A DNA stretch of 27,610 bases from a virus (Duplodnaviria > Heunggongvirae > Uroviricota > Caudoviricetes), in IMG/VR virus record IMGVR_UViG_2529292919_000027, one strand, 5' to 3'. The number at the start of each line of letters is the position of its first letter. Within the stretch, counting starts at the first letter, position 1. The notes beneath the pieces were generated by a model. The model did not search any database. It was given only the letters and a program-made list of their open reading frames with translations, and was not told where the DNA came from. This document shows, piece after piece, positions 1 through 27,610 of this stretch. The position numbers were made by a program, and so were the translations under genes.

Positions 1-420
1 ATGACGGATTATCAGCCATACAGGAAAGGAACTGTGCTTGCCCCAACTGGACCATGCAATCATCTTCATGTGATTTGTAATGATCCTGTTTATTACCCCG
101 TTAACGATTGTTATTGTGTTTTAGTTGTTAATATTTCTAGTATCAAGGATGGTGTCCCCCACGATCCGTCTTGCGTCTTGAATTCTGGTGATCATCGCTT
201 TATCAAGCATCCAAGTTATGTTGTTTACGCTGAAGCTATAATTTGGCGAGTGGATAACATGGTTAGAAAGCAGCGATCGGGTGAGATTTCTGTTCATGAT
301 GATATGCCAGAAGCTACATTCAATAGAATTCTGGACGGTTTTGATATCTCTGATGAAGTTACGCCAAAGAACCTTAAATTTAAAAATAAATATTGCGTAT
401 CATCTATTGATGATGAGTAA
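1..420 (+). CDS. hypothetical Cys/His-rich protein, 139 aa, low-GC cargo; may begin upstream of the window
   Basis: ORF starts with ATG at position 1; AT-rich relative to phage backbone; convergent with the leftward early operon; no family recognised. Confidence 0.45.
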   Translation: MTDYQPYRKGTVLAPTGPCNHLHVICNDPVYYPVNDCYCVLVVNISSIKDGVPHDPSCVLNSGDHRFIKHPSYVVYAEAIIWRVDNMVRKQRSGEISVHDDMPEATFNRILDGFDISDEVTPKNLKFKNKYCVSSIDDE

Positions 421-459
421 ACAACAGGAATTGTTTCGGTATAACTTCTGGAGTTTTCT

Positions 460-633
460 ATGGAAGATCAAAAAGCAACCAAGCCACAGGTTAAGTTCGA
501 CACAATGAAAGCATTCGTAGGTATGGGTGCTGCTGTTGAAGTTCTGATGAAGGCTGCTCCTAATGCGTTCACTCACGCTACTGTCTCTGGTAAAGAGCAG
601 CAGGGTAAGCTTCGTCGTCTCAAAGCAGCATGA
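460..633 (+). CDS. small hypothetical protein, 57 aa (Lys/Ala-rich)
   Basis: ATG at 460 preceded by GGAG about 7 nt upstream; stop at 631-633; followed directly by a strong intrinsic terminator; below the ORF-track size cutoff. Confidence 0.35.
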   Translation: MEDQKATKPQVKFDTMKAFVGMGAAVEVLMKAAPNAFTHATVSGKEQQGKLRRLKAA

Positions 634-652
634 TCATAGCTGGTGCTTTTTG

Positions 653-682
653 AAAACCCGCCTTCAGGCGGGTTTTTTCTTT
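653..682. terminator. bidirectional intrinsic terminator between convergent genes
   Basis: Stem aaacccgcc / ggcgggttt with 4-nt loop, T-run on + strand and A-run upstream (U-run for minus strand). Confidence 0.6.
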
Positions 683-962
683 AGTGATTTTCTTTGCCCT
701 TCTGTTTGACTGTTCTGACCTGTTCCCACTCGATACGTCCTTCTTCTCGCCTTTTGTCTATGTATTCCGCAAGATCCTGAATATTGATGCAACGTTTTGC
801 TTTTTGTGATGTGCCGATGCGATATGTTGGAACGGGCAACTTACAAGCGTTTGCTTTTGCTTCTGCCGTGGCTGGACTCATACCAAAGTACTTTTGGCTA
901 ACTGCTGAGAGTTCAATGTTTGGGGTATTGAATTCAGCCATCAGTAAAAACAAGGTGTTCAT
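681..962 (-). CDS. AlpA/PrtN-like excisionase-type DNA-binding protein
   Basis: Translation from MNTLFLLMAEF... resembles PrtN/AlpA family N-terminus; ORF track gives 681..989, internal ATG at 962 preferred. Confidence 0.5.
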   Translation of the reverse strand: MNTLFLLMAEFNTPNIELSAVSQKYFGMSPATAEAKANACKLPVPTYRIGTSQKAKRCINIQDLAEYIDKRREEGRIEWEQVRTVKQKGKENH

Positions 963-998
963 AATTTTCTCCATCAAAACCGGCTGCACCCGGGAAAA

Positions 999-1574
999 TC
1001 ATAATTCTGTGCTGGTGGCAGGAATTAATTTCTGCCAGATAGCGGAAACATATTTTGCCTGATGACGGGCATCAGCCAGGGCGTTGTGCCGTTCGCCATC
1101 GAAAGGCATGTCCATTTTGGGGTCGAATCCGATGGAACGCCCAAGCGTAACGATCGTGCGTACATCGTGGTCATTCCAGTACGCCCACGGGCAGATTTGT
1201 CCTGCTCGCTCGTAAGCTCCACGTAAAATTACGTTGTCGAAGGTGGCCCCGTTACCCCAGACTTTTAAATATTTCGTATTGTCTGCGTGCCGGTTAATGA
1301 AATGGTTTAGTTCTGAGAGAGCATCGCTGATCGACAAAGTATCATCAATACAGATTGCAGCTCGCGCTTCAGGGCTTTGTTTCAACCACCACAGGATGGT
1401 ATCGCCGTCAGGTGTAGCTCCTTGCTTCATAGCACTGTCTAGGCTGACAACCGCATAGAATTCTTGTCCGATGTCTCCGGTTTCTGGAGTGAAGAACACC
1501 GCGCCAATGGAAACGATCGGTGCATCCTTATTTTTCCCCATCGTCTCAAGGTCGATCATTAAGTTGTTCATCAC
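999..1574 (-). CDS. DnaQ-like DEDDh 3'-5' exonuclease
   Basis: Motifs IDLETMG (Exo I), WGNGATFD and HNALADA (Exo III) in translation; common in lambdoid early-left operons. Confidence 0.7.
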   Translation of the reverse strand: MMNNLMIDLETMGKNKDAPIVSIGAVFFTPETGDIGQEFYAVVSLDSAMKQGATPDGDTILWWLKQSPEARAAICIDDTLSISDALSELNHFINRHADNTKYLKVWGNGATFDNVILRGAYERAGQICPWAYWNDHDVRTIVTLGRSIGFDPKMDMPFDGERHNALADARHQAKYVSAIWQKLIPATSTEL

Positions 1575-2215
1575 TTCACCTCCTGCGGCGGTTCCGGTAG
1601 CGGCATCCAGTGAGTTGCTTGCTCAATACCATTACCCGGCTTAATCGTTGCATCTCCGCGCCGAAAGGTGCTTCCGGTATAGCGTGCGGAGCATATTAGC
1701 GGTTCAACCAGAGAGCTATCGAAATTCACCGAAATAAGCACGTTCTGGCCCTTTTCAGGCATTCGATCACTACAGCTTATCCAACCATCCGGAGTTACCG
1801 GAGAGTTGCCGGGTTCTTTAATGTGCAAGCGAGGCTCACCATCTTTTGGTTCAGGCCACTGGCGCTTCATGTTGATCTTCAATTTATCTTCCATAGCAGC
1901 GGTAATTTCAGCATCGCTGATGCCAGCACGGCGCTGTGCATCCCACAACAGAAACTGCATATCAGCCCACTCGCCAAGATCGTCTGGTTCGGCTGCGGCT
2001 TCCAGTGCCTCTTTTGAGAGATGTTTCAGCGGACCAATGGGGCCAACGCAGCCAAATGTGGAGTCAGACCATTTGGCATGCTCGTGGCGAATCTGTTCGC
2101 GTTCCAGTGATGCCAGTGCAATTCGTGCCAGTTCCATTTGTTCGCCACGAGTAAGTCCGTTATCAAGCGGATTTTTAATGAATAATTTGATACGTTCTTT
2201 GGTTATAGCGCTCAT
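1571..2215 (-). CDS. phage protein with C-terminal DUF551-like domain
   Basis: C-terminal HWMPLPEPP motif typical of DUF551; 4-nt overlap with downstream gene. Confidence 0.55.
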   Translation of the reverse strand: MSAITKERIKLFIKNPLDNGLTRGEQMELARIALASLEREQIRHEHAKWSDSTFGCVGPIGPLKHLSKEALEAAAEPDDLGEWADMQFLLWDAQRRAGISDAEITAAMEDKLKINMKRQWPEPKDGEPRLHIKEPGNSPVTPDGWISCSDRMPEKGQNVLISVNFDSSLVEPLICSARYTGSTFRRGDATIKPGNGIEQATHWMPLPEPPQEVK

Positions 2216-2216
2216 A

Positions 2217-2897
2217 TCACTCTCCTTTGATGCGAATGCCAGCGGCGCGGATTGCAGCGATGACTTCAGAAACTTTGTATGCCATTACCGTTTGGTAATC
2301 ATCGTGATAATCTGTTCGATGAAGCATGCTGCTACGTTCCGGGAGCGATATTTCCCGAGCATCCAGTTCCTTAACGCGTTCCTCCAGTTCGTAGACCCTG
2401 CATTGTTCTCTATCATCAATCAGATATAACCCAAGACATTCGCTTTCTACCCAACCGCCAAAATCATGATCGTAACGCTCACATGAAAACTCACCGTCAC
2501 CGTCCTTTGTTGGAATGGTGTAACTATCTAATGGGCCACCATATGTCGGCACATTCCCCAATGTTGGATGCTCAATCCACATGAAAAATGCACGTCCGGT
2601 TATTGGGCAAATATCTGGCCGCCATTGGTTACGAACAGCCTTGGTTTCGGATAATTCTTCAGCGTGTTGTTTTACTTCCTCAAGCTCAACTCTCAGCTTC
2701 CCAACCGTAAGAGCAATATCCTCGTTCTCCTGGTCGCGGCGTTTGATGTATTGCTGGTTTCTTTCCCGTTCATCCAGCAGTTCCAGCACAATCGATGGTG
2801 TTACCAGCTCATGGAAAAGGTCCGCGTCAAATCCCCAGTCGTCATGCATTTCCTGCTCTGCCGCCTCACGCAGTGCCTGGTAATTAATTTCGCTCAC
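2217..2897 (-). CDS. ead/Ea22-like phage protein (coiled-coil)
   Basis: N-terminal MSEINYQALREAAEQ and central coiled coil resemble Ea22-like proteins of E. coli prophages; from memory only. Confidence 0.4.
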   Translation of the reverse strand: MSEINYQALREAAEQEMHDDWGFDADLFHELVTPSIVLELLDERERNQQYIKRRDQENEDIALTVGKLRVELEEVKQHAEELSETKAVRNQWRPDICPITGRAFFMWIEHPTLGNVPTYGGPLDSYTIPTKDGDGEFSCERYDHDFGGWVESECLGLYLIDDREQCRVYELEERVKELDAREISLPERSSMLHRTDYHDDYQTVMAYKVSEVIAAIRAAGIRIKGE

Positions 2898-3532
2898 TGG
2901 TTGCCTCCTTTGCGAAGCTCAGCGGCGAAGGCTACTGCGTGATCATGATGTTCAAGCGTGTATGCACACTCCGCAAACATCTCCACGCCCTGCGCCCGGA
3001 CTTCAGCCAGGAAAGCATCGGTGGCTGGCGTTTCCCGTGAACGGTAAGACCAAACAATGTCGTCTGTTTCACTGGGTTCTTCATGAGAGCAATTTGGGCA
3101 GACAGCAGTACAACCAGCATGATCTTCTATGAGCATCTTCAGCCACGAGTTCTCCTCCGCCAGCGTCACGCGACTGGCCTCCAGTTCTGCTACGCGCTGT
3201 TTTGCAGCATCCAGTTCAATCGACAATTTTTCCAACTGCTCTTTATGCTTTTTATATTCCTGATATGCGTGCCAAGACTGACCTTTGCGCACACTATCAG
3301 TGATATCAGCAACCTGCTCTGGTGTTAGCGTGGTCAGTGGCTGTGCTGGGAAAATAAGCACTTTCCCGGAATCCCAATCAAAACCAGCATGAATTGACTG
3401 AACCTCAACTGAAGGTGTTGAACCAATGCTGCCAGGCGAATGAACAACGATCGTTACATCCATATCGCGACGATGGCTGTGGTTGTTGGACAAAATACGA
3501 TTCACCAACTCAGAAAATTTGGAGAATTTCAT
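2894..3532 (-). CDS. hypothetical phage protein with coiled-coil and Cys cluster
   Basis: 212-aa ORF translationally coupled (ATGA overlap) to downstream gene; CxxC...C motif. Confidence 0.45.
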   Translation of the reverse strand: MKFSKFSELVNRILSNNHSHRRDMDVTIVVHSPGSIGSTPSVEVQSIHAGFDWDSGKVLIFPAQPLTTLTPEQVADITDSVRKGQSWHAYQEYKKHKEQLEKLSIELDAAKQRVAELEASRVTLAEENSWLKMLIEDHAGCTAVCPNCSHEEPSETDDIVWSYRSRETPATDAFLAEVRAQGVEMFAECAYTLEHHDHAVAFAAELRKGGNQ

Positions 3533-3540
3533 GCGGAGCC

Positions 3541-3951
3541 TCAGTATGTAAAATAGACAGTTGCCACGCCGTTATAGTGATCAAACGATACGGCATTTAC
3601 TTCGTAGCTGGCAGGGAGCTTCGATCCGAGAACGTATCCGGGCCACGTTTTCCATGGAATTTCTCTGCGCTCACTATCGCCATATACCGTACATCCCAGA
3701 GAGCCTACAGCTTCATTAGAACGCGTGCCGCACGTTATGAATCCCAGATTTTGCTTACTGCTCTTAATGGTGATTGGGTGAACGCTGGCTGATGCATTAG
3801 CAGCACGCTGTGCCTGTTGGTTTGCGATATTCGCAGAGTTCGCAGCAGCTACAGCAGCCGTAGTCGCGGCGGTAGAGGCTACAATAGCTGCTGAAGCATG
3901 CACTTGTTGGATATTCACCAACAATGCCGCGACAAAAATCATCTTCTTCAC
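3541..3951 (-). CDS. exported protein with N-terminal signal peptide
   Basis: MKKMIFVAALLVNIQQVHA signal-like N-terminus followed by Ala/Thr/Asn-rich linker; unusual inside an early operon. Confidence 0.5.
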   Translation of the reverse strand: MKKMIFVAALLVNIQQVHASAAIVASTAATTAAVAAANSANIANQQAQRAANASASVHPITIKSSKQNLGFITCGTRSNEAVGSLGCTVYGDSERREIPWKTWPGYVLGSKLPASYEVNAVSFDHYNGVATVYFTY

Positions 3952-4298
3952 TTGTCAGCTCCTTTGCGAATCTGTTCCGCCCATTCTTCAAGGGATTTCT
4001 CCGCATATTCACCGGACAGGCCATCAATCGGGTACGGTTCATTAGCCAACTCTTCTTTCGCTGACAGAATCATGCGTGTAACGTCGAAAACTTCACGCAA
4101 AGACTTATTGATAAATCCGTGATTGAAAGCAGCAGCAAGACGGCTTGCGGTATAGTTAATACCCTCGTTGCGAGCCTCAGCACGTACTTCATCGAATTTA
4201 CGCACCAGATACTCAGCATTTGTTTCATTCACTTTCAGATCTCGCGGTACACATTTCCCGCGAAGAAACCCTTCCATTTCGAAAACATTCATGCGCAT
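3948..4298 (-). CDS. hypothetical phage protein (possibly YfdS-like)
   Basis: 116-aa ORF, coupled to neighbours by overlapping start/stop. Confidence 0.45.
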   Translation of the reverse strand: MRMNVFEMEGFLRGKCVPRDLKVNETNAEYLVRKFDEVRAEARNEGINYTASRLAAAFNHGFINKSLREVFDVTRMILSAKEELANEPYPIDGLSGEYAEKSLEEWAEQIRKGADK

Positions 4299-4825
4299 TT
4301 GCGTAACTCCGATAACTCGTTAAAACGTTCCATAAACATCCCATAGGCATGGCCTGGCGACAGTGGAATAACTTTGAACATCTCTGTTGCCGGGATACCT
4401 TCCAGTACAGGCCAGAAAGAGCCATCATCAAGCCCGAGATCGCGGCGTTCGGTTGCCAGCATAATGAGATCGGCATATTTCACTGGCGTGCTCATAACAG
4501 GAGGTAACCCGTATTTCTCACGGATTACGGCGTCTATTTTTTCTTCCATCTGTTTATAGTCAGGAAGAAGGCGTTTCAGTGGCGCGGGGATGTCCTGACA
4601 ATACGCTTCTGTTGCATCATGCATTAACGCTTCAAAAGCAAACTCCTCCGGAACCAGTTTGCTGCAAAGCACCGCATGTTGGGCGACGCTGTAGAAGTGT
4701 GAAAGATGCCCTGCAAAGCGACAGATATTTGAGAGGGAAACTGCGATATCGTTAATCACGATGTCGTCTTTATTTATCCTGTCATAATAAAAATGCTTCC
4801 CGGAAAAAGTTTTAATAAATGACAT
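4289..4825 (-). CDS. HD-domain phosphohydrolase, YfdR-like
   Basis: H...HD metal-binding motif (FAGHLSH...ALMHDATEAY); 178 aa from internal ATG; ORF track 4289..4852. Confidence 0.65.
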   Translation of the reverse strand: MSFIKTFSGKHFYYDRINKDDIVINDIAVSLSNICRFAGHLSHFYSVAQHAVLCSKLVPEEFAFEALMHDATEAYCQDIPAPLKRLLPDYKQMEEKIDAVIREKYGLPPVMSTPVKYADLIMLATERRDLGLDDGSFWPVLEGIPATEMFKVIPLSPGHAYGMFMERFNELSELRKCA

Positions 4826-4918
4826 TTTGTTCTCCACGTATATGCGCTGCACCGCGCTGAATTCTGGTAAAAGGAAGCCCTCACCATCCGGTGATTATTG
4901 AGTTAATTACGTTTCCAT

Positions 4919-4940
4919 AAATGCCCCCGCAGGGGCATTT
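4919..4940 (-). other. perfect hairpin downstream of the YfdQ-like gene, no U-tract
   Basis: aaatgcccc gca ggggcattt palindrome; possible RNA processing/stability element rather than canonical terminator. Confidence 0.3.
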
Positions 4941-4952
4941 GCAGTAATGAAA

Positions 4953-5777
4953 TCAGGCGGTGAAAGTACCAATAAAGGTTTCGACTTTGCTGTCTTTGAA
5001 TTTCTCAACAAGCAGATCACGAAATTCGTTAGCCATTTCTTCCTGCACTGCTTCCAGCTGAATAATGCGCAGAACCAGTACAGGGCGATCACCAGTGATA
5101 ATGCTGAGTCGTAATTTAAATGGACGTTCTTTCAGGCCTTCAAACGGAACGCATTTAAATTCAAATGCCACTGGCATAATGTCTTTGGTCTTCGCTTCGA
5201 CAGACTCCATCAGGGAGCGTTTGCCGCTGAAGTCATTGTCTTCAAAATCAGCAGTCTGGTTCGCTTCAATTGTGATTTTACGGACTGCCGCAGCCGCTTT
5301 TGTTGCCTGAATGGCGTCACCATTAGCATCAAAGCCCACAAGGTAGTCGGCCCAGTCTTCAATCCATTCTGCCAGTGACTTCTGGGAGTTACGCTCGCCG
5401 TTAACAGACAACAGAGCAGAGAACGGTGCTGTCTTTTTCAGTTTGAGGGTGGCGGTGTTATCTGCGTGACCTGGTTCATCAATAGTACCCAGGTTAAGCA
5501 CACTGACGGCTCGCATATTATCGGCATCGATAAAGCAGCGGGTGCCTTCATCTGCAAGATCTTTAGAATAACGGGTAAAGTCATCGATGCTGGCAGTGGA
5601 AAGCGCACCACGGAAACGGAAGCGATTTAAATTAAATTTTTCCAGATCATGAATGCGGAAATTCTCAGGCAATGCCACAGCATCGGCACCAATCTTACTG
5701 ATAATTTCATTAACACCCTGAGCAGAAATAAGGGCATGGATTTGATTAATTGCGGTTGCGTCTAAGTTCTGAGACAT
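4953..5777 (-). CDS. DUF2303/YfdQ-like phage protein
   Basis: 274-aa ORF; size and sequence recalled as matching the CPS-53 YfdQ family. Confidence 0.6.
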
Positions 5778-5842
5778 AATAAGTCCTCACTATATAAAGA
5801 TATTCAGTGATGAGATAAATAATCAGTTAATTAAGAACGATA

Positions 5843-6205
5843 TTAATGACCTGCTGCGCGTAGTTTTCCGTCAGGTTCACCGGCAAGAGTCAGTAATTGT
5901 CCCTGGTCTTCCTGCAGAATAGTCAGGCGACCACCGCGATTGACATACATCGGTGTTTCGGTGGTGTCTTCTTCGGAAATTTTCCCGCGGTTAGTCGGGC
6001 GAACATATGAGAGTTTGTGTTTGATTTTCACACGGTTCTCATCAAATGGTTCGATTTCCAGGTTGAGCGAGACCTTACCTTTGGTTTTCGTGTTCATCAC
6101 ACCGGAAGCGACTTCACTGAGAGCTGCGCCGATTTTGGTTTCAAATACGCCGCCGTCCAGCTCCCCGATAAATGCCTGCACATCAGTACTGCGTTCGCTA
6201 GCCAT
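5843..6205 (-). CDS. YfdP-like phage protein, first gene of leftward operon
   Basis: ATG at 6205 (MASERSTD...) with GAGGAG RBS about 7 nt upstream; ORF track extends to 6391 without a better start. Confidence 0.45.
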   Translation of the reverse strand: MASERSTDVQAFIGELDGGVFETKIGAALSEVASGVMNTKTKGKVSLNLEIEPFDENRVKIKHKLSYVRPTNRGKISEEDTTETPMYVNRGGRLTILQEDQGQLLTLAGEPDGKLRAAGH

Positions 6206-6547
6206 TTTGCTGCTCCTCATCATATCGACCCTGCAAGGTCGGTTAGTTTCTCCACAAAACAGAGAAGAACACCTGCGGTGGCAGCCGCCCGGATGGATTG
6301 GGTTATGAGCCCGTCGTCCGGTGATGTTCTTCTCTGTTTTGTAAAAAGAGCGGTACCAGCCGGAAGCAAGTGTACAAACTGGTACCGCCAAAGCAGTGGC
6401 TGTTGTGGTGACCGGTGCTGATCTCCGGCTTGCGGTTATTTCAGACTCTCACGGGCGTTTAATTGCCCCGCCGAACAGCTCTTTTCCGCAATAGCTGCAA
6501 TGTCTTTCGCGCATCAGCCTGCGCATTCACCACAACTCTAAAAACAA

Positions 6548-6600
6548 ATGTAGGATATCCAACATGTGAGTGTCAAGAGTTTATGTTGGTTATCCTACAT
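6548..6600 (-). promoter_or_regulatory. OL-like operator pair with embedded leftward promoter (PL-like)
   Basis: Two copies of an 18-bp palindrome (atgtaggatatccaacat / atgttggttatcctacat) flanking a minus-strand TTGACA. Confidence 0.5.
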
Positions 6601-6613
6601 AAAAAGATAGGCT

Positions 6614-6640
6614 CATAAAAAAACCGGGGATACCCCGGTT
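6614..6640 (-). terminator. intrinsic terminator downstream of cI
   Basis: Hairpin ccgggg ata ccccgg with 9-nt A-run on + strand (U-run on minus) immediately after cI stop. Confidence 0.6.
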
Positions 6641-6662
6641 TTGCGATAGTGAGGAAGATGTG

Positions 6663-7316
6663 TCAAAAATCCATTATTACTTGTTTGACAAGACCAACTA
6701 TTCTGCAGTTCTCACCGCATTCAATAGTTTTATAGTTAGGATTTAGTGGGACGAGATACCTGTTCGGCCAGTCCTCAACAAATTTTTTGAGTGTCGCTTC
6801 TTGCCCACCATTGATATGGGCAACAACGATTTTTCCGTTAATACACTCTGTATCAATAATATCTGGCTCTACGATAACGATAGAACCTTCTGGTATCGAT
6901 GGTGAGCCGAGGGGATTGGTCATTGAATCACCACGGACCCGTAGTGCAAATGCCATTTCTGATACAAGGGCGGTAGTATAAACCCACTCTTCAGCATCTT
7001 CTTTCCTGACACCAGGCTCCGTCATTGTCCATGAACCCGCCTGAACCCACGAGATTAGGGGGACTTTTTTAACTGCGAATATTTCAGGTTTTAGATTTAT
7101 CTTTGGTTCAGGCGAGCCTTTTCCGCTAACAAGCCACAGAGGATCGCATTTAAGTGCGTTGGCTAGGGCTTGAAGGTTGGCTCCATTTGGTTGGTAGTCG
7201 TCCTTTTCCCATCCAGTAACCGTGACACGGTTCACACCAGTCAAATCAGCCAGTGCTTGTTGTGTCAGGTTCAGTTCTTTTCGCCTTTGGCGAATACGAT
7301 CACTCATGTTCATCAT
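6663..7316 (-). CDS. cI: CI-like repressor (HTH_XRE + S24 LexA-like peptidase domain)
   Basis: N-terminal HTH (LNLTQQALADLTGVNRVTVTGWE), C-terminal GDSM serine and downstream Lys motifs; divergent from cro. Confidence 0.85.
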   Translation of the reverse strand: MMNMSDRIRQRRKELNLTQQALADLTGVNRVTVTGWEKDDYQPNGANLQALANALKCDPLWLVSGKGSPEPKINLKPEIFAVKKVPLISWVQAGSWTMTEPGVRKEDAEEWVYTTALVSEMAFALRVRGDSMTNPLGSPSIPEGSIVIVEPDIIDTECINGKIVVAHINGGQEATLKKFVEDWPNRYLVPLNPNYKTIECGENCRIVGLVKQVIMDF

Positions 7317-7380
7317 GTAGGCAATCCTACCACATGCCCATGTAGGATTCTTGACATTGGCATGTTGGATATCCTACATT
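7315..7380. promoter_or_regulatory. OR-like operator cluster with PR (rightward) and probable PRM
   Basis: Three copies of the same palindrome family as OL; + strand TTGACA at about 7351 with operator overlapping the -10. Confidence 0.55.
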
Positions 7381-7411
7381 TCTGCTTAACGTAATTTAAC
7401 GGGAGACAGAA

Positions 7412-7609
7412 ATGCGGAAATCCGACGTGATTAATTATTTCGGCGGAGTTTGTAAAACCGCCGAAGCCCTAGGTATTAAGCATCCGTCTGTTTCAGAGTG
7501 GCCTGAGATTATTCCTGAAGGCCGAGCGTACCAGTTAGAAAAAATTACTAACGGGAAACTGAAAGTTGACGTGTCTTTATATCAAAAGACTAACAGTGCT
7601 GCGGCATAA
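7412..7609 (+). CDS. cro: Cro-like repressor
   Basis: 65-aa ORF divergent from cI, GGGAG RBS, YdaS/Cro-like HTH sequence. Confidence 0.7.
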   Translation: MRKSDVINYFGGVCKTAEALGIKHPSVSEWPEIIPEGRAYQLEKITNGKLKVDVSLYQKTNSAAA

Positions 7610-7636
7610 AAACACCACAGAAATGAGGAATTAACC

Positions 7637-8221
7637 GTGGGTAAAGAACCTGAATGGAAAGTTGATAAACAACCAGCATGGCTGGTGGCAGCAATACGAA
7701 GAACGATTGCTGATTTACCTCATGGCTATGAGGAAGCAGCAGAAATTCTTGGTTTGTATAAATCTGATGATATCACCCCAGCAAAAGATCAATTGCATAA
7801 CAGACTGCGTAGCGGTGGGGATCAAATTTTTCCACTTGAGTGGGCCATGGTTTTACAGGATGCCAGTGGTACCAGGCATGTAACAGATGCAATAGCCCGT
7901 CGTAGTAATGGGGTGTTTGTGCCGCTGGTGGTCATTGATGACATTGACAATGGTGACATTAATCAGCGGCTGATGGAGTCAATAGAATGGATTGGCAAGC
8001 ATTCCCAGTACTTACGCAAGGCAACTGCTGATGGAGTTATTGACCAGGCTGAGCGTGAGCAAATCGAAGAGAACAGCTACCAAGTAATGGCGAAGTGGCA
8101 GGAGCATTTAACACTGTTATTTCGTGTTTTTTGTGCGCCGGAAAAGAGTAACGCCCGCGAGTGTGCAGCTCCGGGCGTCGTGGCGTCGATTGCTTCTGGT
8201 TGTGGAGAAACTAACGCATGA
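7637..8221 (+). CDS. CII-like phage regulatory protein (CP76 family-like)
   Basis: GTG start after cro; 194 aa; position and size match CII/CP76-type regulators; family assignment from memory. Confidence 0.45.
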   Translation: MGKEPEWKVDKQPAWLVAAIRRTIADLPHGYEEAAEILGLYKSDDITPAKDQLHNRLRSGGDQIFPLEWAMVLQDASGTRHVTDAIARRSNGVFVPLVVIDDIDNGDINQRLMESIEWIGKHSQYLRKATADGVIDQAEREQIEENSYQVMAKWQEHLTLLFRVFCAPEKSNARECAAPGVVASIASGCGETNA

Positions 8222-9378
8222 ATAGTTTAACGGCAAATAACCGTTTGTCGCAACAGCTGGTGGTCAGCGTCGCTGAACACCTGTTGTTACGGCATGAATG
8301 CAGATTACCAAATCACCTGGCTGTAAGTAACCACAGAGAACTTTACCTGACTGTGGGGGGCGAGTTGTGCAGGAACTTAACCGCTGGTTTCGTGACGGAA
8401 GAGGGCTTTATGTCCATGTTATTCGTTGGGAGCCAGAAACACAGCGCGTTATCTATCTTCGCAAAGACTACCCGCATGAGTGCTTTAGTCCTTTGTGGAA
8501 ATTCAGGCGTGATTTTGTTGAGTGTGAAGGACCACCAGCATATTGATTCTGCAATTCCGGGACGTTACACTGCTCAGGCACCTTATAAAGCGGGTGCCGG
8601 GATTGGCGTCCTGAAATTGTCAACGGCGATGTATGACGCGCCAGCGTCTTTTTTATCGTCCGCATTTGCTCACATCCAGATTATGGTGGGCTGGGCGGGG
8701 GCACCGAAAGGTGCGCCGGTCTCCGTTGACGCCGGTTACGCCAACCCCGTCCAGTTCACCACCAGTGAAATTGGCGTTTCCGGTGGTGGAAGTTTTTCAC
8801 TGTCAACGGAGGCTGCCATCATGGCTACGATCCCAGCCCTCACTCAACCTGAAATCACCATTGACAACGGCCAGGCCGTTACCACTTCTTTGGCTGTTGC
8901 CAACTTCTTCTCCAAGCGTCACGACGATGTGCTGAAAAAGATCCGCACTCTGGATTGTTCCCCAGAGTTTTGTGCCCGCAATTTTGCGGAGACATCGATT
9001 TCGGTAAATCAACCGAACGGTGGTACACGCAAGCTCCCTTGCTATCAAATCACACGAGACGGTTTTGCGTTTCTTGCTATGGGTTTCACGGGTAAACGTG
9101 CTGCCCGGTTCAAAGAGGCATACATAAATGCCTTTAACCAGATGGAGAAACAGCTTTCAAAGCCCGCTGTACCGAGCGACGTTGCACATAACGCCAGCGT
9201 TCTCTGTTCCTACATTTCATCAATTCATCAGGTCTGGCTGCAGCAGCTTTATCCTATGTTGGCAAAAGCCGAATCTCCGCTGGCTGTTAGCTTATATGAC
9301 TATATTAATGATGCTTCGGCGCTGGCCAGTCTCATAAATTTGTCGCTGAACCCTTCAGAGGTAAGGGGGCGCAAATGA
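8218..9378 (+). CDS. Rha-family regulatory protein with about 200-aa N-terminal extension
   Basis: Rha-type motif block (NGQAVTTSLAVANFFSKRHDDVLKKIR...FKEAYINAFNQME) begins at internal ATG 8821 (GGAGG RBS); frame open from ATG 8218 which overlaps upstream stop. Confidence 0.55.
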   Translation: MNSLTANNRLSQQLVVSVAEHLLLRHECRLPNHLAVSNHRELYLTVGGELCRNLTAGFVTEEGFMSMLFVGSQKHSALSIFAKTTRMSALVLCGNSGVILLSVKDHQHIDSAIPGRYTAQAPYKAGAGIGVLKLSTAMYDAPASFLSSAFAHIQIMVGWAGAPKGAPVSVDAGYANPVQFTTSEIGVSGGGSFSLSTEAAIMATIPALTQPEITIDNGQAVTTSLAVANFFSKRHDDVLKKIRTLDCSPEFCARNFAETSISVNQPNGGTRKLPCYQITRDGFAFLAMGFTGKRAARFKEAYINAFNQMEKQLSKPAVPSDVAHNASVLCSYISSIHQVWLQQLYPMLAKAESPLAVSLYDYINDASALASLINLSLNPSEVRGRK

Positions 9379-9599
9379 TCCGGAATATTTTCAAACGGTT
9401 TACCAATCATACTTTCCGTTGTCCTCGTCCGGGTCAGTGGTACACCACGCCTGCTGGGCATGTTCTACGTGTTAGCCTGGTTGACCGTGAATGTCAGAAG
9501 GTGGTTTGTGAACCGCTGGGCCGTAATTACCGCGTCAGTATGCCGCTTATAGCCTTTTGCTCCGGAAAAATGTTTAAGCGTCTGGGAGGTGTGGCGTGA
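9375..9599 (+). CDS. hypothetical small phage protein
   Basis: 74-aa ORF with ATGA overlap to upstream gene. Confidence 0.4.
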   Translation: MIRNIFKRFTNHTFRCPRPGQWYTTPAGHVLRVSLVDRECQKVVCEPLGRNYRVSMPLIAFCSGKMFKRLGGVA

Positions 9600-9895
9600 A
9601 CTGTTTTCAGTTTGTGTGCGGATGTGCTTTCGATAACCCGATTCAGCGCCTAATTATGTTGCGTGTTTTGATGTCGGGTTCTTCAGACGGTGAAGGCGAG
9701 AGAGTTATTGATCATCAGGTGCTTGCTGATTTCTGCTGTTGTTCTAAGCAAGCGATATTCAGGGAAACCCTGGCACTGGAAAGAGCTGGTTATCTTCATA
9801 TCCGAAAAATTGCAACGCTTACTATTGATGCAAAAGCCAGACTACAACCTGCGCGTGGCTACACAATTCTCATGCTGCGGAAGGAGGTTGTATGA
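9596..9895 (+). CDS. hypothetical protein, possible winged-helix DNA-binding
   Basis: 99-aa ORF, GTG start overlapping upstream stop, coupled to replication gene. Confidence 0.4.
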   Translation: MNCFQFVCGCAFDNPIQRLIMLRVLMSGSSDGEGERVIDHQVLADFCCCSKQAIFRETLALERAGYLHIRKIATLTIDAKARLQPARGYTILMLRKEVV

Positions 9896-10875
9896 GCCGT
9901 TACGCCCCCACACCGGAAGTTATGGCTATTGGTCAAATTAATATTTCCGGCAATGTTACACCTGCGACCTGGTGGAAATATATTCGACTACCCAGTGGGC
10001 GTCCGGATGCGACGGCTATCGCTCTGCTTTCAGAGATCGTTTACTGGTACCGCCCGACAGAGGTCAGGGATGAGCACACCGGAGCGTTGCTGGGATATCG
10101 CAAGCGTTTTCAGGGCGACAAACTGCAAAGAAGCTACCAGGCGTTTGCTGAGCAGTTTGGTTTCGGGAAAAGGGAAACCGCAGATGCGCTGAAGCGTCTG
10201 CGCGATGCAGGGTTTATTACTCTGGATTTACGCACGGTGGAAATGCTCGATGGGGTGAAATGCAGCAATATTTTGTTTGTCGGGATCAACCCACAGGCAA
10301 TTGCGGCCATCACCACACCTTCTTCTGTTTCGCCAGAAAGTAACAGCAATAATGCAATCAGCGATACAGCTATTACGTTAAAACGGAACACCCCCCGACG
10401 TCATAACGGAACAGGGGATACGCCGAATGTTGATACAAATACAGAGATTACTACAGAGATTACAACGGAGACTAAAAACACTATTGGCGCATCCGCTGAC
10501 GCGTCTGCACCAGCGCGTTCTGCCAGACAGGAATATTCACCGGAATTTGAACAGGCCTGGCAGGAATATCCCAAACGTGCTGGTGGTAATTCAAAATCCG
10601 CCGCTTTTAAAGCCTGGAAAGCCCGAATCAGGGAAGGTGTGACACCCGAAACCATGCTCGACGGTGTGAAACGCTATGCCGCCTGGGTGCGTGTCTCTGG
10701 AAATACCGGTACCCAGTTCGTGAAGCAGGCGTCGACGTTCTTTGGTCCGGATCGTCATTTCGAAGAATCCTGGGAAGTTCCTGCGGTATCTGCAGCCAGA
10801 CGCGAGGACCCGTACTTCAAAGCCAGTTACGACAACGTGGACTACAGCCAGATCCCGGAAGGATTCAGGGGGTGA
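9892..10875 (+). CDS. replication initiation/replisome organiser protein (Phg_2220_C-type C-terminus)
   Basis: C-terminal EFEQAWQEYPKRAGGNSKSAAFKAWKARI... matches the conserved phage replication C-terminus; internal tandem repeat in linker. Confidence 0.65.
   Translation: MSRYAPTPEVMAIGQINISGNVTPATWWKYIRLPSGRPDATAIALLSEIVYWYRPTEVRDEHTGALLGYRKRFQGDKLQRSYQAFAEQFGFGKRETADALKRLRDAGFITLDLRTVEMLDGVKCSNILFVGINPQAIAAITTPSSVSPESNSNNAISDTAITLKRNTPRRHNGTGDTPNVDTNTEITTEITTETKNTIGASADASAPARSARQEYSPEFEQAWQEYPKRAGGNSKSAAFKAWKARIREGVTPETMLDGVKRYAAWVRVSGNTGTQFVKQASTFFGPDRHFEESWEVPAVSAARREDPYFKASYDNVDYSQIPEGFRG
10441..10476. repeat. three tandem 12-bp repeats inside the replication gene (candidate ori iterons)
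   Basis: acagagattact / acagagattaca / acggagactaaa, encoding TEITTEITTETK in the inter-domain linker. Confidence 0.4.
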
Positions 10876-10877
10876 TC

Positions 10878-10970
10878 ATGAGTCTTTTGAATGAAGTTCA
10901 GAAATTCATTGAAGCCCATCCGGGGTGTACTTCCGGAGACATTGCGGATGCTTTTTACGTGGGGGCTTAA
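10878..10970 (+). CDS. possible 30-aa ORF coupled to the methyltransferase
   Basis: ATG after AGGGGG, stop TAA overlapping MTase ATG (taATG); too short to be certain. Confidence 0.2.
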   Translation: MSLLNEVQKFIEAHPGCTSGDIADAFYVGA

Positions 10971-11623
10971 TGAGTAATAAATATTGCCAGGCGCTGGTAG
11001 AACTGCGGAACAAACCAGCCCATGAACTGAAGGAAGTGGGCGATCAGTGGCGCACGCCGGACAACATTTTCTGGGGAATTAACACCTTGTTTGGTCCGTT
11101 TGTTCTGGATCTGTTCACTGACGGTGATAACGCCAAATGTGCCGCGTATTACACGGCGGAAGACAACGCGCTGGCGCATGACTGGTCAGAACGTCTTGCG
11201 GAGCTTAAAGGTGCTGCCTTTGGTAATCCCCCATACAGCCGCGCCAGTCAGCATGAGGGGCAATACATCACCGGCATGCGTTACATCATGAAACATGCCA
11301 GTGCCATGCGTGATAAGGGCGGGCGCTATGTTTTCCTGATCAAAGCGGCCACCAGCGAAGTGTGGTGGCCGGAAGATGCAGATCATATTGCTTTTATTCG
11401 CGGGCGTATTGGTTTTGAACTGCCAGCCTGGTTTATCCCGAAAGACGAAAAGCAGGTGCCAACAGGTGCTTTCTTCGCTGGTGCTATTGCTGTTTTCGAC
11501 AAGACCTGGAAGGGAGCGGCAATCAGCTACATCGGGCGCGATGAACTTGAGGCATGTGGTGAGGCGTTTCTGGCGCAGGTTCGCCAGCAGGCGGAAAAAC
11601 TGGTCAGGGAGATGGCGGCATGA
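10970..11623 (+). CDS. phage N6-adenine DNA methyltransferase (Dam-like, orphan)
   Basis: DQWRTPD and FGNPPYS motifs; no adjacent restriction endonuclease. Confidence 0.75.
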   Translation: MSNKYCQALVELRNKPAHELKEVGDQWRTPDNIFWGINTLFGPFVLDLFTDGDNAKCAAYYTAEDNALAHDWSERLAELKGAAFGNPPYSRASQHEGQYITGMRYIMKHASAMRDKGGRYVFLIKAATSEVWWPEDADHIAFIRGRIGFELPAWFIPKDEKQVPTGAFFAGAIAVFDKTWKGAAISYIGRDELEACGEAFLAQVRQQAEKLVREMAA

Positions 11624-11946
11624 CGACATTAACTCAATGCCAGCAGCAGGTGCTGGATATGCTGATTTCTTATCAGAAAGAACGTGGCTTCCCGCCAACC
11701 AATCAGGAGGTGGCAACCATGCTGGGATACCGTTCGGTGAATGCAGCGGTGGAGCATCTTCGCGCACTGGAGAAAAAAGGTGTCATCACGATAAAGCGTG
11801 GCGTGGCCCGGGGTATCACTCTTCATACCGCGGTGAAGGACGACGACAGCGAGGCGGTCGGGATTATCCGCGCCCTGCTTGCCGGTGAGGCAAACGCCAG
11901 GCTGCGTGCAGCCCACTGGTTACATGAGAGGGGCCTGAAAGTATGA
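11620..11946 (+). CDS. LexA N-terminal DNA-binding domain protein (no peptidase domain)
   Basis: Sequence closely parallels LexA residues 1-70 (QQ.VLD.I......G.PPT..E.A..LG.RS.NAA.EHL.AL..KGVI); 108 aa, lacks S24 domain. Confidence 0.6.
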   Translation: MTTLTQCQQQVLDMLISYQKERGFPPTNQEVATMLGYRSVNAAVEHLRALEKKGVITIKRGVARGITLHTAVKDDDSEAVGIIRALLAGEANARLRAAHWLHERGLKV

Positions 11947-12332
11947 AGCTAATACTGCCTTTTCCGCCCAGCGTGAACACGTACTGGCGACACCCCAACA
12001 AAGGGGCGTTTGCTGGTAAGAGCCTGATAAGCGCGGCGGGGCGAAAATTTCAGAGCGCGGCGTGCGCAGCAATAGTTGAACAGTTACGTCGTCTGCCGAA
12101 ACCAACGTCGGCACCTGCTTCAGTGGAGATCGTGTTGTTTCCTCCGGATAACAGGATCCGCGATCTGGACAACTATAACAAGGCGCTGTTTGACGCCCTG
12201 ACCCACGCGGGGGTGTGGGAAGACGACAGTCAGGTGAAAAGAATGCTGGTGGAGTGGGGACCGGTTATCCCGGAAGGGAAGGTCGAGATCACTATCAGTA
12301 AGTACGAGAAAACGGCGGGTGCAGCTGCCTGA
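11943..12332 (+). CDS. rusA: RusA Holliday junction resolvase
   Basis: Recalled RusA family sequence (MKLILPFPPSVNTYWR...DLDNYNKALFDALTHAGVWEDD). Confidence 0.85.
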   Translation: MKLILPFPPSVNTYWRHPNKGAFAGKSLISAAGRKFQSAACAAIVEQLRRLPKPTSAPASVEIVLFPPDNRIRDLDNYNKALFDALTHAGVWEDDSQVKRMLVEWGPVIPEGKVEITISKYEKTAGAAA

Positions 12333-12351
12333 TTAAGAGGAGAAACGAAGT

Positions 12352-13161
12352 ATGAATAATCTGATGGTCATTGATGGTATTGAAGTTCGTCGTGATGCTT
12401 ATGGGCGTTACAGCCTGAACGATCTGCATCGCGCAGCAGTAGCATCTGGTGCAAATGCCAGAACCAAGGAGCCAGGAAAGTTTCTTTCCAGCCAACAAAC
12501 TGTTGAGCTTGTTCATGAATTAACCAACACCCAGAATTTGGGTGTTGACCCGGTGAGTGTGATTCATGGGGGAAATGAACGGGGAACGTATGTCTGTAAG
12601 GAACTGGTGTATGCCTATGCAATGTGGATCAGCCCGTCATTCCATCTGAAGGTGATCCGTACTTTCGATATGGTAACCAGCGCGCCGGAAAAGTTATCCG
12701 GACAGGCTGCTGACAAGATGCAGGCTGGCGTGATCCTGCTGGACTTTATGCGCCGGGAGTTAAATCTGTCTAACTCTTCAGTGCTTGGTGCCTGTCAGAA
12801 ACTCCAGGAGGCTGTTGGCTTACCGAATCTGGCACCGCGCTATGCCATTGATGCTCCTGCTGACGCGCCTGATGGCTCAAGCCGCCCGACACTGTCACTG
12901 AGTGCACTGCTGAAGCAGTATGGTATCCGCCTGACAGCTAATCAGGCATATCACCAGATGGCGAAGCTGGGGATCGTTGAACAACGTGAACGATACAGCC
13001 GTACCGCGATTAACAACATCAAAAAATTCTGGTCGCTGACGGCGAAAGGCTGCATGTTCGGCAAGAACATCACCAGTCCCGCAAATCCGCGCGAGACGCA
13101 GCCGCATTTCTTCGAATCCCGATTCCCTGAGCTGTTAAAGCTACTCGATACCGTTCATTGA
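12352..13161 (+). CDS. KilA-N domain protein
   Basis: N-terminal IDGIEVRRDAYGRYSLNDLHRAA motif characteristic of KilA-N. Confidence 0.65.
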   Translation: MNNLMVIDGIEVRRDAYGRYSLNDLHRAAVASGANARTKEPGKFLSSQQTVELVHELTNTQNLGVDPVSVIHGGNERGTYVCKELVYAYAMWISPSFHLKVIRTFDMVTSAPEKLSGQAADKMQAGVILLDFMRRELNLSNSSVLGACQKLQEAVGLPNLAPRYAIDAPADAPDGSSRPTLSLSALLKQYGIRLTANQAYHQMAKLGIVEQRERYSRTAINNIKKFWSLTAKGCMFGKNITSPANPRETQPHFFESRFPELLKLLDTVH

Positions 13162-13162
13162 G

Positions 13163-14158
13163 GTGACCGTGAGAGCACTACTGACCCCTGAAATTGCCCC
13201 GCGTATGGGGATCGTATTGTTCAGGCCAGGTTCAGAGCTGATGCCCCTGTTTATGCAGGGGCGTGTCCTGCTGGAGCCAGAGCCGGAACGTTATTCATCT
13301 TTCGCCAGTGGTGCCGTTCCGGCGGCATCACAACCGCTGGCGGATGATCCTGCCGTTCGGACCGTGTTCCGCAATGAGGCAGTGATCCGTCGTGCTGGTG
13401 GCGTGGAATGTCTTGAAAGCTGGTTACTTCGTGAAAAAGGTTGCCAGTGGCCTCATTCCGACTGGCACAGCGAGAACATGACCACAATGCGACACACGCC
13501 GGGCGCAATCCGTCTGTGCTGGCACTGCGATAACCAGCTGCGCGATCAGTTCACGGAACGGCTGGAATCAATGGCAACGGATAACTGTACCCGCTGGGTG
13601 TTGTCTGTTGTGCGTCGGGATCTCGGTTTTGATGACAGTCACGTTGTGACAATGCCGGAACTGTGCTGGTGGCTGATTCGTAATGACCTGGCGGATGCCT
13701 TACCGGAAAGTGCAGCCCGTAAGGCACTGAGATTACCGAAGCCTGTTGTGCCGTCTGTCACCCGGGAAAGTGACCTTGTGCCTTCGGTTCCTGCCACCAG
13801 CATCATCCAGGATAAAGCGAAAAAGGTGCTGGCGCTGAAAGTGGATCCGGAGTCGCCGGAGTCTTTTATGTTACGCCCAAAACGTCGCCGCTGGGTTAAT
13901 GAAAAGTACACGCGCTGGGTTAAGACACAGCCGTGTGCATGTTGTGGAAAGCCCGCTGATGATCCCCACCACCTGATAGGCCACGGTCAGTGTGGAATGG
14001 GTACAAAAGCGCATGACCTTTTTGTGTTGCCTTTGTGCAGAAAGCATCACGACGAGCTGCATGCGGATACCGTGGCATTTGAAGAGAAGTATGGCTCTCA
14101 GCTGGAGCTGATATTTCGTTTTATCGATCGTGCGCTGGCAATTGGCGTACTGGCGTAA
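13163..14158 (+). CDS. DUF968 domain protein (YdfU-like)
   Basis: C-terminal CACCGKPADDPHHL...PLCRKHHDELH motif; GTG start. Confidence 0.55.
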   Translation: MTVRALLTPEIAPRMGIVLFRPGSELMPLFMQGRVLLEPEPERYSSFASGAVPAASQPLADDPAVRTVFRNEAVIRRAGGVECLESWLLREKGCQWPHSDWHSENMTTMRHTPGAIRLCWHCDNQLRDQFTERLESMATDNCTRWVLSVVRRDLGFDDSHVVTMPELCWWLIRNDLADALPESAARKALRLPKPVVPSVTRESDLVPSVPATSIIQDKAKKVLALKVDPESPESFMLRPKRRRWVNEKYTRWVKTQPCACCGKPADDPHHLIGHGQCGMGTKAHDLFVLPLCRKHHDELHADTVAFEEKYGSQLELIFRFIDRALAIGVLA

Positions 14159-14171
14159 GTGGAGAACGAGC

Positions 14172-14924
14172 ATGAACCTTGAAGCCTTACCGAAATATTA
14201 CTCCCCGAAATCTCCAAAACTGAGCGATGACGCACCGGCGACAGGCTCTGGTGGTTTAACAATTACGGATGTGATGGCTGCGCAGGGGATGGTGCAGTCA
14301 AAAGCACCGCTTGGGTTTGCTTTATTCCTGGCAAAAGTTGGTGTTCAGGATCCTCAGTTTGCGATTGAAGGTCTGCTCAATTACGCGATGGCACTGGATA
14401 ACCCGACATTGAATAAATTGAGTGAAGAAACCCGGCTACAGATCATTCCTTACCTTGTGAATTTTGCCTTTGCTGATTATTCCAGGTCTGCGGCAAGTAA
14501 GGCTCGCTGTGAGCATTGTGCTGGTACTGGATTTCATAATGTATTGCGCGAGGTGGTGAAACACTCCAGAAGCGGGGAATCTGTTATTAAGGAAGAGTGG
14601 GTGAAGGAACTATGTCAGCATTGTCATGGTAAGGGAGAAGTCAGCACAGCATGCAGAGGGTGCAAGGGTAAAGGTATTGTCCTGGATGAAAAAAGAACCC
14701 GGCTTCATGGCACGCCTGTTTATAAGGTTTGTGGGCGTTGCAATGGAAACCGGTTTAGCCGTTTACCAACCACACTGGCGCGGCTTCATGTCCAGAAGCT
14801 GGTACCAGACCTGACGGATTATCAGTGGTACAAAGGATATGCAGATGTCATTGATAAACTGGTTACAAAGTGCTGGCAGGAAGAAGCATATGCAGAGATA
14901 CAATTGAGAAAGGTGACAAGATAA
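14172..14924 (+). CDS. antitermination protein Q-like (long Q family)
   Basis: Multiple CxxC zinc motifs (CEHCAGTG, CQHCHGKG, CRGCKGKG, CGRCNGNR); last nin-region gene before terminators and late genes. Confidence 0.6.
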   Translation: MNLEALPKYYSPKSPKLSDDAPATGSGGLTITDVMAAQGMVQSKAPLGFALFLAKVGVQDPQFAIEGLLNYAMALDNPTLNKLSEETRLQIIPYLVNFAFADYSRSAASKARCEHCAGTGFHNVLREVVKHSRSGESVIKEEWVKELCQHCHGKGEVSTACRGCKGKGIVLDEKRTRLHGTPVYKVCGRCNGNRFSRLPTTLARLHVQKLVPDLTDYQWYKGYADVIDKLVTKCWQEEAYAEIQLRKVTR

Positions 14925-14955
14925 ATGGTTTTCGCCGAAGATGACGACATGATGC

Positions 14956-14984
14956 TTGCATTTTTCAAAAAATATGGATAAGAT
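14956..14984 (+). promoter_or_regulatory. candidate late promoter (pR'-like)
   Basis: TTGCAT - 17 nt - TAAGAT upstream of the first terminator; weak consensus match, position-based. Confidence 0.2.
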
Positions 14985-15029
14985 TTTCCCAACGATGGGC
15001 TTTGTATGTCTACCGTTGATAAGATTTAA

Positions 15030-15058
15030 GAACCCGCCGATGCGCGGGTTTTTTTGTA
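15030..15058 (+). terminator. intrinsic terminator (tR'-like) downstream of Q
   Basis: cccgc cgatgc gcggg hairpin followed by T8. Confidence 0.6.
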
Positions 15059-15234
15059 CCCAGAATCCTGTGAGCTATACGGAAAGTACACAGAAAGGAA
15101 GGTGCGACCACAATTAATAACAAAATCTTAAAAATTGCACATGGCACTATTAGTTTTCTAAATATTGTGTATTTTTTGTATTGCAGGATGACCCTGTAAC
15201 GAAGTTTGCGTAACAGCATTTTGCTCTACGAGTT

Positions 15235-15266
15235 TGCCAGCCTCCCCCAGTGGCTGGCTTTTTTAT
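15235..15266 (+). terminator. second intrinsic terminator downstream of Q
   Basis: gccagcc ... ggctggc stem followed by T6. Confidence 0.55.
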
Positions 15267-15386
15267 GTCTGTAGCGTCAAAGCAGCAATGTCGCTGGGGC
15301 GTCGTGCAATTGGCGTTGAGCTGGAGACTGAACGTTTTGAGCAGACGGTCAGGGAAGTTCAGGATTTAGTCAGTCAGAACGGATGA
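15267..15386 (+). pseudogene. 3' remnant of a DNA methyltransferase gene
   Basis: Frame reads ...KAAMSLGRRAIGVELETERFEQTVREVQDLV, resembling MTase C-terminal motif; no 5' part or start present. Confidence 0.3.
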
Positions 15387-15426
15387 TATTGCAGAATTAG
15401 TTACGTACCGTTATTATCCTGCGCCC

Positions 15427-15502
15427 GGCCCTTTAGCTCAGTGGTGAGAGCGAGCGACTCATAATCGCCAGGTCGCTGGTTCAAATCCAGCAAGGGCCAC
15501 CA
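15427..15502 (+). tRNA. tRNA-Ile2 (anticodon CAU; Met-type anticodon, ileX/ileZ-like)
   Basis: Cloverleaf by eye: acceptor ggccctt/aagggcc, D-arm gctcagtggtgagagc, anticodon loop ctCATaa, T-arm ggttcaaatcc, CCA end; near-identical to E. coli ileX as recalled. Confidence 0.8.
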
Positions 15503-15509
15503 TCACATA

Positions 15510-15586
15510 CCGCCATTAGCTCATCGGGATAGAGCGTCAGCCTTCGAAGCTGGCTGTGCGGGGTTCAAGTCCCCGATGGCGGTCCA
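15510..15586 (+). tRNA. tRNA-Arg (anticodon UCG)
   Basis: Acceptor ccgccat/atggcgg, anticodon loop ctTCGaa, T-arm ggttcaagtcc, CCA end. Confidence 0.75.
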
Positions 15587-15599
15587 TTATCAGCATCAT

Positions 15600-15676
15600 G
15601 CGTTGTTAGCTCAGTCGGACAGAGCAATTGCCTTCTAAGCAATCGGTCACTGGTTCGAATCCAGTACAACGCGCCA
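15600..15676 (+). tRNA. tRNA-Arg (anticodon UCU)
   Basis: Acceptor gcgttgt/acaacgc, anticodon loop ctTCTaa, T-arm ggttcgaatcc, CCA end. Confidence 0.75.
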
Positions 15677-15687
15677 TATTTATTTAC

Positions 15688-15716
15688 TTGGCTCGCTTTT
15701 GCGGGCCTTTTTTTGT
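15688..15716 (+). terminator. intrinsic terminator after tRNA cluster
   Basis: ggctcgc ttt gcgggcc followed by T7. Confidence 0.5.
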
Positions 15717-15766
15717 ATCTGCGTTACACCATTAACTAATAAATCGAGTGCTTATCAGGAGGCTAT

Positions 15767-15991
15767 GTGAAAAAACTGATGGTGACGATTGGTCCGTTCG
15801 AAACAGAAGTTAGTTTTCGTGTTGTTCAGGGGGAGAGTGTACTTGTTGAAGATGTATTTCATGGAAAATCAACAGGTCCTTATGTAAAAGAATATCTTAT
15901 CGACGCCACGGATGAAAATATTGAGGTGGTGTACGATTCCGTCAATCACCCTGATTTGATCATTAAGGCAAAATTGAAGCCACTTTATTGA
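15767..15991 (+). CDS. small acidic hypothetical protein (74 aa), cargo
   Basis: GTG start 4 nt after AGGAGG; no recognisable family. Confidence 0.5.
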   Translation: MKKLMVTIGPFETEVSFRVVQGESVLVEDVFHGKSTGPYVKEYLIDATDENIEVVYDSVNHPDLIIKAKLKPLY

Positions 15992-16043
15992 TCTGACCGG
16001 GAGCAATCATAAAATATCTCTGGGTACCCACAAGGAGATAAAT

Positions 16044-16253
16044 ATGTTTGTTTCTGAAGTGTTAATGGAAGATAAGGACAACAAAGGATGGGTTAAAGGT
16101 TGGGCTGTGGTAAGAAGCTCGCCCTGGCATCTTGTTGGGGTTTTTGCGACAGAGGAAGACGCAGAAACGGAAGCAAGAAAGATGGGAGATAAGTACGAGG
16201 TTCACTATGGCTCGCATCGAACAGGAAGTGATGATTTTGTCTGGGGGGAGTAA
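16044..16253 (+). CDS. small acidic Trp-rich hypothetical protein (69 aa), cargo
   Basis: ATG 8 nt after AAGGAG; co-transcribed with upstream small ORF. Confidence 0.5.
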   Translation: MFVSEVLMEDKDNKGWVKGWAVVRSSPWHLVGVFATEEDAETEARKMGDKYEVHYGSHRTGSDDFVWGE

Positions 16254-16285
16254 CAGTCGTTTAACCCCAGAATAATCCCGTAACT

Positions 16286-16312
16286 GAGGTCGCTATTGGC
16301 GGCCTTTTTTGT
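16286..16312 (+). terminator. intrinsic terminator after the two small cargo genes
   Basis: ggtcgc tatt gcggcc (one G-U) followed by T6; downstream motif ttttttgtatc.gcg shared with the tRNA terminator. Confidence 0.4.
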
Positions 16313-16442
16313 ATCCGCGCCACGCCCGGCGCATATCAACCACAGAGCCTTTCGGGGGTGAGCTTACGGAGTGGTCAGTGTGACTTTCTCTGTGGGCAGA
16401 TCGCTCCCGGGCGTTGGCTCACCCACCCAAAGGAACGTCACG

Positions 16443-16874
16443 ATGTTTGGTATTTTTGGTAAAAAAGCCCGCCGAGCGGCAGTGGAAATTAAAAAGTTTG
16501 AGAAACGTGATCTGGCACAGGCGGTTATTAATGCTGCCTATCTGGTGGCCTATGCAGATGGTGAATGTGAGGCTTCAGAGAAAGCGAAGATCGAGCAGAT
16601 CTTGCGTAACCAGCCTGCGTTGTCCGCGTTTACGTCAGAAATTAATGCGATTAGCGCAACCATTATCGGTCAGCTGGATACGAACTTTAAAATTGGTCGT
16701 CGAGCGGCATTGCGTGAAATTGAAGATGTGAAACACGATACGCGTGAAGCGGAAGATGTGCTGGATGTGGCGGTGGCCATTGCGGAGGCAGACGGCGAAA
16801 TTGAGCCGGAAGAGCGCAAGGTGCTGGAAGAGATTGCCGGTGTTCTGGGTCTTCGTCTGGAGAATCACCAGTGA
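16443..16874 (+). CDS. TerB-family (tellurite-resistance TerB-like) protein
   Basis: Two TerB-type repeats (AAYLVAYADGECEASEKAKIEQIL and VLDVAVAIAEADGEIEPEERKVLEEIAGVLG) parallel to E. coli TerB; ATG with AAGGA RBS. Confidence 0.6.
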   Translation: MFGIFGKKARRAAVEIKKFEKRDLAQAVINAAYLVAYADGECEASEKAKIEQILRNQPALSAFTSEINAISATIIGQLDTNFKIGRRAALREIEDVKHDTREAEDVLDVAVAIAEADGEIEPEERKVLEEIAGVLGLRLENHQ

Positions 16875-17047
16875 CGGTAAAACTGCGCCTGGCTGTGGCT
16901 GCACTCCTGCTGTTTCTGGTGGTGATGGTGGATTTCACCAGCAGAATCATGTCGGTGCTGGCGGATGGGGTGCTGGTCTGCGGCATTGTGGTATTGCTGT
17001 GGCCGGTGATAAAAAGAAACAGCCTGCATAATGCTTGATTTTTTTAT
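16871..17047 (+). CDS. small membrane protein (58 aa, two predicted TM segments) coupled to TerB-like gene
   Basis: GTG overlapping TerB stop (GTGA); two hydrophobic stretches; short, so uncertain. Confidence 0.4.
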
Positions 17048-17352
17048 TTGCTGTTTATTAAAAATACTACTGCATGGTGAATCCCCCTGTGCGGAGGGGC
17101 GATCAGCAACCAGGTATATGGGATAATCGCGGATTCAGGTGCTGATACTGAATTCACCGGGAGGCACCCGGCACCATGCTTTGCCGCAAAAGTGTTGTTT
17201 CTGTTTTTCTCAAACTATCATCGTTATCCCTTTATTTCCGGCTGCGCATGGCGTGGCCTTTTTTTTACGACCAGCCACTGGCAGATGGCCATCCTGTAAT
17301 TTGATTCCGGTTCCGGCTTTTTAACTCTGTTCCTGTACACGGGAGAAATTCG

Positions 17353-19206
17353 ATGTCGATTAAACATTATGATGTTGTCAGGGCGGCGTCGCCGTCAGAC
17401 CTTGCGGAAAAGCTGACACACAAACTGAAAGAGGGCTGGCAGCCGTTTGGTAGTCCGGTGGCCATAACCCCTTATACCCTGATGCAGGCGATTACAGCAG
17501 AAGGTGATGTGGTGGTCAGTGGTGCAACTGAGCCGGATTGGTACTACGTCATCGTACTGGCCGGGCAGTCCAATGCCATGGCTTACGGTGAAGGGCTTCC
17601 GCTGCCGGATTCATACGATGCTCCGGATCCGCGCATTAAACAGCTGGCGCGCCGCAGTACAGTTACGCCGGGTGGGGCTGCATGCAGATATAACGATATT
17701 ATTCCGGCCGACCACTGCCTGCATGATGTGCAGGATATGAGTACGCTGAATCATCCGAAGGCAGACCTGAGCAAAGGGCAGTACGGCTGTGTCGGCCAGG
17801 GCTTACATATTGCCAAAAAACTGCTCCCGTATATCCCGAATAACGCGGGGATCCTGCTGGTACCATGCTGTCGTGGTGGTTCGGCATTCACCCAGGGCGC
17901 GGAGGGGACATTCAGTGCGGACACGGGGGCCAGCCAGGATTCGGCACGCTGGGGTGTGGGTAAACCGTTATATCAGGACCTGATTGCGCGCACTAAAGCT
18001 GCATTACAGAAGAACCCGAAAAATGTGTTGCTGGCGGTGTGCTGGATGCAGGGAGAGTTTGACATGAGCGCCGCCACCCACGCACAGCAACCTGCGCTGT
18101 TTACAGCCATGCTGACACAGTTTCGTGCTGACCTCTCCGTGTTTAACGCGCAGTGCCATGGTGGCAGTGCTGCAGATGTGCCGTGGATTTGTGGTGACAC
18201 GACGTATTACTGGAAAAATACATACGCTACCCAGTACGACACCGTGTACGGCGGGTATAAAAACAGGGAGAGTGAGGGCGTTTATTTTGTGCCCTTCATG
18301 ACAGACGGTAACGGCGTCAATACCGCCACTAACGCACCGGCAGAAGATCCGGATATTCCGGCATCAGGATATTACGGTGCGGCATCGAGAACGAATGGAA
18401 ACCAGGTATCATCAAACCGCCCGACACATTTCAGTTCATGGGCGCGCAGGAGCATTATTCCGGATCGTATGGCAACCGCTATTCTGAACGCAGCCGGGCG
18501 CACCTCAGCTTTCATCAGTGGTAAGGCACCGGAAATCAAACCCTCGCCCGGCGGCAACACGCCATCGGGGCCGTCTGAAGATGCATCCGTACGCACAATC
18601 TCCCTGTTGCCGACAGCCGGAGAGGCTGCTGCGCAGGGCTGGACCATTAAGGACGGCGGAATTCAGTTGTCGGGTGGTGTATTTAAGATCGCCAAGCAGA
18701 GCAATAAAACCTGGTCCCTGATGCATCCGGTGGATGACGCAGTCTCCCTGCTGACACGGGGTGGCAGACTGAGCTGTAAGTTTCGACTGTCAGGCGCACT
18801 GACCAACAACCAGTTCGGCCTGGGAATTTATCTGTATACCGATGTAGCGTTACCTGACGTCGTGGCGATGACCGGGACTGGTAACCCGTTCCTGATGTCG
18901 TTCTTCACCCAGACCACAGACGGCAAACTGAATCTGATGCATCACAAGAAAGCAGGAAACACAAAGTTGGGCGAGTTCGGGAATTACAGTAATGACTGGC
19001 AGACGCTGGAACTGGTGTTCACCGCCGGCAGTGCCACGGTTACTCCGAAACTGAATGGAGTGGCTGGCCCGGCATTCCAGGTCATAAAAGACAGTCTGAC
19101 ACTGGGGCTGAATGCGCTGACGCTGACGGATATTACCAAAAATGCAGCGTATGGCGTTGAGATAGAAAGTCTGGTGCTGGAGATAAATGCACCGGCATCA
19201 TCATAA
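17353..19206 (+). CDS. nanS: prophage sialate O-acetylesterase NanS-p-like (DUF1737 + SGNH/SASA esterase)
   Basis: N-terminal DUF1737-like segment and VIVLAGQSNAMAYG esterase motif; position matches nanS-p of Stx phages. Confidence 0.8.
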   Translation: MSIKHYDVVRAASPSDLAEKLTHKLKEGWQPFGSPVAITPYTLMQAITAEGDVVVSGATEPDWYYVIVLAGQSNAMAYGEGLPLPDSYDAPDPRIKQLARRSTVTPGGAACRYNDIIPADHCLHDVQDMSTLNHPKADLSKGQYGCVGQGLHIAKKLLPYIPNNAGILLVPCCRGGSAFTQGAEGTFSADTGASQDSARWGVGKPLYQDLIARTKAALQKNPKNVLLAVCWMQGEFDMSAATHAQQPALFTAMLTQFRADLSVFNAQCHGGSAADVPWICGDTTYYWKNTYATQYDTVYGGYKNRESEGVYFVPFMTDGNGVNTATNAPAEDPDIPASGYYGAASRTNGNQVSSNRPTHFSSWARRSIIPDRMATAILNAAGRTSAFISGKAPEIKPSPGGNTPSGPSEDASVRTISLLPTAGEAAAQGWTIKDGGIQLSGGVFKIAKQSNKTWSLMHPVDDAVSLLTRGGRLSCKFRLSGALTNNQFGLGIYLYTDVALPDVVAMTGTGNPFLMSFFTQTTDGKLNLMHHKKAGNTKLGEFGNYSNDWQTLELVFTAGSATVTPKLNGVAGPAFQVIKDSLTLGLNALTLTDITKNAAYGVEIESLVLEINAPASS

Positions 19207-19288
19207 AAAGTGAGCCAGCCAAATGGAAGGTATCGTTAAACTCACCGGTAGTGTCAGTGGGTCGTCTGAGATGCCTGCATGAGTTATC

Positions 19289-19323
19289 AGAGCCATCAGT
19301 ACTTAACTGGTGGCTTTTTTTAT
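19289..19323 (+). terminator. intrinsic terminator between nanS-p and holin
   Basis: agccatcag ... ctggtggct stem followed by T8. Confidence 0.5.
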
Positions 19324-19356
19324 TGCTGTCAGCTTCCGGATAACGGGAGACGGGGT

Positions 19357-19572
19357 ATGTACCAGATGGAAAAAATCACAACAGGTGTGTCATACACCAC
19401 GTCAGCGGTGGGAACGGGCTACTGGTTCCTGCAGTTGCTGGACAGGGTTTCCCCGTCTCAGTGGGCGGCAATAGGCGTGCTGGGGAGTCTGCTGTTTGGG
19501 CTGCTGACATATCTGACTAACCTGTATTTCAAAATCAGAGAGGACCGTCGTAAGGCGGCGCGGGGGGAGTAA
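19357..19572 (+). CDS. class II holin, S21-like pinholin with dual start
   Basis: 71 aa with MYQMEK dual-start, sequence very close to phage 21 S (…[45 protein letters not shown]). Confidence 0.85.
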
Positions 19573-19576
19573 AGCG

Positions 19577-19615
19577 ATGAAGAAAAAATACGAACTGGGT
19601 GTTAAAGGGATAAAT
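19577..19615 (+). pseudogene. 5' fragment of a YdfR/DUF1327-like gene interrupted by IS66
   Basis: ATG 19577 reads MKKKYELGVKGIN then enters the IS; continues in frame after the IS if one target-site duplication copy is removed. Confidence 0.5.
19608..19615. repeat. left 8-bp target site duplication GGATAAAT
   Basis: Left copy reads GGATAAAT immediately before the IS inverted repeat; the right copy is inferred. Confidence 0.55.
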
Positions 19616-19668
19616 GTAACCGGCTCATTTAAACCGTCTGGTCTGTTTCCTCCGGCTCTACAAAAATA

Positions 19669-20010
19669 ATGTCCATCATTTTTAATGGACACTATCGTAT
19701 GAAACACCGGACCTGGATCACTGAAGCTTTACGTCTTCACTTTGAAGAACATTTACCCCGGGTTGTGGCCGGGCGTCGCCTGGGTGTACCAAAATCAACA
19801 GTTTGTAGTATGTTCGTGCGCTTTCGGAGAGCTGGCCTTTCGTGGCCTTTGCCCGCAGGCATGTCGGAGCAGGAACTTGATGCCTGCCTTTACGGACAAT
19901 TTTCCACGGTACCAGTCGTACGTCCTGAAAGCACCGTTATATCCGAAGCCCCCGTGGTAAAAAACGTCCCCGGCGGCCCAACTTCCCTTATGAGTTTAAA
20001 ATCGCCTTAG
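19669..20010 (+). CDS. IS-encoded HTH ORF upstream of tnpA (possibly the frameshifted N-terminal part of tnpA)
   Basis: 113-aa ORF with HTH-like RRLGVPKSTV; ends where the tnpA frame opens. Confidence 0.4.
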   Translation: MSIIFNGHYRMKHRTWITEALRLHFEEHLPRVVAGRRLGVPKSTVCSMFVRFRRAGLSWPLPAGMSEQELDACLYGQFSTVPVVRPESTVISEAPVVKNVPGGPTSLMSLKSP

Positions 20011-20345
20011 TGGAGCAGTCACTGCAGCCCGGAGCCTGTGTGGCGCAGATCGCCCGGGAAAACGGAATCAACGATAACCTGCTCTTCAACTGGCGCCATC
20101 AATACCGGAAAGGTGGCCTGCTGCCTTCCGGAAAAAATATGCCGGCACTGCTTCCCGTGACGTTAACGCCGGAGCCGGATAATAAAATCCCGGCCCCCGC
20201 ACAGGAACCAGAGCAGATAAATACACCGTCCGACAGTCTGTGTTGTGAGCTGGTTCTGCCGGCCGGAACTCTCAGGCTTAAAGGTAAACTGACGCCGGCG
20301 TTATTACAGACACTTATCCGCGAAATAAAAGGGAGCAGCCACTGA
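20010..20345 (+). CDS. tnpA: IS66-family accessory protein TnpA (orfA), start uncertain
   Basis: PRRPNFPYEFK...VAQIARENGINDNLLFNWRHQYRKG HTH motif; frame open from 19929 without ATG; ORF track start is GTG at 20010. Confidence 0.6.
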   Translation: MEQSLQPGACVAQIARENGINDNLLFNWRHQYRKGGLLPSGKNMPALLPVTLTPEPDNKIPAPAQEPEQINTPSDSLCCELVLPAGTLRLKGKLTPALLQTLIREIKGSSH

Positions 20346-20692
20346 TGATATCTCTCCCTGCAGGTTCGCGTATCTGGCTGGTTGCAGGTATCACCGATAT
20401 GCGAAATGGCTTTAACGGCCTGGCATCAAAAGTTCAGAACGTCCTGAAGGATGACCCGTTCTCCGGACACCTGTTCATCTTCCGCGGACGCCGGGGTGAC
20501 CAGATAAAAGTGTTGTGGGCTGACAGTGACGGACTGTGCCTCTTCACCAAACGCCTGGAGCGGGGCCGCTTCGTCTGGCCAGTCACCCGTGACGGCAAGG
20601 TGCACCTTACTCCGGCTCAGTTATCCATGCTTCTTGAAGGTATCAACTGGAAGCACCCGAAACGAACGGAACGCGCTGGAATCCGCATATAA
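20345..20692 (+). CDS. tnpB: IS66-family TnpB (Orf2)
   Basis: Recalled IS66 Orf2 sequence (MISLPAGSRIWLVAGITDMR...HLFIFRGRRGD.IKVLWAD.DGLCLFTKRLE). Confidence 0.85.
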   Translation: MISLPAGSRIWLVAGITDMRNGFNGLASKVQNVLKDDPFSGHLFIFRGRRGDQIKVLWADSDGLCLFTKRLERGRFVWPVTRDGKVHLTPAQLSMLLEGINWKHPKRTERAGIRI

Positions 20693-20711
20693 CCCGTTGT
20701 AAAGTGAGGAT

Positions 20712-22283
20712 ATGGACACCTCACTTGCTCATGAGAACGCCCGCCTGCGGGCACTGTTGCAGACGCAACAGGACACCATCCGCCAGATGGCTGAATACAA
20801 CCGCCTGCTCTCACAGCGGGTGGCGGCTTATGCTTCCGAAATCAACCGGCTGAAGGCGCTGGTTGCGAAACTGCAACGTATGCAGTTCGGTAAAAGCTCA
20901 GAAAAACTTCGTGCAAAAACCGAACGGCAGATACAGGAAGCACAGGAGCGAATCAGCGCACTTCAGGAAGAAATGGCGGAAACGCTGGGTGAGCAATATG
21001 ACCCGGTACTGCCATCCGCCCTGCGCCAGTCTTCAGCCCGTAAACCGTTACCGGCCTCACTTCCCCGTGAAACCCGGGTTATCCGGCCGGAAGAGGAATG
21101 CTGTCCTGCCTGTGGTGGTGAACTCAGTTCTCTGGGATGTGATGTGTCAGAGCAACTGGAGCTTATCAGCAGCGCCTTTAAGGTTATCGAAACACAACGT
21201 CCGAAACAGGCCTGTTGCCGGTGCGACCATATCGTGCAGGCACCAGTACCTTCAAAACCCATTGCACGCAGTTATGCCGGAGCGGGGCTTCTGGCCCATG
21301 TTGTCACCGGGAAATATGCAGACCATCTGCCGTTATACCGCCAGTCAGAAATATACCGTCGTCAGGGAGTGGAGCTGAGCCGTGCCACACTGGGGCGCTG
21401 GACAGGTGCTGTTGCTGAACTGCTGGAGCCGCTGTATGACGTCCTGCGCCAGTATGTGCTGATGCCCGGTAAAGTCCATGCTGATGATATCCCCGTCCCG
21501 GTCCAGGAGCCGGGCAGCGGTAAAACCCGGACAGCCCGGCTGTGGGTCTACGTCCGTGATGACCGTAACGCCGGTTCACAGATGCCCCCGGCGGTCTGGT
21601 TCGCGTACAGTCCGGACCGGAAAGGTATCCATCCACAAAATCACCTGGCCGGTTACAGCGGTGTGCTTCAGGCCGATGCTTACGGTGGTTACCGGGCGTT
21701 ATACGAATCCGGCAGAATAACGGAAGCCGCGTGTATGGCTCATGCCCGGAGAAAAATCCACGATGTGCATGCAAGAGCGCCCACCTACATCACCACGGAA
21801 GCCCTGCAGCGTATCGGTGAACTGTATGCCATCGAGGCAGAGGTCCGGGGCTGTTCAGCAGAACAGCGTCTGGCGGCAAGAAAAGCCAGAGCCGCGCCAC
21901 TGATGCAGTCACTGTATGACTGGATACAGCAACAGATGAAAACACTGTCGCGTCACTCAGATACGGCAAAAGCGTTCGCATACCTGCTGAAACAGTGGGA
22001 TGCACTGAACGTGTACTGCAGTAATGGCTGGGTGGAAATCGACAACAACATCGCAGAGAACGCCTTACGGGGAGTGGCCGTAGGCCGGAAAAACTGGATG
22101 TTCGCGGGTTCCGACAGCGGTGGTGAACATGCGGCGGTGTTGTACTCGCTGATCGGCACATGCCGTCTGAACAATGTGGAGCCAGAAAAGTGGCTGCGTT
22201 ACGTCATTGAACATATCCAGGACTGGCCGGCAAACCGGGTACGCGATCTGTTGCCCTGGAAAGTTGATCTGAGCTCTCAGTAA
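20712..22283 (+). CDS. tnpC: IS66-family transposase TnpC
   Basis: N-terminal leucine zipper, CPACGGEL zinc motif, DDE region; 523 aa. Confidence 0.85.
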
Positions 22284-22313
22284 ATATCAATACGGTTCTG
22301 ACGAGTCGCTTAC

Positions 22314-22321
22314 GGATAAAT
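22314..22321. repeat. right 8-bp target site duplication (GGATAAAT inferred)
   Basis: My reading gives ggataaaa here; ORF-track frame implies one extra base, consistent with GGATAAAT. Confidence 0.45.
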
Positions 22322-22627
22322 AATTACCCGGATAAGATTACTGTTACTGTGGCACTGGAAATTGGTGGGTATCCGTCACTGTTGTTGCCAGATGTGGCGA
22401 TTAGTCTTGACCGTACTGAAGGTGCCACGCTGGAGTTTTACGAAGCTGAGGCGAAAAAGCAGGCGAAGCAGTTTTTCATGGATGTTGCTGCCGGGTTATG
22501 TGAAGGGGATGGTCCGTTGCCGGAAAAGCGGCCCATCATTTTAGAGGCGCAGGATGTGTTGATAACCTACAGAGGAAAACTACCGGGAATAATTACTGGT
22601 TCTCTGAAGACTCCACCGCTGGCCTGA
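22322..22627 (+). pseudogene. 3' fragment of the IS-interrupted YdfR/DUF1327-like gene
   Basis: ORF track 22349..22627 (…ALEIGGYPSLLLPDVAISLDRTEGATLEFYEAEAKKQAK…); in frame with the 5' fragment across the IS. Confidence 0.5.
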
Positions 22628-22677
22628 AGACTTAATATATCCAGGGATTTGAAATCGATAAACCCTGATAAATATCC

Positions 22678-23211
22678 ATGAACGCAAAAATCAGATACGG
22701 CCTGTCGGCTGCCGTTCTGGCGCTGATTGGTGCAGGGGCGTCTGCGCCTGAAATCCTCGACCAGTTTCTTGACGAAAAAGAAGGTAACCACACCACGGCA
22801 TACCGTGATGGTGCGGGTATCTGGACCATCTGCCGCGGTGCCATCCTGGTGGATGGTAAACCTGTCGTCCCGGGCATGAAGTTGTCGAAGGAAAAATGCG
22901 ACCAGGTTAACGCCATTGAACGTGATAAGGCGCTGGCATGGGTGGAGAAAAACATCAGAGTGCCACTGACCGAACCCCAGAAAGCGGGGATTGCGTCATT
23001 CTGTCCGTACAACATTGGTCCTGGTAAGTGTTTCCCGTCGACGTTTTACAGACGAATTAATGCAGGTGATCGCAGGGGAGCGTGTGAGGCGATTCGCTGG
23101 TGGATTAAGGACGGTGGCAGAGACTGCCGTATTCGTTCAAACAACTGTTACGGTCAGGTATCCCGTCGTGACCAGGAGAGCGCGCTGGCGTGCTGGGGTA
23201 TCGACAGATAA
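22678..23211 (+). CDS. SAR endolysin (T4-lysozyme-like, GH24)
   Basis: N-terminal signal-anchor-release segment (GLSAAVLALIGAGASAP), catalytic region resembling R21/P1 Lyz. Confidence 0.8.
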   Translation: MNAKIRYGLSAAVLALIGAGASAPEILDQFLDEKEGNHTTAYRDGAGIWTICRGAILVDGKPVVPGMKLSKEKCDQVNAIERDKALAWVEKNIRVPLTEPQKAGIASFCPYNIGPGKCFPSTFYRRINAGDRRGACEAIRWWIKDGGRDCRIRSNNCYGQVSRRDQESALACWGIDR

Positions 23212-23299
23212 GCAGAATATTTTGCTGAAAAATAAGGCATGGCCACGCGGGCGGATAACACGAAATCCTGCGAACTGGCGAAACGTAAGTGAATAAAAG

Positions 23300-23340
23300 T
23301 AAAAACCCCGTTTGTTGGCACCAAGCGGGGTTTTGTGTTT
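23300..23340 (+). terminator. intrinsic terminator after endolysin
   Basis: ccccgtttg ... caagcgggg stem with T-rich tail; A-run upstream. Confidence 0.45.
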
Positions 23341-23367
23341 CTGACCTTGAGTAAGGCAAGGGAGAAC

Positions 23368-23550
23368 ATGGCGAAGTATAAACGAATTCTGTTGAGGTTG
23401 ACTATGAAAAATGGCCTTGAACTGAAAGCGCCTGTAACTGATGACATCAGCAGAGCACTGGCTTTTGCCATTAAGTGGGTGGCGGTCGGTGTTGCTGTGT
23501 CCCCGATGCTGTATGGGCTGGCAAAACTGGTCATTGCGTTGAAATCGTGA
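23368..23550 (+). CDS. small protein with C-terminal TM segment (60 aa)
   Basis: ATG after AGGGAG; hydrophobic C-terminus; lies between endolysin and Rz. Confidence 0.4.
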
Positions 23551-23564
23551 AGGGAGGATTAAGC

Positions 23565-23696
23565 ATGTCAGACAAACTCATAACGCTGGCGAAGATCCTC
23601 TGTGTAATTGTCGGCATTTCATTTTCACTAATGCTGGTTGCTCTTTTTCTTTCCATGGCCTGGATGATGTTGTCTTCGTCGGGGTTGCTGGGGTGA
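23565..23696 (+). CDS. small hydrophobic membrane peptide (43 aa)
   Basis: ATG after AGGGAGG; single TM; stop overlaps Rz start region. Confidence 0.4.
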
Positions 23697-23707
23697 ACAT
23701 AAACCGA

Positions 23708-24166
23708 ATGCTTTCCGCGTTTATCGTTATTCTGCTGGTGGCCTGTGGTGCGCTGTGGATGGCAACAGACCATTACCGTGATAACGCGATTACCTACAAA
23801 GCGCAGCGCGATAACAAAGCCAGTGAACTGAAGCTGGCGAACGCAACCATTACTGATATGCAGGTGCGCCAGCGCGATGTTGCTGCGCTCGATGCAAAAT
23901 ACTCGAGGGAATTATCCGATGCGAGAGCTGAAAATGAAACTCTGCGCGCTGATGTTGCCGCTGGTCGTAAGCGCCTGCGGATCAACGCCACCTGTCCAGG
24001 CTCCGTGCGTGAAGCCCCCACCACCTCCGGCGTGGATAATGCAACCGGCCCCCAACTGGCAGACACCGTTACACGGGATTATTTCACCCTCAGAGAGCGG
24101 CTGATGACGATGCACAAGCAACTGGAAGGGGCACAGGACTATATCCGCACTCAGTGCCTGAAATAA
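23708..24166 (+). CDS. Rz: Rz i-spanin
   Basis: N-terminal [17 protein letters not shown]...DVAAGR.RL motif matching Rz; ORF track 23693..24166. Confidence 0.8.
23919..24104 (+). CDS. Rz1: Rz1 o-spanin lipoprotein (embedded in Rz, +1 frame)
   Basis: Lipobox LVVSAC and [14 protein letters not shown] proline-rich motif as in lambda Rz1. Confidence 0.75.
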
Positions 24167-24516
24167 GTTTTGTTGATGCGCCGTATCGTCGCTGTATTCC
24201 CTCATTAACAGAGACCGCAGCCCGACAGGGAGACTCCTCTGCGCGAGTGTGCGGGGATAATCAAAAACGATACACACCGGGGTTTACCGCGTTAACGGAG
24301 CGCGGCGTTGTCCCCTCATAGTCGCCTGTCCGGTGCGATGGTGGAAGAAGCCGGATGTTTATCACTATTAATTGATGACACAGAAATGGATTCATTGAAT
24401 TTCAGCACGTTTTTGTATTCGTGTTATTGAACATCTGTTTATTTTACTTTTAACATATTGATAATAAAAAGAGCTGTAAATCTTTAGATGAGTCGATTTT
24501 GTCCGGGGAAGTTCAA

Positions 24517-24657
24517 ATGGATTTTATGCTGACGGTTTCTGGTGTGGTTATCCTGTCCATTGCTTATACTGCAGATAAATATGGCTGCCATTTGTTATCA
24601 CGTATTGGCGCTTATTGTTCGTTGATGCTGATTTTCTCGTCGCTTTTTTTTGAGTAA
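24517..24657 (+). CDS. possible small hydrophobic peptide (46 aa)
   Basis: ATG after GGGGA RBS; possible extended -10 TGATAAT upstream; AT-rich island. Confidence 0.25.
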   Translation: MDFMLTVSGVVILSIAYTADKYGCHLLSRIGAYCSLMLIFSSLFFE

Positions 24658-24789
24658 GTTATATTAATTATAACAAATAATTTTCTGTGTTATTTTTTCA
24701 GGCTATCCCGTCAGAGGGGAAGCCTGTACTGCCGGGGAGCGAATGGAAAACTGATGTGTCCGGTAACTGCGTGTTCTGTGAACACCATG

Positions 24790-24975
24790 TTACTTAATTA
24801 TGTAATTCATACCCGAACTCTCTGTTGACAGCCTTCTTCTGCAGGCTTCAATAACCCACGCTGAAAAGTTTCCTGAACCTTTCAGATCAAGAGCGATGTT
24901 AATTTGTTCAATCATCTGGTTTGGAAATCGGATGTTGCGGGTTGTTGTTCTGCGGGTTCTGTTCTTTGATGACAT
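24790..24975 (-). CDS. ribbon-helix-helix (CopG/Arc-like) DNA-binding protein
   Basis: Basic N-terminus, predicted beta-strand TRNIRFP then two helices; GGGGA RBS; palindromic site upstream. Confidence 0.5.
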   Translation of the reverse strand: MSSKNRTRRTTTRNIRFPNQMIEQINIALDLKGSGNFSAWVIEACRRRLSTESSGMNYIIK

Positions 24976-25037
24976 AATGTTTCCCCATATTCAGTGTTGC
25001 TGATTTGTATTATCTGAAGTTGCTTTTACGTTAATTT

Positions 25038-25080
25038 GACGCAGATCAATTAATACGATACCTGCGTCATAATTGATTAT
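25038..25080. promoter_or_regulatory. nested palindrome upstream of the RHH gene (candidate operator)
   Basis: gacgcag ... ctgcgtc and atcaattaat ... ataattgat inverted repeats. Confidence 0.3.
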
Positions 25081-25159
25081 TTCTCGTGGTTTGATGGCGT
25101 ACACACATGTTGTGATAAACCTTATATAGATGATAATCATTATCATTTCGTGGGTCCTT

Positions 25160-25360
25160 TCCGGCGATCCGACCGGTTACGGGGCGGCGACCTCGCGGGT
25201 TTTCGCTATTTATGAAAATTTTTAGGGAAAAATCAGATCCGTTCTTCTTCTTTTTAACTGTTTGATTATCAATAGAATTTTAAAAATATAAAAGGATCTG
25301 ACAAAGGCTGTTTTTGTTAGAAAACGCCATTTTCAGATCCTTTCTGGTTCCCGGGGGAGT
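25160..25360. promoter_or_regulatory. cos site: cosN (cohesive end GGGCGGCGACCT at about 25182-25193) and cosB-like repeats
   Basis: Sequence ccggcgatccgac.ggttacggggcggcgacctcgcgggttttcgctatttatgaaaattt matches the recalled lambda cos junction; cagatcc/ggatctg repeats downstream. Confidence 0.75.
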
Positions 25361-25362
25361 GT

Positions 25363-25911
25363 ATGAACGTCAATAAGAAAAAACTGGCCGATATTTTTGG
25401 CGTTGATGTCAGGACCATCACCGCCTGGCAGAGTCAGGGGTTACCACTTAGTTTCTGGTGGAGGGAAAGGGACTGAATCAGTTTTGATACAACTGCTGCC
25501 ATTCAGTGGTATGCGCAGAGGGAAGCTGATATTGAAAACGAAAAACTCCGTAAAGAGAGCGAGGATTTGAGGGCTGCCAGCGAATCAGACCTTCAGCCCG
25601 GCACCATTGATTACGAACGTTACCGACTGACGAAGGCACAGGCCGATGCACAGGAGCTGAAAAATGCTCGTGAGGAAGGCCTTGTCCTCGAGACGGAGTT
25701 ATTTACCTACATCTTTCAGCGAGTGGCACAGAATATATCAGGGATCCTTGTCCGTGTCCCTCAGACACTGCAGCGTAAATACCCTGATATATCACCCGCA
25801 CATCTTGATGCTGTGAAAACTGAAATCGCGAAAGCATCCGATGTGGCTTCTGAAGCCGGTGAGAATGTGCGCAGGTGGATTGATGATTTCAGACGAACTG
25901 AGGGCGGCTAA
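25363..25911 (+). pseudogene. nu1: terminase small subunit (Nu1-like) interrupted by a frame-shifted patch and in-frame TGA
   Basis: N-terminus [26 protein letters not shown] matches lambda Nu1; stop at 25474-25476; conserved GGGKG segment in +1 frame; frame restored before AAIQWYAQ. Confidence 0.65.
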
Positions 25912-27610
25912 TTCTGCAGGAGCGATAGCAACCGGCCTCCTTGCGCTAAAAATTCCTGTCCCTCTGACGACAGTTCAGTGGGCAGATCGACATTATTACC
26001 TTCCGAAAGAGTCATCTTACACCCCGGGGCGGTGGGAAACACTGCCGTTTCAGGTTGCCATCATGAACAGCATGGGGAATGACCGGATCCGCACTGTTAA
26101 TCTGATTAAATCTGCCCGTGTTGGTTATACAAAGATGTTGCTGGGAGTGGAGGCTTATTTTATTGAGCATAAATCACGCAACAGCCTTCTTTTCCAGCCC
26201 ACGGATTCTGCTGCTGAAGATTTTATGAAATCTCATGTGGAACCCACGATCAGGGATGTGCCGGTTTTACTCGATCTTGCACCGTGGTTTGGGCGTAAAC
26301 ATCGTGATAATACCCTCACGCTGAAACGCTTTTCATCGGGCGTCGGTTTCTGGTGCCTGGGCGGCGCTGCCGCCAAAAACTACCGTGAAAAATCCGTGGA
26401 CGTGGTCTGCTATGACGAACTTTCCTCGTTCGAGCCGGATGTCGAAAAAGAGGGCTCGCCAACCCTGCTGGGGGATAAGCGTATTGAGGGGTCGGTGTGG
26501 CCAAAATCCATTCGCGGCTCGACGCCTAAAATCAAAGGCACCTGCCAGATCGAAAAAGCGGCCAACGAGTCGGCGCATTTCATGCGTTTTTATGTGCCCT
26601 GCCCGCACTGTGGGGAGGCGCAGTATCTGAAATTTGGCGATGAGTCCACGCCTTTTGGGCTTAAATGGGAGAAGGACAGTCCCGAAAGCGTTTTCTACCT
26701 CTGTGAACATCATGGCTGCGTGATCCATCAGTCTGAGCTTGACCAGAACAACGGGCGGTGGATCTGTGAAAACACGGGCATGTGGACCCGTGACGGTCTG
26801 ACGTTTTTCAGCGCCCGGGGTGATGAAATTCCGCCGCCGCGCTCCATCACGTTCCATATCTGGACGGCGTACAGTCCGTTCACCACCTGGGTACAGATTG
26901 TCTATGACTGGCTGGATGCACTGAAAGATCCCAACGGCCTGAAAACCTTTGTGAACACCACGCTGGGCGAGACCTGGGAAGAGGCCGTGGGCGAAAAACT
27001 CGATCACCAGGTACTGATGGATAAGGTGGTGCGTTACACGGCGGCGGTGCCTGCCCGGGTGGTTTATCTGACGGCGGGCATTGACTCGCAGCGAAACCGT
27101 TTTGAGATGTATGTCTGGGGATGGGCTCCGGGAGAGGAAGCTTTTCTGGTGGATAAAATCATCATTATGGGGCGTCCTGATGAGGAAGAGACGCTGTTAC
27201 GTGTGGATGCGGCGATCAACAAAAAATACCGCCATGCGGATGGCACCGAAATGACTATTTCCCGTGTCTGCTGGGACACCGGGGGGATCGATGGTGAAAT
27301 TGTTTATCAGAGATCAAAAAAACACGGTGTTTTCCGGGTGCTGCCGGTAAAAGGCGCATCTGTCTATGGCAAGCCGGTGATCACCATGCCAAAAACCCGC
27401 AATCAGCGGGGCGTGTATCTGTGTGAAGTGGGAACGGACACCGCAAAAGAAATTCTCTATGCCCGTATGAAAGCCGATCCCTCGCCTGCGGATGAAGCCA
27501 CGTCGTATGCCATCCGTTTTCCTGATGATCCGGAGATTTTTTCGCAGACAGAGGCGCAGCAACTGGTGGCGGAAGAGCTGGTGGAGAAGTGGGAAAAAGG
27601 AAAGATGCGT
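25883..27610 (+). CDS. terminase large subunit (gpA-like), 3' end beyond window
   Basis: Continuous frame to window end, closely parallel to lambda gpA (…WETLPFQ..IMN.MG.D.IR.V...KSARVGY.KMLLGV.AYFIEHK…); absent from ORF track, presumably because it has no stop in window. Confidence 0.9.

Follow-up and report, generated by a model that had tools for sequence, protein, structure and literature searches.

The left end of the window, by which we mean the whole analysed stretch of 27,610 nt, very probably encodes the toxin of a type II toxin-antitoxin module. ORF139 (1–420, + strand, 139 aa) is best read as PanT of a PanA-PanT pair, carried as cargo by a lambdoid prophage of E. coli that is integrated in dusA. 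The original prediction had described two + strand ORFs of 139 and 57 aa in this region, which are indeed present at 1–420 and 460–633, and had been unable to place the larger protein in any known family. It can now be placed: we assign ORF139 to the PanT toxins of cluster T6, with a MazF/PemK-like fold predicted for it. A "hypothetical protein" found in ~3.6% of complete E. coli genomes can in this way be named as PanT (T6); the RefSeq start of panT is to be corrected, and panT and the neighbouring Panacea gene are best regarded as the two halves of a toxin-antitoxin pair.

Positions 1–1000 of the window were 100% identical to the chromosome of E. coli O103 RM8385 and to phage Lys8385Vzw, and at least 80% of this segment was carried by 193 of 5,426 complete E. 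coli genomes; O157, O103, and other STEC strains are among them. In the RM8385 and Lys8385Vzw records the prophage sits in dusA, with the integrase at the opposite prophage end. Extension of the sequence upstream, which had been suggested as a check, was made in these identical records and revealed a partner gene directly before ORF139. This gene (L001:5432–6004) encodes 190 aa and ends at window position 4, and its TGA stop codon (2–4, + strand) lies within the ATGA that it forms with the start codon at position 1, an overlap of 4 nt. The protein matches the Pfam domain SocA_Panacea (PF13274; E = 2.2e-19, score 70.9 bits, cut-off 25.7) and is named "Panacea domain-containing protein" in RefSeq. 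It consists of a standalone Panacea/DUF4065 domain and a C-terminal tail of ~50 aa (residues ~138–190), and is referred to here as PanA. Two findings would have spoken against the original prediction: ORF139 being the C-terminal part of some larger known gene, or being homologous to a characterised housekeeping protein. Neither was encountered, the upstream gene being a separate ORF in another frame. The specific candidate of an integrase C-terminus was rejected from the upstream sequence, the integrase lying at the other end of the prophage.

Two starts of the toxin gene are on record. RefSeq/PGAP begins it at GTG 34 (128 aa, WP_014640052.1), and the phage GenBank records give ATG 1 (139 aa). 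The residues P6, G10, and T11, all located before GTG 34, were conserved or invariant across 24 homologues, and the first predicted β-strand starts from residue 10. Because residues 6–11 are conserved upstream of GTG 34, ATG 1 is most likely the true start of panT rather than the RefSeq GTG 34, and the ATGA overlap suggests that panT is translationally coupled to panA. The ATG at position 1 and an operon reaching beyond the window had been offered as alternatives; with conserved residues 6–11 and with panA ending at window position 4, both appear to hold. Upstream of panA, a search for operator-like repeats gave nothing convincing, and the sole promoter-like site of the promoter search was a 9/12 consensus match, no better than in shuffled sequence. 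A short 5′ fragment of dusA (tRNA-dihydrouridine synthase) adjoins attP upstream of panA (L001:5074–5178; L032:2074–2196); integrases that target dusA typically restore the 5′ end of the gene on integration. As a further observation on gene calling, the 90%-identity protein cluster of the toxin (window 1–417) also holds 190-aa Panacea proteins and a 232-aa "DUF4065" protein (P0293), and these mixed contents point to a clustering artefact caused by gene calls that read through, or fuse the two genes, at the ATGA overlap.

The assignment to cluster T6 draws on the catalogue of Kurata et al. 2022 (PNAS, PMC8832971), who defined PanA-PanT systems and validated ten pairs. According to Dataset S1 of that paper (PMC8832971), toxin cluster T6 has the order antitoxin|toxin with overlaps of −4 or −1, and its members include Proteus vulgaris, Pluralibacter gergoviae, Pantoea septica LMG 5345, and Yersiniaceae bacterium 2016Iso4 (WP_101821906.1), as well as the validated pair of Pseudomonas moraviensis, which is marked "NotPhage". 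Two of these are among the loci that we collected: L008 is the Pantoea septica LMG 5345 locus, and L007 is that of strain 2016Iso4, whose toxin proved to be the listed WP_101821906.1 by an exact-sequence look-up. ORF139 is 55% identical to the L007 toxin (E = 3e-49) and 55–56% identical to the enterobacterial T6 members.

The function of a T6 toxin has been described for the P. moraviensis pair (PMC8832971). This PanT is toxic in E. coli, is rescued by its PanA and co-purifies with it, and selectively blocks 35S-methionine incorporation; its HHpred match is to EndoA/PemK/MazF, and a weak, probably indirect, membrane depolarisation was also reported. From the cloning primers (PMC8832971), the toxin begins with MPGNIL and ends with IRQNNF; its PanA is stated in the paper to begin with MIFSEQKVAQ. 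When the exact P. moraviensis PanT sequence was sought, close Pseudomonas relatives were recovered instead: proteins beginning with MPGNIL and ending with FIRQNGF, 44% identical to ORF139 (E = 1e-33), whose PanA begins with the same MIFSEQKVAQ and is 49% identical to E. coli PanA. The accessions of E. coli PanA, ORF139, and ORF57 did not occur in the portion of the Kurata 2022 and Ernits 2023 supplements that the search covered. Judged by these sequence comparisons, the prophage pair is probably a further member of an already catalogued kind of toxin-antitoxin system.

The linkage of the two genes extends far beyond E. coli. When the profile of the 139-aa family was scanned against 185,579 species genomes (one genome per species), 28 loci were found, and in all 22 loci with a readable upstream region a PanA homologue of 169–227 aa lay directly upstream on the same strand (blastp against E. 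coli PanA, E = 8e-13 to 6e-118). The panA/panT junction was a 4-nt overlap in 11 loci, and elsewhere the gap was at most 27 nt. The loci span four proteobacterial classes, with representatives in Enterobacterales, Methylococcales, Piscirickettsiaceae, Sutterella, Burkholderiales, Sphingomonadales, Acetobacteraceae, Hyphomicrobiales, and Rhodobacteraceae. Identity to the E. coli pair rises and falls together in PanA and PanT (Spearman 0.84, n = 21), as expected for what would be a co-inherited pair. The FlaGs criteria of Kurata et al. 2022 ask for two genes at most 100 nt apart that are conserved in at least two species; the ORF139-panA architecture has this spacing and conservation, and the partner is a Panacea protein. 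The same pair was also found in temperate phages of Yersinia, Vibrio, Klebsiella, and Pseudomonas. In Pseudomonas phage Sirocco (OR683410), an intact but unannotated 132-aa PanT homologue (L033:1486–1884) follows directly after the PanA gene, and the annotation gives a 44-aa opposite-strand ORF (1741–1875) in its place.

Sequence searches with ORF139 itself gave little. No match was found among the Pfam, NCBIfam, and PADLOC models, only chance-level hits (ICMT and DapC among the ORF139 and ORF57 scans); ORF139 together with 23 homologues had no match in Pfam, and PADLOC has no model matching PanA either. ORF139 matches PHROG 19071, which is annotated as of unknown function. The family is nevertheless large: a word-indexed search returned 62 clusters, and an HMM search of 1.84 billion cluster representatives returned 2,679 at E ≤ 1e-3 and 908 at E ≤ 1e-10.

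The AF2 model of ORF139, built from 24 sequences, is confident (pLDDT 89.4, pTM 0.83) and shows a β-barrel with strands at residues 10–16, 19–25, 30–32, 37–47, and 72–83, followed by three helices. In a Foldseek search against the PDB, the best 50 hits were all MazF (probability ~1, TM ~0.6 on the target, E = 4e-3 or weaker), and against viral models the best hits were PemK-like proteins and endoribonucleases. At the sequence level, by contrast, the family profile gave only chance hits against PDB sequences (E = 0.3–0.5), and hhalign of the family (24- or 201-sequence alignment) with four MazF/Kid/EndoA sequences gave probabilities of 0.1–0.3%. A profile of these four sequences returned the PDB chains of MazF, Kid, and EndoA at E = 1e-42 to 1e-52. 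The HHpred match to MazF that Kurata et al. obtained for the P. moraviensis member was not reproduced with the 4-sequence MazF profile. Given the Foldseek hits on the one side and the failed sequence-level tests on the other, we describe the predicted fold as MazF-like, while the sequence comparisons gave no support for placing ORF139 in the PemK sequence family. The modelled barrel is of the SH3-like type shared by MazF and CcdB. Another reading would make ORF139 a gyrase poison in the manner of CcdB instead of an inhibitor of translation. Neither CcdB as the closest structural neighbour nor DNA replication as the target was found for ORF139, and we regard this reading as very improbable.

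Conservation was measured across 201 diverse members. His21 is kept in 99.5% of them, and Asp55, Cys58, His65, and Tyr76 in 98.5% each; Phe67, Ser72, Gly113, and Ser117 are also near-invariant, and Ser or Thr occupies position 46 in 91% and position 47 in 98.5%. All the family-invariant residues are present in ORF139. Two features pointed out in the original prediction fared poorly against this alignment. The stretch RSGEISVH, described there as R-x6-H, is not a motif: the family has A, Q, E, D, or K at position 92, and His at position 99 in 43% of members. His21 is the one invariant residue of the N-terminal Cys/His cluster, with His23 found in 61% and Cys26 in 37%.

Because the near-invariant residues are not the Arg/Thr pair of MazF, the chemistry of PanT may differ from that of MazF. 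PanT could be a PanA-neutralised toxin that has the MazF scaffold and is not a MazF-type RNase, its His21, Asp55, Cys58, and His65 forming a metal site or a centre of the Cys-His-Asp type; translation would then be blocked in some other way, for example through metal-dependent cleavage or by covalently modifying a translation component. The near-invariance of these residues and of Tyr76 fits such a site, as do the absence of a conserved Arg equivalent to MazF Arg29 and the lack of a significant profile match to MazF, and what has been published for the relative is translation inhibition rather than RNA cleavage, plus a weak membrane depolarisation that is unexplained. In the non-significant but topologically sensible hhalign alignment, however, Ser46/Ser47 fall on Thr52/Thr53 of MazF and His21 falls beside Arg29. 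Since His21 and Ser/Thr 46–47 would, in this alignment, lie next to or at the positions of the MazF site, a His-for-Arg variant of the MazF RNase site is at least as likely, and we consider the non-MazF chemistry rather unlikely overall. Somewhat less probable again is the wider proposal that T6 PanT has the MazF fold with the Arg/Thr site replaced by His21/Asp55/Cys58/His65 (plus Tyr76), performing a reaction novel for the fold, and at the same time serves the lysogen as an abortive-infection defence, set free once PanA is disturbed by an incoming phage.

To the right of the toxin gene, the unit suggested by the original prediction was a cassette of ORF139 and ORF57, and comparison with phage mEp460 points to a different one. 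This phage matches ours in the integrase/attP region and again in the ORF57-xis-exo region, and between the two it carries another gene, of 177 aa. In a blastn alignment with Lys8385Vzw, homology stops at L002 position 5238 and resumes at 6447, corresponding to window position 447, and megablast of positions 1–1000 to mEp460 covers only 447–1000. The breakpoints thus lie ~194 bp upstream of panA and 13 nt before the start of ORF57, enclosing a segment of ~1.2 kb made up of ~190 bp of upstream region, panA, and panT, whose right-hand part is window 1–446. The GC content is 0.383 in panT, 0.431 in panA, 0.391 in the upstream region, and 0.471 in ORF57, compared with 0.50 for the window, in which only 1.7% of 420-nt windows are as low as ORF139. 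As the mEp460 breakpoints flank the upstream region, panA, and panT, and all three are low in GC, these are taken to be the exchanged unit, and panA-panT is probably a separately acquired low-GC cargo, or moron, at the prophage end beside the attachment site. The earlier idea of an AT-rich, separately acquired moron is in this way borne out for ORF139 and its antitoxin gene; it does not extend to ORF57, whose GC content resembles that of the backbone and which lies outside the segment boundary at 446/447.

ORF57 (460–633, + strand, GGAG at 450–453) encodes a conserved 57-aa protein of PHROG 2741 (E = 1e-34), a group annotated as of unknown function. Its homologues form 48 clusters, all from Enterobacterales, with a fixed length of ~57 aa and the invariant core KFDTMKAFAGMGAAVEVLMKAAPNAF; its AF2 model is poor (pLDDT 63, a single helix at 15–32). 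In mEp460 and in Salmonella and Enterobacter prophages, ORF57 occurs without PanT and pairs with a gene of 177–179 aa (L031:2281–3187; L044:2774–3674; L052:2283–3174), whose product (mEp460 gp23-like) had no match in Pfam or NCBIfam. In Salmonella dusA prophages ORF57 follows the 177-aa gene in the same attL-proximal place, and in prophages of Enterobacter hormaechei ORF57 and a homologue of that gene (179 aa, 66% identical) lie between the Q-region genes and the methylase/lysis block. The 177-aa + 57-aa pair therefore seems to behave as a mobile unit of its own, with two different prophage positions, one attL-proximal in dusA prophages of E. coli and Salmonella and the other in the Q/lysis region in E. 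hormaechei. In the present phage, its larger gene has apparently been displaced by panA-panT.

That ORF139 and ORF57 together form a self-contained module, such as a toxin followed by a small partner protein, could be argued from their spacing of 39 nt on the same strand, their common terminator, and the occurrence of the exact ORF57 allele with panA-panT at 10 of 10 places among the matches listed. The distribution of ORF57 tells against it. A tblastn search of the 27 other PanT loci found no ORF57 homologue, the gene is found beside the 177–179-aa gene where PanT is missing, and the homology breakpoint at 446/447, like the step in GC content, falls between the two ORFs. Such a module is therefore extremely improbable; panA-panT is in our reading the actual unit, and ORF57 appears to be a backbone neighbour outside the toxin-antitoxin pair. 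More generally, the attL-proximal slot of dusA-integrating lambdoid prophages can be viewed as an exchangeable cargo position, occupied by panAT here and by the 177-aa + 57-aa pair elsewhere. In one Salmonella prophage, a 155-aa gene of the XRE-type HTH + 2TM kind (L048:3881–4348) is inserted between ORF57 and the excisionase gene, and this insertion is a second variable point of the region.

The transcript of the + strand is closed by an intrinsic terminator at 652–677, identified by a consensus scan and RNA folding. The hairpin is G+C-rich with an 11-bp stem (ΔG −19.3 kcal/mol, z −3.2) and is followed by a + strand T-run. It had been described as a bidirectional terminator, and it is indeed strong and folds both ways, the minus-strand fold having −18.1 kcal/mol (z −4.3); on the minus strand, however, a proper T-run is replaced by only TTTTC, and the consensus scan calls the terminator on the + strand only. 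The convergence of the two ORFs with the leftward early operon was confirmed. Minus-strand genes begin directly to the right of the terminator, with a PrtN-family excisionase-like gene (681–962/989, − strand; PF11112, E = 4e-23) and an Rv2179c-like 3′–5′ exonuclease gene (999–1574, − strand; E = 1e-75), and the early genes on this strand also include DUF551 and Ea22-like genes.

With these elements a mechanism can be proposed. In the lysogen, PanA would bind and silence PanT. If PanA were lost or displaced, free PanT would shut down translation, most likely by cutting RNA in the MazF-like groove. The module would be transcribed from its own promoter region to the terminator at 652–677, and because this direction is opposite to that of the lytic early operon, we regard panA-panT as a probable lysogen-expressed moron. 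Its benefit could be that it protects against other phages by abortive infection or that it stabilises the prophage; no study testing DUF4065 systems for defence in E. coli came up in a literature search. For ORF139, toxicity, neutralisation, and RNase activity are transferred here from the ~44%-identical relative, and we infer the RNase step from the fold and from the literature's own inference, the published effect of the relative being translation inhibition.

Since 8 of the 25 PanTs tested by Kurata et al. were non-toxic in E. coli (PMC8832971), toxicity of ORF139 is not guaranteed. This figure, like the absence of defence-database hits, would suit a decayed or inert passenger, that is, a non-toxic PanT with no function in the lysogen. 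However, neither ORF is disrupted, the identity of both across many E. coli lineages is 99% or higher, the 193 complete genomes counted above carry at least 80% of window 1–1000, and ORF139 has retained all the family-invariant residues as well as the tight translational coupling. An inert passenger is accordingly quite improbable, and a functional PanA-PanT module is the reading that we prefer.

Several features elsewhere in the window deserve mention. Three tRNA genes (Met-CAT, Arg-TCG, and Arg-TCT) lie in a low-GC stretch at 15427–15676, downstream of a zinc-finger-rich Q-like ORF (14130–14924), and the layout of this trio resembles the tRNA cluster found ahead of the toxin/lysis region in lambdoid phages of the Stx type. 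Matches at the Rfam gathering threshold were obtained for isrK (8578–8654), C4 antisense RNA (8679–8766), and STnc100 (17046–17215), which suggests that the prophage may have a P1/P7-type antisense immunity or anti-Q element. A second low-GC patch (24250–25050, GC 0.36–0.40), flanked by an Rz-like lysis gene on one side and the small terminase region on the other, has no ORFs other than small ones, among them one of 61 aa on the minus strand (24790–24975), and is possibly another moron slot.

Compared with known systems, the E. coli pair is closest to the PanA-PanT pairs of toxin cluster T6. It shares with the P. moraviensis pair the position of panA as the first gene, an overlap of −4 or −1, a standalone "noNTD" Panacea antitoxin, and a toxin of ~132–139 aa. 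With the Pseudomonas T6 relatives it shares the PanA N-terminus MF/IFxExKVAQMAAY, at identities of 44–48% for the toxin and 49% for PanA. The main difference is that the E. coli copy is phage-borne, next to attL of a dusA prophage, whereas the P. moraviensis pair is "NotPhage". The toxins of the MazF/PemK/Kid/EndoA family (Pfam PemK_toxin) are more distant. Structure-based identity is 7–17% with no significant sequence or profile match, and PanT has an extra C-terminal helix (122–131) and a longer region between strand 3 and strand 5, where Asp55, Cys58, and His65 lie, a trio that has no counterpart in MazF; moreover, the antitoxin of PanT is PanA, not MazE or PemI. SocA-SocB of Caulobacter crescentus is the founding DUF4065/Panacea antitoxin system, and its antitoxin shares with PanA the Pfam domain SocA_Panacea. 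SocB is unrelated to MazF and blocks the β-clamp of DNA polymerase, and SocA is a ClpXP adaptor (type VI), whereas the published PanAT pairs act as direct-binding type II systems.

Follow-up and report, generated by a model that had tools for sequence, protein, structure and literature searches.

A lambdoid prophage gene for a LexA DNA-binding domain without the autoprotease

A small gene of a lambdoid prophage encodes a protein of 108 aa that is confirmed here, far beyond chance, as the DNA-binding domain of LexA without its autoprotease. The gene represents a phage-encoded kind in which this domain is the only part of LexA and is joined to a distinct tail, with a recognition helix that is LexA-like. 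It was analysed within the window, that is, the whole stretch of 27,610 nucleotides in IMG/VR virus record IMGVR_UViG_2529292919_000027, which represents a lambdoid prophage and which also contains, besides the genes discussed below, a CII-like gene, a gene for an Ash/Rha protein, and replication-region ORFs. A tentative reading, which is preferred here, is that the protein may serve as a RecA-proof surrogate LexA that represses SOS boxes again during lytic growth. The present evidence shows no unusual activity.

As a gene it is not new. It is already known and annotated, and it is a member of PHROG 362 ('transcriptional repressor'; E 4.2e-59, with residues 1-108 matched to positions 1-106 of the 106-position profile). 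A search of the literature found no functional study of the PHROG 362 LexA-like protein, only work on GIL01 gp6 and general papers on LexA. What is added here is the selection on the tail, the pairing with rusA, the placement in an operon without a promoter of its own, the pattern of DNA-contact residues, and the SOS boxes of sibling phages. The gene and its parts are as follows:

11620..11946, + strand: LexA-like gene, 108 aa, ATG start (ORF, PF01726, PHROG 362)
11620..11823, + strand: LexA-type winged helix-turn-helix, codons 1-68 (LexA alignment, fit to 3jso_B)
11734..11775, + strand: recognition helix SVNAAVEHLRALEK, codons 39-52; in LexA, SPNAAEEHLKALAR (LexA alignments, allele invariance)
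11842..11925, + strand: conserved two-helix tail, codons 75-102, with helices at 75-87 and 93-102 (AF2, alignment, dN/dS)

The LexA-like domain, its tail and its family

An earlier note on this DNA had described the product of this ORF as paralleling the LexA N-terminal winged helix nearly residue for residue and as stopping before the S24 peptidase domain. Both descriptions hold. The ATG of the gene is preceded, 8 nt upstream, by a GGAG, and the Pfam profile LexA_DNA_bind (PF01726) matches residues 1-65 of the product over all 65 profile positions (E 2.9e-19; 69 bits, where the cutoff is 23.7 bits). When the PDB was searched with phmmer, the E. coli LexA DNA-binding domain (1lea) was found with an E of 6e-16 and full-length LexA was among the best matches; residues 2-70 of the phage protein align with residues 2-70 of E. 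coli LexA without a gap. A BLASTP comparison with E. coli LexA aligns 91 residues at 43% identity (E 1e-21). Inspection of the alignment indicates that identity is highest in helix III (12 of 18 residues) and in the wing (9 of 15), with helix I at about 40%. An AlphaFold model built from 11 family sequences (mean pLDDT 75.6) predicts, within residues 1-68, helices at 6-22, 28-35, and 40-52 and a beta hairpin at 56-68, and then a linker of low confidence at residues 69-74. The top Foldseek match of the model is 3jso_B, from the LexA-DNA complex (rmsd 1.5 Å over 68 columns, 50% identity).

The rest of LexA is missing. A Pfam scan found no Peptidase_S24 domain in the 108-aa protein, which ends at residue 108, so that the region of the Ser119/Lys156 dyad of LexA is absent. 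Of the 203 positions of the NCBIfam lexA equivalog model, TIGR00498, the protein covers only 1-91, and the score of 70.7 bits lies below the equivalog cutoff of 110.95 bits. The protein is therefore not a LexA orthologue, since it lacks both the S24 domain and the scissile bond and scores too low for the equivalog. Some phage records label the gene 'SOS-response repressor and protease LexA' or 'RecA-mediated autopeptidase'; these labels are mistaken, and the protein can be neither. In LexA, the C-terminal domain bears the dimerisation surface, the self-cleavage activity, and the interface with RecA* (PMC3159453). Because the entire S24 domain is missing, RecA* should be unable to inactivate the phage protein, in agreement with the expectation of the earlier note that it would not be cleaved through RecA. 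In the SfV type, the close relatives of the window gene found in phage SfV and others, residues 88-89 do form an 'AG' dipeptide, but it lies inside a predicted helix and is unconserved in the wider family. The idea that the surrounding 'LLAGE', which recalls the 'VAAGE' of LexA, might make the protein a decoy or a substrate for cleavage in trans was rejected on these same two grounds. PADLOC gave only a marginal winged-helix match (CARF3, E 3.6e-4), and the protein therefore falls outside the known defence systems.

In place of the S24/C-terminal domain of LexA there is a tail of 38 aa. Its two predicted helices form a block with pLDDT 83-84 in the AF2 model. Within an alignment of 13 sequences that are 40-66% identical to the window protein, Ala97 and Leu101 of the tail are invariant, and Gly105 is nearly so (at least 90%). 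Furthermore, among the 67 alleles of a sister clade dN/dS is 0.20 in the tail and 0.21 in codons 1-70. The conservation of the tail and its low dN/dS indicate that it is a selected module rather than random read-through. It putatively takes the place of the S24 domain, as a module for dimerisation or for binding a partner, and dimers of the phage protein would then be held together by the tail.

The gene is widespread. Of 5426 complete E. coli genomes, 2233 (~41%) carry it, in some as a 100% identical copy, and PGAP names it there 'LexA family transcriptional regulator'. Near-identical DNA occurs in 50 phage records, among them those of SfV (where it is orf42, 'unknown'), SfIV, mEp460, and Stx2/Stx2c-converting phages, and a protein-level search of the same phage collection adds SfII and cdtI; the copies in SfV, SfII, SfIV, mEp460, cdtI, and the Stx2a/Stx2c phages have 95-100% protein identity. 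When 1.8 billion representatives were searched with a profile, 11,443 matches were obtained. Most are true LexA; a dozen or so are proteins of 105-165 aa with 40-49% identity to the window protein and the same architecture of a winged helix plus two helices. The divergent members that could be named all come from Enterobacteriaceae (Cronobacter, Kosakonia, Enterobacter, Cedecea, Klebsiella, Salmonella, and Citrobacter), and weaker, partial matches were obtained in the phage-record search from Edwardsiella, Hafnia, and Proteus phages.

These data also bear on whether the gene is simply a functionless remnant of a captured lexA. It does resemble a truncated lexA, and a faint similarity to LexA reaches into the linker/cleavage-site region (query residues 79-90 against LexA 75-86). 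However, the SfV-type gene is intact in 246 of 252 loci, selection is equally strong on the domain and on the tail (dN/dS about 0.2), the same architecture and neighbours are found across clades that are only 40-49% identical, and a remnant would not be expected in such a large share of E. coli genomes. Decay without function is thus scarcely credible.

Operon position and neighbouring genes

The LexA-like gene belongs to the rightward early operon, whose start is marked by the gene for the cI-like repressor of the window. The neighbours that matter here are the following:

6663..7316, - strand: cI-like prophage repressor, HTH_3 + Peptidase_S24 (Pfam PF01381, PF00717)
10970..11623, + strand: phage Dam-type N6-adenine methyltransferase (Pfam PF05869, E 6.8e-45)
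11943..12332, + strand: RusA Holliday-junction resolvase (Pfam PF05866, E 6e-15)
12352-13161, + strand: KilA-N protein (Pfam)
13163-14158, + strand: DUF968/HNH Orf-like protein (Pfam)
14130-14924, + strand: Q antiterminator (Pfam)

The operon has almost no intergenic space. The TGA of the methyltransferase gene overlaps the ATG of the LexA-like gene (ATGA), and the TGA of the LexA-like gene in turn overlaps the ATG of rusA. A promoter scan of positions 9500-15500 yielded no more promoter-like sites than shuffled sequence and none 5' of the LexA-like gene. Because of these start/stop overlaps and the lack of a promoter upstream, the gene is assigned to the delayed-early genes of the rightward operon. 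Judging from this arrangement, it would be expressed after induction or infection and not in a quiescent lysogen. In sibling phages that have PerC instead of the methyltransferase, homology ends exactly at the start codon of the LexA-like gene, and the overlap is retained.

Two suggestions of the earlier note find little support, namely that the protein might occupy SOS boxes constitutively, which would mean in the lysogen, or that it might form inactive heterodimers, which would poison LexA. Its LexA-like recognition helix would suit either role, and low-level read-through in lysogens is conceivable. However, the gene lies downstream of a repressed early promoter region, it has no promoter, its start overlaps the upstream stop, and homology among relatives breaks at the gene boundary, all of which disfavour constitutive occupancy. 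As for heterodimers, the C-terminal domain by which LexA forms dimers (PMC3159453) is absent from the phage protein. Both suggestions must now be considered highly improbable.

The synteny of the locus is strict on one side and looser on the other. Directly downstream, rusA is found in all 166 evaluable loci, which belong to three clades. Upstream there is an adenine methyltransferase in 124 of the 166, and it may belong to any of three Pfam families (Dam PF05869, MT-A70 PF05063, or D12 PF02086) that are mutually unrelated, the MT-A70 and D12 enzymes being those of sister clades; PerC occupies this slot in 22 loci. In two divergent loci (L003 and L083) the order is replication protein, PerC, adenine methyltransferase, LexA-like protein, RusA, KilA-N/ANT, DUF968, and Q. 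The window gene has the layout that is typical of PHROG 362, with a winged helix and two-helix tail, encoded in a lambdoid nin-type region that has a methyltransferase or PerC gene on one side and rusA on the other. When loci were instead centred on DUF968 (n=79), rusA was present in 77 and the LexA-like gene in 70; of 60 loci centred on Q, 57 carry the LexA-like gene.

Such constancy could mean that the protein is a DNA-binding accessory of the recombination/replication module, working, for example, with RusA or with the adenine methyltransferase. An overlapping rusA in every evaluable locus of clades that are only 40-49% identical is what this idea would predict, and so is the repeated presence upstream of a methyltransferase from unrelated families. 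In addition, the neighbours are recombination genes, and they include that for DUF968, a protein of the Orf-family/HNH kind (PMC4118853). On the other hand, the modular gene order of lambdoid phages can keep genes together without a functional link, some of the DUF968-centred loci have rusA without the LexA-like gene, PerC can stand in for the methyltransferase, and there is no sequence hint of junction binding. Moreover, rusA is present in phage 82 and DLP12, which are not known to carry the LexA-like gene. An accessory role is therefore regarded as improbable.

DNA specificity, SOS boxes and a possible mechanism

In E. coli LexA, the helix-III residues that contact DNA are Ser39, Asn41, Ala42, Glu44, and Glu45 (PMC3091678). 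The earlier note had asked for an alignment of the contact residues, and the outcome is mixed: the window protein has Ser39, Asn41, Ala42, and Glu45 as in LexA, but position 44 is Val, so that four of the five contacts are kept. The wing residues Arg64-Gly65 are also those of LexA. Residues 38-48 are invariant across 55 alleles of the SfV type, which does not have Arg7 and Arg28 of LexA. A non-acidic residue 44 is a trait of the whole family, since Glu44 is never present in the PHROG 362-type proteins, and the LexA sequences aligned with them, one from E. coli at full length and five of LexA type that are truncated, all have Glu44-Glu45. Five of 12 enterobacterial lineages have another residue (Asp, Thr, Leu, Ile, or Gly) instead of Glu45, and three or four have one instead of Ala42. 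As far as is known, the hosts of these lineages share one SOS box. Given that Glu45 and Ala42 vary even though the hosts share this box, the family as a whole does not appear to be tied to the host SOS box. For the protein of the window, the sequence makes SOS-box binding plausible, and a tie to the SOS regulation of the host is likewise plausible.

Binding by a domain of this kind has precedent. LexA 1-87 fused to a heterologous dimeriser represses SOS operators in LexA-based two-hybrid systems. The N-terminal domain of LexA alone keeps some SOS-box binding and repression, and for this reason its removal by ClpXP is needed for full induction of the SOS response (PMC10584840).

The search for operators was made with a position-specific scoring matrix based on SOS boxes of E. 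coli from the literature, whose individual scores are approximate; its consensus agrees with the SOS-box consensus quoted in PMC7556043. No SOS box was found in the window with this matrix: the best 20-mer reaches 8.6 bits, whereas genuine boxes of E. coli lie at 13-27 bits and the maxima of the shuffled window sequence average 10.9 bits. The earlier note had seen no obvious CTGT-N8-ACAG. The literal pattern is present three times (at 8321, 21851, and 23753), but the substance of the statement stands, because all three matches lie in coding sequence or an IS element, have GC-rich spacers, and do not resemble SOS boxes. Furthermore, a spacing scan found no spacing or orientation of CTGT/ACAG half-site pairs enriched in the window, and inverted repeats around the LexA-like gene include none of note except a palindrome at 10887-10913.

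A different picture is obtained in sibling phages whose gene is 97-100% identical. These phages have canonical SOS boxes of 21-27 bits in three recurrent places, with the sequences TACTGTATTTATGAACAGTG, TACTGTAAAAATAAACAGTG, and TACTGTTTTTACATACAGTA. One place (a) is between rusA and the KilA-N gene, which has its own intergenic region there. Another (b) is over codons 3-9 of a methyltransferase gene located 1.4-2.1 kb after Q. The third (c) is in the linker codons of the gene for a cI-like HTH+S24 repressor, where the palindrome is constant while the amino acids vary. Of the 80 loci centred on the gene, 54 have at least one SOS box. Like the window, 20 of 57 sibling loci lack one over a distance of about 10 kb. 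It should be noted that a few related loci without the LexA-like gene also carry SOS boxes, and that 28 of the 38 loci with box (b) have the LexA-like gene and share one backbone. Since the DUF968- and Q-centred loci nearly all carry the gene, they provide no usable gene-minus control, and the co-occurrence of the gene and the boxes may consequently reflect shared ancestry or backbone only.

The main rival to the surrogate-LexA reading supposes that the protein is a sequence-specific repressor or activator whose site, in the phage or in the host, has drifted from the LexA operator. There is precedent in GIL01 gp6: this truncated homologue of LexA recognises a palindrome of its own and switches on the late promoter P3 (PMC6182141). 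A drifted site would also be in keeping with the variable recognition helix, in which Glu45 is replaced in several lineages and Glu44 is never retained, with a new dimerisation module that could force another half-site geometry, and with a window that has no canonical SOS box. Against it, the SfV type has Ser39, Asn41, Ala42, and Glu45 in common with LexA and shows no variation in them; the half-site and inverted-repeat scans revealed no candidate site in the window, whose operon leaves nearly no intergenic space for one; and a late activator like gp6 would be superfluous, because late genes are governed by Q antitermination. A drifted site is judged unlikely, though less so than the accessory role considered above.

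Several observations run counter to the surrogate-LexA reading itself: the window and about a third of the sibling loci have no SOS box, some related loci have boxes but not the gene, Glu44 is absent from the family, Arg7 and Arg28 have been lost in the SfV type, and the recognition helix varies within the family.

The surrogate-LexA reading can be set out as a sequence of steps. Since the cI-like repressor of the window is of the S24 type, induction of the prophage coincides with the destruction of LexA. After induction or infection, the LexA-like gene would be read from the early rightward operon, and the tail would supply the dimerisation that LexA takes from its C-terminal domain. The dimer might then bind LexA-type operators with CTGT half-sites and restore the repression of SOS-box promoters while the LexA of the host is being destroyed. 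Possible targets are the SOS regulon of the host and the LexA-controlled cassettes of sibling phages, which might include a LexA-gated antirepressor, methyltransferase, or repressor of the same or of a co-resident prophage. At the same time RusA, which would always be co-translated, and the Orf-like DUF968 protein could supply recombination independently of the SOS regulon. In this way, the SOS programme would be ended on the terms of the phage, with a possible benefit to it. The complete scheme, in which a RecA-proof surrogate LexA with a new dimeriser silences host and prophage SOS promoters again and RusA and the Orf-like protein replace SOS recombination functions, is somewhat doubtful.

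The question has some reach, given that the gene resides in some two fifths of complete E. coli genomes and that its carriers include Shiga-toxin and serotype-converting phages. If SOS boxes are indeed repressed again, the duration of the SOS response in induced cells would be altered, with consequences for mutagenesis, filamentation, toxin modules, and colicins. Cross-talk among co-resident prophages with LexA-gated antirepressors would be affected and, possibly, the timing of Stx phage development as well. It would then also be the second independently evolved case, after GIL01 gp6, in which a phage has captured the LexA DNA-binding head alone. If the target is another one, the protein would be one more small regulator of the nin region.

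Comparison with LexA, its cleavage fragment and GIL01 gp6

The closest known relative is the N-terminal domain of E. coli LexA (residues 1-69; 1lea, 3jso), which has the same winged-helix fold and about 50% identity over the domain. Ser39, Asn41, Ala42, Glu45, His46, Arg64, and Gly65 are identical in the two proteins. In going from LexA to the window protein, Glu44 and Pro40 are both replaced by Val, Arg7 by Cys, and Arg28 by Asn, and the wing has acquired Lys59 and Arg60. Unlike LexA, the window protein has no S24/dimerisation domain, no functional Ala84-Gly85 site, and no RecA* interface; it is encoded by a phage, within a lytic operon, and has its 38-aa tail instead of the C-terminal domain.

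The fragment that is left after LexA cleavage (residues 1-84) is likewise a DNA-binding domain without the C-terminal domain, and in the host it is cleared by ClpXP (PMC10584840). The phage protein differs in its last residues, which are GLKV, and in having an additional conserved module, and for these reasons it need not share the instability of the fragment. ClpXP recognises the LexA fragment through its new C-terminus, which ends in VAA.

The other phage protein of this type is gp6 of GIL01. Like the window protein, it is the LexA DNA-binding domain of a temperate phage without a protease, and it is expressed early after SOS induction, as the window protein would be from the position of its gene; the promoters of GIL01 also bear LexA boxes of the host (PMC6182141). 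The two are nevertheless far apart. BLASTP gave no alignment between gp6 (66 aa) and the window protein at E <= 100, the recognition helix of gp6, SHKTAHRYLMQL, is unlike that of LexA, there is no two-helix tail, and the phage that encodes gp6 is a tectivirus of a Gram-positive host. Binding to a palindrome of its own, which overlaps the -35 of the late promoter, and activation from it are activities established for gp6. Because the origin of gp6 is independent, phages have captured the LexA head at least twice.

SOS boxes in the related prophages

In sibling prophages in which the LexA-like gene is 97-100% identical, a strong SOS box, TACTGTATTTATGAACAGTG, is present in a 160-bp intergenic region that has rusA on one side and a KilA-N gene on the other (22 bits, an approximate PSSM score; prophage locus L001 12765-12784, with the same position in locus L437 at 8100-8119). 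This arrangement suggests a LexA-gated cassette of the antirepressor type. In the window, the rusA-KilA-N gap is 20 bp (12332-12352) and contains no SOS box; furthermore, the N-terminal half of the window KilA-N protein is unlike that of the sibling prophages. The sole literal CTGT-N8-ACAG match with an AT-rich spacer in the window (8321-8336) scores just 7.1 bits as an SOS box and lies within a single ORF of 386 aa:

Window 8218-9378, Ash + Rha ORF (Ash domain, residues 117-212; Rha regulatory domain, residues 222-311)

Two other boxes in the related loci are located within coding sequences:

L256 1759-1778 and L083 10990-11009, box in the N6-adenine methyltransferase gene 3' of Q (in many loci, about 1.4-2.1 kb after Q)
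L376 3937-3956, L416 3934-3953 and L014 1449-1468, box in the cI-like repressor gene

The first, a strong box (TACTGTAAAAATAAACAGTG or TACTGTAAATTTAAACAGTA), overlaps codons 3-9, which encode NTVKINS or NTVNLNS; among divergent homologues its spacer varies and the palindrome is retained. This post-Q methyltransferase gene is absent from the window. The second is near-perfect (25-27 bits) and falls at the interdomain linker of the HTH + S24 repressor. Its CTGT...ACAG arms are kept, while the encoded residues differ (TVCKNS, TVYKNS, TVCINS). The cI-like gene of the window represents another immunity type, without the linker SOS box.

Labels and a variant of the LexA-like protein

Several public records, among them the phage records KF030445, LR595862 and AB285204, label the 108-aa protein "SOS-response repressor and protease LexA" or "RecA-mediated autopeptidase." Neither label can be correct, since the protein has no peptidase domain. 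In a Citrobacter freundii cluster of 12 members, a 66% identical relative, P0086, has the same tail and a recognition helix altered at LexA contact positions (SVNTIAGHL versus SVNAAVEHL). P0086 is a predicted natural specificity variant, and it could be used as a probe of what the LexA-like family binds.

Accessory genes and flanking positions

Between Q and an IS66-family element (window 19669-22283) are two genes of a kind, TerB-domain and SASA-type, that is typical of EHEC-type lambdoid prophages. The element separates the esterase gene from the late region, and the prophage may be disrupted.

Window 16371-16874, TerB-domain protein, 167 aa
Window 17353-19206, DUF1737/SASA (sialate O-acetylesterase-like)/DUF6645 protein, 617 aa
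Window 19669-20010, 20010-20345 and 20345-20692, small ORFs of the element
Window 20712-22283, DDE_Tnp_IS66 transposase, 523 aa

Directly 5' of the LexA-like gene, an adenine methyltransferase is encoded by three unrelated Pfam families in three clades; this slot is a fixed position with non-orthologous replacement.

Window 10970-11623, Dam (PF05869)
L003 5088-5777, MT-A70 (PF05063)
L083 5119-5988, D12 (PF02086)

A 94-bp gap (10876-10969), which contains a palindrome at 10887-10913 formed by the 13-nt inverted repeat TTGAATGAAGTTC / GAAATTCATTGAA, separates the methyltransferase gene from the replication-region ORF. L001 and similar sibling prophages carry a PerC (yfdN) gene at this place.

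Follow-up and report, generated by a model that had tools for sequence, protein, structure and literature searches.

In the DNA analysed here, the slot that holds stxAB in Stx-converting lambdoid phages is, we conclude with high confidence, filled by two independent modules, mobile 'morons' that lie one after the other in the hot spot between Q and nanS of a lambdoid prophage. In Stx-converting phages, the toxin genes lie between the ileZ-argN-argO tRNA cluster and nanS-p. In the window, that is, the whole stretch of 27,610 nt that was analysed (IMG/VR record IMGVR_UViG_2529292919_000027, Caudoviricetes), the slot contains the genes orf1 and orf2 followed by the pair tciA-tciB. The anatomy, which comprises the two modules, the family identities of the genes and the slot itself, is very probably correct; the best explanation as a whole, in which this anatomy is blended with the mechanisms proposed below for tciAB and for orf2, has about an even chance of being right. 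The slot, its contents and its borders are organized as follows:

14130..14924, plus strand: gene of the late antiterminator Q, a context gene (Pfam PF03589 Antiterm, E 8.9e-53)

15427..15676, plus strand: tRNA cluster of Met-CAT (annotated as ileZ), Arg-TCG (argN) and Arg-TCT (argO), from ARAGORN and Rfam tRNA

15686..15730, plus strand: intrinsic terminator 3' of argO, left copy of a direct repeat (terminator scan: stem at 15690-15707 plus T-run)

15767..15991, plus strand: orf1, encoding a cytoplasmic protein of 74 aa, phrog_2571 (GTG start, AGGAGG Shine-Dalgarno motif)

16044..16253, plus strand: orf2, encoding 69 aa, phrog_4280 (conserved SPWHLxGV and YGSHRxGSDDF motifs)

16283..16326, plus strand: terminator repeat, second copy, which closes the orf1-orf2 cassette on its right and borders the tciAB module on its left (hairpin plus T-run at 16286-16313)

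16345..16420, plus strand: hairpin of the tciA leader, long and imperfect (inverted repeat I7), conserved along with the module

16443..16874, plus strand: tciA, encoding a TerB-domain protein of 143 aa (Pfam PF05099, phrog_632)

16871..17038, plus strand: tciB, encoding a two-TM DUF3927 peptide of 55 aa, its start overlapping the tciA stop

17046..17215, plus strand: STnc100/PasD-type prophage sRNA element, directly 3' of tciB (Rfam RF02076)

17240..17267, plus strand: intrinsic terminator 5' of nanS-p (terminator scan)

17353..19206, plus strand: nanS-p, sialate O-acetylesterase (SASA), right border of the slot (Pfam DUF1737, SASA and DUF6645; RefSeq annotation)

The sequence-only reading had placed four open reading frames in the stxAB slot, and the flanks of two related phages bear this out at the nucleotide level. 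Homology between the window and the Stx2a phage WGPS8 ends at 15723 and restarts at 17072, with stx2AB in the gap, so that in WGPS8 the counterparts of the window segments 15030-15723 and 17072-17102 lie on either side of stx2AB; the tRNA region, which forms the left border of the slot, is 95% identical. In the stx-negative phage phi296 the slot is empty and consists of only about 78 bp. An identical stretch from the tRNA genes to nanS-p is present in O26:H11 11368. By its position between the argO terminator and nanS-p and by its Stx-homologous flanks, the cargo belongs to the lambdoid late-operon morons of the stx slot. It shares with stxAB the position after the terminator of the ileZ-argN-argO cluster and before an STnc100-like element and nanS-p, as well as the expected late, Q-dependent read-through transcription, whereas the cargo itself is unrelated and includes no toxin. 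We infer that late transcription through the slot is driven by Q. As had been stated, the four include neither a structural nor a lysis protein; the end of the feature was corrected from 17047 to 17038. The adjoining STnc100/PasD element, which is no part of the cargo proteins, matched the full-length Rfam model with 102.4 bits (gathering score 47).

The four genes had been taken for one uncharacterised cluster. All four are real, but they form two modules that occur independently. The phages Evi and JLK-2012 contain tciAB without orf1-orf2, with breakpoints inside the repeated terminator, and the homology of the window to both phages restarts at 16290. The orf1-orf2 module (15767-16253) is a 597-bp presence/absence cassette with the duplicated terminator at both ends, the direct repeats D1 and D4 (15686-15730 and 16283-16326) having a spacing of 596-597. 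A terminator of their own had been ascribed to orf1 and orf2; it is indeed present at 16286-16313, but it is the second copy of the argO-trailing terminator. Across 80 IMG/VR loci, the cassette was found in 17, with both genes each time, and it lies behind differing tRNA sets; the last tRNA gene and tciA are 765-767 nt apart where the cassette is present and 168-178 nt apart where it is absent.

The cassette is rarer than tciAB, and its usual place in other phages is behind the spanin gene Rz. In phage mEp237, the homologues of orf1 and orf2 (gp60-gp61, with identities of 35% and 65%) are located just 3' of the spanin gene Rz, and the prophage copies in Salmonella and Leclercia likewise lie just after Rz; a second copy after Rz was looked for in the window, and none was found. 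An orf1-like gene is directly 5' of an orf2-like gene in seven of nine enterobacterial genome loci. The pairing is not obligatory, because orf1 occurs alone in some Stx phages and orf2 alone in Pseudomonas phages. The arrangement in the window is ordinary: two known hypothetical-protein modules, stacked by recombination.

For tciAB, the term 'uncharacterised' holds in the experimental sense only: a literature search found no study that addressed phage tciAB or DUF3927 by experiment, but the genes are already named (tciA/tciB of P1) and widely annotated (RefSeq 'TerB family' and 'DUF3927'; PHROGs phrog_632 and phrog_1470). Among 5426 complete E. coli genomes, 790 (about 15%) carry the pair, with a median of six copies and up to 10 copies per STEC genome. 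The assignment of TciA to the TerB family was confirmed by Pfam PF05099 (61 bits versus a cut-off of 24.4, E 1.7e-16, residues 26-138), by phrog_632 over the full length (E 1.2e-68) and by PDB 2JXU, the structure of KP-TerB (E 4e-8, residues 15-137 versus 21-144). The most likely start, judging from the sequence, is the ATG at 16443, which matches all homologues; the open frame reaches back to a GTG at 16371. TciA contains both ADG-x5-E motifs (AYADGECEASE and AEADGEIEPEE), and residues D39, G40, E46, G118 and E124 are invariant in a five-phage alignment. We take these repeats to be the acidic helix-hairpin motifs of the TerB family, a putative metal or ligand site. A dN/dS ratio of 0.064 over 34 alleles indicates strong purifying selection on tciA; the ratio for tciB is unreliable on account of length variants. 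The NCBIfam search with TciA gave only sub-threshold matches, to YmfL and to DjlA (TciA 87-139 versus DjlA 112-165, E 5e-7, 29.5 bits versus a cut-off of 162). The hairpin in the tciA leader has a predicted folding energy of -59 kcal/mol and is only mildly better than shuffled sequences (z = -2.2); the leader was also considered as a riboswitch or known RNA, which was rejected, there being no match in Rfam.

The translational coupling of tciA to a small two-TM peptide had been recognized correctly from the GTGA overlap at 16871-16874, but the length of the peptide is 55 aa, not 58. Hydropathy places its hydrophobic segments at residues 1-27 and 28-48. TciB matches Pfam DUF3927 (PF13064) with 62.3 bits (cut-off 25, E 4.3e-17) and phrog_1470 over positions 1-54 of 54 (E 4e-30); in Pfam, DUF3927 was the only family above threshold, and no holin or pore-forming toxin family was among the matches. 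All 80 related loci have this gene after tciA. In eight of 10 diverse phages, a TerB gene has a coupled gene for a small membrane protein downstream, at offsets from -7 to +4 nt; in the other two there is no downstream membrane partner.

The pair has a wide distribution among phages. It was found in lambdoid prophages, P1-type phage-plasmids, virulent N4-like phages, and Pantoea and Actinobacillus phages, with homologues in the Pseudomonas phages Lana and Zuri. The adjacency of TerB and DUF3927 genes is also seen in P1, FSL SP-076, LIET2 and pPE4; in ChrisDB the two-TM peptide is more divergent, as it is in Erwinia jumbo phages, where it is encoded directly 3' of TerB. The phages FSL SP-058 and FSL SP-076, which contain tciAB homologues, have been described as virulent (PMC3728262). 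In phage Evi and Actinobacillus phage pPE4, tciAB lies directly 5' of holin genes; in P1, as annotated, it lies between the C1-controlled Pban promoters and ban. The temporal region differs from phage to phage, so that the 'late' placement is not a conserved feature. The P1 locus is the closest named counterpart of the pair in the window: in both, a TerB protein of about 142 aa is followed by a DUF3927 peptide of about 54 aa with a VDFTS...LxDG...WP motif, and tRNA genes adjoin. TciA is 41.5% identical to its P1 counterpart, and TciB 58% over 31 residues. The TerB gene coupled to a DUF3927 gene is shared with P1, but the third gene, tciC, is absent here (a 31-aa open reading frame at 17031 is unrelated to TciC), and the lambdoid Q-dependent late region of the window contrasts with the Pban-to-ban stretch of P1.

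As to function, we favor, tentatively and at a probability clearly below even, a membrane-anchored TerB module that acts in lytic growth. TciB would serve as a putative tether or partner that holds TciA at the cytoplasmic face of the inner membrane, and the two proteins together may represent a split form of the TM plus TerB-like layout that is seen in DjlA or TerC/TerB. The co-chaperone DjlA also has a TM anchor, located at the N-terminus, and a TerB-like domain, whereas in tciAB the anchor and TerB are on separate polypeptides and there is no J-domain. The pair would be made in lytic development, in this prophage from the Q-antiterminated late transcript reading through the two upstream terminators; this timing of expression we infer from gene position alone. 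Indeed, two intrinsic terminators precede tciA and the region 16311-16442 contains no consensus promoter; the number of sites in the promoter scan did not exceed the chance expectation, and none lay 5' of tciA. Use in the lytic programme is also suggested by the homologues in the virulent FSL SP-058 and FSL SP-076, in Erwinia jumbo phages and in Lana and Zuri, and by the position of the P1 genes. Once made, the pair may monitor or stabilize the membrane of the infected cell, and its likeliest purpose would be to blunt membrane-directed insults until programmed lysis. Candidate insults are superinfecting phages, pore-forming colicins and membrane-disrupting abortive-infection effectors of the host. 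TerB has been reported to be membrane-associated, and 'membrane surveillance' has been proposed for Bunzi, Shango and Dionysus. For phage Ter genes, Iyer et al. propose that they counter superinfecting phages (PMC7824862).

The pair could instead be a prophage-borne defence or Abi system that protects the lysogen, with TerB sensing the membrane perturbation caused by a phage and the peptide acting as a toxic membrane effector. We consider this unlikely. TerB domains do occur in the validated systems Shango, Bunzi and Dionysus, in the last of which the partner of the TerB-like protein is a pore-forming TM toxin; moreover, the plasmid ter cluster has been linked to phage inhibition and colicin resistance, and the pair occupies a classic moron slot and reaches the copy numbers given above in STEC genomes. 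However, obligately lytic phages, which gain nothing from guarding a lysogen, carry the same pair, which speaks against an Abi or defence function borne by prophages alone. The terminators upstream of tciA together with the lack of a consensus promoter before it, and the absence of a match of TciB to a holin or pore-forming toxin family, count against it as well. The proposal that the slot might encode an abortive-infection module also found no support in defence catalogues, since PADLOC gave no credible match for any of the four proteins: with PADLOC-DB v2, neither SngA, BnzA nor any other system was recovered, the best match being PDC-S48 at E 0.0056, and the ATPase, helicase and BnzB partners of Shango and Bunzi are absent from the annotation. 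A TerB domain combined with membrane components is common to tciAB, Shango (SngA), Bunzi (BnzA) and Dionysus (DinB with the pore-forming DinC). Yet the locus in the window lacks the helicase or ATPase of Shango, the TM-fused TerB of Bunzi and the MAEBL protein or 4-TM toxin of Dionysus (DinABC, set apart here by its published description), and tciAB, unlike these anti-phage systems, is phage-encoded, in virulent phages included.

Quite unlikely, in our view, is an anti-defence function, in which TciA would be a decoy or antagonist of host TerB surveillance (Ter, Shango, Bunzi, Dionysus) or of membrane-disrupting Abi effectors and TciB would position TciA. The presence of the pair in lytic as well as temperate phages, often in early or middle regions beside nucleotide-metabolism or host-takeover genes, fits such a role, as do the homology of TciA to host TerB over its whole length and the strong purifying selection on tciA. 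On the other hand, no inhibitor of TerB systems was found reported in the literature. A CRISPRi screen found P1 tciA, tciB and tciC dispensable for plaque formation, which counts against the membrane-anchored module favored above; for an anti-defence role the result is uninformative because the laboratory host is without such TerB systems.

That tciAB is an accessory of lysis timing, which modulates holin triggering through, for example, buffering of the proton-motive force or antiholin-like action, is very unlikely. Its location directly 5' of the holin genes of Evi and pPE4 and in the late, lysis-proximal region of the window would suit this role, and TciB resembles class II holins in size and two-TM topology. 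But TciB matches no holin family, and in P1, the N4-like, the jumbo and the Pseudomonas phages the pair is far from the lysis genes; in lambdoid phages, it is found near them because the Q-S region is a general moron hot spot, which stx also uses.

Lysogenic conversion to tellurite or colicin resistance, which the inherited names suggest, can practically be dismissed: the gene names and the PHROG label 'tellurite resistance', like the homology to TerB of the ter operon, speak for it, but the names were given by homology only, the annotation shows no other ter gene in the prophage, and lytic phages have the pair too. TciA shares with the TerB of terZABCDEF (KP-TerB, 2JXU) the full-length domain and both ADGxxxxxE motifs; it differs in being phage-borne, in its association with a two-TM peptide and in the lack of TerC, TerD, TerZ, TerA and TerE. 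In the RefSeq annotation of the O26:H11 11368 stretch and the surrounding prophage, none of the co-occurring genes of the ter operon (TerC, TerD/E/Z, TerA) is present; in the slot itself, the Pfam search found TerB alone. According to the work of Whelan and Taylor on R478, tellurite resistance reportedly requires several ter genes, TerB alone being insufficient.

The orf1 protein is predicted to form a small six-strand beta-sandwich. Because its match covers positions 100-171 of a PHROG profile with 291 columns, it was considered as a fragment of a longer protein; this was rejected, since 48 homologues have 69-88 aa and are full length. The orf2 protein (phrog_4280, E 6e-41) has a predicted small alpha/beta fold, a beta-beta-alpha-beta-beta domain, with one of the five AlphaFold2 models confident; the family motifs GW.GW..., PWH and YGSxRxG(S/T)DDF are present over about 60 residues. 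This domain is absent from Pfam, with a sub-threshold match to DUF7336 in only three of 26 members, and neither orf1 nor orf2 has a PADLOC, Pfam or PDB sequence match. The description of both proteins as acidic is true, but the acidity is mild (pI 4.97 and 4.90). The suggestion that they are DNA-mimic-type anti-restriction proteins, which drew on their small size, their pI of about 4.9-5.0 and their moron position, is hardly tenable: net charges of -4 (74 aa) and -6 (69 aa) are nothing unusual in the cytoplasm and far from the very high negative charge density of Ocr/ArdA-like mimics, and the predicted folds resemble no known mimic in the PDB.

A conflict-related role of orf2 is supported along a different line, that of fusions to effector domains. 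A profile search with orf2 yielded 289 cluster representatives, and among the best 150 of these 289, 24 have at least 146 aa. In bacterial proteins, the domain forms the C-terminus behind N-terminal effector domains of the TIR, RES, Mrr and trypsin-like types; the fusion partners identified were TIR_2/ThsB_TIR, Trypsin_2, Mrr_cat, Imm53 and RES. The alignment of orf2 with the C-terminal 60 residues of the fused proteins is almost gapless, with 37-53% identity, and PWH and GSxRxG(S/T)DDF are retained. Three of the four fused loci that were examined adjoin restriction-modification or Abi genes, the neighbors including HsdM-HsdS, AbiJ_NTD4 and an Eco57I-like methylase; the fourth, in Methylobacter, lies among housekeeping genes. 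The fusions with TIR, RES, Mrr and Trypsin_2 are unnamed in any library searched. They are bacterial and fused, whereas orf2 is free-standing, phage-borne and usually accompanied by orf1. In the fused proteins, the domain may be the sensing or regulatory module of putative single-gene defence proteins, and the free-standing orf2 of phages, possibly with orf1, might bind the same partner or mimic that module and so modulate such systems. This mechanism, proposed from the sequence comparisons, is tentative and rather doubtful, and the Imm53 fusion fits an immunity- or antitoxin-type role equally well. The one new lead to emerge from the slot is this link between orf2 and proteins of the defence type.

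Taken together, tciAB is among the commonest cargo pairs of STEC prophages and fills the Shiga-toxin slot. Since virulent phages carry it too, the pair likely meets a need at the cell membrane that phages share generally. If tciAB were found to have a phenotype, this would account for a pair that hundreds of genomes carry and would be relevant to the way TerB acts in defence systems. Through the orf2 domain, a small protein of phages is tied to TIR, RES, Mrr and protease proteins, and this offers an entry to a possible new defence/counter-defence pair. A joint reading of both modules is speculative, and we doubt that it holds in full: orf2, perhaps with orf1, would be a decoy or inhibitor of an unrecognized class of single-protein Abi systems with an orf2-like sensor and swappable effectors (TIR, RES, Mrr-nuclease, trypsin-like), and TciA-TciB would be a membrane-anchored TerB module that counters membrane-directed attack by the host or by competitors in lytic growth. 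If this were true, the stx slot would carry two counter-defence or competition modules.

The window is a lambdoid prophage, its context being set by the neighbouring genes, and many STEC chromosomes, O26:H11 11368 among them, match its region 15400-17400 at 100% identity. In the matching genomes, two of the four small genes are labelled by RefSeq as hypothetical proteins and the other two as 'tellurite resistance TerB family protein' and 'DUF3927 family protein'. The features are as follows.

14130-14924: antiterminator Q
15234-15386, + strand: sole surviving (C-terminal) fragment of a gene for a site-specific DNA methyltransferase, located between Q and the tRNAs
15427-15676: three tRNAs
15690-15707: stem of the first terminator, with T-run, after the tRNAs
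15767-15991: orf1, 74 aa
16044-16253: orf2, 69 aa
16286-16313: second terminator
16345-16420, + strand: long imperfect hairpin in the tciA 5' leader (13-nt outer arms 16356-16368 and 16412-16424)
Ending at 16874: TerB ORF (tciA), likeliest start ATG 16443 (143 aa)
16871-17038: tciB, 55 aa, GTGA overlap with the TerB stop
17046-17215, + strand: STnc100-type sRNA element (Rfam RF02076, full-length, 102.4 bits versus a gathering score of 47)
17240-17267: terminator
17353-19206: nanS-p esterase
19279-19572: S21-type holin
19669-22283, + strand: IS66-family element (HTH_Tnp_1, TnpB_IS66 and DDE_Tnp_IS66 ORFs)
22678-23211: lysozyme gene
23693-24166: Rz

The coordinates of the sequence-only reading were essentially right, apart from the length of the peptide (55 aa, not 58). 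The methyltransferase remnant has the same placement in Stx phages and is a pseudogene in RefSeq. The IS66 element sits between the holin and lysozyme genes; its insertion has probably uncoupled the lysis cassette of this prophage. In the Stx2a phage WGPS8, homology to the window covers the tRNAs and the terminator up to 15723 and restarts at 17072, just after stx2B, and in phi296, a stx-negative phage, about 78 bp take the place of the cargo. Thus, the cargo occupies exactly the stxAB slot, as had been proposed from the sequence.

The four genes had also been read as a single cluster, which is not borne out. A 45-bp segment with the argO terminator is duplicated 597 bp downstream (15686-15730 versus 16283-16326). 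In the phages Evi and JLK-2012, tciAB lies directly behind the tRNAs, and homology to the window restarts at 16290, within this repeat. Among the 80 closest IMG/VR loci, orf1 and orf2 are present in 17, never one without the other, and tciA lies 765-767 nt from the last tRNA where this cassette is present versus 168-178 nt where it is absent; the cassette is found behind Met-Arg-Arg tRNAs, behind Asn-Gly tRNAs or without tRNAs. These observations show two modules. At a query coverage of at least 80%, tciAB DNA was found in 790 of 5426 complete E. coli genomes (3987 places in all, with a median of 6 and at most 10 per genome), the orf1-orf2 cassette in 93, and the whole 2-kb arrangement in 85. 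The four-gene arrangement is a recombinational stack of the two modules, in about 85 complete genomes, and this dissection of the slot is new relative to existing annotation.

Both orf1 and orf2 are real genes. The former matches phrog_2571 (E 1.9e-26), and its 48 homologues, 69-88 aa long, come from Escherichia, Salmonella, Citrobacter, Leclercia and Yokenella; the latter matches phrog_4280 (E 6e-41), carries the invariant motifs SPWHLxGV and YGSxRxGSDDF, and has relatives in Xenorhabdus and in Pseudomonas phages. The pair is likewise adjacent in phage mEp237 (gp60-gp61, 35% and 65% identity) and in Salmonella and Leclercia prophage copies, in all cases just behind Rz and ahead of terminase genes, and an orf1-like gene lies directly upstream of an orf2-like gene in seven of nine enterobacterial genome loci. 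Each gene also occurs alone, orf1 in some Stx phages, overlapping the Rz stop, and orf2 in Pseudomonas phages, amid tail genes. Homologues of orf1 directly behind the spanin gene Rz are found in a Salmonella prophage (locus L011, 6001-6225) and in the Stx2a phage Stx2_EH1846 (locus L008, 3501-3725), where the start overlaps the Rz stop and orf2 is missing from that site. Such positions hint that orf1 may be expressed together with the lysis genes. A second copy of the pair behind Rz was not found in the window, which has a single copy in the Q-proximal slot.

For orf1, a six-strand beta-sandwich is predicted with confidence (pLDDT 90.2), and its structural neighbours are generic only. For orf2, a beta-beta-alpha-beta-beta fold is predicted (best model pLDDT 83.8, the other four about 56), and no credible structural neighbour of this model was found. 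The sequence-only reading had likened both proteins, in size and charge, to DNA mimics; this idea is unsupported, because their charges are ordinary.

Searching 1.84 billion cluster representatives with a profile gave 289 orf2-like proteins, mostly free-standing and of 60-80 aa. Among the top 150, 24 have at least 146 aa; the orf2-like domain is C-terminal in most of these long proteins and N-terminal in a few. Their N-terminal parts include several effector-type domains.

TIR_2 / ThsB-type TIR: P0080, P0090
Trypsin_2: P0115, P0117, P0148, P0181, P0212; Collimonas locus L123
Mrr_cat: P0138
RES: Methylobacter locus L116
Imm53: P0208

The fused domains align with orf2 almost without gaps (37-53% identity) and share its motifs. 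No Pfam family covers the orf2-like domain, a sub-threshold match to DUF7336 being present in just 3 of 26 members. Four fused loci were inspected for context: one is flanked by hsdM-hsdS and another DNA methylase, one adjoins an AbiJ-N-domain gene, one adjoins an Eco57I-like methylase, and one lies amid housekeeping genes. The hsdM-hsdS arrangement, in a Rickettsiales MAG (locus L120, 1984-10563), has a Trypsin_2 fusion gene with hsdM-hsdS on one side and, on the other, three unannotated genes and then the second DNA methylase; it resembles a defence island with several uncharacterised components. Because single-gene defence proteins are typically built in this way, with swappable heads (TIR, RES, Mrr, protease) joined to a small tail that stays constant, we infer that the orf2-like domain may be the sensing or regulatory part of these proteins. 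The free copy of the phage would engage the same partner as the fused domain, or mimic that domain. These data would agree equally with a role in immunity or of antitoxin type, which the Imm53 fusion fits. Defence-type sensing or mimicry by orf2 is, at the level of sequence comparison, a lead; the link of its domain to effector-fusion proteins is new relative to existing annotation.

For TciA, the matches are Pfam TerB (E 1.7e-16), full-length phrog_632 (E 1.2e-68) and KP-TerB, a solved structure (2JXU; E 4e-8); for TciB, they are DUF3927 (E 4e-17) and phrog_1470 ('TciB-like'). Hydropathy indicates two TM segments in TciB, and its basic residues at either end point to an N-in/C-in topology. 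The tci names originate in phage P1, whose record assigned them 'by homology'; P1 TciA is 41.5% identical to TciA of the window. In P1, tciA, tciB and tciC were non-essential in a CRISPRi screen (PMC10695390), a later paper still termed the role of the tci genes unclear (PMC9603915), and our literature search on these genes found no experimental study. The tciAB sequence of the window is identical to annotated RefSeq genomes, and the pair belongs to the known P1-type tciAB / phage TerB + DUF3927 family, not to the ter operon, Shango or Bunzi.

The gene tciB directly follows tciA in all 80 close loci (four variant alleles overlooked by tblastn were recognised in translation), and tciA is under strong purifying selection (median dN/dS 0.064; 34 alleles, dS about 0.37). 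TerB homologues are present in 131 phage records. Ten diverse TerB-bearing phages, window included, were examined for a downstream partner. In six, a TciB-type two-TM peptide begins between -7 and +4 nt relative to the TerB stop; these are the window, P1, FSL SP-076 (a virulent N4-like phage of Salmonella), the Erwinia jumbo phage ChrisDB (the most divergent peptide), Pantoea LIET2 and Actinobacillus pPE4. In the Pseudomonas phages Lana (locus L097, 2438-2653) and AF (locus L016, 2932-3153), TerB is coupled to a different, single-TM protein; the partner family has been swapped and the TerB-plus-membrane-protein layout kept. No small membrane partner was found for the remaining two TerB genes. 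The Lana/AF partner has 71-73 aa, a -3 nt coupling and a conserved C-terminal CxWYGYQT...VGCMV...GW motif, and is unannotated in AF. Altogether, TerB genes of very dissimilar phages, virulent ones included, almost always have a small membrane protein coupled to them, which goes beyond existing annotation.

In 67 of the 80 close tciAB loci, tRNAs lie at most 1.5 kb upstream. Genes of this type adjoin or sit inside tRNA clusters in unrelated phages (window, 15427-15676; P1, locus L013, 1616-3276; ChrisDB, locus L015, 976-4510; JLK-2012, locus L002, 4756-4989). Lambdoid phages have them near two different tRNA sets, P1 has tRNA-Asn and tRNA-Thr upstream and tRNA-Ile directly downstream, and ChrisDB has a tRNA array. 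This proximity could reflect a common recombination hot spot or a functional link. The STnc100 element, which begins 8 nt past the tciB stop, belongs to the prophage PasD/STnc100 family and may be an Hfq sRNA, either derived from a 3' UTR or transcribed independently. Pieces of it (17072-17102 and 17147-17178) are also conserved right behind stx2B in WGPS8, and in a recent preprint TerB is one of the genes listed as conserved in the vicinity of two related sRNAs, PasA and PasC.

The P1 tci genes are annotated between ban and the Pban promoters, which C1 controls, those of N4-like and Lana-type phages lie among replication and nucleotide-metabolism genes, and tciAB of the window is positioned behind Q and two terminators, with no consensus promoter found in the 130-nt tciA leader. 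From these positions and the promoter scan, we infer that tciAB is expressed in lytic growth, in the window via Q-mediated read-through like stx. The leader hairpin (z = -2.2; no Rfam family match found) ends just upstream of the Shine-Dalgarno motif and is kept with the module in Evi and JLK-2012.

The anatomical statements on tciAB can be made with high confidence; its role is far more tentative. The pair might be a decoy of host TerB systems or a lysis-timing factor. A lysogen-protecting Abi module is another alternative. However, lysogenic conversion or lysogen protection is unlikely as the sole role, because the pair is kept in obligately lytic, temperate and plasmid-prophage phages; FSL SP-058 and SP-076 are without lysogeny modules (PMC3728262). 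The defence module suspected by the sequence-only reading gained no support from a PADLOC search for membership in catalogued systems. Tellurite resistance is the remaining alternative. TerB is described as membrane-associated, 'membrane surveillance' has been proposed as the task of TerB proteins in Bunzi, Shango and Dionysus, and phage Ter genes have been suggested to act against superinfecting phages (Iyer et al., PMC7824862). TciA also bears a weak resemblance to DjlA, a membrane-anchored co-chaperone, in the TerB-like part of the latter. The favoured reading, at fairly low confidence, is that TciB would be the membrane partner or anchor of TciA, and that, until lysis, both would sense or stabilise the infected cell's inner membrane in the face of membrane damage from outside or from the host.

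Follow-up and report, generated by a model that had tools for sequence, protein, structure and literature searches.

Interruption of ydfR by ISCro1 in the lysis cassette of a lambdoid Escherichia coli prophage

The lysis cassette and the interrupted gene

The DNA analyzed is a stretch of 27,610 nucleotides from a tailed phage (IMG/VR record IMGVR_UViG_2529292919_000027), referred to below as the window. Positions 13669-26010 are identical, without a mismatch, to the E. coli draft contig AIEY01000066.1 (GCA_000249115.2), which was traced through an exact protein match to the frameshifted TnpA fragment. The lysis region contains a holin gene, a ydfR gene split by an insertion sequence (IS), an endolysin gene, and the Rz/Rz1 spanin pair, with a late antiterminator gene upstream. 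The prophage features are as follows:

14172..14924, + strand: late antiterminator gene of the Q type, preceding the lysis block (PF03589 Antiterm, 6.7e-53; annotated at 250 aa in the matching public contig)
19357..19572, + strand: class II holin of the phage 21 S type, 71 aa, intact (PF04971 Phage_holin_2_1, 9e-33, profile positions 1-63 of 64; PHROG holin families)
19577..19615, + strand: ydfR 5' fragment, 13 codons, reading into the IS and stopping after 30 aa (translation; alignment to intact ydfR)
22322..22627, + strand: ydfR 3' fragment, 101 codons plus stop (ORF list; the restored protein matches DUF1327)
22678..23211, + strand: endolysin, 177 aa, T4-lysozyme fold, SAR-like N-terminus, intact (PF00959, 3.3e-24)
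23708..24166, + strand: Rz (i-spanin), intact (PF03245, 7e-47)
23934-24104: Rz1 (o-spanin lipoprotein), embedded in Rz in another frame, intact (lipobox LVVSAC; phrog_3198 "Rz-like spanin", 1.1e-26)

Domain and homology matches placed the element between the holin and a lysozyme related to the SAR endolysin of phage 21, with Rz/Rz1 downstream, as the first-pass annotation of this DNA had stated. The holin begins with MYQM, offering Met1 and Met4, and has two transmembrane-like segments free of charged residues (7-25 and 36-54). By analogy with the work on phage 21, it may act as a pinholin that forms small holes. Residues 9-174 of the endolysin aligned to the phage 21 lysozyme 3HDE (5.4e-17) and to RrrD (4ZPU), and the E-D-T catalytic triad is present as E35, D44, and T50. 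Its N-terminus aligned to that of R21 and carries an 18-residue uncharged stretch (YGLSAAVLALIGAGASAP; 61% Gly/Ala/Ser/Thr) with a Pro after ASA. These features point to a putative SAR endolysin resembling R of phage 21. The Rz1 translation has a Pro-rich tail.

The order of class II holin, DUF1327 gene, SAR-like lysozyme, and Rz/Rz1 is that of essQ-ydfR-rrrQ in the Qin prophage of E. coli K-12 and of S-R-Rz in phage 21. The window differs from these cassettes in its interrupted ydfR and in the further separation of R and Rz by approximately 480 bp, in which two short conserved ORFs and a hairpin resembling a terminator are found. The holin-ydfR-lysozyme order was seen in the window and at loci L001, L003, L017, L018, and L019. 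In this assembly, nu1 is split, with indels near 25448 and 25481, and the contig ends inside the large terminase gene. Linkage to stx was considered for the NanS-p-like esterase and the tRNAs, and it was rejected: no stx genes were found there, and the region corresponding to stx in a related prophage (L002) is occupied by TerB and DUF3927 genes.

Joining 19577-19615 to 22322-22627 yielded one open frame of 114 aa, starting with MKKKYELGVKGINNYPDKITVTVALEIGG. The first-pass annotation had predicted such a frame of about 120 aa; the peptide it quoted was exact, and the length was near enough. The restored protein matched DUF1327 at 9.3e-45 (PF07041: 151.2 bits, cutoff 25, residues 1-112) and phrog_406 at 1e-63, and 110 of its 114 residues (96%) are identical to those of WP_112048496.1, an intact YdfR family protein. 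The YdfR-like identity proposed for the split gene was thereby borne out. An uninterrupted holin-ydfR-lysozyme block was present in 2,059 of 5,426 complete E. coli genomes, so the empty-site homologue that the earlier reading called for does exist; the best empty site is contiguous across the junction at 98.1% identity.

The insertion point lies at codon 13/14 of ydfR and parts YdfR residues 1-13 from the remainder. The gene is inactivated, leaving a 30-aa fusion peptide at the 5' side and a start-less remnant at the 3' side; the only internal start listed for the 3' fragment is a GTG at 22349 (92 aa). For annotation, the ydfR frame should be treated here as a pseudogene disrupted by ISCro1. 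YdfR of K-12 has been reported to bind the catalytic (N-terminal) domain of RNase E, and possibly RNA, with the RNase E interaction surface lying within its first 72 residues (PMC13232886).

The ISCro1 element and its transposition into ydfR

The element, its termini, and its genes are located as follows:

19608..19615: left copy of the 8-bp target-site duplication GGATAAAT (base-level reading; alignment to intact ydfR)
19616..22313, + strand: ISCro1 (IS66 family), 2,698 bp, canonical copies 2,699 bp (identity to ISCro1-annotated copies; termini shared with other genomes)
19616..19637: left terminal inverted repeat GTAACCGGCTCATTTAAACCGT (inverted-repeat pair)
19669..20010, + strand: tnpA N-terminal ORF, 113 aa, ended by a frameshift (ORF list, alignment; no Pfam match alone)
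19959..19964, + strand: A6 run, A7 in three other ISCro1 copies, splitting a 225-aa TnpA (alignment)
20010..20345, + strand: tnpA C-terminal ORF, 111 aa, HTH domain (PF01527 HTH_Tnp_1, 5.7e-10)
20345..20692, + strand: tnpB, IS66 Orf2-type accessory protein, 115 aa, intact (PF05717, 4.7e-40; NF033819, 5.2e-38)
20712..22283, + strand: tnpC, DDE transposase, 523 aa, intact (PF03050, 2.5e-103; zf-IS66, LZ_Tnp_IS66, IS66_C; NF033517, 2.4e-143)
22292..22313: right terminal inverted repeat, reverse complement GTAAGCGACTCGTCAGAACCGT (inverted-repeat pair)
22314..22321: right copy of the target-site duplication GGATAAAT (base-level reading; alignment to intact ydfR)

The protein matches upheld the earlier assignment to the IS66 family, with TnpB_IS66 at 4.7e-40 and DDE_Tnp_IS66 at 2.5e-103, alongside zf-IS66, LZ_Tnp_IS66, and IS66_C. 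TnpC covered profile positions 1-283 of 284 in PF03050, matched PF13005, PF13007, and PF13817, and reached 477.9 bits with NF033517 (cutoff 180). The NCBIfam equivalogs for IS66 TnpA, TnpB, and the transposase were all matched. The Rfam search gave no RNA family within the IS or ydfR. The inverted repeats recommended for inspection were found at the element ends as an imperfect 22-nt pair, complementary at 16 of 22 positions. Both arms begin with GTAA, a trait of the IS66 family, whose terminal repeats measure about 20-30 bp.

Among the best matches listed, copies named "IS66-like element ISCro1 family transposase" by PGAP were 100.0% identical over the full length, and at least 80% of the element was present in 1,493 genomes. 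The bit score of the full-length matches would fit one 1-nt gap. The element is ISCro1 with tnpA-tnpB-tnpC, seemingly identical to many E. coli copies save for one base. Its termini, gene order, and 8-bp duplication are the same as those of PGAP-annotated E. coli ISCro1; it differs in having 2,698 rather than 2,699 bp, with A6 for A7, a comparison made with the PGAP-named copies. ISCro1 was described in Citrobacter rodentium ICC168 (PMC3072379). It shares the three-ORF organization and the 8-bp target duplication with IS66 (Machida 1984) and IS679 (Han 2001), the founding, functionally studied family members as cited in PMC6778807. It is nevertheless distinct from both, and its TnpA has an N-terminal extension of approximately 110 aa with no Pfam match alone.

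The two copies of GGATAAAT, at 19608-19615 and 22314-22321, form a perfect direct repeat abutting the outer ends of the inverted repeats, as had been claimed for the flanks of the element. The chance of an 8-mer match at two positions fixed by the inverted repeats is about 4^-8 = 1.5e-5. Across the whole window, GGATAAAT occurred three times against 0.81 expected, a statistic less relevant than the position-fixed match. The uninterrupted homologues contain a single GGATAAAT, and both ydfR flanks overlap on that copy in the alignment. An 8-bp target duplication is stated for IS66 (PMC6778807); in the window, staggered cleavage and repair left a duplication of this length, typical of the family. 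The same element termini were found in six other genomes. Flanking sequence was examined for five of these genomes, each of which has a different 8-bp duplication, and this recurrence independently confirmed the element boundaries.

An assembly artefact, in which a repeat was misplaced into ydfR in a draft genome, would be a different account of the same arrangement. The source is a draft contig, the evidence for the exact junction comes from a single inspected draft contig, and other suspect 1-nt indels lie at or beside homopolymer runs in tnpA and nu1. A left-junction megablast found the exact junction in none of the 5,426 complete E. coli genomes (0/5,426), the nearest being strain 129, 6 bp away; it was also missing from the GTDB species representatives and the IMG/VR viral contigs. 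Both junctions nevertheless lie inside one 81-kb contig, and five closed genomes carry comparable insertions, each bounded by an 8-bp duplication of its own. An exact 8-bp duplication that is single-copy in empty sites is a signature of transposition that a mis-join does not yield. We regard an artefact as extremely improbable. The insertion of the IS into ydfR between holin and endolysin is a real, ordinary event of an already-catalogued kind.

The one base that sets this copy apart splits tnpA. When one A was added, a 225-aa TnpA resulted, which matched the IS66 accessory TnpA family NF038385 at 295.8 bits (cutoff 150); NF047595 matched residues 102-219 of the repaired protein. In the window, the GTG start of the C-terminal ORF overlaps the stop of the N-terminal ORF (TAGTG). 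Reportedly, Han found in 2001 that all three ORFs are needed for transposition. The frameshift may leave this copy non-autonomous, so that it relies on ISCro1 copies elsewhere; alternatively, the A6 run may be a homopolymer error of the draft assembly. One can speculate that TnpA is rescued by -1 slippage of the ribosome on A_AAA_AAC or by re-initiation at TAGTG. Since both the split tnpA and the split nu1 may be draft homopolymer errors, they should not be over-read as decay.

The perfect duplication, the otherwise intact target ORF, and an IS seemingly identical to other copies together argue for a recent insertion. The weight of the finding is small, as the IS is already known, the accessory gene that it hits is non-essential, and IS elements are common in prophages.

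Predicted expression of the lysis genes downstream of the element

The first-pass annotation considered the insertion likely to be polar on late lysis-gene expression, which probably overstated the case. According to this proposal, the IS would act as a polar block, the endolysin and spanins would be under-expressed, and induction would give poor lysis or none. In its favor, the IS moves R away from S by 2.7 kb of foreign DNA. The terminator scan, however, found no terminator-like site on the + strand within the IS (19616-22313). Such sites were found on the + strand at 15690, 16286, 17240, 19289, and 23302. These lie on the lysis strand, so the late transcript must already pass them, among them several strong terminator-like hairpins.

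The tnpA frameshift could leave a ribosome-free stretch open to Rho. The IS ORFs are nevertheless co-directional with the lysis genes and would be mostly translated, and the tnpA stop and GTG start overlap. A Q antiterminator is also encoded upstream, and complexes containing Q withstand termination at hairpins as well as by Rho (PMC12360218). Once loaded with Q, RNA polymerase terminates poorly for tens of kilobases, and polarity suppression by lambda Q is documented (PMC12360218; bioRxiv 10.1101/2022.03.25.485794). We assumed the same polarity suppression for the PF03589-type Q of this prophage, taking lambda Q, Q21, and Q82 as models. ISCro1 in the afa promoter region lowered the expression of the neighboring operon (PMC8764528), but this is a promoter case and not one of intra-operon polarity. 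The start region of R is unchanged, with the IS 364 bp upstream of the R start. Strong polarity of the insertion on the late lysis genes seems unlikely.

We consider it very probable that the locus records one evolutionarily recent transposition of ISCro1 into ydfR of a lambdoid E. coli prophage, with the late transcript still reading through to R and Rz/Rz1. Late transcription from pR' under Q antitermination would read through the co-oriented IS, and R and Rz/Rz1 would still be expressed downstream of it. The effect on lysis would be modest and would come from the loss of YdfR rather than from polarity. Against this reading stands the 2.7 kb added to the transcript, which changes mRNA length and processing and possibly stability. 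The insertion probably does not switch off lysis, and loss of lysis should not be assumed in inducibility work on this prophage.

Constitutive expression of R driven by the IS was also considered. It was dropped because, at the right IS end, the promoter scan showed no sigma-70-like site facing outward on the + strand.

Other ISCro1 insertions between holin and endolysin

Six further independent ISCro1 insertions between holin and lysozyme were found in other genomes, all co-oriented with the lysis genes. The interval from the holin stop to the R start thus held seven: that of the window, five in ydfR (complete genomes), and one in the ydfR-R spacer. The five ydfR insertions, in O103:H2 strain 129 (Stx1a prophage), B1_2, Dog168, USVAST219, and fS25a, share the IS, the target gene, and the orientation with the window, and each has an 8-bp duplication. 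They are independent and lie at different positions, with the duplications GTTAAAGG, CTACAGAG, GTTGAAGG, ACTTTAGC, and GGCGAAGC as compared with GGATAAAT in the window; the site in strain 129 is only 6 bp upstream of ours. In these five closed genomes, the broken gene is already annotated by PGAP as a partial DUF1327/YdfR.

The initial result of five of five in the same orientation was biased, since the query fixed the orientation. Mirror-image queries were then run for both junctions, and they found no opposite-orientation ISCro1 in the interval from holin stop to R start. Just outside this interval, opposite-orientation copies do occur: a lineage of 32 genomes has one upstream of the holin, and in NCCP 13717 one apparently sits in the lysozyme gene.

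The holin-endolysin interval, mainly ydfR, might be a preferred or tolerated landing site for ISCro1, in the sense orientation only, with the late promoter boosting the transposase on induction. All 7 of the 7 independent insertions are co-oriented with the lysis genes, and the mirror-image searches left the interval free of reversed copies. The sample is small, however, and the interval was picked after the fact (two-sided binomial p ~0.016). The target duplications have no shared consensus, reversed copies lie just outside, and a rough estimate from target size predicts about 2 insertions where 5 were observed, a difference that is not compelling. IS elements are also enriched in prophages generally (PMC3072379). 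A strong claim of orientation bias was rejected as post hoc and drawn from a small sample, and we consider a preferred landing site improbable. If it were true, sense-only retention would mean that Q-antiterminated read-through spares lysis and that the spread of the IS is tied to the lytic cycle of the phage. An orientation bias that held in a large survey would be a small, testable clue to the coexistence of IS elements with antiterminated phage operons.

IS insertions in the late region of Stx prophages are on record as insertionally inactivated stx2 genes (Kusumoto 2000, as cited in PMC8136144). In those cases, as here, a lambdoid prophage carries the IS within its Q-dependent late operon. 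They involve a different IS and a toxin-gene target, whereas the insertion in the window hits only an accessory gene.

Insertion of ISCro1 in ydfR

The element was flanked by two copies of the octamer GGATAAAT, with imperfect inverted repeats directly inside them.

Boundaries of the insertion
19608-19615, target-site duplication, first copy
19616-19637, imperfect inverted repeat arm
22292-22313, imperfect inverted repeat arm
22314-22321, target-site duplication, second copy

The 22-nt arms were complementary at 16 of 22 positions, and both started with GTAA. The probability that an 8-mer would match by chance at two positions set by the inverted-repeat ends is about 1.5e-5. The element between the 8-bp repeats measured 2,698 bp. 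Deletion of the element and one repeat copy, joining 19577-19615 to 22322-22627, gave a single 114-aa ORF (MKKKYELGVKGINNYPDKITVTVALEIGG...). The first-pass annotation had described an IS66-family element with a flanking 8-bp duplication, which splits a ydfR-like gene in a restorable open frame. This observation on 19577-22627 was confirmed, including the exact peptide quoted, and its structural interpretation is supported.

The family assignment was borne out as well. Pfam searches of the IS ORFs yielded a TnpA with HTH_Tnp_1, TnpB_IS66 (4.7e-40), and a 523-aa transposase containing LZ_Tnp_IS66, zf-IS66, DDE_Tnp_IS66 (2.5e-103), and the IS66 C-terminal domain; the NCBIfam equivalogs concurred. 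Among the megablast matches listed, the top full-length ones had 100.0% identity, and 1,493 genomes contained 80% or more of the element. In the PGAP annotation, the matching copies are called 'IS66-like element ISCro1 family transposase'; canonical ISCro1 copies are 2,699 bp long.

The reconstructed holin–ydfR–lysozyme stretch (895 bp) was used to search 5,426 complete E. coli genomes. At least 80% of this empty-site query was found in one place in 2,059 of them, and the best match was uninterrupted (98.1% identity). The annotation of strain SCPM-O-B-9504 at the match reads 'class II holin family protein', 'YdfR family protein' (114 aa), and 'lysozyme', and the restored ORF was identical to this YdfR at 110 of 114 residues. 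Base-level alignment showed that both window flanks share one single GGATAAAT in uninterrupted ydfR genes. Intact empty-site homologues thus exist and the flanking 8-mers are identical; therefore, neither objection foreseen in the first reading (a missing homologue, differing 8-mers) holds.

Lysis region and expected gene expression

The gene order in the window agreed with the first reading: ydfR is split between holin and endolysin, with Rz/Rz1 beyond.

Genes and features around the insertion
14172-14924, + strand, Q antiterminator gene (PF03589)
within 15427-17353, downstream of Q, three tRNA genes (CAT, TCG, and TCT anticodons)
within 15427-17353, TerB-family and DUF3927 genes, in the region that holds stx in a related prophage (L002)
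17046-17215, STnc100 sRNA match (102 bits), just upstream of the esterase
NanS-p-like esterase, 617 aa (DUF1737/SASA/DUF6645)
+ strand, holin (PF04971 'P21 holin S', 9e-33) with Met1, Met4, and two uncharged stretches
+ strand, split ydfR with the IS, after the holin and before the lysozyme
+ strand, lysozyme (R), 177 aa; residues 9-174 align to phage 21 endolysin 3HDE and RrrD
23302-23334, strong terminator-like hairpin, 13 pairs, in the R–Rz gap
23368-23550, small ORF, 60 aa (phrog_1115), conserved in phages
23565-23696, small hydrophobic ORF, 43 aa (phrog_4906), conserved in phages
+ strand, Rz (PF03245) with the embedded lipoprotein gene Rz1
+ strand, nu1, then the start of the large terminase gene, after Rz/Rz1

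Region 15427-17353 is laid out as in an Stx prophage, but without the stx genes. The lysis genes of the window were all intact. The lysozyme retains E35, D44, and T50, and its N-terminus contains an 18-residue uncharged stretch rich in Gly, Ala, and Ser. The R–Rz gap of about 480 bp (23212-23707) holds the hairpin and both small ORFs.

At 8578-8766, Rfam placed an isrK Hfq-binding RNA (62 bits) beside a C4 antisense RNA (81 bits), inside or next to a 386-aa ORF (8218-9378) with Ash and Rha domains. The locus resembles a C4-controlled antirepressor module of the P1/P7 kind, situated in the early part of this lambdoid prophage.

ydfR is certainly disrupted by the IS. Its 5' piece encodes 13 native and 17 IS-encoded residues, while the 3' piece has no ATG, its first listed start being GTG at 22349. 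A YdfR product lacking the N-terminus would probably be inactive.

The insertion had also been considered likely polar on late lysis-gene expression. No terminator-like sites were found on the + strand within the IS, whose genes point the same way as the lysis genes. Strong + strand terminator-like sites lay outside the IS, at 15690, 16286, 17240, 19289, and 23302, and the late transcript must pass these anyway. Over tens of kilobases, RNA polymerase loaded with Q is deficient in both pausing and termination (bioRxiv 10.1101/2022.03.25.485794). On these grounds, expression of R and Rz/Rz1 would be expected upon induction; strong polarity of the IS appears unlikely.

The tnpA frameshift and sequence quality

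The difference found from canonical ISCro1 was an A6 run at 19959-19964 in place of A7. It breaks TnpA (225 aa) into two ORFs, of 113 and 111 aa; with one A added, the repaired protein scored 295.8 bits with the IS66 accessory TnpA model, above the cutoff of 150. The 113-aa product was recorded on 23 contigs. Of the ten listed, most belonged to NCBI draft assemblies or were JGI metagenome contigs, and tnpC had further breaks in several.

Window 13669-26010 was identical to contig AIEY01000066.1 of GCA_000249115.2 (0 mismatches); therefore, the window is a public E. coli draft contig. It ends 2 bp short of the contig end. The small terminase gene nu1 (25363-25911) was split by +1 and -1 single-base indels 34 nt apart (near 25448 and 25481), in or next to T runs, as compared with the almost identical gene of E. 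coli BEN2908. This suggests homopolymer errors of the draft assembly, or a decaying prophage. Because nu1 is also broken at or beside T runs, the tnpA frameshift may be a homopolymer error.

Within 19957-20012, as a result of the frameshift, the heptamer A_AAA_AAC stands in the zero frame; this is the -1 slippery motif of the IS1 type. The two tnpA ORFs meet in TAGTG, where the GTG start of the second overlaps the first one's stop, and the second alone corresponds to an IS66 TnpA of normal size (NF047595 covers residues 102-219 of the repaired protein). TnpA might conceivably be rescued in part.

ISCro1 near the lysis genes in other genomes

In five closed E. coli genomes, ISCro1 had inserted into ydfR independently, and the 8-bp duplication was a different one in each.

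ISCro1 insertions between holin and R in other genomes
O103:H2 strain 129, ydfR, GTTAAAGG
B1_2, ydfR, CTACAGAG
Dog168, ydfR, GTTGAAGG
USVAST219, ydfR, ACTTTAGC
fS25a, ydfR, GGCGAAGC
ISCro1 with duplications in these five genomes (L002-L006): L002 4202-6916, L003 4462-7176, L004 4310-7024, L005 3741-6455, L006 3857-6571
O39:H21 PEB08-01, ydfR–R spacer, L017 about 1017-3715

Strain 129 carries its copy in an Stx1a prophage, and the insertion point lies 6 bp upstream relative to that in the window. In the other genomes, the PGAP annotation already records the interrupted ydfR genes as encoding partial DUF1327 proteins. Prophages are documented to be enriched for IS elements (PMC3072379). Both the IS in the window and the kind of target it entered are known.

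We counted seven independent insertions in the interval from the holin stop to the R start: six disrupt ydfR, and the seventh is in the ydfR–R spacer. For the six ydfR insertions (window span 19608-22321 included), the flanks were read, and each duplication differed. All seven were co-oriented with the lysis genes (two-sided p ~0.016); with so small a sample and an interval delimited post hoc, the bias is kept as a lead and not as a finding. Mirror-image queries found no opposite-orientation ISCro1 in this interval.

Opposite-orientation copies occur only a short way beyond its borders. Upstream of the holin, an opposite-orientation ISCro1 adjoining tccP2 occurred in one 32-genome lineage (E. 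coli 08_3449 and 31 others), ending about 20 bp before the holin start (L019 747-3435). The tccP2–ISCro1–holin junction is probably a rearrangement, an IS-mediated join of the effector locus to the lysis cassette. In NCCP 13717, the match span and annotation place an opposite ISCro1 apparently inside the lysozyme gene. The BEN2908 lysozyme gene holds a degenerate, multiply frameshifted, co-oriented ISCro1-like copy (L018 928-4157), a true lysis-gene knockout, unlike the window.

What the first reader, a model, noticed from the sequence alone, without database searches (positions are those of the whole stretch)
23368..23696. Two small membrane proteins between the SAR endolysin and Rz
The cassette already has an S21-type pinholin upstream. 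Two further short ORFs (60 aa with a C-terminal TM, and a 43-aa single-TM peptide), each with a strong RBS, sit after an intrinsic terminator and directly before Rz. They could be an antiholin, a second holin or lysis-timing regulators, or superinfection-exclusion peptides. I do not recall canonical phage-21 or lambda cassettes carrying genes here.
Basis: partly seen in the sequence, partly recalled or inferred. Interest (0 to 1): 0.5.

Follow-up and report, generated by a model that had tools for sequence, protein, structure and literature searches.

The report
Two small membrane genes before Rz
Two short, conserved but uncharacterised membrane-protein genes sit between the cell-wall enzyme and the outer-membrane spanin genes of this E. 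coli prophage; they occur in about a third of E. coli genomes, and they look like optional add-ons rather than core lysis genes.

Summary
ORF1 (23368-23550, 60 aa) and ORF2 (23565-23696, 43 aa) follow a terminator hairpin (23302-23334) and abut Rz. Both are conserved and under purifying selection (dN/dS 0.24 and 0.45). Databases call them only "hypothetical protein".

They are two separate modules.
- **ORF2** is restricted to Escherichia/Shigella lambdoid phages, including 933W, where it is unannotated. It is glued to the 5' end of Rz in 87 of 90 copies, and its last codons lie where the Rz ribosome-binding site is expected. A Sakai homologue (XECs191) has a weak ribosome-profiling signal.
- **ORF1** belongs to a wider enterobacterial family. 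In all ten diverged members examined, across different positions in late operons (lysis cassettes, tail-fibre ends, myovirus tail clusters), it is preceded by the same bidirectional hairpin. All ten keep an internal ATG with its own Shine-Dalgarno motif, which suggests 60-aa and 48-aa products.

Neither gene is tied to the pinholin/SAR endolysin pair, and neither matches any holin, releasin, spanin or defence family.

Best reading: non-essential, late-expressed inner-membrane accessory proteins. ORF2 would be an Rz-coupled leader peptide and ORF1 a portable cassette. Function remains untested. This is a new member of a known kind, of moderate interest.

The parts
19357..19572 (+). S21-type pinholin (context)
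   Evidence: The translation [13 protein letters not shown]...[13 protein letters not shown] appears within the ORF listed. The homologous gene is annotated as a class II holin.
19616..22313 (+). IS66-family insertion inside ydfR (DUF1327), separating the pinholin from the endolysin (context)
   Evidence: Alignment to the uninterrupted O157 locus gives an 8-bp overlap, i.e. the target duplication GGATAAAT. The three IS ORFs are listed. The 3' part of ydfR matches DUF1327 from profile position 24.
22678..23211 (+). SAR endolysin R
   Evidence: Matches PF00959 at 3e-24 and phrog_7. The N-terminal weakly hydrophobic segment YGLSAAVLALIGAGASA was scored.
23212..23300 (+). R 3' untranslated region, conserved together with R
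   Evidence: It is shared with 933W, BP-4795 and Stx1a phages as far as GTAAGTGAATAAAGT. Homology ends at the foot of the hairpin.
23302..23334 (.). GC-rich hairpin flanked by an A-run and a T-run: a bidirectional intrinsic terminator
   Evidence: Found by the terminator scan. A homologous hairpin precedes all 10 diverged ORF1-family genes, with region folding energies of -18 to -27 kcal/mol and differing stem sequences.
23358..23364 (+). Shine-Dalgarno motif AAGGGAG for ORF1
   Evidence: Read directly from the sequence.
23368..23550 (+). ORF1: 60-aa basic protein with a C-terminal, marginally hydrophobic long helix
   Evidence: Listed. Matches phrog_1115 at 2.6e-42. dN/dS is 0.24. The AlphaFold model has helices at residues 2-16 and 22-59, with pLDDT about 90 over the second. 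The family reaches Salmonella, Klebsiella and Serratia.
23394..23406 (+). Internal GAGG motif plus ATG (Met13): a possible second start giving a 48-aa product
   Evidence: The ATG and a GAGG upstream of it (6 nt in nine members, 9 nt in the two GER2-type members) are kept in all 10 diverged members, even where the amino acids change from LRLT to VEAN. Many database entries call the 48-aa form.
23375..23404 (-). Sigma-70 promoter-like match (TAGTCA, 18-nt spacer, TATACT) that would start an antisense RNA of about 75 nt ending at the hairpin. Speculative.
   Evidence: Found, where it is not above the shuffled expectation within the window. An equivalent match with its -10 on the K-Y-K codons is present in 9 of 10 diverged family members, against a background of 1 per 1750 nt. 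No RNA evidence was found.
23551..23558 (+). Shine-Dalgarno motif AGGGAGGA for ORF2
   Evidence: Read directly from the sequence. It is conserved in 126 or more loci.
23565..23696 (+). ORF2: 43-aa single-pass inner-membrane peptide, predicted N-in/C-out, attached to Rz
   Evidence: Listed. Matches phrog_4906 at 2e-23. The transmembrane segment at residues 11-29 has a summed dG of -3.8. In 87 of 90 copies Rz starts within 30 nt. The family has only 28 representatives among 1.84 billion. The Sakai homologue XECs191 has RIBOseq signal.
23693..24166 (+). Rz i-spanin (GTG 23693 overlapping the ORF2 stop, or ATG 23708)
   Evidence: Matches PF03245 at 7e-47 and phrog_13. The junction sequences are shown.
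23919..24104 (+). Rz1 o-spanin embedded in the +1 frame of Rz
   Evidence: The +1-frame ORF contains [20 protein letters not shown], which includes a lipobox. Homologues are annotated as lipoprotein precursor in Sakai.

Best explanation
Both ORFs are real, late-operon genes for small inner-membrane proteins. They are optional passengers in the endolysin-spanin gap, which is a mosaic hot-spot of lambdoid phages. They are two independent modules.

**ORF2** (43 aa, one strong transmembrane helix, predicted N-in/C-out with only 7 periplasmic residues) is a fixed 5' appendage of the Rz gene.
- Shown by sequence: its stop overlaps or lies 7-11 nt before the Rz start, and its last codons (CTGGGGTGA) lie where the Rz ribosome-binding site is expected.
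- Inferred: it is therefore translated together with Rz and hands ribosomes on to it.
- Inferred: the peptide then sits in the inner membrane next to the i-spanin anchor, where it can modulate the last, outer-membrane step of lysis but is not required for it.

**ORF1** (60 aa: a basic N-terminal helix plus a long, weakly hydrophobic C-terminal helix) is a portable cassette made of a bidirectional terminator hairpin followed by the gene.
- Shown: the same cassette sits at several intergenic positions of late operons in enterobacterial prophages.
- Shown: there is no room for a promoter between hairpin and start codon.
- Inferred: it is made only by read-through of its own upstream hairpin. In this prophage that means Q-antiterminated late transcription.
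- Inferred: it probably yields two products (60 and 48 aa) from two conserved starts, and acts as a dose-limited membrane-active accessory protein.

Together they would fine-tune envelope disruption rather than execute it.
For: **Real genes.**
- Start signals and geometry are as described.
- Both show purifying selection and intact frames across variants.
- They match PHROG families 1115 and 4906.
- PGAP and phage records annotate them as hypothetical proteins.
- XECs191, the Sakai ORF2 homologue, has RNA RPKM 30, RIBOseq RPKM 12.6 and RCV 0.43 in LB (PMC5597208).

**Optional.**
- They are absent from K-12 Qin, where rrrQ and rzpQ overlap.
- In 933W and BP-4795 the slot holds ant plus ORF2.
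- In Salmonella and GER2 it holds ORF1 alone.

**ORF2 is tied to Rz.**
- In 87 of 90 copies Rz starts within 30 nt, across three junction types.
- It also occurs behind a GH108 endolysin with other holins.
- The family is tiny and reported only from Escherichia and Shigella phages.

**ORF1 is a portable cassette.**
- Homologues at 34-83% identity occur in Salmonella, Klebsiella, Serratia and other Enterobacteriaceae.
- Contexts include between R and Rz, after tail-fibre assembly genes, and inside myovirus tube and baseplate clusters.
- A homologous hairpin lies 25-70 nt upstream in all 10 diverged members.
- In ant-type phages, homology with the window breaks exactly at the foot of the hairpin.

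**Two starts.** The internal ATG and GAGG are conserved in 10 of 10 members despite amino-acid changes.

**Precedent.** Non-essential membrane lysis modulators beside SAR endolysins are known: Mu gp25 and N4 gp62.
Against: - No functional test exists for either protein, and nothing in the literature searched addresses them.
- The ORF1 family is often found far from any lysis gene, which fits a lysis-independent role at least as well.
- ORF2 selection is weak (dN/dS 0.45), and its C-terminal third varies freely. This is what a mere coupling leader would show.
- The antisense shadow frames have similar statistics.
- The RIBOseq signal is low, comes from uninduced cells and may be affected by repeated prophage copies.
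- The hairpin after R may simply be the usual post-R terminator. ant-type phages also have one at that position, with a different stem.
- In this particular prophage an IS66 element splits the cassette, so expression here may be impaired.
Confidence: 0.45

Rival explanations
1. They are lysis-independent accessory (moron-like) genes, for example superinfection-exclusion or host-membrane-modifying peptides. On this view they merely use permissive gaps in late operons, of which the R-Rz gap is one.
For: - The ORF1 cassette lies in many non-lysis positions: the tail-fibre end next to DUF1353, and inside tube and baseplate clusters.
- The R-Rz gap also hosts ant and other unrelated small genes.
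- The taxonomic range is narrow and the distribution patchy.
- Low-level RNA and RIBOseq signal is seen in uninduced Sakai.
Against: - There is no promoter between the hairpin and the start codon, and no downstream terminator. The classical moron layout is therefore not met, and expression in a lysogen should be blocked by the upstream terminator.
- Neither protein matches PADLOC defence models.
- ORF2 is never seen away from Rz.
Confidence: 0.22
2. They are an antiholin, a second holin or a timing regulator acting specifically on the S21-type pinholin / SAR endolysin pair.
For: - They are membrane proteins inside a pinholin-SAR cassette.
- ORF1 has a dual-start layout reminiscent of S107/S105 and S21 71/68.
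- The ORF1 hydrophobic helix is weakly hydrophobic, like a SAR domain.
- In 133 of about 175 loci examined they co-occur with an S21-type holin and R.
Against: - The same genes sit behind GH108 and M15 endolysins with different holins, and behind a Phage_holin_2_3 holin in Salmonella.
- ORF1 relatives lie outside lysis cassettes altogether.
- There are no holin Pfam or PHROG lysis hits.
- They are absent from phage 21-type cassettes such as Qin.
- They are placed downstream of R rather than with S.
Confidence: 0.13
3. ORF1 is a toxic small membrane protein controlled in the manner of a type I toxin-antitoxin. A short cis-antisense RNA would start at the K-Y-K codons on the minus strand, cover the ORF1 ribosome-binding site, and end at the bidirectional hairpin. 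That would explain why the hairpin always travels with the gene.
For: - A minus-strand promoter-like match sits at 23404..23375.
- An equivalent match is present in 9 of 10 diverged members although the -35 hexamers and spacer differ, against a background of 1 per 1750 nt.
- The hairpin has a better T-tract on the minus strand.
- GER2 and Salmonella versions use an 8-codon leader ORF whose stop overlaps the GTG start, resembling mok/hok coupling.
- The gene product is a small hydrophobic protein.
Against: - The -10 lies on conserved Lys-Tyr-Lys codons, so coding constraint can explain its conservation.
- Synonymous-site invariance there is not significant: only 3 codons are invariant, and Arg and Ile codons next to them vary.
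- No promoter for the putative toxin mRNA was found.
- None of the 63 Hfq-bound sRNA peaks in Sakai lies at the Sp14 (2691871-2692210) or Sp4 homologues.
- Rfam gives no hit apart from a chance-level one.
Confidence: 0.12
4. One or both ORFs are non-functional. ORF2 would be only a spacer or leader whose translation matters and whose peptide does not. ORF1 would be a decaying remnant, or an ORF kept open by chance or by an antisense constraint.
For: - ORF2 has a dN/dS of 0.45 with variation spread evenly over codon positions, and a free C-terminal third.
- Antisense shadow frames are open with similar dN/dS.
- Frameshifted and fused variants exist in databases.
- A rearranged order (ORF2 followed by a truncated ORF1) occurs in vB_EcoS-569R3.
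Against: - ORF1 has a dN/dS of 0.24, with in-frame indels and synonymous changes across genera.
- ORF2 keeps its 43-codon core without internal indels (extra codons only at the N-terminus) and keeps the hydrophobic core at 65-100% identity in 276 phage records.
- Both have strong, conserved Shine-Dalgarno motifs.
- A homologue has ribosome-profiling signal.
Confidence: 0.08

Closest known systems
Phage Mu gp25 'releasin' (DUF2730)
   Same: It is a small membrane-tethered, mostly cytoplasmic protein encoded a few genes downstream of a SAR endolysin, next to the spanin genes. It is not a holin.
   Different: gp25 is 99 aa with an N-terminal transmembrane domain (N-out/C-in) and an acidic cytoplasmic domain. 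ORF1 has a basic N-terminus and a C-terminal hydrophobic helix. Neither ORF matches DUF2730. The ORF1 family is not restricted to SAR-endolysin phages.
Non-essential lysis regulators: N4 gp62, P1 LydB, P2 LysA, and the lambda S107 / phage 21 S71 antiholins. P1 LydB and P2 LysA are cited from my own knowledge; the others.
   Same: They are membrane proteins in or beside lysis cassettes that shift timing but are dispensable. Dual-start motifs give two products. In P2, lysA sits between the endolysin and the spanin equivalents.
   Different: There is no sequence or family relationship. ORF1 and ORF2 have one hydrophobic segment each, rather than 2-4. They lie after the endolysin. No timing data exist. 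ORF1 also occurs outside lysis cassettes.
Lambdoid 'morons' in the sense of Juhala et al. 2000, for example bor, lom and HK97 gp15 (examples from my own knowledge; the concept is cited)
   Same: They are extra genes present in some phages and absent in close relatives, inserted between conserved late genes, and often encode small membrane or envelope proteins.
   Different: Classical morons carry their own promoter upstream and a terminator downstream, and are expressed in the lysogen. Here the terminator is upstream, no promoter fits, and the next gene follows within 11-14 nt.
Type I toxin-antitoxin loci such as hok/mok/sok (own knowledge)
   Same: They encode a small hydrophobic inner-membrane protein. 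Some ORF1 relatives have a short leader ORF overlapping the start. A possible cis-antisense RNA with a Rho-independent terminator can be drawn.
   Different: No toxin promoter and no antisense RNA have been demonstrated, no toxicity is known, and there is no family match.
Rz/Rz1 two-component spanin
   Same: ORF2 has the same predicted topology as the Rz anchor (N-in, single transmembrane helix) and is co-translated with Rz.
   Different: ORF2 has only 7 periplasmic residues, no coiled coil and no lipobox. Similarity to Rz transmembrane domains is not significant.

Membership tests
Holin / antiholin (including the S21-type pinholin) | Match to a holin protein family | tested here: not met
   There are no Pfam, NCBIfam or PHROG lysis-category hits for ORF1 or ORF2. 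The true pinholin is at 19357-19572.
Holin / antiholin (including the S21-type pinholin) | Genetic pairing with one holin/endolysin type | tested here: not met
   The genes are found with S21-type plus SAR R, with putative holins plus GH108, with holins plus an M15 peptidase, and with Phage_holin_2_3 plus lysozyme in Salmonella.
Holin / antiholin (including the S21-type pinholin) | Lethal, timed membrane permeabilisation, or a delay of it | not testable with these tools
   This needs induction and lysis curves.
Holin / antiholin (including the S21-type pinholin) | Dual-start motif giving two products that differ in N-terminal charge | tested here: inconclusive
   ORF1 has two conserved starts (Met1 and Met13), and the extension carries +4 charge. 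However, the hydrophobic segment is C-terminal, so the lambda S logic does not transfer directly. Start usage has not been measured.
Releasin (Mu gp25, DUF2730) | DUF2730 domain | tested here: not met
   No Pfam hit.
Releasin (Mu gp25, DUF2730) | N-terminal transmembrane domain (N-out/C-in) with an acidic cytoplasmic domain | tested here: not met
   ORF1 has a basic N-terminus and a C-terminal helix. ORF2 has almost no soluble part.
Releasin (Mu gp25, DUF2730) | Encoded within a few genes downstream of a SAR endolysin | tested here: met
   ORF1 starts 157 nt after R. This holds for only part of the family.
Spanin (i-, o- or u-spanin) | i-spanin: an N-terminal transmembrane domain plus a long periplasmic coiled coil. 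o- or u-spanin: a lipobox. | tested here: not met
   ORF2 has 7 residues after its transmembrane helix, ORF1 has none, and neither has a lipobox. Rz and Rz1 are present separately.
Moron (Juhala et al. 2000) | Present or absent between genes that are adjacent in related phages | tested here: met
   Qin has rrrQ overlapping rzpQ. 933W has ant there instead of ORF1. The ORF1 cassette lies between the tube and tail-chaperone genes in L178.
Moron (Juhala et al. 2000) | Own sigma-70 promoter upstream and own terminator downstream | tested here: not met
   The terminator is upstream. Only 33 nt separate the hairpin from the ATG, and the next gene starts 14 nt after the ORF1 stop.
Type I toxin-antitoxin | Small hydrophobic membrane toxin under about 60 aa | tested here: inconclusive
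   Size and hydrophobicity fit. Toxicity is untested.
Type I toxin-antitoxin | Cis- or trans-encoded antisense sRNA with its own promoter and terminator | tested here: inconclusive
   A promoter-like site and a bidirectional terminator are conserved in 9 of 10 members. No RNA was recorded at the Sakai homologues in the Hfq-CRAC table, and there is no Rfam family match.
Known anti-phage defence / exclusion proteins | Match to a PADLOC model | tested here: not met
   No hits at E up to 1.

The most novel reading that the evidence does not exclude
The ORF1 cassette would be a previously unrecognised portable control unit: a bidirectional hairpin, a dual-start small membrane protein, and a cis-antisense RNA. 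It would move between late operons of unrelated enterobacterial prophages. Separately or in addition, ORF2 would be the first dedicated partner or regulator of an i-spanin, setting the amount or activity of Rz in about a third of E. coli genomes, including Stx2 phage 933W.
Probability: 0.15. Interest if true: 0.7.

Novelty: new member of a known kind. Interest (0 to 1): 0.38.

Why it matters
The Rz-attached 43-aa peptide is present in most Shiga-toxin phages, where toxin release depends on lysis. It is still unannotated in the reference 933W record, and no function has been assigned to it. If it tunes spanin production or activity, it would add a regulatory layer to the last step of Gram-negative phage lysis, a step currently thought to be controlled only by the state of the cell wall.

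The ORF1 cassette shows that a small membrane-protein gene and its upstream hairpin travel together between quite different prophage operons. That is a concrete, testable case of how accessory genes are kept quiet inside essential operons.

If neither gene has a phenotype, the result is still useful for annotation. These would then be conserved, translated small ORFs that should not be labelled as holins.

Tried and rejected
- **ORF2 as a duplicated Rz membrane anchor.** Local alignments against many Rz N-termini, with shuffle controls, gave no consistent significance. Rejected as unsupported.
- **Family searches.** Pfam, NCBIfam and PADLOC gave nothing beyond a sub-threshold DUF3930 hit. PHROGs gave only 'unknown function' families.
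- **Rfam.** The R-Rz gap gave only a chance-level rimP-leader hit on the minus strand (E 0.073). The Pas/AgvB/AsxR prophage sRNAs map near nanS-p and the holin, not here.
- **Looking for the proposed antisense RNA in published Hfq-CRAC peaks.** I located the Sakai homologues: Sp14 ECs_2740/ECs_5740, Sp4 ECs_1094, Sp11 ECs_5730 and Sp10 XECs191. None of the 63 peaks falls there. EcOnc33, which looked promising at about 71 nt, lies in the 3' end of nanS-p.
- **GTDB species-representative genomes.** The ORF1 patterns returned no confirmed locus.
- **RNAalifold on a MAFFT alignment of the hairpins.** This was uninformative because of indels. Folding each sequence separately was used instead.
- **Codon-position statistics as proof of strand.** Rejected, because the antisense shadow frames behave similarly.
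- **Synonymous-site invariance at codons 3-5 as proof of a DNA-level signal.** Too few codons to be significant.
- **Literature.** Searches by accession and by locus tag found nothing.
Full report
**What is in the window**

The window is the late region of an E. coli lambdoid prophage. In order it holds:
- a nanS-p-like esterase (17353-19206);
- an S21-type pinholin (19357-19572);
- the gene ydfR (DUF1327), interrupted by an IS66-family element;
- a SAR endolysin R (22678-23211, PF00959);
- Rz (PF03245) with Rz1 embedded.

The IS66-family element is 2698 bp (19616-22313) and has an 8-bp target duplication.

- a 13-bp GC-rich hairpin with a T-tract (23302-23334);
- ORF1 (23368-23550, 60 aa), preceded by AAGGGAG;
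- ORF2 (23565-23696, 43 aa), preceded by AGGGAGGA;
- Rz, starting either at a GTG that overlaps the ORF2 stop (23693) or at ATG 23708.

The hairpin also has an A-run on its 5' side, so it is bidirectional, and its minus-strand T-tract is the better one.

**Are the ORFs real?**

The 521-bp block 23200-23720 is present at 80% coverage or more in 990 of 5426 complete E. coli genomes. ORF1-like DNA is in 1598 genomes and ORF2-like DNA in 1750, with up to 11 copies per genome. RefSeq and phage records call both "hypothetical protein".

They fall in PHROG families of unknown function: ORF1 in 1115, 4493 and 3246, and ORF2 in 4906. They have no Pfam, NCBIfam or PADLOC match.

About 160 viral contigs plus diverged phage and genome loci gave 21 and 19 unique nucleotide variants. 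Of these, 20/21 (ORF1) and 19/19 (ORF2) are intact. dN/dS in the annotated frame is 0.24 for ORF1 and 0.45 for ORF2, against 0.10 for R and 0.37 for Rz. The two other plus-strand frames give about 0.75 to 1.9.

One caveat applies. The antisense frame that shares wobble positions is also open and scores 0.37 (ORF1) and 0.48 (ORF2). The plus-strand assignment therefore rests on the conserved Shine-Dalgarno motifs and start codons, the operon geometry, the hydrophobic character and in-frame indels between genera.

There is independent experimental support for ORF2. Hücker et al. 2017 (PMC5597208) list its Sakai Sp10 homologue as novel gene XECs191. In LB it had RNA RPKM 30.0, RIBOseq RPKM 12.6, ribosome coverage value 0.43 and coverage 0.55, and it was predicted to be an inner-membrane protein. 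The signal is weak and comes from uninduced cultures.

**Protein features**

ORF2 has a strongly hydrophobic segment at residues 11-29 (summed Hessa dG -3.8). Two lysines precede it and only SSSGLLG follows it, so the prediction is N-in/C-out.

ORF1 has a basic N-terminus: residues 1-12 carry +4 charge. AlphaFold predicts a helix at residues 2-16 and one long helix at residues 22-59, with pLDDT about 90 over the second. The hydrophobic part of that long helix is only marginal (dG +3.7, interrupted by two lysines). That is comparable with the SAR domain of R at +2.7.

**ORF2 belongs to Rz**

An exhaustive HMM search of 1.84 billion representatives found only 28 clusters. All named sources are E. 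coli. tblastn hits in 276 phage records are in Escherichia/Shigella lambdoid phages, mostly Stx phages, at 65-100% identity and always full length.

In BP-4795, phi191, 933W and Sakai Sp11 the order is R, ant, ORF2, Rz. In the 933W reference record the ORF is simply not annotated: there is a gap at 27424-27576.

In 87 of 90 copies examined, Rz starts within 30 nt of the ORF2 stop. In the other three, a truncated ORF1 lies in between.

Three junction types exist. In all of them the ORF2 end, (C/G)TGGGGTGA, lies where the Rz ribosome-binding region is expected. In the window type, no other Shine-Dalgarno motif precedes ATG 23708.

ORF2 also occurs behind a GH108 endolysin with different holins. 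It therefore tracks Rz, not the pinholin or SAR enzyme. A suspected origin from a duplicated Rz anchor was not supported.

**ORF1 is a portable cassette**

Homologues extend to E. marmotae, Salmonella, Klebsiella, Serratia and another member of the Enterobacteriaceae. Their contexts differ widely:

| Context | Example |
|---|---|
| R, ORF1, Rz, without ORF2 | Salmonella L163, phage GER2, Sakai Sp4 |
| After an M15 or GH108 endolysin | L007, L004 |
| After tail-fibre assembly genes; in L169, L179-L181 followed by a DUF1353 gene, once as tandem paralogues | L167, L169, L179-L181 |
| Inside myovirus tail clusters (upstream of the sheath-initiator and baseplate genes; between tube and tail chaperone) | L176, L177; L178 |

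In all ten diverged members, a homologous hairpin of the form AAAACCCCG...CGGGGTTTT lies 25-70 nt upstream, with stems that differ in sequence. That gap is too short for a promoter. In ant-type phages, homology with the window stops exactly at the 5' foot of the hairpin. The mobile unit therefore appears to be the hairpin plus the gene.

All ten members keep an internal ATG (Met13, 23404) with a GAGG upstream of it (6 nt in nine members, 9 nt in the two GER2-type members). This holds even where the residues change from LRLT to VEAN. That suggests two products, of 60 and 48 aa.

Some relatives start instead with a GTG that overlaps the stop of an 8-codon leader ORF.

**A speculative antisense RNA**

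A minus-strand promoter-like site (TAGTCA, 18-nt spacer, TATACT; 23404..23375) would produce an RNA of about 75 nt. It would cover the ORF1 ribosome-binding site and end at the hairpin. A site meeting the same criteria, with its -10 on the Lys-Tyr-Lys codons, exists in 9 of 10 diverged members although the -35 hexamers and spacer differ. The background rate is 1 per 1750 nt.

The weaknesses are substantial:
- Coding constraint can explain the -10.
- The synonymous-site argument is not significant.
- None of the 63 Hfq-bound sRNA peaks of Tree et al. 2014 lies at the Sakai homologues that I located: Sp14 ECs_2740/ECs_5740, Sp4 ECs_1094, Sp11 ECs_5730 and Sp10 XECs191.

I keep this idea as a minority hypothesis.

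**Interpretation**

The genes are dispensable for lysis in principle. Qin lacks them, as do lambda and phage 21 (from my own knowledge).

No promoter fits between the hairpin and ORF1, and each gene abuts the next. In this prophage they can therefore only be made by read-through of the hairpin on the Q-antiterminated late transcript. The Q gene is at 14130-14924.

The most economical reading is that both are non-essential, late inner-membrane accessory proteins:
- ORF2 is an Rz-coupled leader peptide that may also act beside the i-spanin anchor.
- ORF1 is a dose-limited, portable membrane protein.

Precedents for dispensable membrane modulators next to SAR endolysins exist: the Mu gp25 releasin and the N4 gp62 lysis regulator. 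Neither is related in sequence or architecture to ORF1 or ORF2.

The rivals remain open:
- lysis-independent moron or exclusion genes;
- a pinholin-specific antiholin;
- a type I toxin-like unit;
- non-functional leader or remnant ORFs.

**Verdict**

These are widespread, already-annotated but uncharacterised genes, so I class them as new members of a known kind: optional small membrane proteins of phage late operons. Interest is moderate (0.38). It rests mainly on two findings: the tight ORF2-Rz link in Stx phages, and the ORF1 gene travelling with its hairpin.

Noticed in passing
window 19616-22313: A 2698-bp IS66-family element with an 8-bp target duplication (GGATAAAT) is inserted in ydfR (DUF1327). 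It splits the lysis cassette between the pinholin and the endolysin, so this prophage's lysis operon may be polar or defective.
   Followed up: partly
window 17046-17215, 8578-8766 and 15427-15673: Rfam hits above the gathering score: STnc100 just upstream of the nanS-p-like esterase, which is the neighbourhood where prophage Pas and anti-sRNAs are described; isrK plus a C4 antisense RNA (P1/P7-type immunity RNAs); and three tRNA genes.
   Followed up: no
window 23212-23300: The R 3' untranslated region is conserved together with R in 933W, BP-4795 and Stx1a phages. It contains a small hairpin (GGCGGAT...ATCC; a perfect 7 bp in the Salmonella version) just before the terminator. This resembles a 3'UTR-derived sRNA, but no Rfam family matches.
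   Followed up: partly
L175 (GER2) ~1960-2000; L163 (Salmonella) ~3970-4003: An 8-codon leader ORF (MGREVLSL or MCREVYSL) has a stop that overlaps the GTG start of the ORF1-like gene. It contains an AGGGAGG...TCCCT hairpin. The window version appears to have lost about 25 nt, fusing the leader ATG directly to codon 3.
   Followed up: partly
L006 (vB_EcoS-569R3) ~730-1077: A third small hydrophobic peptide (about 31 aa, ending ...LIVAIKG) occupies the same slot in vB_EcoS-569R3. There the order is this peptide, then ORF2, then a truncated ORF1 (38 aa). Some database proteins are ORF2-ORF1 fusions.
   Followed up: partly
L163 ~3722-3811: In the Salmonella prophage, a 29-aa very hydrophobic ORF (MICFVAAFMLACDGRSGWGWFLLVGLIVM) overlaps the stop of the endolysin gene.
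   Followed up: no
L169 3805-4168; L179-L181 3501-4053: Salmonella prophages carry ORF1-family genes, once as two tandem paralogues, at the tail-fibre end of the prophage. Each is immediately followed by a DUF1353 gene, which is a recurrent pairing of unknown meaning.
   Followed up: no
window 23154-23534 (-) and 23531-23773 (-): Long antisense 'shadow' ORFs lie opposite ORF1 and ORF2. They stay open in nearly all variants because they share wobble positions with the sense frames. They cross the terminator and gene boundaries and are most likely artefacts.
   Followed up: yes
L185 (Sakai Sp4) 1183365-1186375: In Sakai prophage Sp4 the lysis cassette (holin, R, ORF1-like ECs_1094, Rz, pchA) lies inverted relative to the neighbouring late genes. 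It is flanked by IS629 and ISEc8 (IS66-family) copies.
   Followed up: no

What the first reader, a model, noticed from the sequence alone, without database searches (positions are those of the whole stretch)
24300..25100. AT-rich island before cos with a ribbon-helix-helix gene and a hydrophobic peptide
The roughly 1-kb stretch between Rz and cos is much AT-richer than its flanks. It holds a leftward 61-aa RHH-type DNA-binding gene with a nested palindrome upstream (candidate autoregulatory operator) and a convergent 46-aa hydrophobic ORF with its own RBS and plausible promoter. This is the position lambda uses for bor-type cargo. An RHH regulator plus a small membrane peptide could be a regulator/toxin or exclusion module.
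Basis: seen in the sequence. Interest (0 to 1): 0.55.

Follow-up and report, generated by a model that had tools for sequence, protein, structure and literature searches.

The report
Lambda-type prophage cargo slot beside cos
The AT-rich stretch before cos holds a very common but uncharacterised small prophage gene (ylcI/ynfO, also present in phage lambda), a short hydrophobic reading frame that may not be a real gene, and a strongly conserved palindrome; the first two are not a toxin/regulator pair.

Summary
Their meaning differs.

- **61-aa leftward ORF (24790-24975).** This is a YlcI/YnfO (DUF3950) protein, identical to RefSeq WP_001329960.1. It is under strong purifying selection (dN/dS about 0.06). 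Its DNA occurs in 77% of complete E. coli genomes and in lambda itself. An Arc-like ribbon-helix-helix fold is plausible but not demonstrated.
- **46-aa hydrophobic ORF (24517-24657).** This is an E. coli-only orphan (WP_000347013.1). An ORF this long arises in 47% of shuffles, its hydrophobicity largely follows from T-richness, and I found no significant coding constraint.
- **The two ORFs are not a module.** About 8% of ylcI copies sit beside the ORF, and one lineage carries the ORF cassette without ylcI. They are convergent, not co-transcribed.
- **Palindrome (25030-25078).** It is as conserved as cosQ/cosN. It is absent where the same YlcI sits next to HNH-type packaging genes, and present in a phage that lacks ylcI. 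It therefore travels with the lambda-type cos module and is unexplained.

Verdict: this is an ordinary, already catalogued cargo slot. Two things are mildly interesting: an unnamed, constrained lambda gene and the conserved palindrome.

The parts
24350..25350 (.). AT-rich island between the lysis cassette (Rz ends at 24166) and Nu1, spanning cos
   Evidence: GC 0.32-0.42 against 0.50-0.59 in the flanks
24177..24765 (+). Mobile AT-rich cassette that carries ORF46. It is found joined to three different packaging modules.
   Evidence: 94.8% identical in phage PPyecE_EH1910 and O157 prophages with HNH-type terminase. 91% identical in L057/L058, next to another TerL and with no ylcI. 77% identical in SHP24.
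24399..24427 (+). Candidate weak sigma-70 promoter for ORF46: ATTTCA-17-TGTTAT in the window, TTTTCA-17-TATTAT in O157 alleles, GTTTCA-17-GATAAT in SHP24
   Evidence: Scan hit in L004. The window allele falls below the scan threshold. Alignment. Inference only.
24517..24657 (+). 46-aa hydrophobic ORF (identical to WP_000347013.1, 'hypothetical protein'), with SD-like GGGGA at 24505-24509. Coding status is uncertain.
   Evidence: Annotated by PGAP. Only 13 protein clusters, all E. coli. ORF length and hydrophobicity are at chance level. 13 amino-acid changes from 24 substitutions against 14.7 expected, P = 0.27. AlphaFold predicts two helices, 2-22 and 24-44, pLDDT 74.
24763..24793 (.). Hairpin between the two convergent ORFs, overlapping the ylcI stop codon. 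Possible weak bidirectional terminator.
   Evidence: Inverted repeat I3. Terminator-like hit at 24771-24785 on the + strand.
24790..24975 (-). ylcI/ynfO-family gene (DUF3950), 61 aa, identical to WP_001329960.1. Residues 1-52 are the conserved core; the C-terminal tail is variable.
   Evidence: Pfam PF13132 67.5 bits against a cutoff of 25. NCBIfam NF041551 35.2 against 30. phrog_949. dN/dS 0.06 with dS 0.7-0.9.
24995..25112 (.). Conserved non-coding block upstream of ylcI and left of cos. An ORF called over it (24991-25146, - strand, phrog_9395) is probably spurious.
   Evidence: Alignments of 10-11 lambda-type sequences. The ORF has a 7-bp indel between lineages, nearly all its substitutions are non-synonymous, and one phage has an internal stop.
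25030..25078 (.). Imperfect nested palindrome (GTTAATT-TGACGCAG ... CTGCGTCA-T-AATTGAT), 104-152 bp left of the cosN nick
   Evidence: 4 of 49 variable columns, the same level as cosQ-cosN (2 of 30), against 17-24% in the flanks and 50% at ylcI third-codon positions.
25152..25193 (+). cosQ-like GGGTCCT (25152-25158) through the 12-nt cohesive end GGGCGGCGACCT (25182-25193)
   Evidence: Alignment with the lambda right and left ends. The cosQ position in lambda is from my own knowledge. The general layout of cos is from PMC4669245.

Best explanation
The island is the variable cargo slot that lambda-like prophages keep between the lysis genes and cos. It contains three separable things.

1. ylcI/ynfO. 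This is a conserved accessory gene found in lambdoid prophages and in lambda itself. It is read against the late operon. It most likely encodes a small dimeric Arc/Mnt-like ribbon-helix-helix DNA-binding protein made from the resident prophage. Its target is unknown. It also serves as a recombination joint: homology to HNH-type prophages stops exactly at its ATG, and homology to lambda starts inside its 3' part.
2. An AT-rich cassette of about 590 bp with a 46-aa hydrophobic ORF. The cassette moves independently between prophages. If translated, the ORF gives a two-helix membrane peptide (a moron), but translation is unproven.
3. A strongly conserved non-coding block with a 49-bp palindrome that travels with the lambda-type cos module. 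On the rightward RNA it forms a stable hairpin followed by a U-rich tract. My preferred guess is a cos-proximal cis element, for example a stop or insulator for rightward transcripts from the cargo slot before the terminase genes in the lysogen.

Shown: family membership, selection on ylcI, distribution, independence of the parts, and conservation of the palindrome. Inferred: RHH fold, DNA binding, expression state, and the roles of ORF46 and the palindrome.
For: ylcI:
- Family hits.
- dN/dS 0.06.
- Present in 4184 of 5426 E. coli genomes and in lambda, 434 and Stx phages.
- Transcribed in K-12 as part of a ybcW-ylcI convergent overlap, reported in PMC12288877.
- Listed as uncharacterised in PMC11551758.
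- Phage D2 lacks it.

RHH-like fold:
- hhalign of the DUF3950 profile against the Arc profile gives P = 0.0057 and aligns KNIRFP with FNLRWP.
- AlphaFold predicts an extended N-terminus followed by helices 19-32 and 34-55.
- Weak HicB-like PHROG hit, E = 0.012.

Variable slot: different genes occupy this position in lambda/DLP12, Qin, Chlobot/ev099 and this window.

Independence of the ORF46 cassette.

Palindrome: fold z = -5.0 on the + strand and conservation. It is absent from HNH-type contexts and present without ylcI in D2.
Against: - I found no convincing sigma-70 promoter for ylcI between its ATG and cos (my own reading of the sequence).
- The palindrome lies at about -55 to -103 from the ylcI ATG. 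That is where an operator could sit, so a YlcI-palindrome link in lambda-type phages is not excluded.
- The D2 record has NNNN at the joint, so it is weak evidence.
- The hairpin's U-tract is interrupted (UAAUUGAUUAUUU). The terminator scan did not call it.
- Only about three independent lineages underlie the conservation statistics.
Confidence: 0.55

Rival explanations
1. The first reader's module: YlcI is an RHH regulator or antitoxin that controls or neutralises the 46-aa membrane peptide (toxin or exclusion factor).
For: The two are adjacent in all 40 sampled E. coli genomes that carry the ORF46 segment. RHH proteins are common antitoxins, and there is a weak HicB-like hit. An 11-nt motif from the palindrome (ATCAATTAATA) recurs inverted at 24366-24376, upstream of ORF46.
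Against: - Only about 8% of ylcI places have ORF46 (788 against 9564).
- ORF46 occurs without ylcI in L057-L059.
- The genes are convergent, not an operon.
- The 11-mer match has E = 0.5 and is not conserved in the SHP24 allele.
- There are no toxin, antitoxin or defence family hits.
- ORF46 may not be coding.
Confidence: 0.07
2. ORF46 is a type I toxin-like small membrane peptide with a long 5' leader and a divergent or antisense RNA, independent of YlcI.
For: It is small and hydrophobic with an SD sequence. The most conserved part of the cassette is the leader at 24430-24475 rather than the ORF. A - strand promoter-like site (TTTACA-17-TATGTT, 24480-24452) lies inside that leader. This layout resembles tisB/istR and zorO/orzO (from my own knowledge).
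Against: - No Rfam match.
- Promoter-like sites are at shuffle frequency.
- I found no terminator for the putative RNA.
- The peptide has two short hydrophobic segments rather than one transmembrane helix with a charged tail.
- There is no significant coding constraint.
Confidence: 0.1
3. The ORF46 cassette is non-coding. The ORF is a by-product of T-rich sequence, and the cassette is a regulatory or structural DNA/RNA element, or simply AT-rich filler acquired by recombination.
For: - 47% of shuffles give an ORF as long.
- Chance ORFs here are hydrophobic.
- Amino-acid changes are at the random expectation, P = 0.27 and 0.59.
- Keeping the ORF open after 24 random substitutions has probability 0.38.
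- Frameshifted alleles are common in public data, for example P0002 with 46 members and P0010.
- There are no homologues outside E. coli.
Against: - The ATG, the SD-like GGGGA and the approximate stop are kept in three lineages down to 77% DNA identity.
- The C-terminal half (LLSRIGAYC.L.LIFSSLFF) changes only conservatively.
- Nei-Gojobori dN/dS is 0.27-0.31 in frame, against 0.55-0.79 out of frame.
Confidence: 0.35
4. YlcI acts at cos. It binds the conserved palindrome and modulates packaging, or protects or insulates cos in lysogens.
For: - ylcI sits immediately before the packaging module in both lambda-type and HNH-type prophages.
- The palindrome is as conserved as cosQ/cosN.
- One relative (P0206) is a DUF3950 fusion to a small-terminase HTH in a P4/PICI-like satellite.
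- cf-PICIs list YlcI/YnfO among their accessory genes, per PMC13612085.
Against: - Known cos functions need only about 200 bp (cosQ-cosN-I2-cosB), per PMC4669245.
- The palindrome was not found in phage records other than lambda-like ones (71 records).
- HNH-type prophages have YlcI without the palindrome.
- D2 has the palindrome without ylcI.
- Only a single fusion example was found.
Confidence: 0.12

Closest known systems
YlcI (DLP12) / YnfO (Qin) of E. coli K-12; Pfam DUF3950 (PF13132), NCBIfam NF041551
   Same: Same family by curated thresholds. The conserved core of residues 1-52 is the same. The position and orientation are the same: divergent from the small terminase gene across a cos region of about 388 bp.
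   Different: The C-terminal tail differs (STESSGMNYIIK here). The neighbour on the other side is ORF46 rather than ybcW/ybcV or ydfO. The family has no known function.
Unnamed lambda ORF at about 48100-48294 (complement), annotated 'hypothetical protein' in some lambda records
   Same: 81% identical protein. The upstream block, palindrome and cos are the same.
   Different: Lambda carries bor, ybcV-like and ybcW-like genes further left. The window carries the ORF46 cassette instead.
Arc and Mnt repressors of phage P22 (ribbon-helix-helix)
   Same: Similar size. Shared N-[IL]-R-[FW]-P strand motif followed by helix, G-x-x-N/S turn and helix, plus a basic N-terminal arm. Both are phage-borne.
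   Different: Similarity is below significance for homology. No ant-type target gene is nearby in this window. No operator has been identified. Dimerisation and DNA binding are untested.
Lambda bor/lom-type morons
   Same: Same slot in the late region, deviant base composition, and movement independent of the neighbours.
   Different: No homology to Bor. The promoter and terminator are not convincing. Translation of ORF46 is unproven.
Type I toxin-antitoxin loci (tisB/istR-1, zorO/orzO, hok/sok)
   Same: Small hydrophobic ORF with a conserved leader and a possible opposite-strand promoter within it.
   Different: No Rfam family match, no defined antisense RNA, and a different peptide architecture.

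Membership tests
YlcI/YnfO (DUF3950) | Pfam PF13132 and NCBIfam NF041551 scores above the curated cutoffs | tested here: met
   67.5 bits against 25. 35.2 bits against 30. Identical to WP_001329960.1.
YlcI/YnfO (DUF3950) | Lone opposite-strand gene between the lysis/cargo region and the packaging genes of a lambdoid prophage | tested here: met
   Same arrangement in lambda, DLP12, Qin, SHP24 and O157 prophages.
Ribbon-helix-helix (Arc/MetJ/CopG superfamily) | N-terminal beta-strand followed by two helices | tested here: inconclusive
   The AlphaFold monomer has an extended N-terminus and helices 19-32 and 34-55, pLDDT 66. The strand can form only in a dimer.
Ribbon-helix-helix (Arc/MetJ/CopG superfamily) | Significant sequence or structure similarity to a known RHH protein | tested here: inconclusive
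Ribbon-helix-helix (Arc/MetJ/CopG superfamily) | Homodimer that binds repeated DNA half-sites | not testable with these tools
   Needs a multimer model, EMSA or footprinting.
Type II toxin-antitoxin (RHH antitoxin + toxin) | Two co-directional genes in one operon that co-occur | tested here: not met
   The genes are convergent and 132 bp apart. 788 against 9564 places. ORF46 occurs without ylcI.
Type II toxin-antitoxin (RHH antitoxin + toxin) | The partner belongs to a known toxin family | tested here: not met
   No Pfam, PHROG, NCBIfam or PADLOC hit for ORF46.
Type I toxin-antitoxin | Small hydrophobic toxin ORF | tested here: inconclusive
   The ORF is present and hydrophobic, but both properties are at chance level for this sequence. 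There is no coding constraint.
Type I toxin-antitoxin | Antisense or divergent regulatory RNA | tested here: inconclusive
   There is a - strand promoter-like site at 24480-24452, but no terminator and no Rfam family.
Moron (promoter-ORF-terminator cargo in the late region) | Deviant composition and insertion independent of the neighbouring genes | tested here: met
   GC 0.34-0.40. The cassette is joined to three different packaging modules.
Moron (promoter-ORF-terminator cargo in the late region) | Own promoter and terminator; expressed in the lysogen | tested here: inconclusive
   Weak promoter candidate at 24399-24427. Weak hairpin at 24763-24793. Expression cannot be tested here.
Bor lipoprotein | Sequence homology to Bor | tested here: not met
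   No Pfam or PHROG hit for any ORF in the island other than DUF3950 and phrog_9395.

The most novel reading that the evidence does not exclude
Lambda and its relatives carry an unrecognised regulatory unit at the far right end of the genome. In this reading, an Arc-like protein (YlcI) has as its operator the near-invariant 49-bp palindrome 104-152 bp left of cosN. It controls leftward transcription from the cos region or shields cos and the terminase genes in the lysogen. ylcI copies in HNH-type prophages would then act in trans on lambda-type residents or incoming phages.
Probability: 0.12. Interest if true: 0.6.

Novelty: already known. Interest (0 to 1): 0.25.

Why it matters
Both ORFs are already in RefSeq, with identical sequences in hundreds of genomes, so the region does not reveal a new kind of system. 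Two points have modest value.

- Lambda carries an unnamed gene next to cos that is under very strong purifying selection (dN/dS about 0.06) and is present in most E. coli genomes, yet has no known function.
- Next to it is a palindrome as conserved as cosQ/cosN that lies outside the defined cos site.

Either could be tested cheaply in lambda. The analysis also warns that the hydrophobic ORF here is what T-rich DNA produces by chance, and that it should not be counted as a toxin without expression data.

Tried and rejected
- Rfam scan of 23900-25500 at E <= 1: only two chance-level hits.
- PDB sequence searches with the protein and with a profile: nothing relevant.
- PADLOC and NCBIfam: no defence or toxin family.
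- Search for a sequence shared between the ylcI upstream regions in lambda-type and HNH-type contexts: no shared 8-mer within about 290 bp and no palindrome. This argues against a gene-linked operator.
- An 11-mer shared between the palindrome and the ORF46 upstream region was rejected as chance (E = 0.5, not conserved in SHP24).
- The Nei-Gojobori/Fisher test suggested constraint on ORF46 (p = 0.009). A simulation using the observed transition bias and conditioned on an open frame removed the signal (P = 0.27). I trust the simulation.
- The ORF over the palindrome (phrog_9395, E = 1e-39) was rejected as a gene.
- Reading the interleaved repeats as a pseudoknot was rejected on loop lengths (my own reasoning). 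The nested hairpin is the better description.
- The tblastn hit in Pasteurella phage Pmp7 lies antisense to an annotated gene, so I set it aside.
- Literature searches for YlcI/YnfO/DUF3950 and for the RefSeq accessions found no functional study.
- Most 'homologues' in unrelated taxa are lambda control-DNA contamination.

Full report
**Context**

The window ends in the late region of a lambda-like E. coli prophage. It contains lysozyme (22678-23211), Rz with nested Rz1 (23693-24166), a lambda-type cos (cohesive end GGGCGGCGACCT at 25182-25193), then Nu1 and the large terminase. Window 24170-25190 is 100% identical to prophages in several complete E. coli genomes. RefSeq annotates two genes there: a 46-aa 'hypothetical protein' WP_000347013.1 and a 'YlcI/YnfO family protein' WP_001329960.1.

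**The observation**

GC falls to 0.32-0.42 over about 24350-25350, against 0.50-0.59 on either side.
- the 61-aa leftward ORF at 24790-24975;
- the 46-aa rightward ORF at 24517-24657, with GGGGA 7 nt before its ATG;
- the palindrome at 25030-25078.

**The 61-aa gene**

It matches Pfam DUF3950 (E = 9e-19, 67.5 bits against a cutoff of 25), NCBIfam YlcI_YnfO_N, and phrog_949, which has unknown function.

Over the conserved first 52 codons I compared the window with lambda, DLP12, Qin, an O157 prophage and strain SHP24.
- dN is 0.05-0.07 and dS is 0.7-0.9, so dN/dS is about 0.06.
- Among ten lambda-type sequences, 26 of 52 third-codon positions vary, against 5 and 4 of 52 first and second positions.

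This is a real gene under strong constraint.

It is also very common.
- Its DNA is found at 9564 places in 4184 of 5426 complete E. coli genomes, with up to 12 copies per genome.
- It is found in lambda, 434 and many Stx phages.
- In lambda it is an unnamed ORF just left of cos.
- K-12 has two copies, ylcI (DLP12) and ynfO (Qin). Each is divergent from the small terminase gene across about 388 bp.

The literature held here has no functional study. ynfO is listed among uncharacterised genes (PMC11551758). ylcI is reported only as one half of a convergent transcriptional overlap with ybcW in K-12 RNA-seq (PMC12288877), which does show that it is transcribed from a cryptic prophage.

**Is it ribbon-helix-helix?**

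The evidence points that way but does not prove it.
- The sequence has the expected pattern: a basic arm, then NIRFP, a helix, the turn GSGNFS, and a second helix.
- A DUF3950 profile aligned to an Arc profile places KNIRFP on FNLRWP. P = 0.0057, but the hhalign probability is only 6.5%.
- Alignments to the single Arc and Mnt sequences give the same register without significance.
- The AlphaFold monomer model has an extended N-terminus and helices 19-32 and 34-55, with pLDDT 66.

I regard an Arc-like fold as likely but undemonstrated.

**The 46-aa ORF**

The protein search found 13 clusters, all from E. coli and all at least 84% identical. Several are frameshifted variants. Two phage records carry it. 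No family library has it. The DNA segment is in 734 of 5426 genomes.

I found three lineages:
- the window and O157 type;
- L057-L059, 91% DNA identity with 4-5 amino-acid changes;
- SHP24, 77% DNA identity, 45 aa, 13 amino-acid changes.

The start codon, the GGGGA motif and the approximate stop are kept in all three lineages. The tests for coding are nevertheless weak.
- An ATG ORF of at least 46 aa occurs in 47% of dinucleotide shuffles of the 451-nt segment.
- The + strand is 38% T, so chance ORFs are hydrophobic (mean GRAVY 0.56). 8.5% of them reach the observed 1.11.
- The ORF would stay open after 24 random substitutions with probability 0.38.
- 13 amino-acid changes from 24 substitutions is close to the 14.7 expected under no selection (P = 0.27).
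- A simpler Nei-Gojobori comparison gave dN/dS of 0.3, against 0.55-0.79 out of frame. I give it less weight than the simulation.
- AlphaFold predicts two helices, which is what a hydrophobic sequence would give in any case.

I put the chance that this ORF is translated at about one half.

**Are the two ORFs a module?**

No.
- Only about 8% of ylcI copies have the ORF46 segment next to them.
- In lambda and DLP12 the neighbours are ybcW, ybcV and bor. In Qin they are ydfO through cspI. In Chlobot, PhiR42_1 and ev099 a ybcV-like gene follows directly.
- In the other direction, L057-L059 carry the ORF46 cassette joined to a different terminase with no DUF3950 gene at all.
- The two ORFs are convergent and cannot share a promoter.

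The cassette (about 24177-24765) is therefore an independent piece of cargo, and ylcI is a conserved anchor of the slot.

ylcI also sits at mosaic joints. Homology to the HNH-type phage PPyecE_EH1910 and O157 prophages ends exactly at the ylcI ATG. Homology to lambda begins inside the gene at 24841.

**The palindrome**

On the + strand, 25030-25078 folds into a nested hairpin of about 18 pairs (-15.3 kcal/mol, z = -5.0). The - strand is weaker (z = -3.4).

Variable columns across ten lambda-type sequences:

| Segment | Variable columns |
|---|---|
| Palindrome (25030-25078) | 4 of 49 |
| cosQ-cosN | 2 of 30 |
| Flanking non-coding segments | 17-24% |
| ylcI third-codon positions | 26 of 52 |

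The palindrome against third-codon positions gives Fisher p = 3e-6. The caveat is that only about three independent lineages are involved.

An ORF is called over this block in some records (phrog_9395, E = 1e-39). It is probably spurious, for three reasons:
- there is a 7-bp indel between lineages;
- nearly all its substitutions are non-synonymous;
- one phage has an internal stop.

The constraint is therefore on the nucleotide sequence itself.

The block belongs to the lambda-type cos module rather than to ylcI.
- Prophages with essentially the same YlcI next to HNH/HK97-type packaging genes have no trace of it and no other palindrome.
- Phage D2 keeps it without ylcI, although that record has NNNN at the joint.
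- It lies outside the roughly 200-bp cos defined genetically (PMC4669245).
- A DNA search of phage records (blastn, 'distant' mode) found the ylcI-upstream segment 24976-25140 that holds the palindrome only in lambda-like records (71 records).

Its function is unknown. The hairpin is followed by a U-rich stretch on the rightward RNA. I therefore favour a transcriptional stop or insulator ahead of the terminase genes, but a YlcI operator in lambda-type phages is not excluded.

**Comparison with known systems**

By every curated test the gene is a YlcI/YnfO family member. It resembles Arc and Mnt in pattern only. The pair fails the defining features of a type II toxin-antitoxin system: it is not an operon, the genes do not co-occur consistently, and there is no known toxin family. 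A type I toxin reading of ORF46 cannot be excluded, but it has no positive support beyond a promoter-like site at chance frequency.

**Verdict**

The regulator/toxin interpretation is not supported. The region is ordinary and already catalogued. The residual interest lies in a strongly constrained, unnamed lambda gene and an unexplained conserved palindrome next to cos.

Noticed in passing
window 25363-25911 (indels near 25448 and 25481): Nu1 (small terminase) differs from the intact allele in an otherwise 99% identical prophage by one extra T and one missing T, 33 nt apart. The shifted stretch contains a stop after codon 37. Either the packaging gene is inactivated or these are homopolymer sequencing errors.
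   Followed up: partly
window 24991-25146 (- strand): A 51-aa ORF matches phrog_9395 at E = 1e-39, but it lies over the conserved non-coding block. Lineages differ by a 7-bp indel, nearly all substitutions are non-synonymous, and one phage has an internal stop. This PHROG family looks like an annotation artefact.
   Followed up: yes
window 23335-23550 and 23565-23696 (+ strand): Two small ORFs are inserted between the lysozyme gene and Rz. The second (43 aa, [43 protein letters not shown]) has a clear single hydrophobic segment. RefSeq annotates both as hypothetical in the matching prophage.
   Followed up: no
loci L016-L055 (genome-contig scan) and many ENA contigs of about 3.5 kb: Most DUF3950 'homologues' in unrelated taxa (Kitasatospora, Cohnella, Pseudomonas, Flavobacterium and others) sit on contigs of about 3.5 kb or 48.5 kb and are about 90% identical to the query, as the lambda protein is. 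They look like lambda control or spike-in DNA. Error-laden copies inflate the apparent diversity of the family in protein databases.
   Followed up: partly
L009 4714-5103: A 129-aa protein joins a DUF3950 domain to the HTH of a Terminase_2 small subunit. It is the only opposite-strand gene between the integrase and the primase operon of a P4/PICI-like element. This is a possible hint of a link to packaging-site recognition, but it is a single example.
   Followed up: partly
L008 3757-4458 (Qin); L062, L065, L066 (Chlobot, PhiR42_1, ev099): In several relatives ylcI/ynfO is followed on the same strand, 42-58 bp away, by a DUF1398 gene (ybcV/ydfO). This suggests a two-gene leftward operon. The window lacks this partner.
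   Followed up: no
window 24841 and 24975: Mosaic joints fall on ylcI. Homology to HNH-type prophages ends exactly at its start codon, and homology to lambda begins inside its 3' part. The gene may act as a shared recombination linker between modules.
   Followed up: partly
L051 4998-5476 (Rouxiella sp.): A 60%-identical DUF3950 copy lies outside any obvious prophage, directly after cytochrome bd-type oxidase genes. About 110 bp further on there is a 61-aa ORF with one hydrophobic segment.
   Followed up: no
window 24430-24475: Within the ORF46 cassette the best conserved stretch is not the ORF. It is the leader sequence CTGTTTATTTTACTTTTAACATATTGATAATAAAAAG, which is nearly identical at 77% overall DNA identity. 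Its role is unknown.
   Followed up: partly

What the first reader, a model, noticed from the sequence alone, without database searches (positions are those of the whole stretch)
25363..25911. Small terminase gene carries a 12-codon out-of-frame patch with an in-frame stop
The Nu1-like N-terminus terminates at TGA after 37 codons. The conserved [12 protein letters not shown] segment is encoded in the +1 frame and the original frame resumes at AAIQWYAQ. This implies a 1-nt insertion near 25449 and a 1-nt loss in a T-run near 25483. With the IS insertion in the lysis cassette, this suggests a decaying or defective prophage, although the large terminase looks intact as far as the window extends.
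Basis: seen in the sequence. Interest (0 to 1): 0.45.

Follow-up and report, generated by a model that had tools for sequence, protein, structure and literature searches.

The report
Frameshifted small terminase, probably assembly error
The double frameshift in this prophage's DNA-packaging gene is really in the deposited sequence, but it occurs in only one draft E. coli assembly and looks like a sequencing or assembly error, or at most an ordinary private pseudogene.

Summary
Window 25363-25911 is a lambda Nu1-type small terminase gene of normal length (549 nt). Compared with intact alleles it has one extra T at 25448/25449 and one T missing from a T5 run at 25482-25485. The 12 codons between them are out of frame and hit a TGA at 25474-25476.

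The window is the end of draft contig AIEY01000066.1 (E. coli DEC1D). The truncated 37-aa product is on record in this assembly only. A repaired allele, otherwise identical, is on 19 contigs, including five sister drafts and a 5.1-Mb contig. Against that contig the prophage differs by one IS66 insertion, one shared SNP and these two indels.

The gene lies in a module that is present twice, nearly identically, in the sister genome. Sister drafts of this accession series carry 8 other private 1-nt indels in that module; with the window's two, that makes 10 in about 30 kb, against 1 in about 43 kb of adjacent unique DNA. Two Logan assemblies have none.

Most likely (about 0.75) this is a consensus error in a draft assembly. 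A real, very recent pseudogene is the rival (about 0.22). Neither is novel. Read mapping or copy-specific PCR would settle it.

The parts
25182..25193 (+). cosN-like 12-mer GGGCGGCGACCT, which I recall as the lambda cohesive-end sequence, followed by a cosB-like spacer up to the terS start
   Evidence: Exact string found; sequence read. The identity with lambda's cohesive end rests on my own knowledge of lambda.
25363..25911 (+). Nu1-type small terminase (terS) gene. It has the normal length of 549 nt, but its reading frame is broken by two compensating 1-nt indels.
   Evidence: The repaired protein scores 287 bits on Pfam PF07471. It matches lambda gpNu1 structures 6hn7_B (E 5.6e-42) and 1j9i_A (E 6e-25).
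25448..25449 (+). Extra T (CT -> CTT) relative to all intact alleles. This starts the shifted patch.
25449..25485 (+). Out-of-frame patch of 12 codons. It reads [11 protein letters not shown] in frame, against [12 protein letters not shown] in intact alleles. It covers the conserved GGGKG segment that follows the helix-turn-helix.
25474..25476 (+). Premature in-frame TGA after codon 37
25482..25485 (+). T4 run that is T5 in all intact alleles. The lost T restores the original frame.
25567..25911 (+). Residual 114-aa ORF with a TTG start, corresponding to Nu1 profile positions 69-162. It was called as a separate gene in the deposited annotation.
25883..27610 (+). Large terminase (gpA-type) gene. 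It overlaps the terS end, is open for 576 codons, and is cut by the contig end 2 nt after the window.
   Evidence: Identical to the intact sister copy L013 over this range.
25178..27610 (.). Start of the module that is present twice in the sister genome (two prophages). Those copies show only one difference in the next 3.8 kb. The draft contig ends inside this module.
   Evidence: L012 vs L013
19616..22313 (+). IS66-family element of 2698 bp encoding TnpA, TnpB and a 523-aa TnpC. It is flanked by an 8-bp target duplication GGATAAAT (19608-19615 and 22314-22321). It is inserted 39 nt into a DUF1327/ydfR-like gene between holin and endolysin, and is absent from all sister assemblies.

Best explanation
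The gene is an ordinary lambda Nu1-type small terminase of a lambdoid prophage in E. coli DEC1D. The two compensating single-T length changes are most likely errors in the consensus of a draft assembly, not mutations in the bacterium.

The gene lies just inside a multi-kilobase module (cos, terS, terL, gpW, portal) that a second prophage carries almost identically in the sister genome. In that repeated stretch, the draft assemblies of this accession series have poor consensus quality and pick up private one-base run-length errors. Here, two such errors 34 nt apart throw 12 codons out of frame and expose a TGA.

What is shown:
- the anatomy of the lesion;
- that it is unique to this assembly;
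- that sister DNA is otherwise identical;
- that private indels are enriched in the repeat.

What is inferred: that the cause is sequencing or assembly. No reads were available.
For: 1. Uniqueness. The 37-aa product is on record on one contig only, AIEY01000066.1, and forms a cluster of one, named as E. coli DEC1D. None of 5,426 complete E. coli genomes has the allele; the best match is 99.5%, which is the three differences. The insertion allele has 0 exact hits in the metagenome, viral and genome collections. The deletion-only allele has 0 hits in the viral and metagenome collections. The intact 47-mer hits 39 viral contigs.

2. Sister DNA. The repaired allele with the same S66 substitution (P0002) is on 19 contigs. 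These include drafts AIEV, AIEX, AIFA, AIFC and AFJB, a 5.12-Mb contig (two copies) and two Logan assemblies.

3. No time for decay. Against the 5.12-Mb contig, window 16657-19615 is 100% identical (2959 nt). Window 22314-27610 differs by one SNP shared with sisters plus only these two indels. That is 2 private indels and 0 private substitutions in 8.2 kb.

4. Run-length changes. Both changes alter the length of a T run (1->2 and 5->4).

5. Same pattern in sister drafts. They carry their own private 1-nt indels in the same module:
   - AIFB: A6->A5 in terS and A3->A2 in terL;
   - AIFA: A5->A4 in terL;
   - AIFC: four, in terL, portal and protease;
   - AIEX: one in terL.
   The total, including this window's two, is 10 in about 30.2 kb of the repeat module, against 1 in about 43.3 kb of adjacent unique DNA (binomial P about 1e-3). 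Two Logan assemblies show 0 in 12.8 kb, and both copies in the 5.12-Mb contig are intact.

6. Repeat context. The two prophage copies in the sister genome become near-identical exactly at cosN (window 25178), and the draft contig ends inside this repeat.
Against: - No reads or quality values could be examined, so the error is inferred, not shown.
- A 1->2 overcall is not the classic long-homopolymer error.
- Two errors only 34 nt apart need a local cause, such as one or two poor reads deciding the consensus. That cause is assumed.
- The rest of the window is clean, with 0 gaps in about 14 kb of alignments at 99% identity or more.
- This prophage does carry a genuine private IS66 insertion, so it may already be released from selection.
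- Three unrelated metagenome or Logan contigs carry other inactivating changes in this same gene: two TGG->TGA and one 1-nt deletion. Real terS pseudogenes of this family may therefore exist.
- My recollection that the DEC collection drafts were pyrosequenced could not be checked, because the paper is not held.
Confidence: 0.75

Rival explanations
1. The two indels are real, very recent mutations in DEC1D, and terS of this prophage is a true pseudogene. Translation stops after 37 residues, which removes everything after the helix-turn-helix. At best, a 114-aa C-terminal fragment without the DNA-binding domain is made from the TTG at 25567. This copy then cannot recognise cosB. Packaging would depend on the identical terS that the strain probably has in a second prophage.
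For: - The sequence as deposited says so.
- The same prophage has a genuine private IS66 insertion with a target duplication in the lysis region, so selection on late genes may be relaxed.
- Other assemblies from unrelated samples show independent inactivating changes in this gene.
- The unique part of the window is clean, so the assembly is not generally noisy.
- Runs of one base are also hotspots for real slippage mutations (general knowledge).
Against: - There are two private indels and no private substitution in 8.2 kb, although substitutions normally outnumber indels several-fold.
- Two independent events 34 nt apart of opposite sign are very unlikely by drift.
- The second event cannot have been selected as a compensation, because the patch contains a TGA.
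- Sister drafts show the same kind of private indel, concentrated in the same two-copy repeat, and assemblies from other pipelines show none.
- Neither single-indel intermediate exists in any collection scanned.
Confidence: 0.22
2. The consensus is a blend of reads from the two prophage copies, or from a third Nu1 paralogue, in DEC1D. One of these copies really differs, so the lesion is real but belongs to another copy or is chimeric.
For: - The gene lies in a two-copy repeat.
- Sister draft AIFC shows SNP mosaics between the two copies further downstream, and its second copy carries the other copy's base at the one discriminating site in terS.
Against: - In the sister genome both copies encode the identical intact terS protein.
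- The window matches copy L013 at the single discriminating site (25384) and everywhere else.
- The 33 nt between the two indels are identical to the intact allele, so no diverged paralogue contributed.
Confidence: 0.02
3. Programmed recoding: a +1 ribosomal slip at CUU-AGU, followed by a -1 slip on the U run, restores full-length Nu1 from the shifted gene.
For: There is only a formal resemblance. From memory, CUU AGU U resembles the yeast Ty1 +1 site CUU AGG C. A G-rich AGGGG lies 6 nt upstream of the CUU, and a U4 run lies at the return point.
Against: - The arrangement is not conserved in any relative: 0 hits against 39 intact viral contigs and at least 195 near-identical intact genes in complete genomes.
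- AGU is not a stop codon and, as far as I recall, not a notably slow codon in E. coli.
- A GUU UUG does not fit the X XXY YYZ heptamer expected for a -1 slip.
- Two low-efficiency events in series would give negligible product.
Confidence: 0.01

Closest known systems
Bacteriophage lambda gpNu1 (terminase small subunit; PDB 1J9I DNA-binding domain, 6HN7 chain B)
   Same: The repaired protein aligns over residues 1-98 with E 5.6e-42. The alignment includes the segment [17 protein letters not shown] against GMPVLRGGGKGNEVLYD. It matches Pfam PF07471 at 287 bits. The genome position is the same: directly downstream of a cosN 12-mer, and overlapping the start of a gpA-type large terminase.
   Different: DNA identity is only about 75% over the part of the query that aligns to lambda-like phages. 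As deposited, the frame is broken at the GGGKG segment and terminates at codon 37.
Intact terS of E. coli E2348/69 prophage (WP_001102143.1) and the S66 allele P0002 in sister drafts
   Same: E2348/69 is identical at 648 of 651 nt. P0002 equals the repaired window protein exactly. Gene length (549 nt) and context are the same.
   Different: These alleles have CT rather than CTT and T5 rather than T4, so their frame is open for 182 aa.
Phage 21 gp1 and Gifsy-1 Nu1 homologue
   Same: Both are Nu1-type small terminases. They are the nearest named phages in the phage collection, at 78% and 74% DNA identity. The deposited annotation calls the 37-aa fragment 'gifsy-1 prophage protein'.
   Different: They are much more distant than the E. 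coli prophage alleles, and both are intact.
Single-base run-length (homopolymer-type) consensus errors in draft assemblies
   Same: The changes are private one-base changes in run length that create apparent frameshifts. They are concentrated in a repeated region, vary from one sister draft to the next, and are absent from assemblies made by other pipelines.
   Different: One of the two changes is at a single T, not a long run. The sequencing platform could not be verified here.

Membership tests
Lambda Nu1-type terminase small subunit (Pfam PF07471) | Significant match to the Phage_Nu1 profile above the gathering score (30 bits) | tested here: met
   The repaired protein scores 287.2 bits over profile positions 1-162. 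The 37-aa fragment scores 49.7 bits (positions 1-29). The 114-aa fragment scores 149.1 bits (positions 69-162).
Lambda Nu1-type terminase small subunit (Pfam PF07471) | N-terminal DNA-binding domain homologous to the solved lambda gpNu1 domain | tested here: met
This is a sequence comparison only; no structure was predicted.
Lambda Nu1-type terminase small subunit (Pfam PF07471) | Placed between cos and an overlapping gpA-type large terminase gene | tested here: met
   The cosN 12-mer lies at 25182-25193. terL starts at 25883 and matches GpA_ATPase and GpA_nuclease.
Lambda Nu1-type terminase small subunit (Pfam PF07471) | One uninterrupted reading frame of about 180 codons (a functional gene) | tested here: not met
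   As deposited, the frame stops at codon 37. Whether this holds in the organism cannot be tested without reads.
True pseudogene in a decaying prophage | The lesion is present in the organism's DNA (read support, or an independent assembly of the same strain) | not testable with these tools
   No reads were available, and only one assembly of DEC1D is on record.
True pseudogene in a decaying prophage | Accompanying signs of relaxed selection, such as private substitutions or other broken genes in the same element | tested here: inconclusive
   There is one private IS66 insertion. There are 0 private substitutions in 8.2 kb, and all other late genes in the window are intact.
Programmed ribosomal frameshifting | The shifted arrangement and slippery sites are conserved in relatives | tested here: not met
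   There are 0 hits for the shifted allele in the three collections, against 39 viral contigs and at least 195 complete genomes with the unshifted gene.
Draft-assembly consensus error | The lesion is private to one assembly while clonal sisters are intact, and similar private lesions occur in other drafts of the same series in the same region | tested here: met
   10 private 1-nt indels in about 30.2 kb of the repeat module, against 1 in about 43.3 kb of unique DNA. There are 0 in the Logan assemblies and in the 5.12-Mb contig.
Draft-assembly consensus error | Low depth, low quality or strand-biased read support at the two sites | not testable with these tools
The description of the sequencing project is not held.

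The most novel reading that the evidence does not exclude
The two indels are real, and full-length Nu1 is still made by two consecutive recoding events. The first would be a +1 slip at CUU-AGU, which from memory resembles the Ty1 heptamer. The second would be a -1 return on the U run. That would make this a natural double-frameshift gene. A milder version is a real lesion that leaves a C-terminal Nu1 fragment lacking the DNA-binding domain. Such a fragment might bind large terminase and interfere with packaging by the co-resident twin prophage.
Probability: 0.01. Interest if true: 0.55.

Novelty: not a real feature. Interest (0 to 1): 0.06.

Why it matters
It matters little biologically. If the lesion is an error, the lesson is practical. 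Apparent frameshifts in prophage structural genes of draft assemblies should not be scored as prophage decay without read support, especially inside modules shared by two co-resident prophages and near contig ends.

If the lesion is real, it is one more private pseudogene in a prophage that already carries an IS insertion. Its effect would probably be masked by the identical terminase genes that the sister genome has in a second prophage.

Tried and rejected
- **Sequencing platform.** I looked for the paper describing the DEC draft genomes (Hazen et al. 2012, J Bacteriol 194:3026; PMC3370608). It is not held. The pyrosequencing attribution therefore rests on my memory only.
- **Single-indel intermediates and other carriers.** I searched the metagenome, viral and species-representative genome collections and found none.
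- **Generally noisy assembly.** Rejected: the unique part of the window has 0 gaps in about 14 kb of alignments at 99% identity or more.
- **Contribution from a diverged paralogue.** Rejected: the 33 nt between the indels are identical to the intact allele.
- **Single mutational event.** I looked for a quasi-palindrome or repeat that could produce both changes at once. Both sites adjoin an AGTTT motif, but misalignment between those motifs would give a 34-nt deletion or duplication, not +1/-1.
- **Programmed frameshifting.** Rejected for lack of conservation and of proper slippery sites.

Full report
**1.

- Window 25363-25911 translated in frame 1 gives [37 protein letters not shown], then TGA at 25474-25476. 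It continues [24 protein letters not shown]... to the stop at 25909-25911.
- The +1 frame reads [13 protein letters not shown] across the gap.
- The closest complete-genome copy is in E. coli E2348/69. It is an annotated 'terminase small subunit' of 549 nt and 182 aa (WP_001102143.1).
- The pairwise alignment shows three differences in 651 nt: an extra T (CCACTAG -> CCACTTAG, window 25448/25449), one T fewer in a T5 run (25482-25485), and ATC -> AGC (I66S).
- The gene therefore keeps its normal length, but 12 codons are shifted and contain a stop.

**2. What the gene is**

- The repaired protein matches Pfam PF07471 (Phage_Nu1) at 287 bits. The two fragments match the N- and C-terminal parts of the same profile.
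- It aligns with the solved lambda gpNu1 N-terminal region: 6hn7_B with E 5.6e-42, and 1j9i_A with E 6e-25. The shifted patch falls on the conserved segment [17 protein letters not shown] (lambda GMPVLRGGGKGNEVLYD), immediately after the helix-turn-helix.
- The 12-mer GGGCGGCGACCT lies at 25182-25193. I recall this as lambda's cohesive end.
- The gpA-type large terminase starts at 25883, overlaps the terS end, and is open for 576 codons to the window end.
- Named phages are distant. Phage 21 is 78% and Gifsy-1 is 74% identical in DNA.

**3. Where the window comes from**

- An exact look-up of the 37-aa product finds one contig only: AIEY01000066.1 of GCA_000249115.2, 81,086 bp.
- The window is identical to the end of that contig and stops 2 nt before it.
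- The product is deposited as EHU17236.1, 'gifsy-1 prophage protein [Escherichia coli DEC1D]', and forms a cluster of one.
- This is therefore a draft WGS assembly, and its contig ends inside terL.

**4. How common the lesion is**

- None of 5,426 complete E. coli genomes carries it. There are 195 records at 99% identity or more; the best is 99.5%, which corresponds to the three differences above.
- Exact-pattern scans for the insertion allele give 0 hits in the metagenome, viral and genome collections.
- The deletion-only allele gives 0 hits in the viral and metagenome collections.
- As a control, the intact 47-mer is found in 39 viral contigs.

**5. Sister assemblies**

- The repaired protein with the same S66 (P0002) is in the collection on 19 contigs. 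They include drafts with neighbouring accessions (AIEV, AIEX, AIFA, AIFC twice, AFJB), a 5.12-Mb contig UFZD01000005.1 that holds two copies, and two Logan assemblies.
- Copy L013 of the 5.12-Mb contig is the same prophage as the window. Window 16657-19615 is 100% identical over 2959 nt.
- Window 22314-27610 differs from L013 by one SNP (24303, shared with two sisters) and by nothing else except the two terS indels.
- The only other difference is a 2698-bp IS66-family element at 19616-22313, with an 8-bp target duplication GGATAAAT. It is absent from every sister.
- The private changes in DEC1D are therefore one IS insertion, two 1-nt indels 34 nt apart, and zero substitutions in 8.2 kb.

**6. 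Repeat context and the behaviour of sister drafts**

In the 5.12-Mb contig the two prophages (L012, L013) are divergent up to window 25177. They then become almost identical exactly at cosN, with a single difference in the next 3.8 kb. terS therefore sits inside a two-copy repeat, which also explains why the draft contig ends there.

The sister drafts have their own private single-base indels in this same module:

| Draft | Private 1-nt indels in the repeat module |
|---|---|
| AIFB | A6->A5 in terS; A3->A2 in terL |
| AIFA | A5->A4 in terL |
| AIFC | four, in terL, portal and protease |
| AIEX | an inserted A at the start of terL |

AIEX also has one A7->A6 change in unique DNA.

- Together with the window's two, that makes 10 private indels in about 30.2 kb of the repeat module, against 1 in about 43.3 kb of the adjacent unique DNA. 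The binomial probability is about 1e-3 (my arithmetic, extending with the counts).
- The two Logan assemblies have none in 12.8 kb. Both copies in the 5.12-Mb contig have intact terS, terL, portal and protease genes.
- The gene tables show the consequence. terL, portal or protease are split differently in each affected draft and are whole elsewhere.

**7. Interpretation**

- The simplest reading is that the consensus of these drafts is unreliable in the two-copy module, and that the window's two T-run length changes are errors of that kind.
- A real origin would need two independent indels of opposite sign within 34 nt, in a lineage with no private substitution. The second change cannot have been selected as a compensation, because the shifted patch contains a stop.
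- I put the artefact at about 0.75 and a real, very recent pseudogene at about 0.22.
- Points in favour of a real lesion:
  - the CT -> CTT change is not at a long run;
  - the unique part of the window is clean;
  - the prophage has a genuine private IS insertion;
  - three unrelated metagenome or Logan contigs (L009-L011) carry other inactivating changes in the same gene (TGG->TGA twice, one 1-nt deletion).
- I recall that the DEC collection drafts were pyrosequenced, which would fit. I could not verify this, because the paper is not held.

**8. If the lesion were real**

- The product would end after the helix-turn-helix.
- A 114-aa C-terminal fragment could perhaps start at the TTG at 25567, which has a GAGGA just upstream.
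- This copy would lack cosB recognition.
- The sister genome holds a second prophage with a near-identical cos region, an identical terS protein and a terL of the same length. DEC1D probably has the same. Complementation in trans would then be expected, and 'defective prophage' would not follow from this lesion alone.
- The IS66 element sits 39 nt into a small DUF1327/ydfR-like gene between holin and endolysin. The holin (71 aa), endolysin (177 aa) and Rz-like (152 aa) genes are intact. A polar effect on late transcription is possible but untested.

**9. Recoding**

- CUU-AGU-U resembles, from memory, the Ty1 +1 site CUU-AGG-C, and a U run lies at the return point.
- However, the arrangement occurs in no relative. 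The codon after CUU is, as far as I recall, neither a stop nor a notably slow codon. The return site does not fit a -1 heptamer. Two slips in series would yield almost nothing.
- I give this about 0.01.

**10. Verdict**

This is most probably not a real biological feature, and if real it is an ordinary private pseudogene. Interest is low. Read mapping or copy-specific PCR would decide the matter.

Noticed in passing
window 19608-22321: An IS66-family element of 2698 bp with intact TnpA, TnpB and TnpC ORFs, imperfect terminal inverted repeats starting GTAA, and an 8-bp target duplication GGATAAAT. It is inserted 39 nt into a DUF1327/ydfR-like gene between holin and endolysin. It is private to DEC1D among all sister assemblies examined.
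   Followed up: yes
window 25178-27610; L012 and L013 (UFZD01000005.1): The sister genome has two lambdoid prophages with different lysis cassettes. Their sequences become nearly identical exactly at cosN and stay so for about 3.8 kb (cos, terS, terL, gpW, start of portal). This shared packaging module explains the contig break inside terL.
   Followed up: yes
L009 (about 342), L010 (about 231-232), L011 (about 246): Three unrelated metagenome or Logan contigs carry independent inactivating changes in the same terS family: TGG->TGA at two different Trp codons, and a 1-nt deletion. This suggests that real terS pseudogenes of this prophage family occur in nature.
   Followed up: partly
L002 4393-7096 (E. 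coli BEN2908, NZ_LR740776.1): The IS66 copy in this complete RefSeq genome sits in the lysozyme gene of a related prophage. It differs from the window's copy by 13 single-base gaps, 11 of them bases missing from BEN2908 and most in short runs, and it is annotated as frameshifted pseudogenes. This could be either a decayed IS or run-length errors in that assembly.
   Followed up: no
window 15427-15676: A cluster of three tRNA genes with anticodons CAT (called Met by ARAGORN, annotated tRNA-Ile in related RefSeq records), TCG (Arg) and TCT (Arg). It lies upstream of the late region, as in related lambdoid prophages.
   Followed up: partly
L014 (AIFC01000020.1) 9345-12529: This sister draft shows a mosaic of SNPs that switch between the two prophage copies, plus four private 1-nt indels. 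This indicates that reads from the two copies were mixed in the assembly.
   Followed up: partly
window 24303: The single substitution between the window and the 5.12-Mb sister contig (C versus A) is shared with drafts AIFC and AIFA. It is therefore a real polymorphism within the clone rather than noise.
   Followed up: yes
PDB 6hlk and 6hn7: The N-terminal domain of this terS family is the one solved in complex with RppC ('redirecting phage packaging protein C'). The shifted patch lies within the terS stretch (residues 4-51) that also aligns weakly to RppC itself.
   Followed up: no
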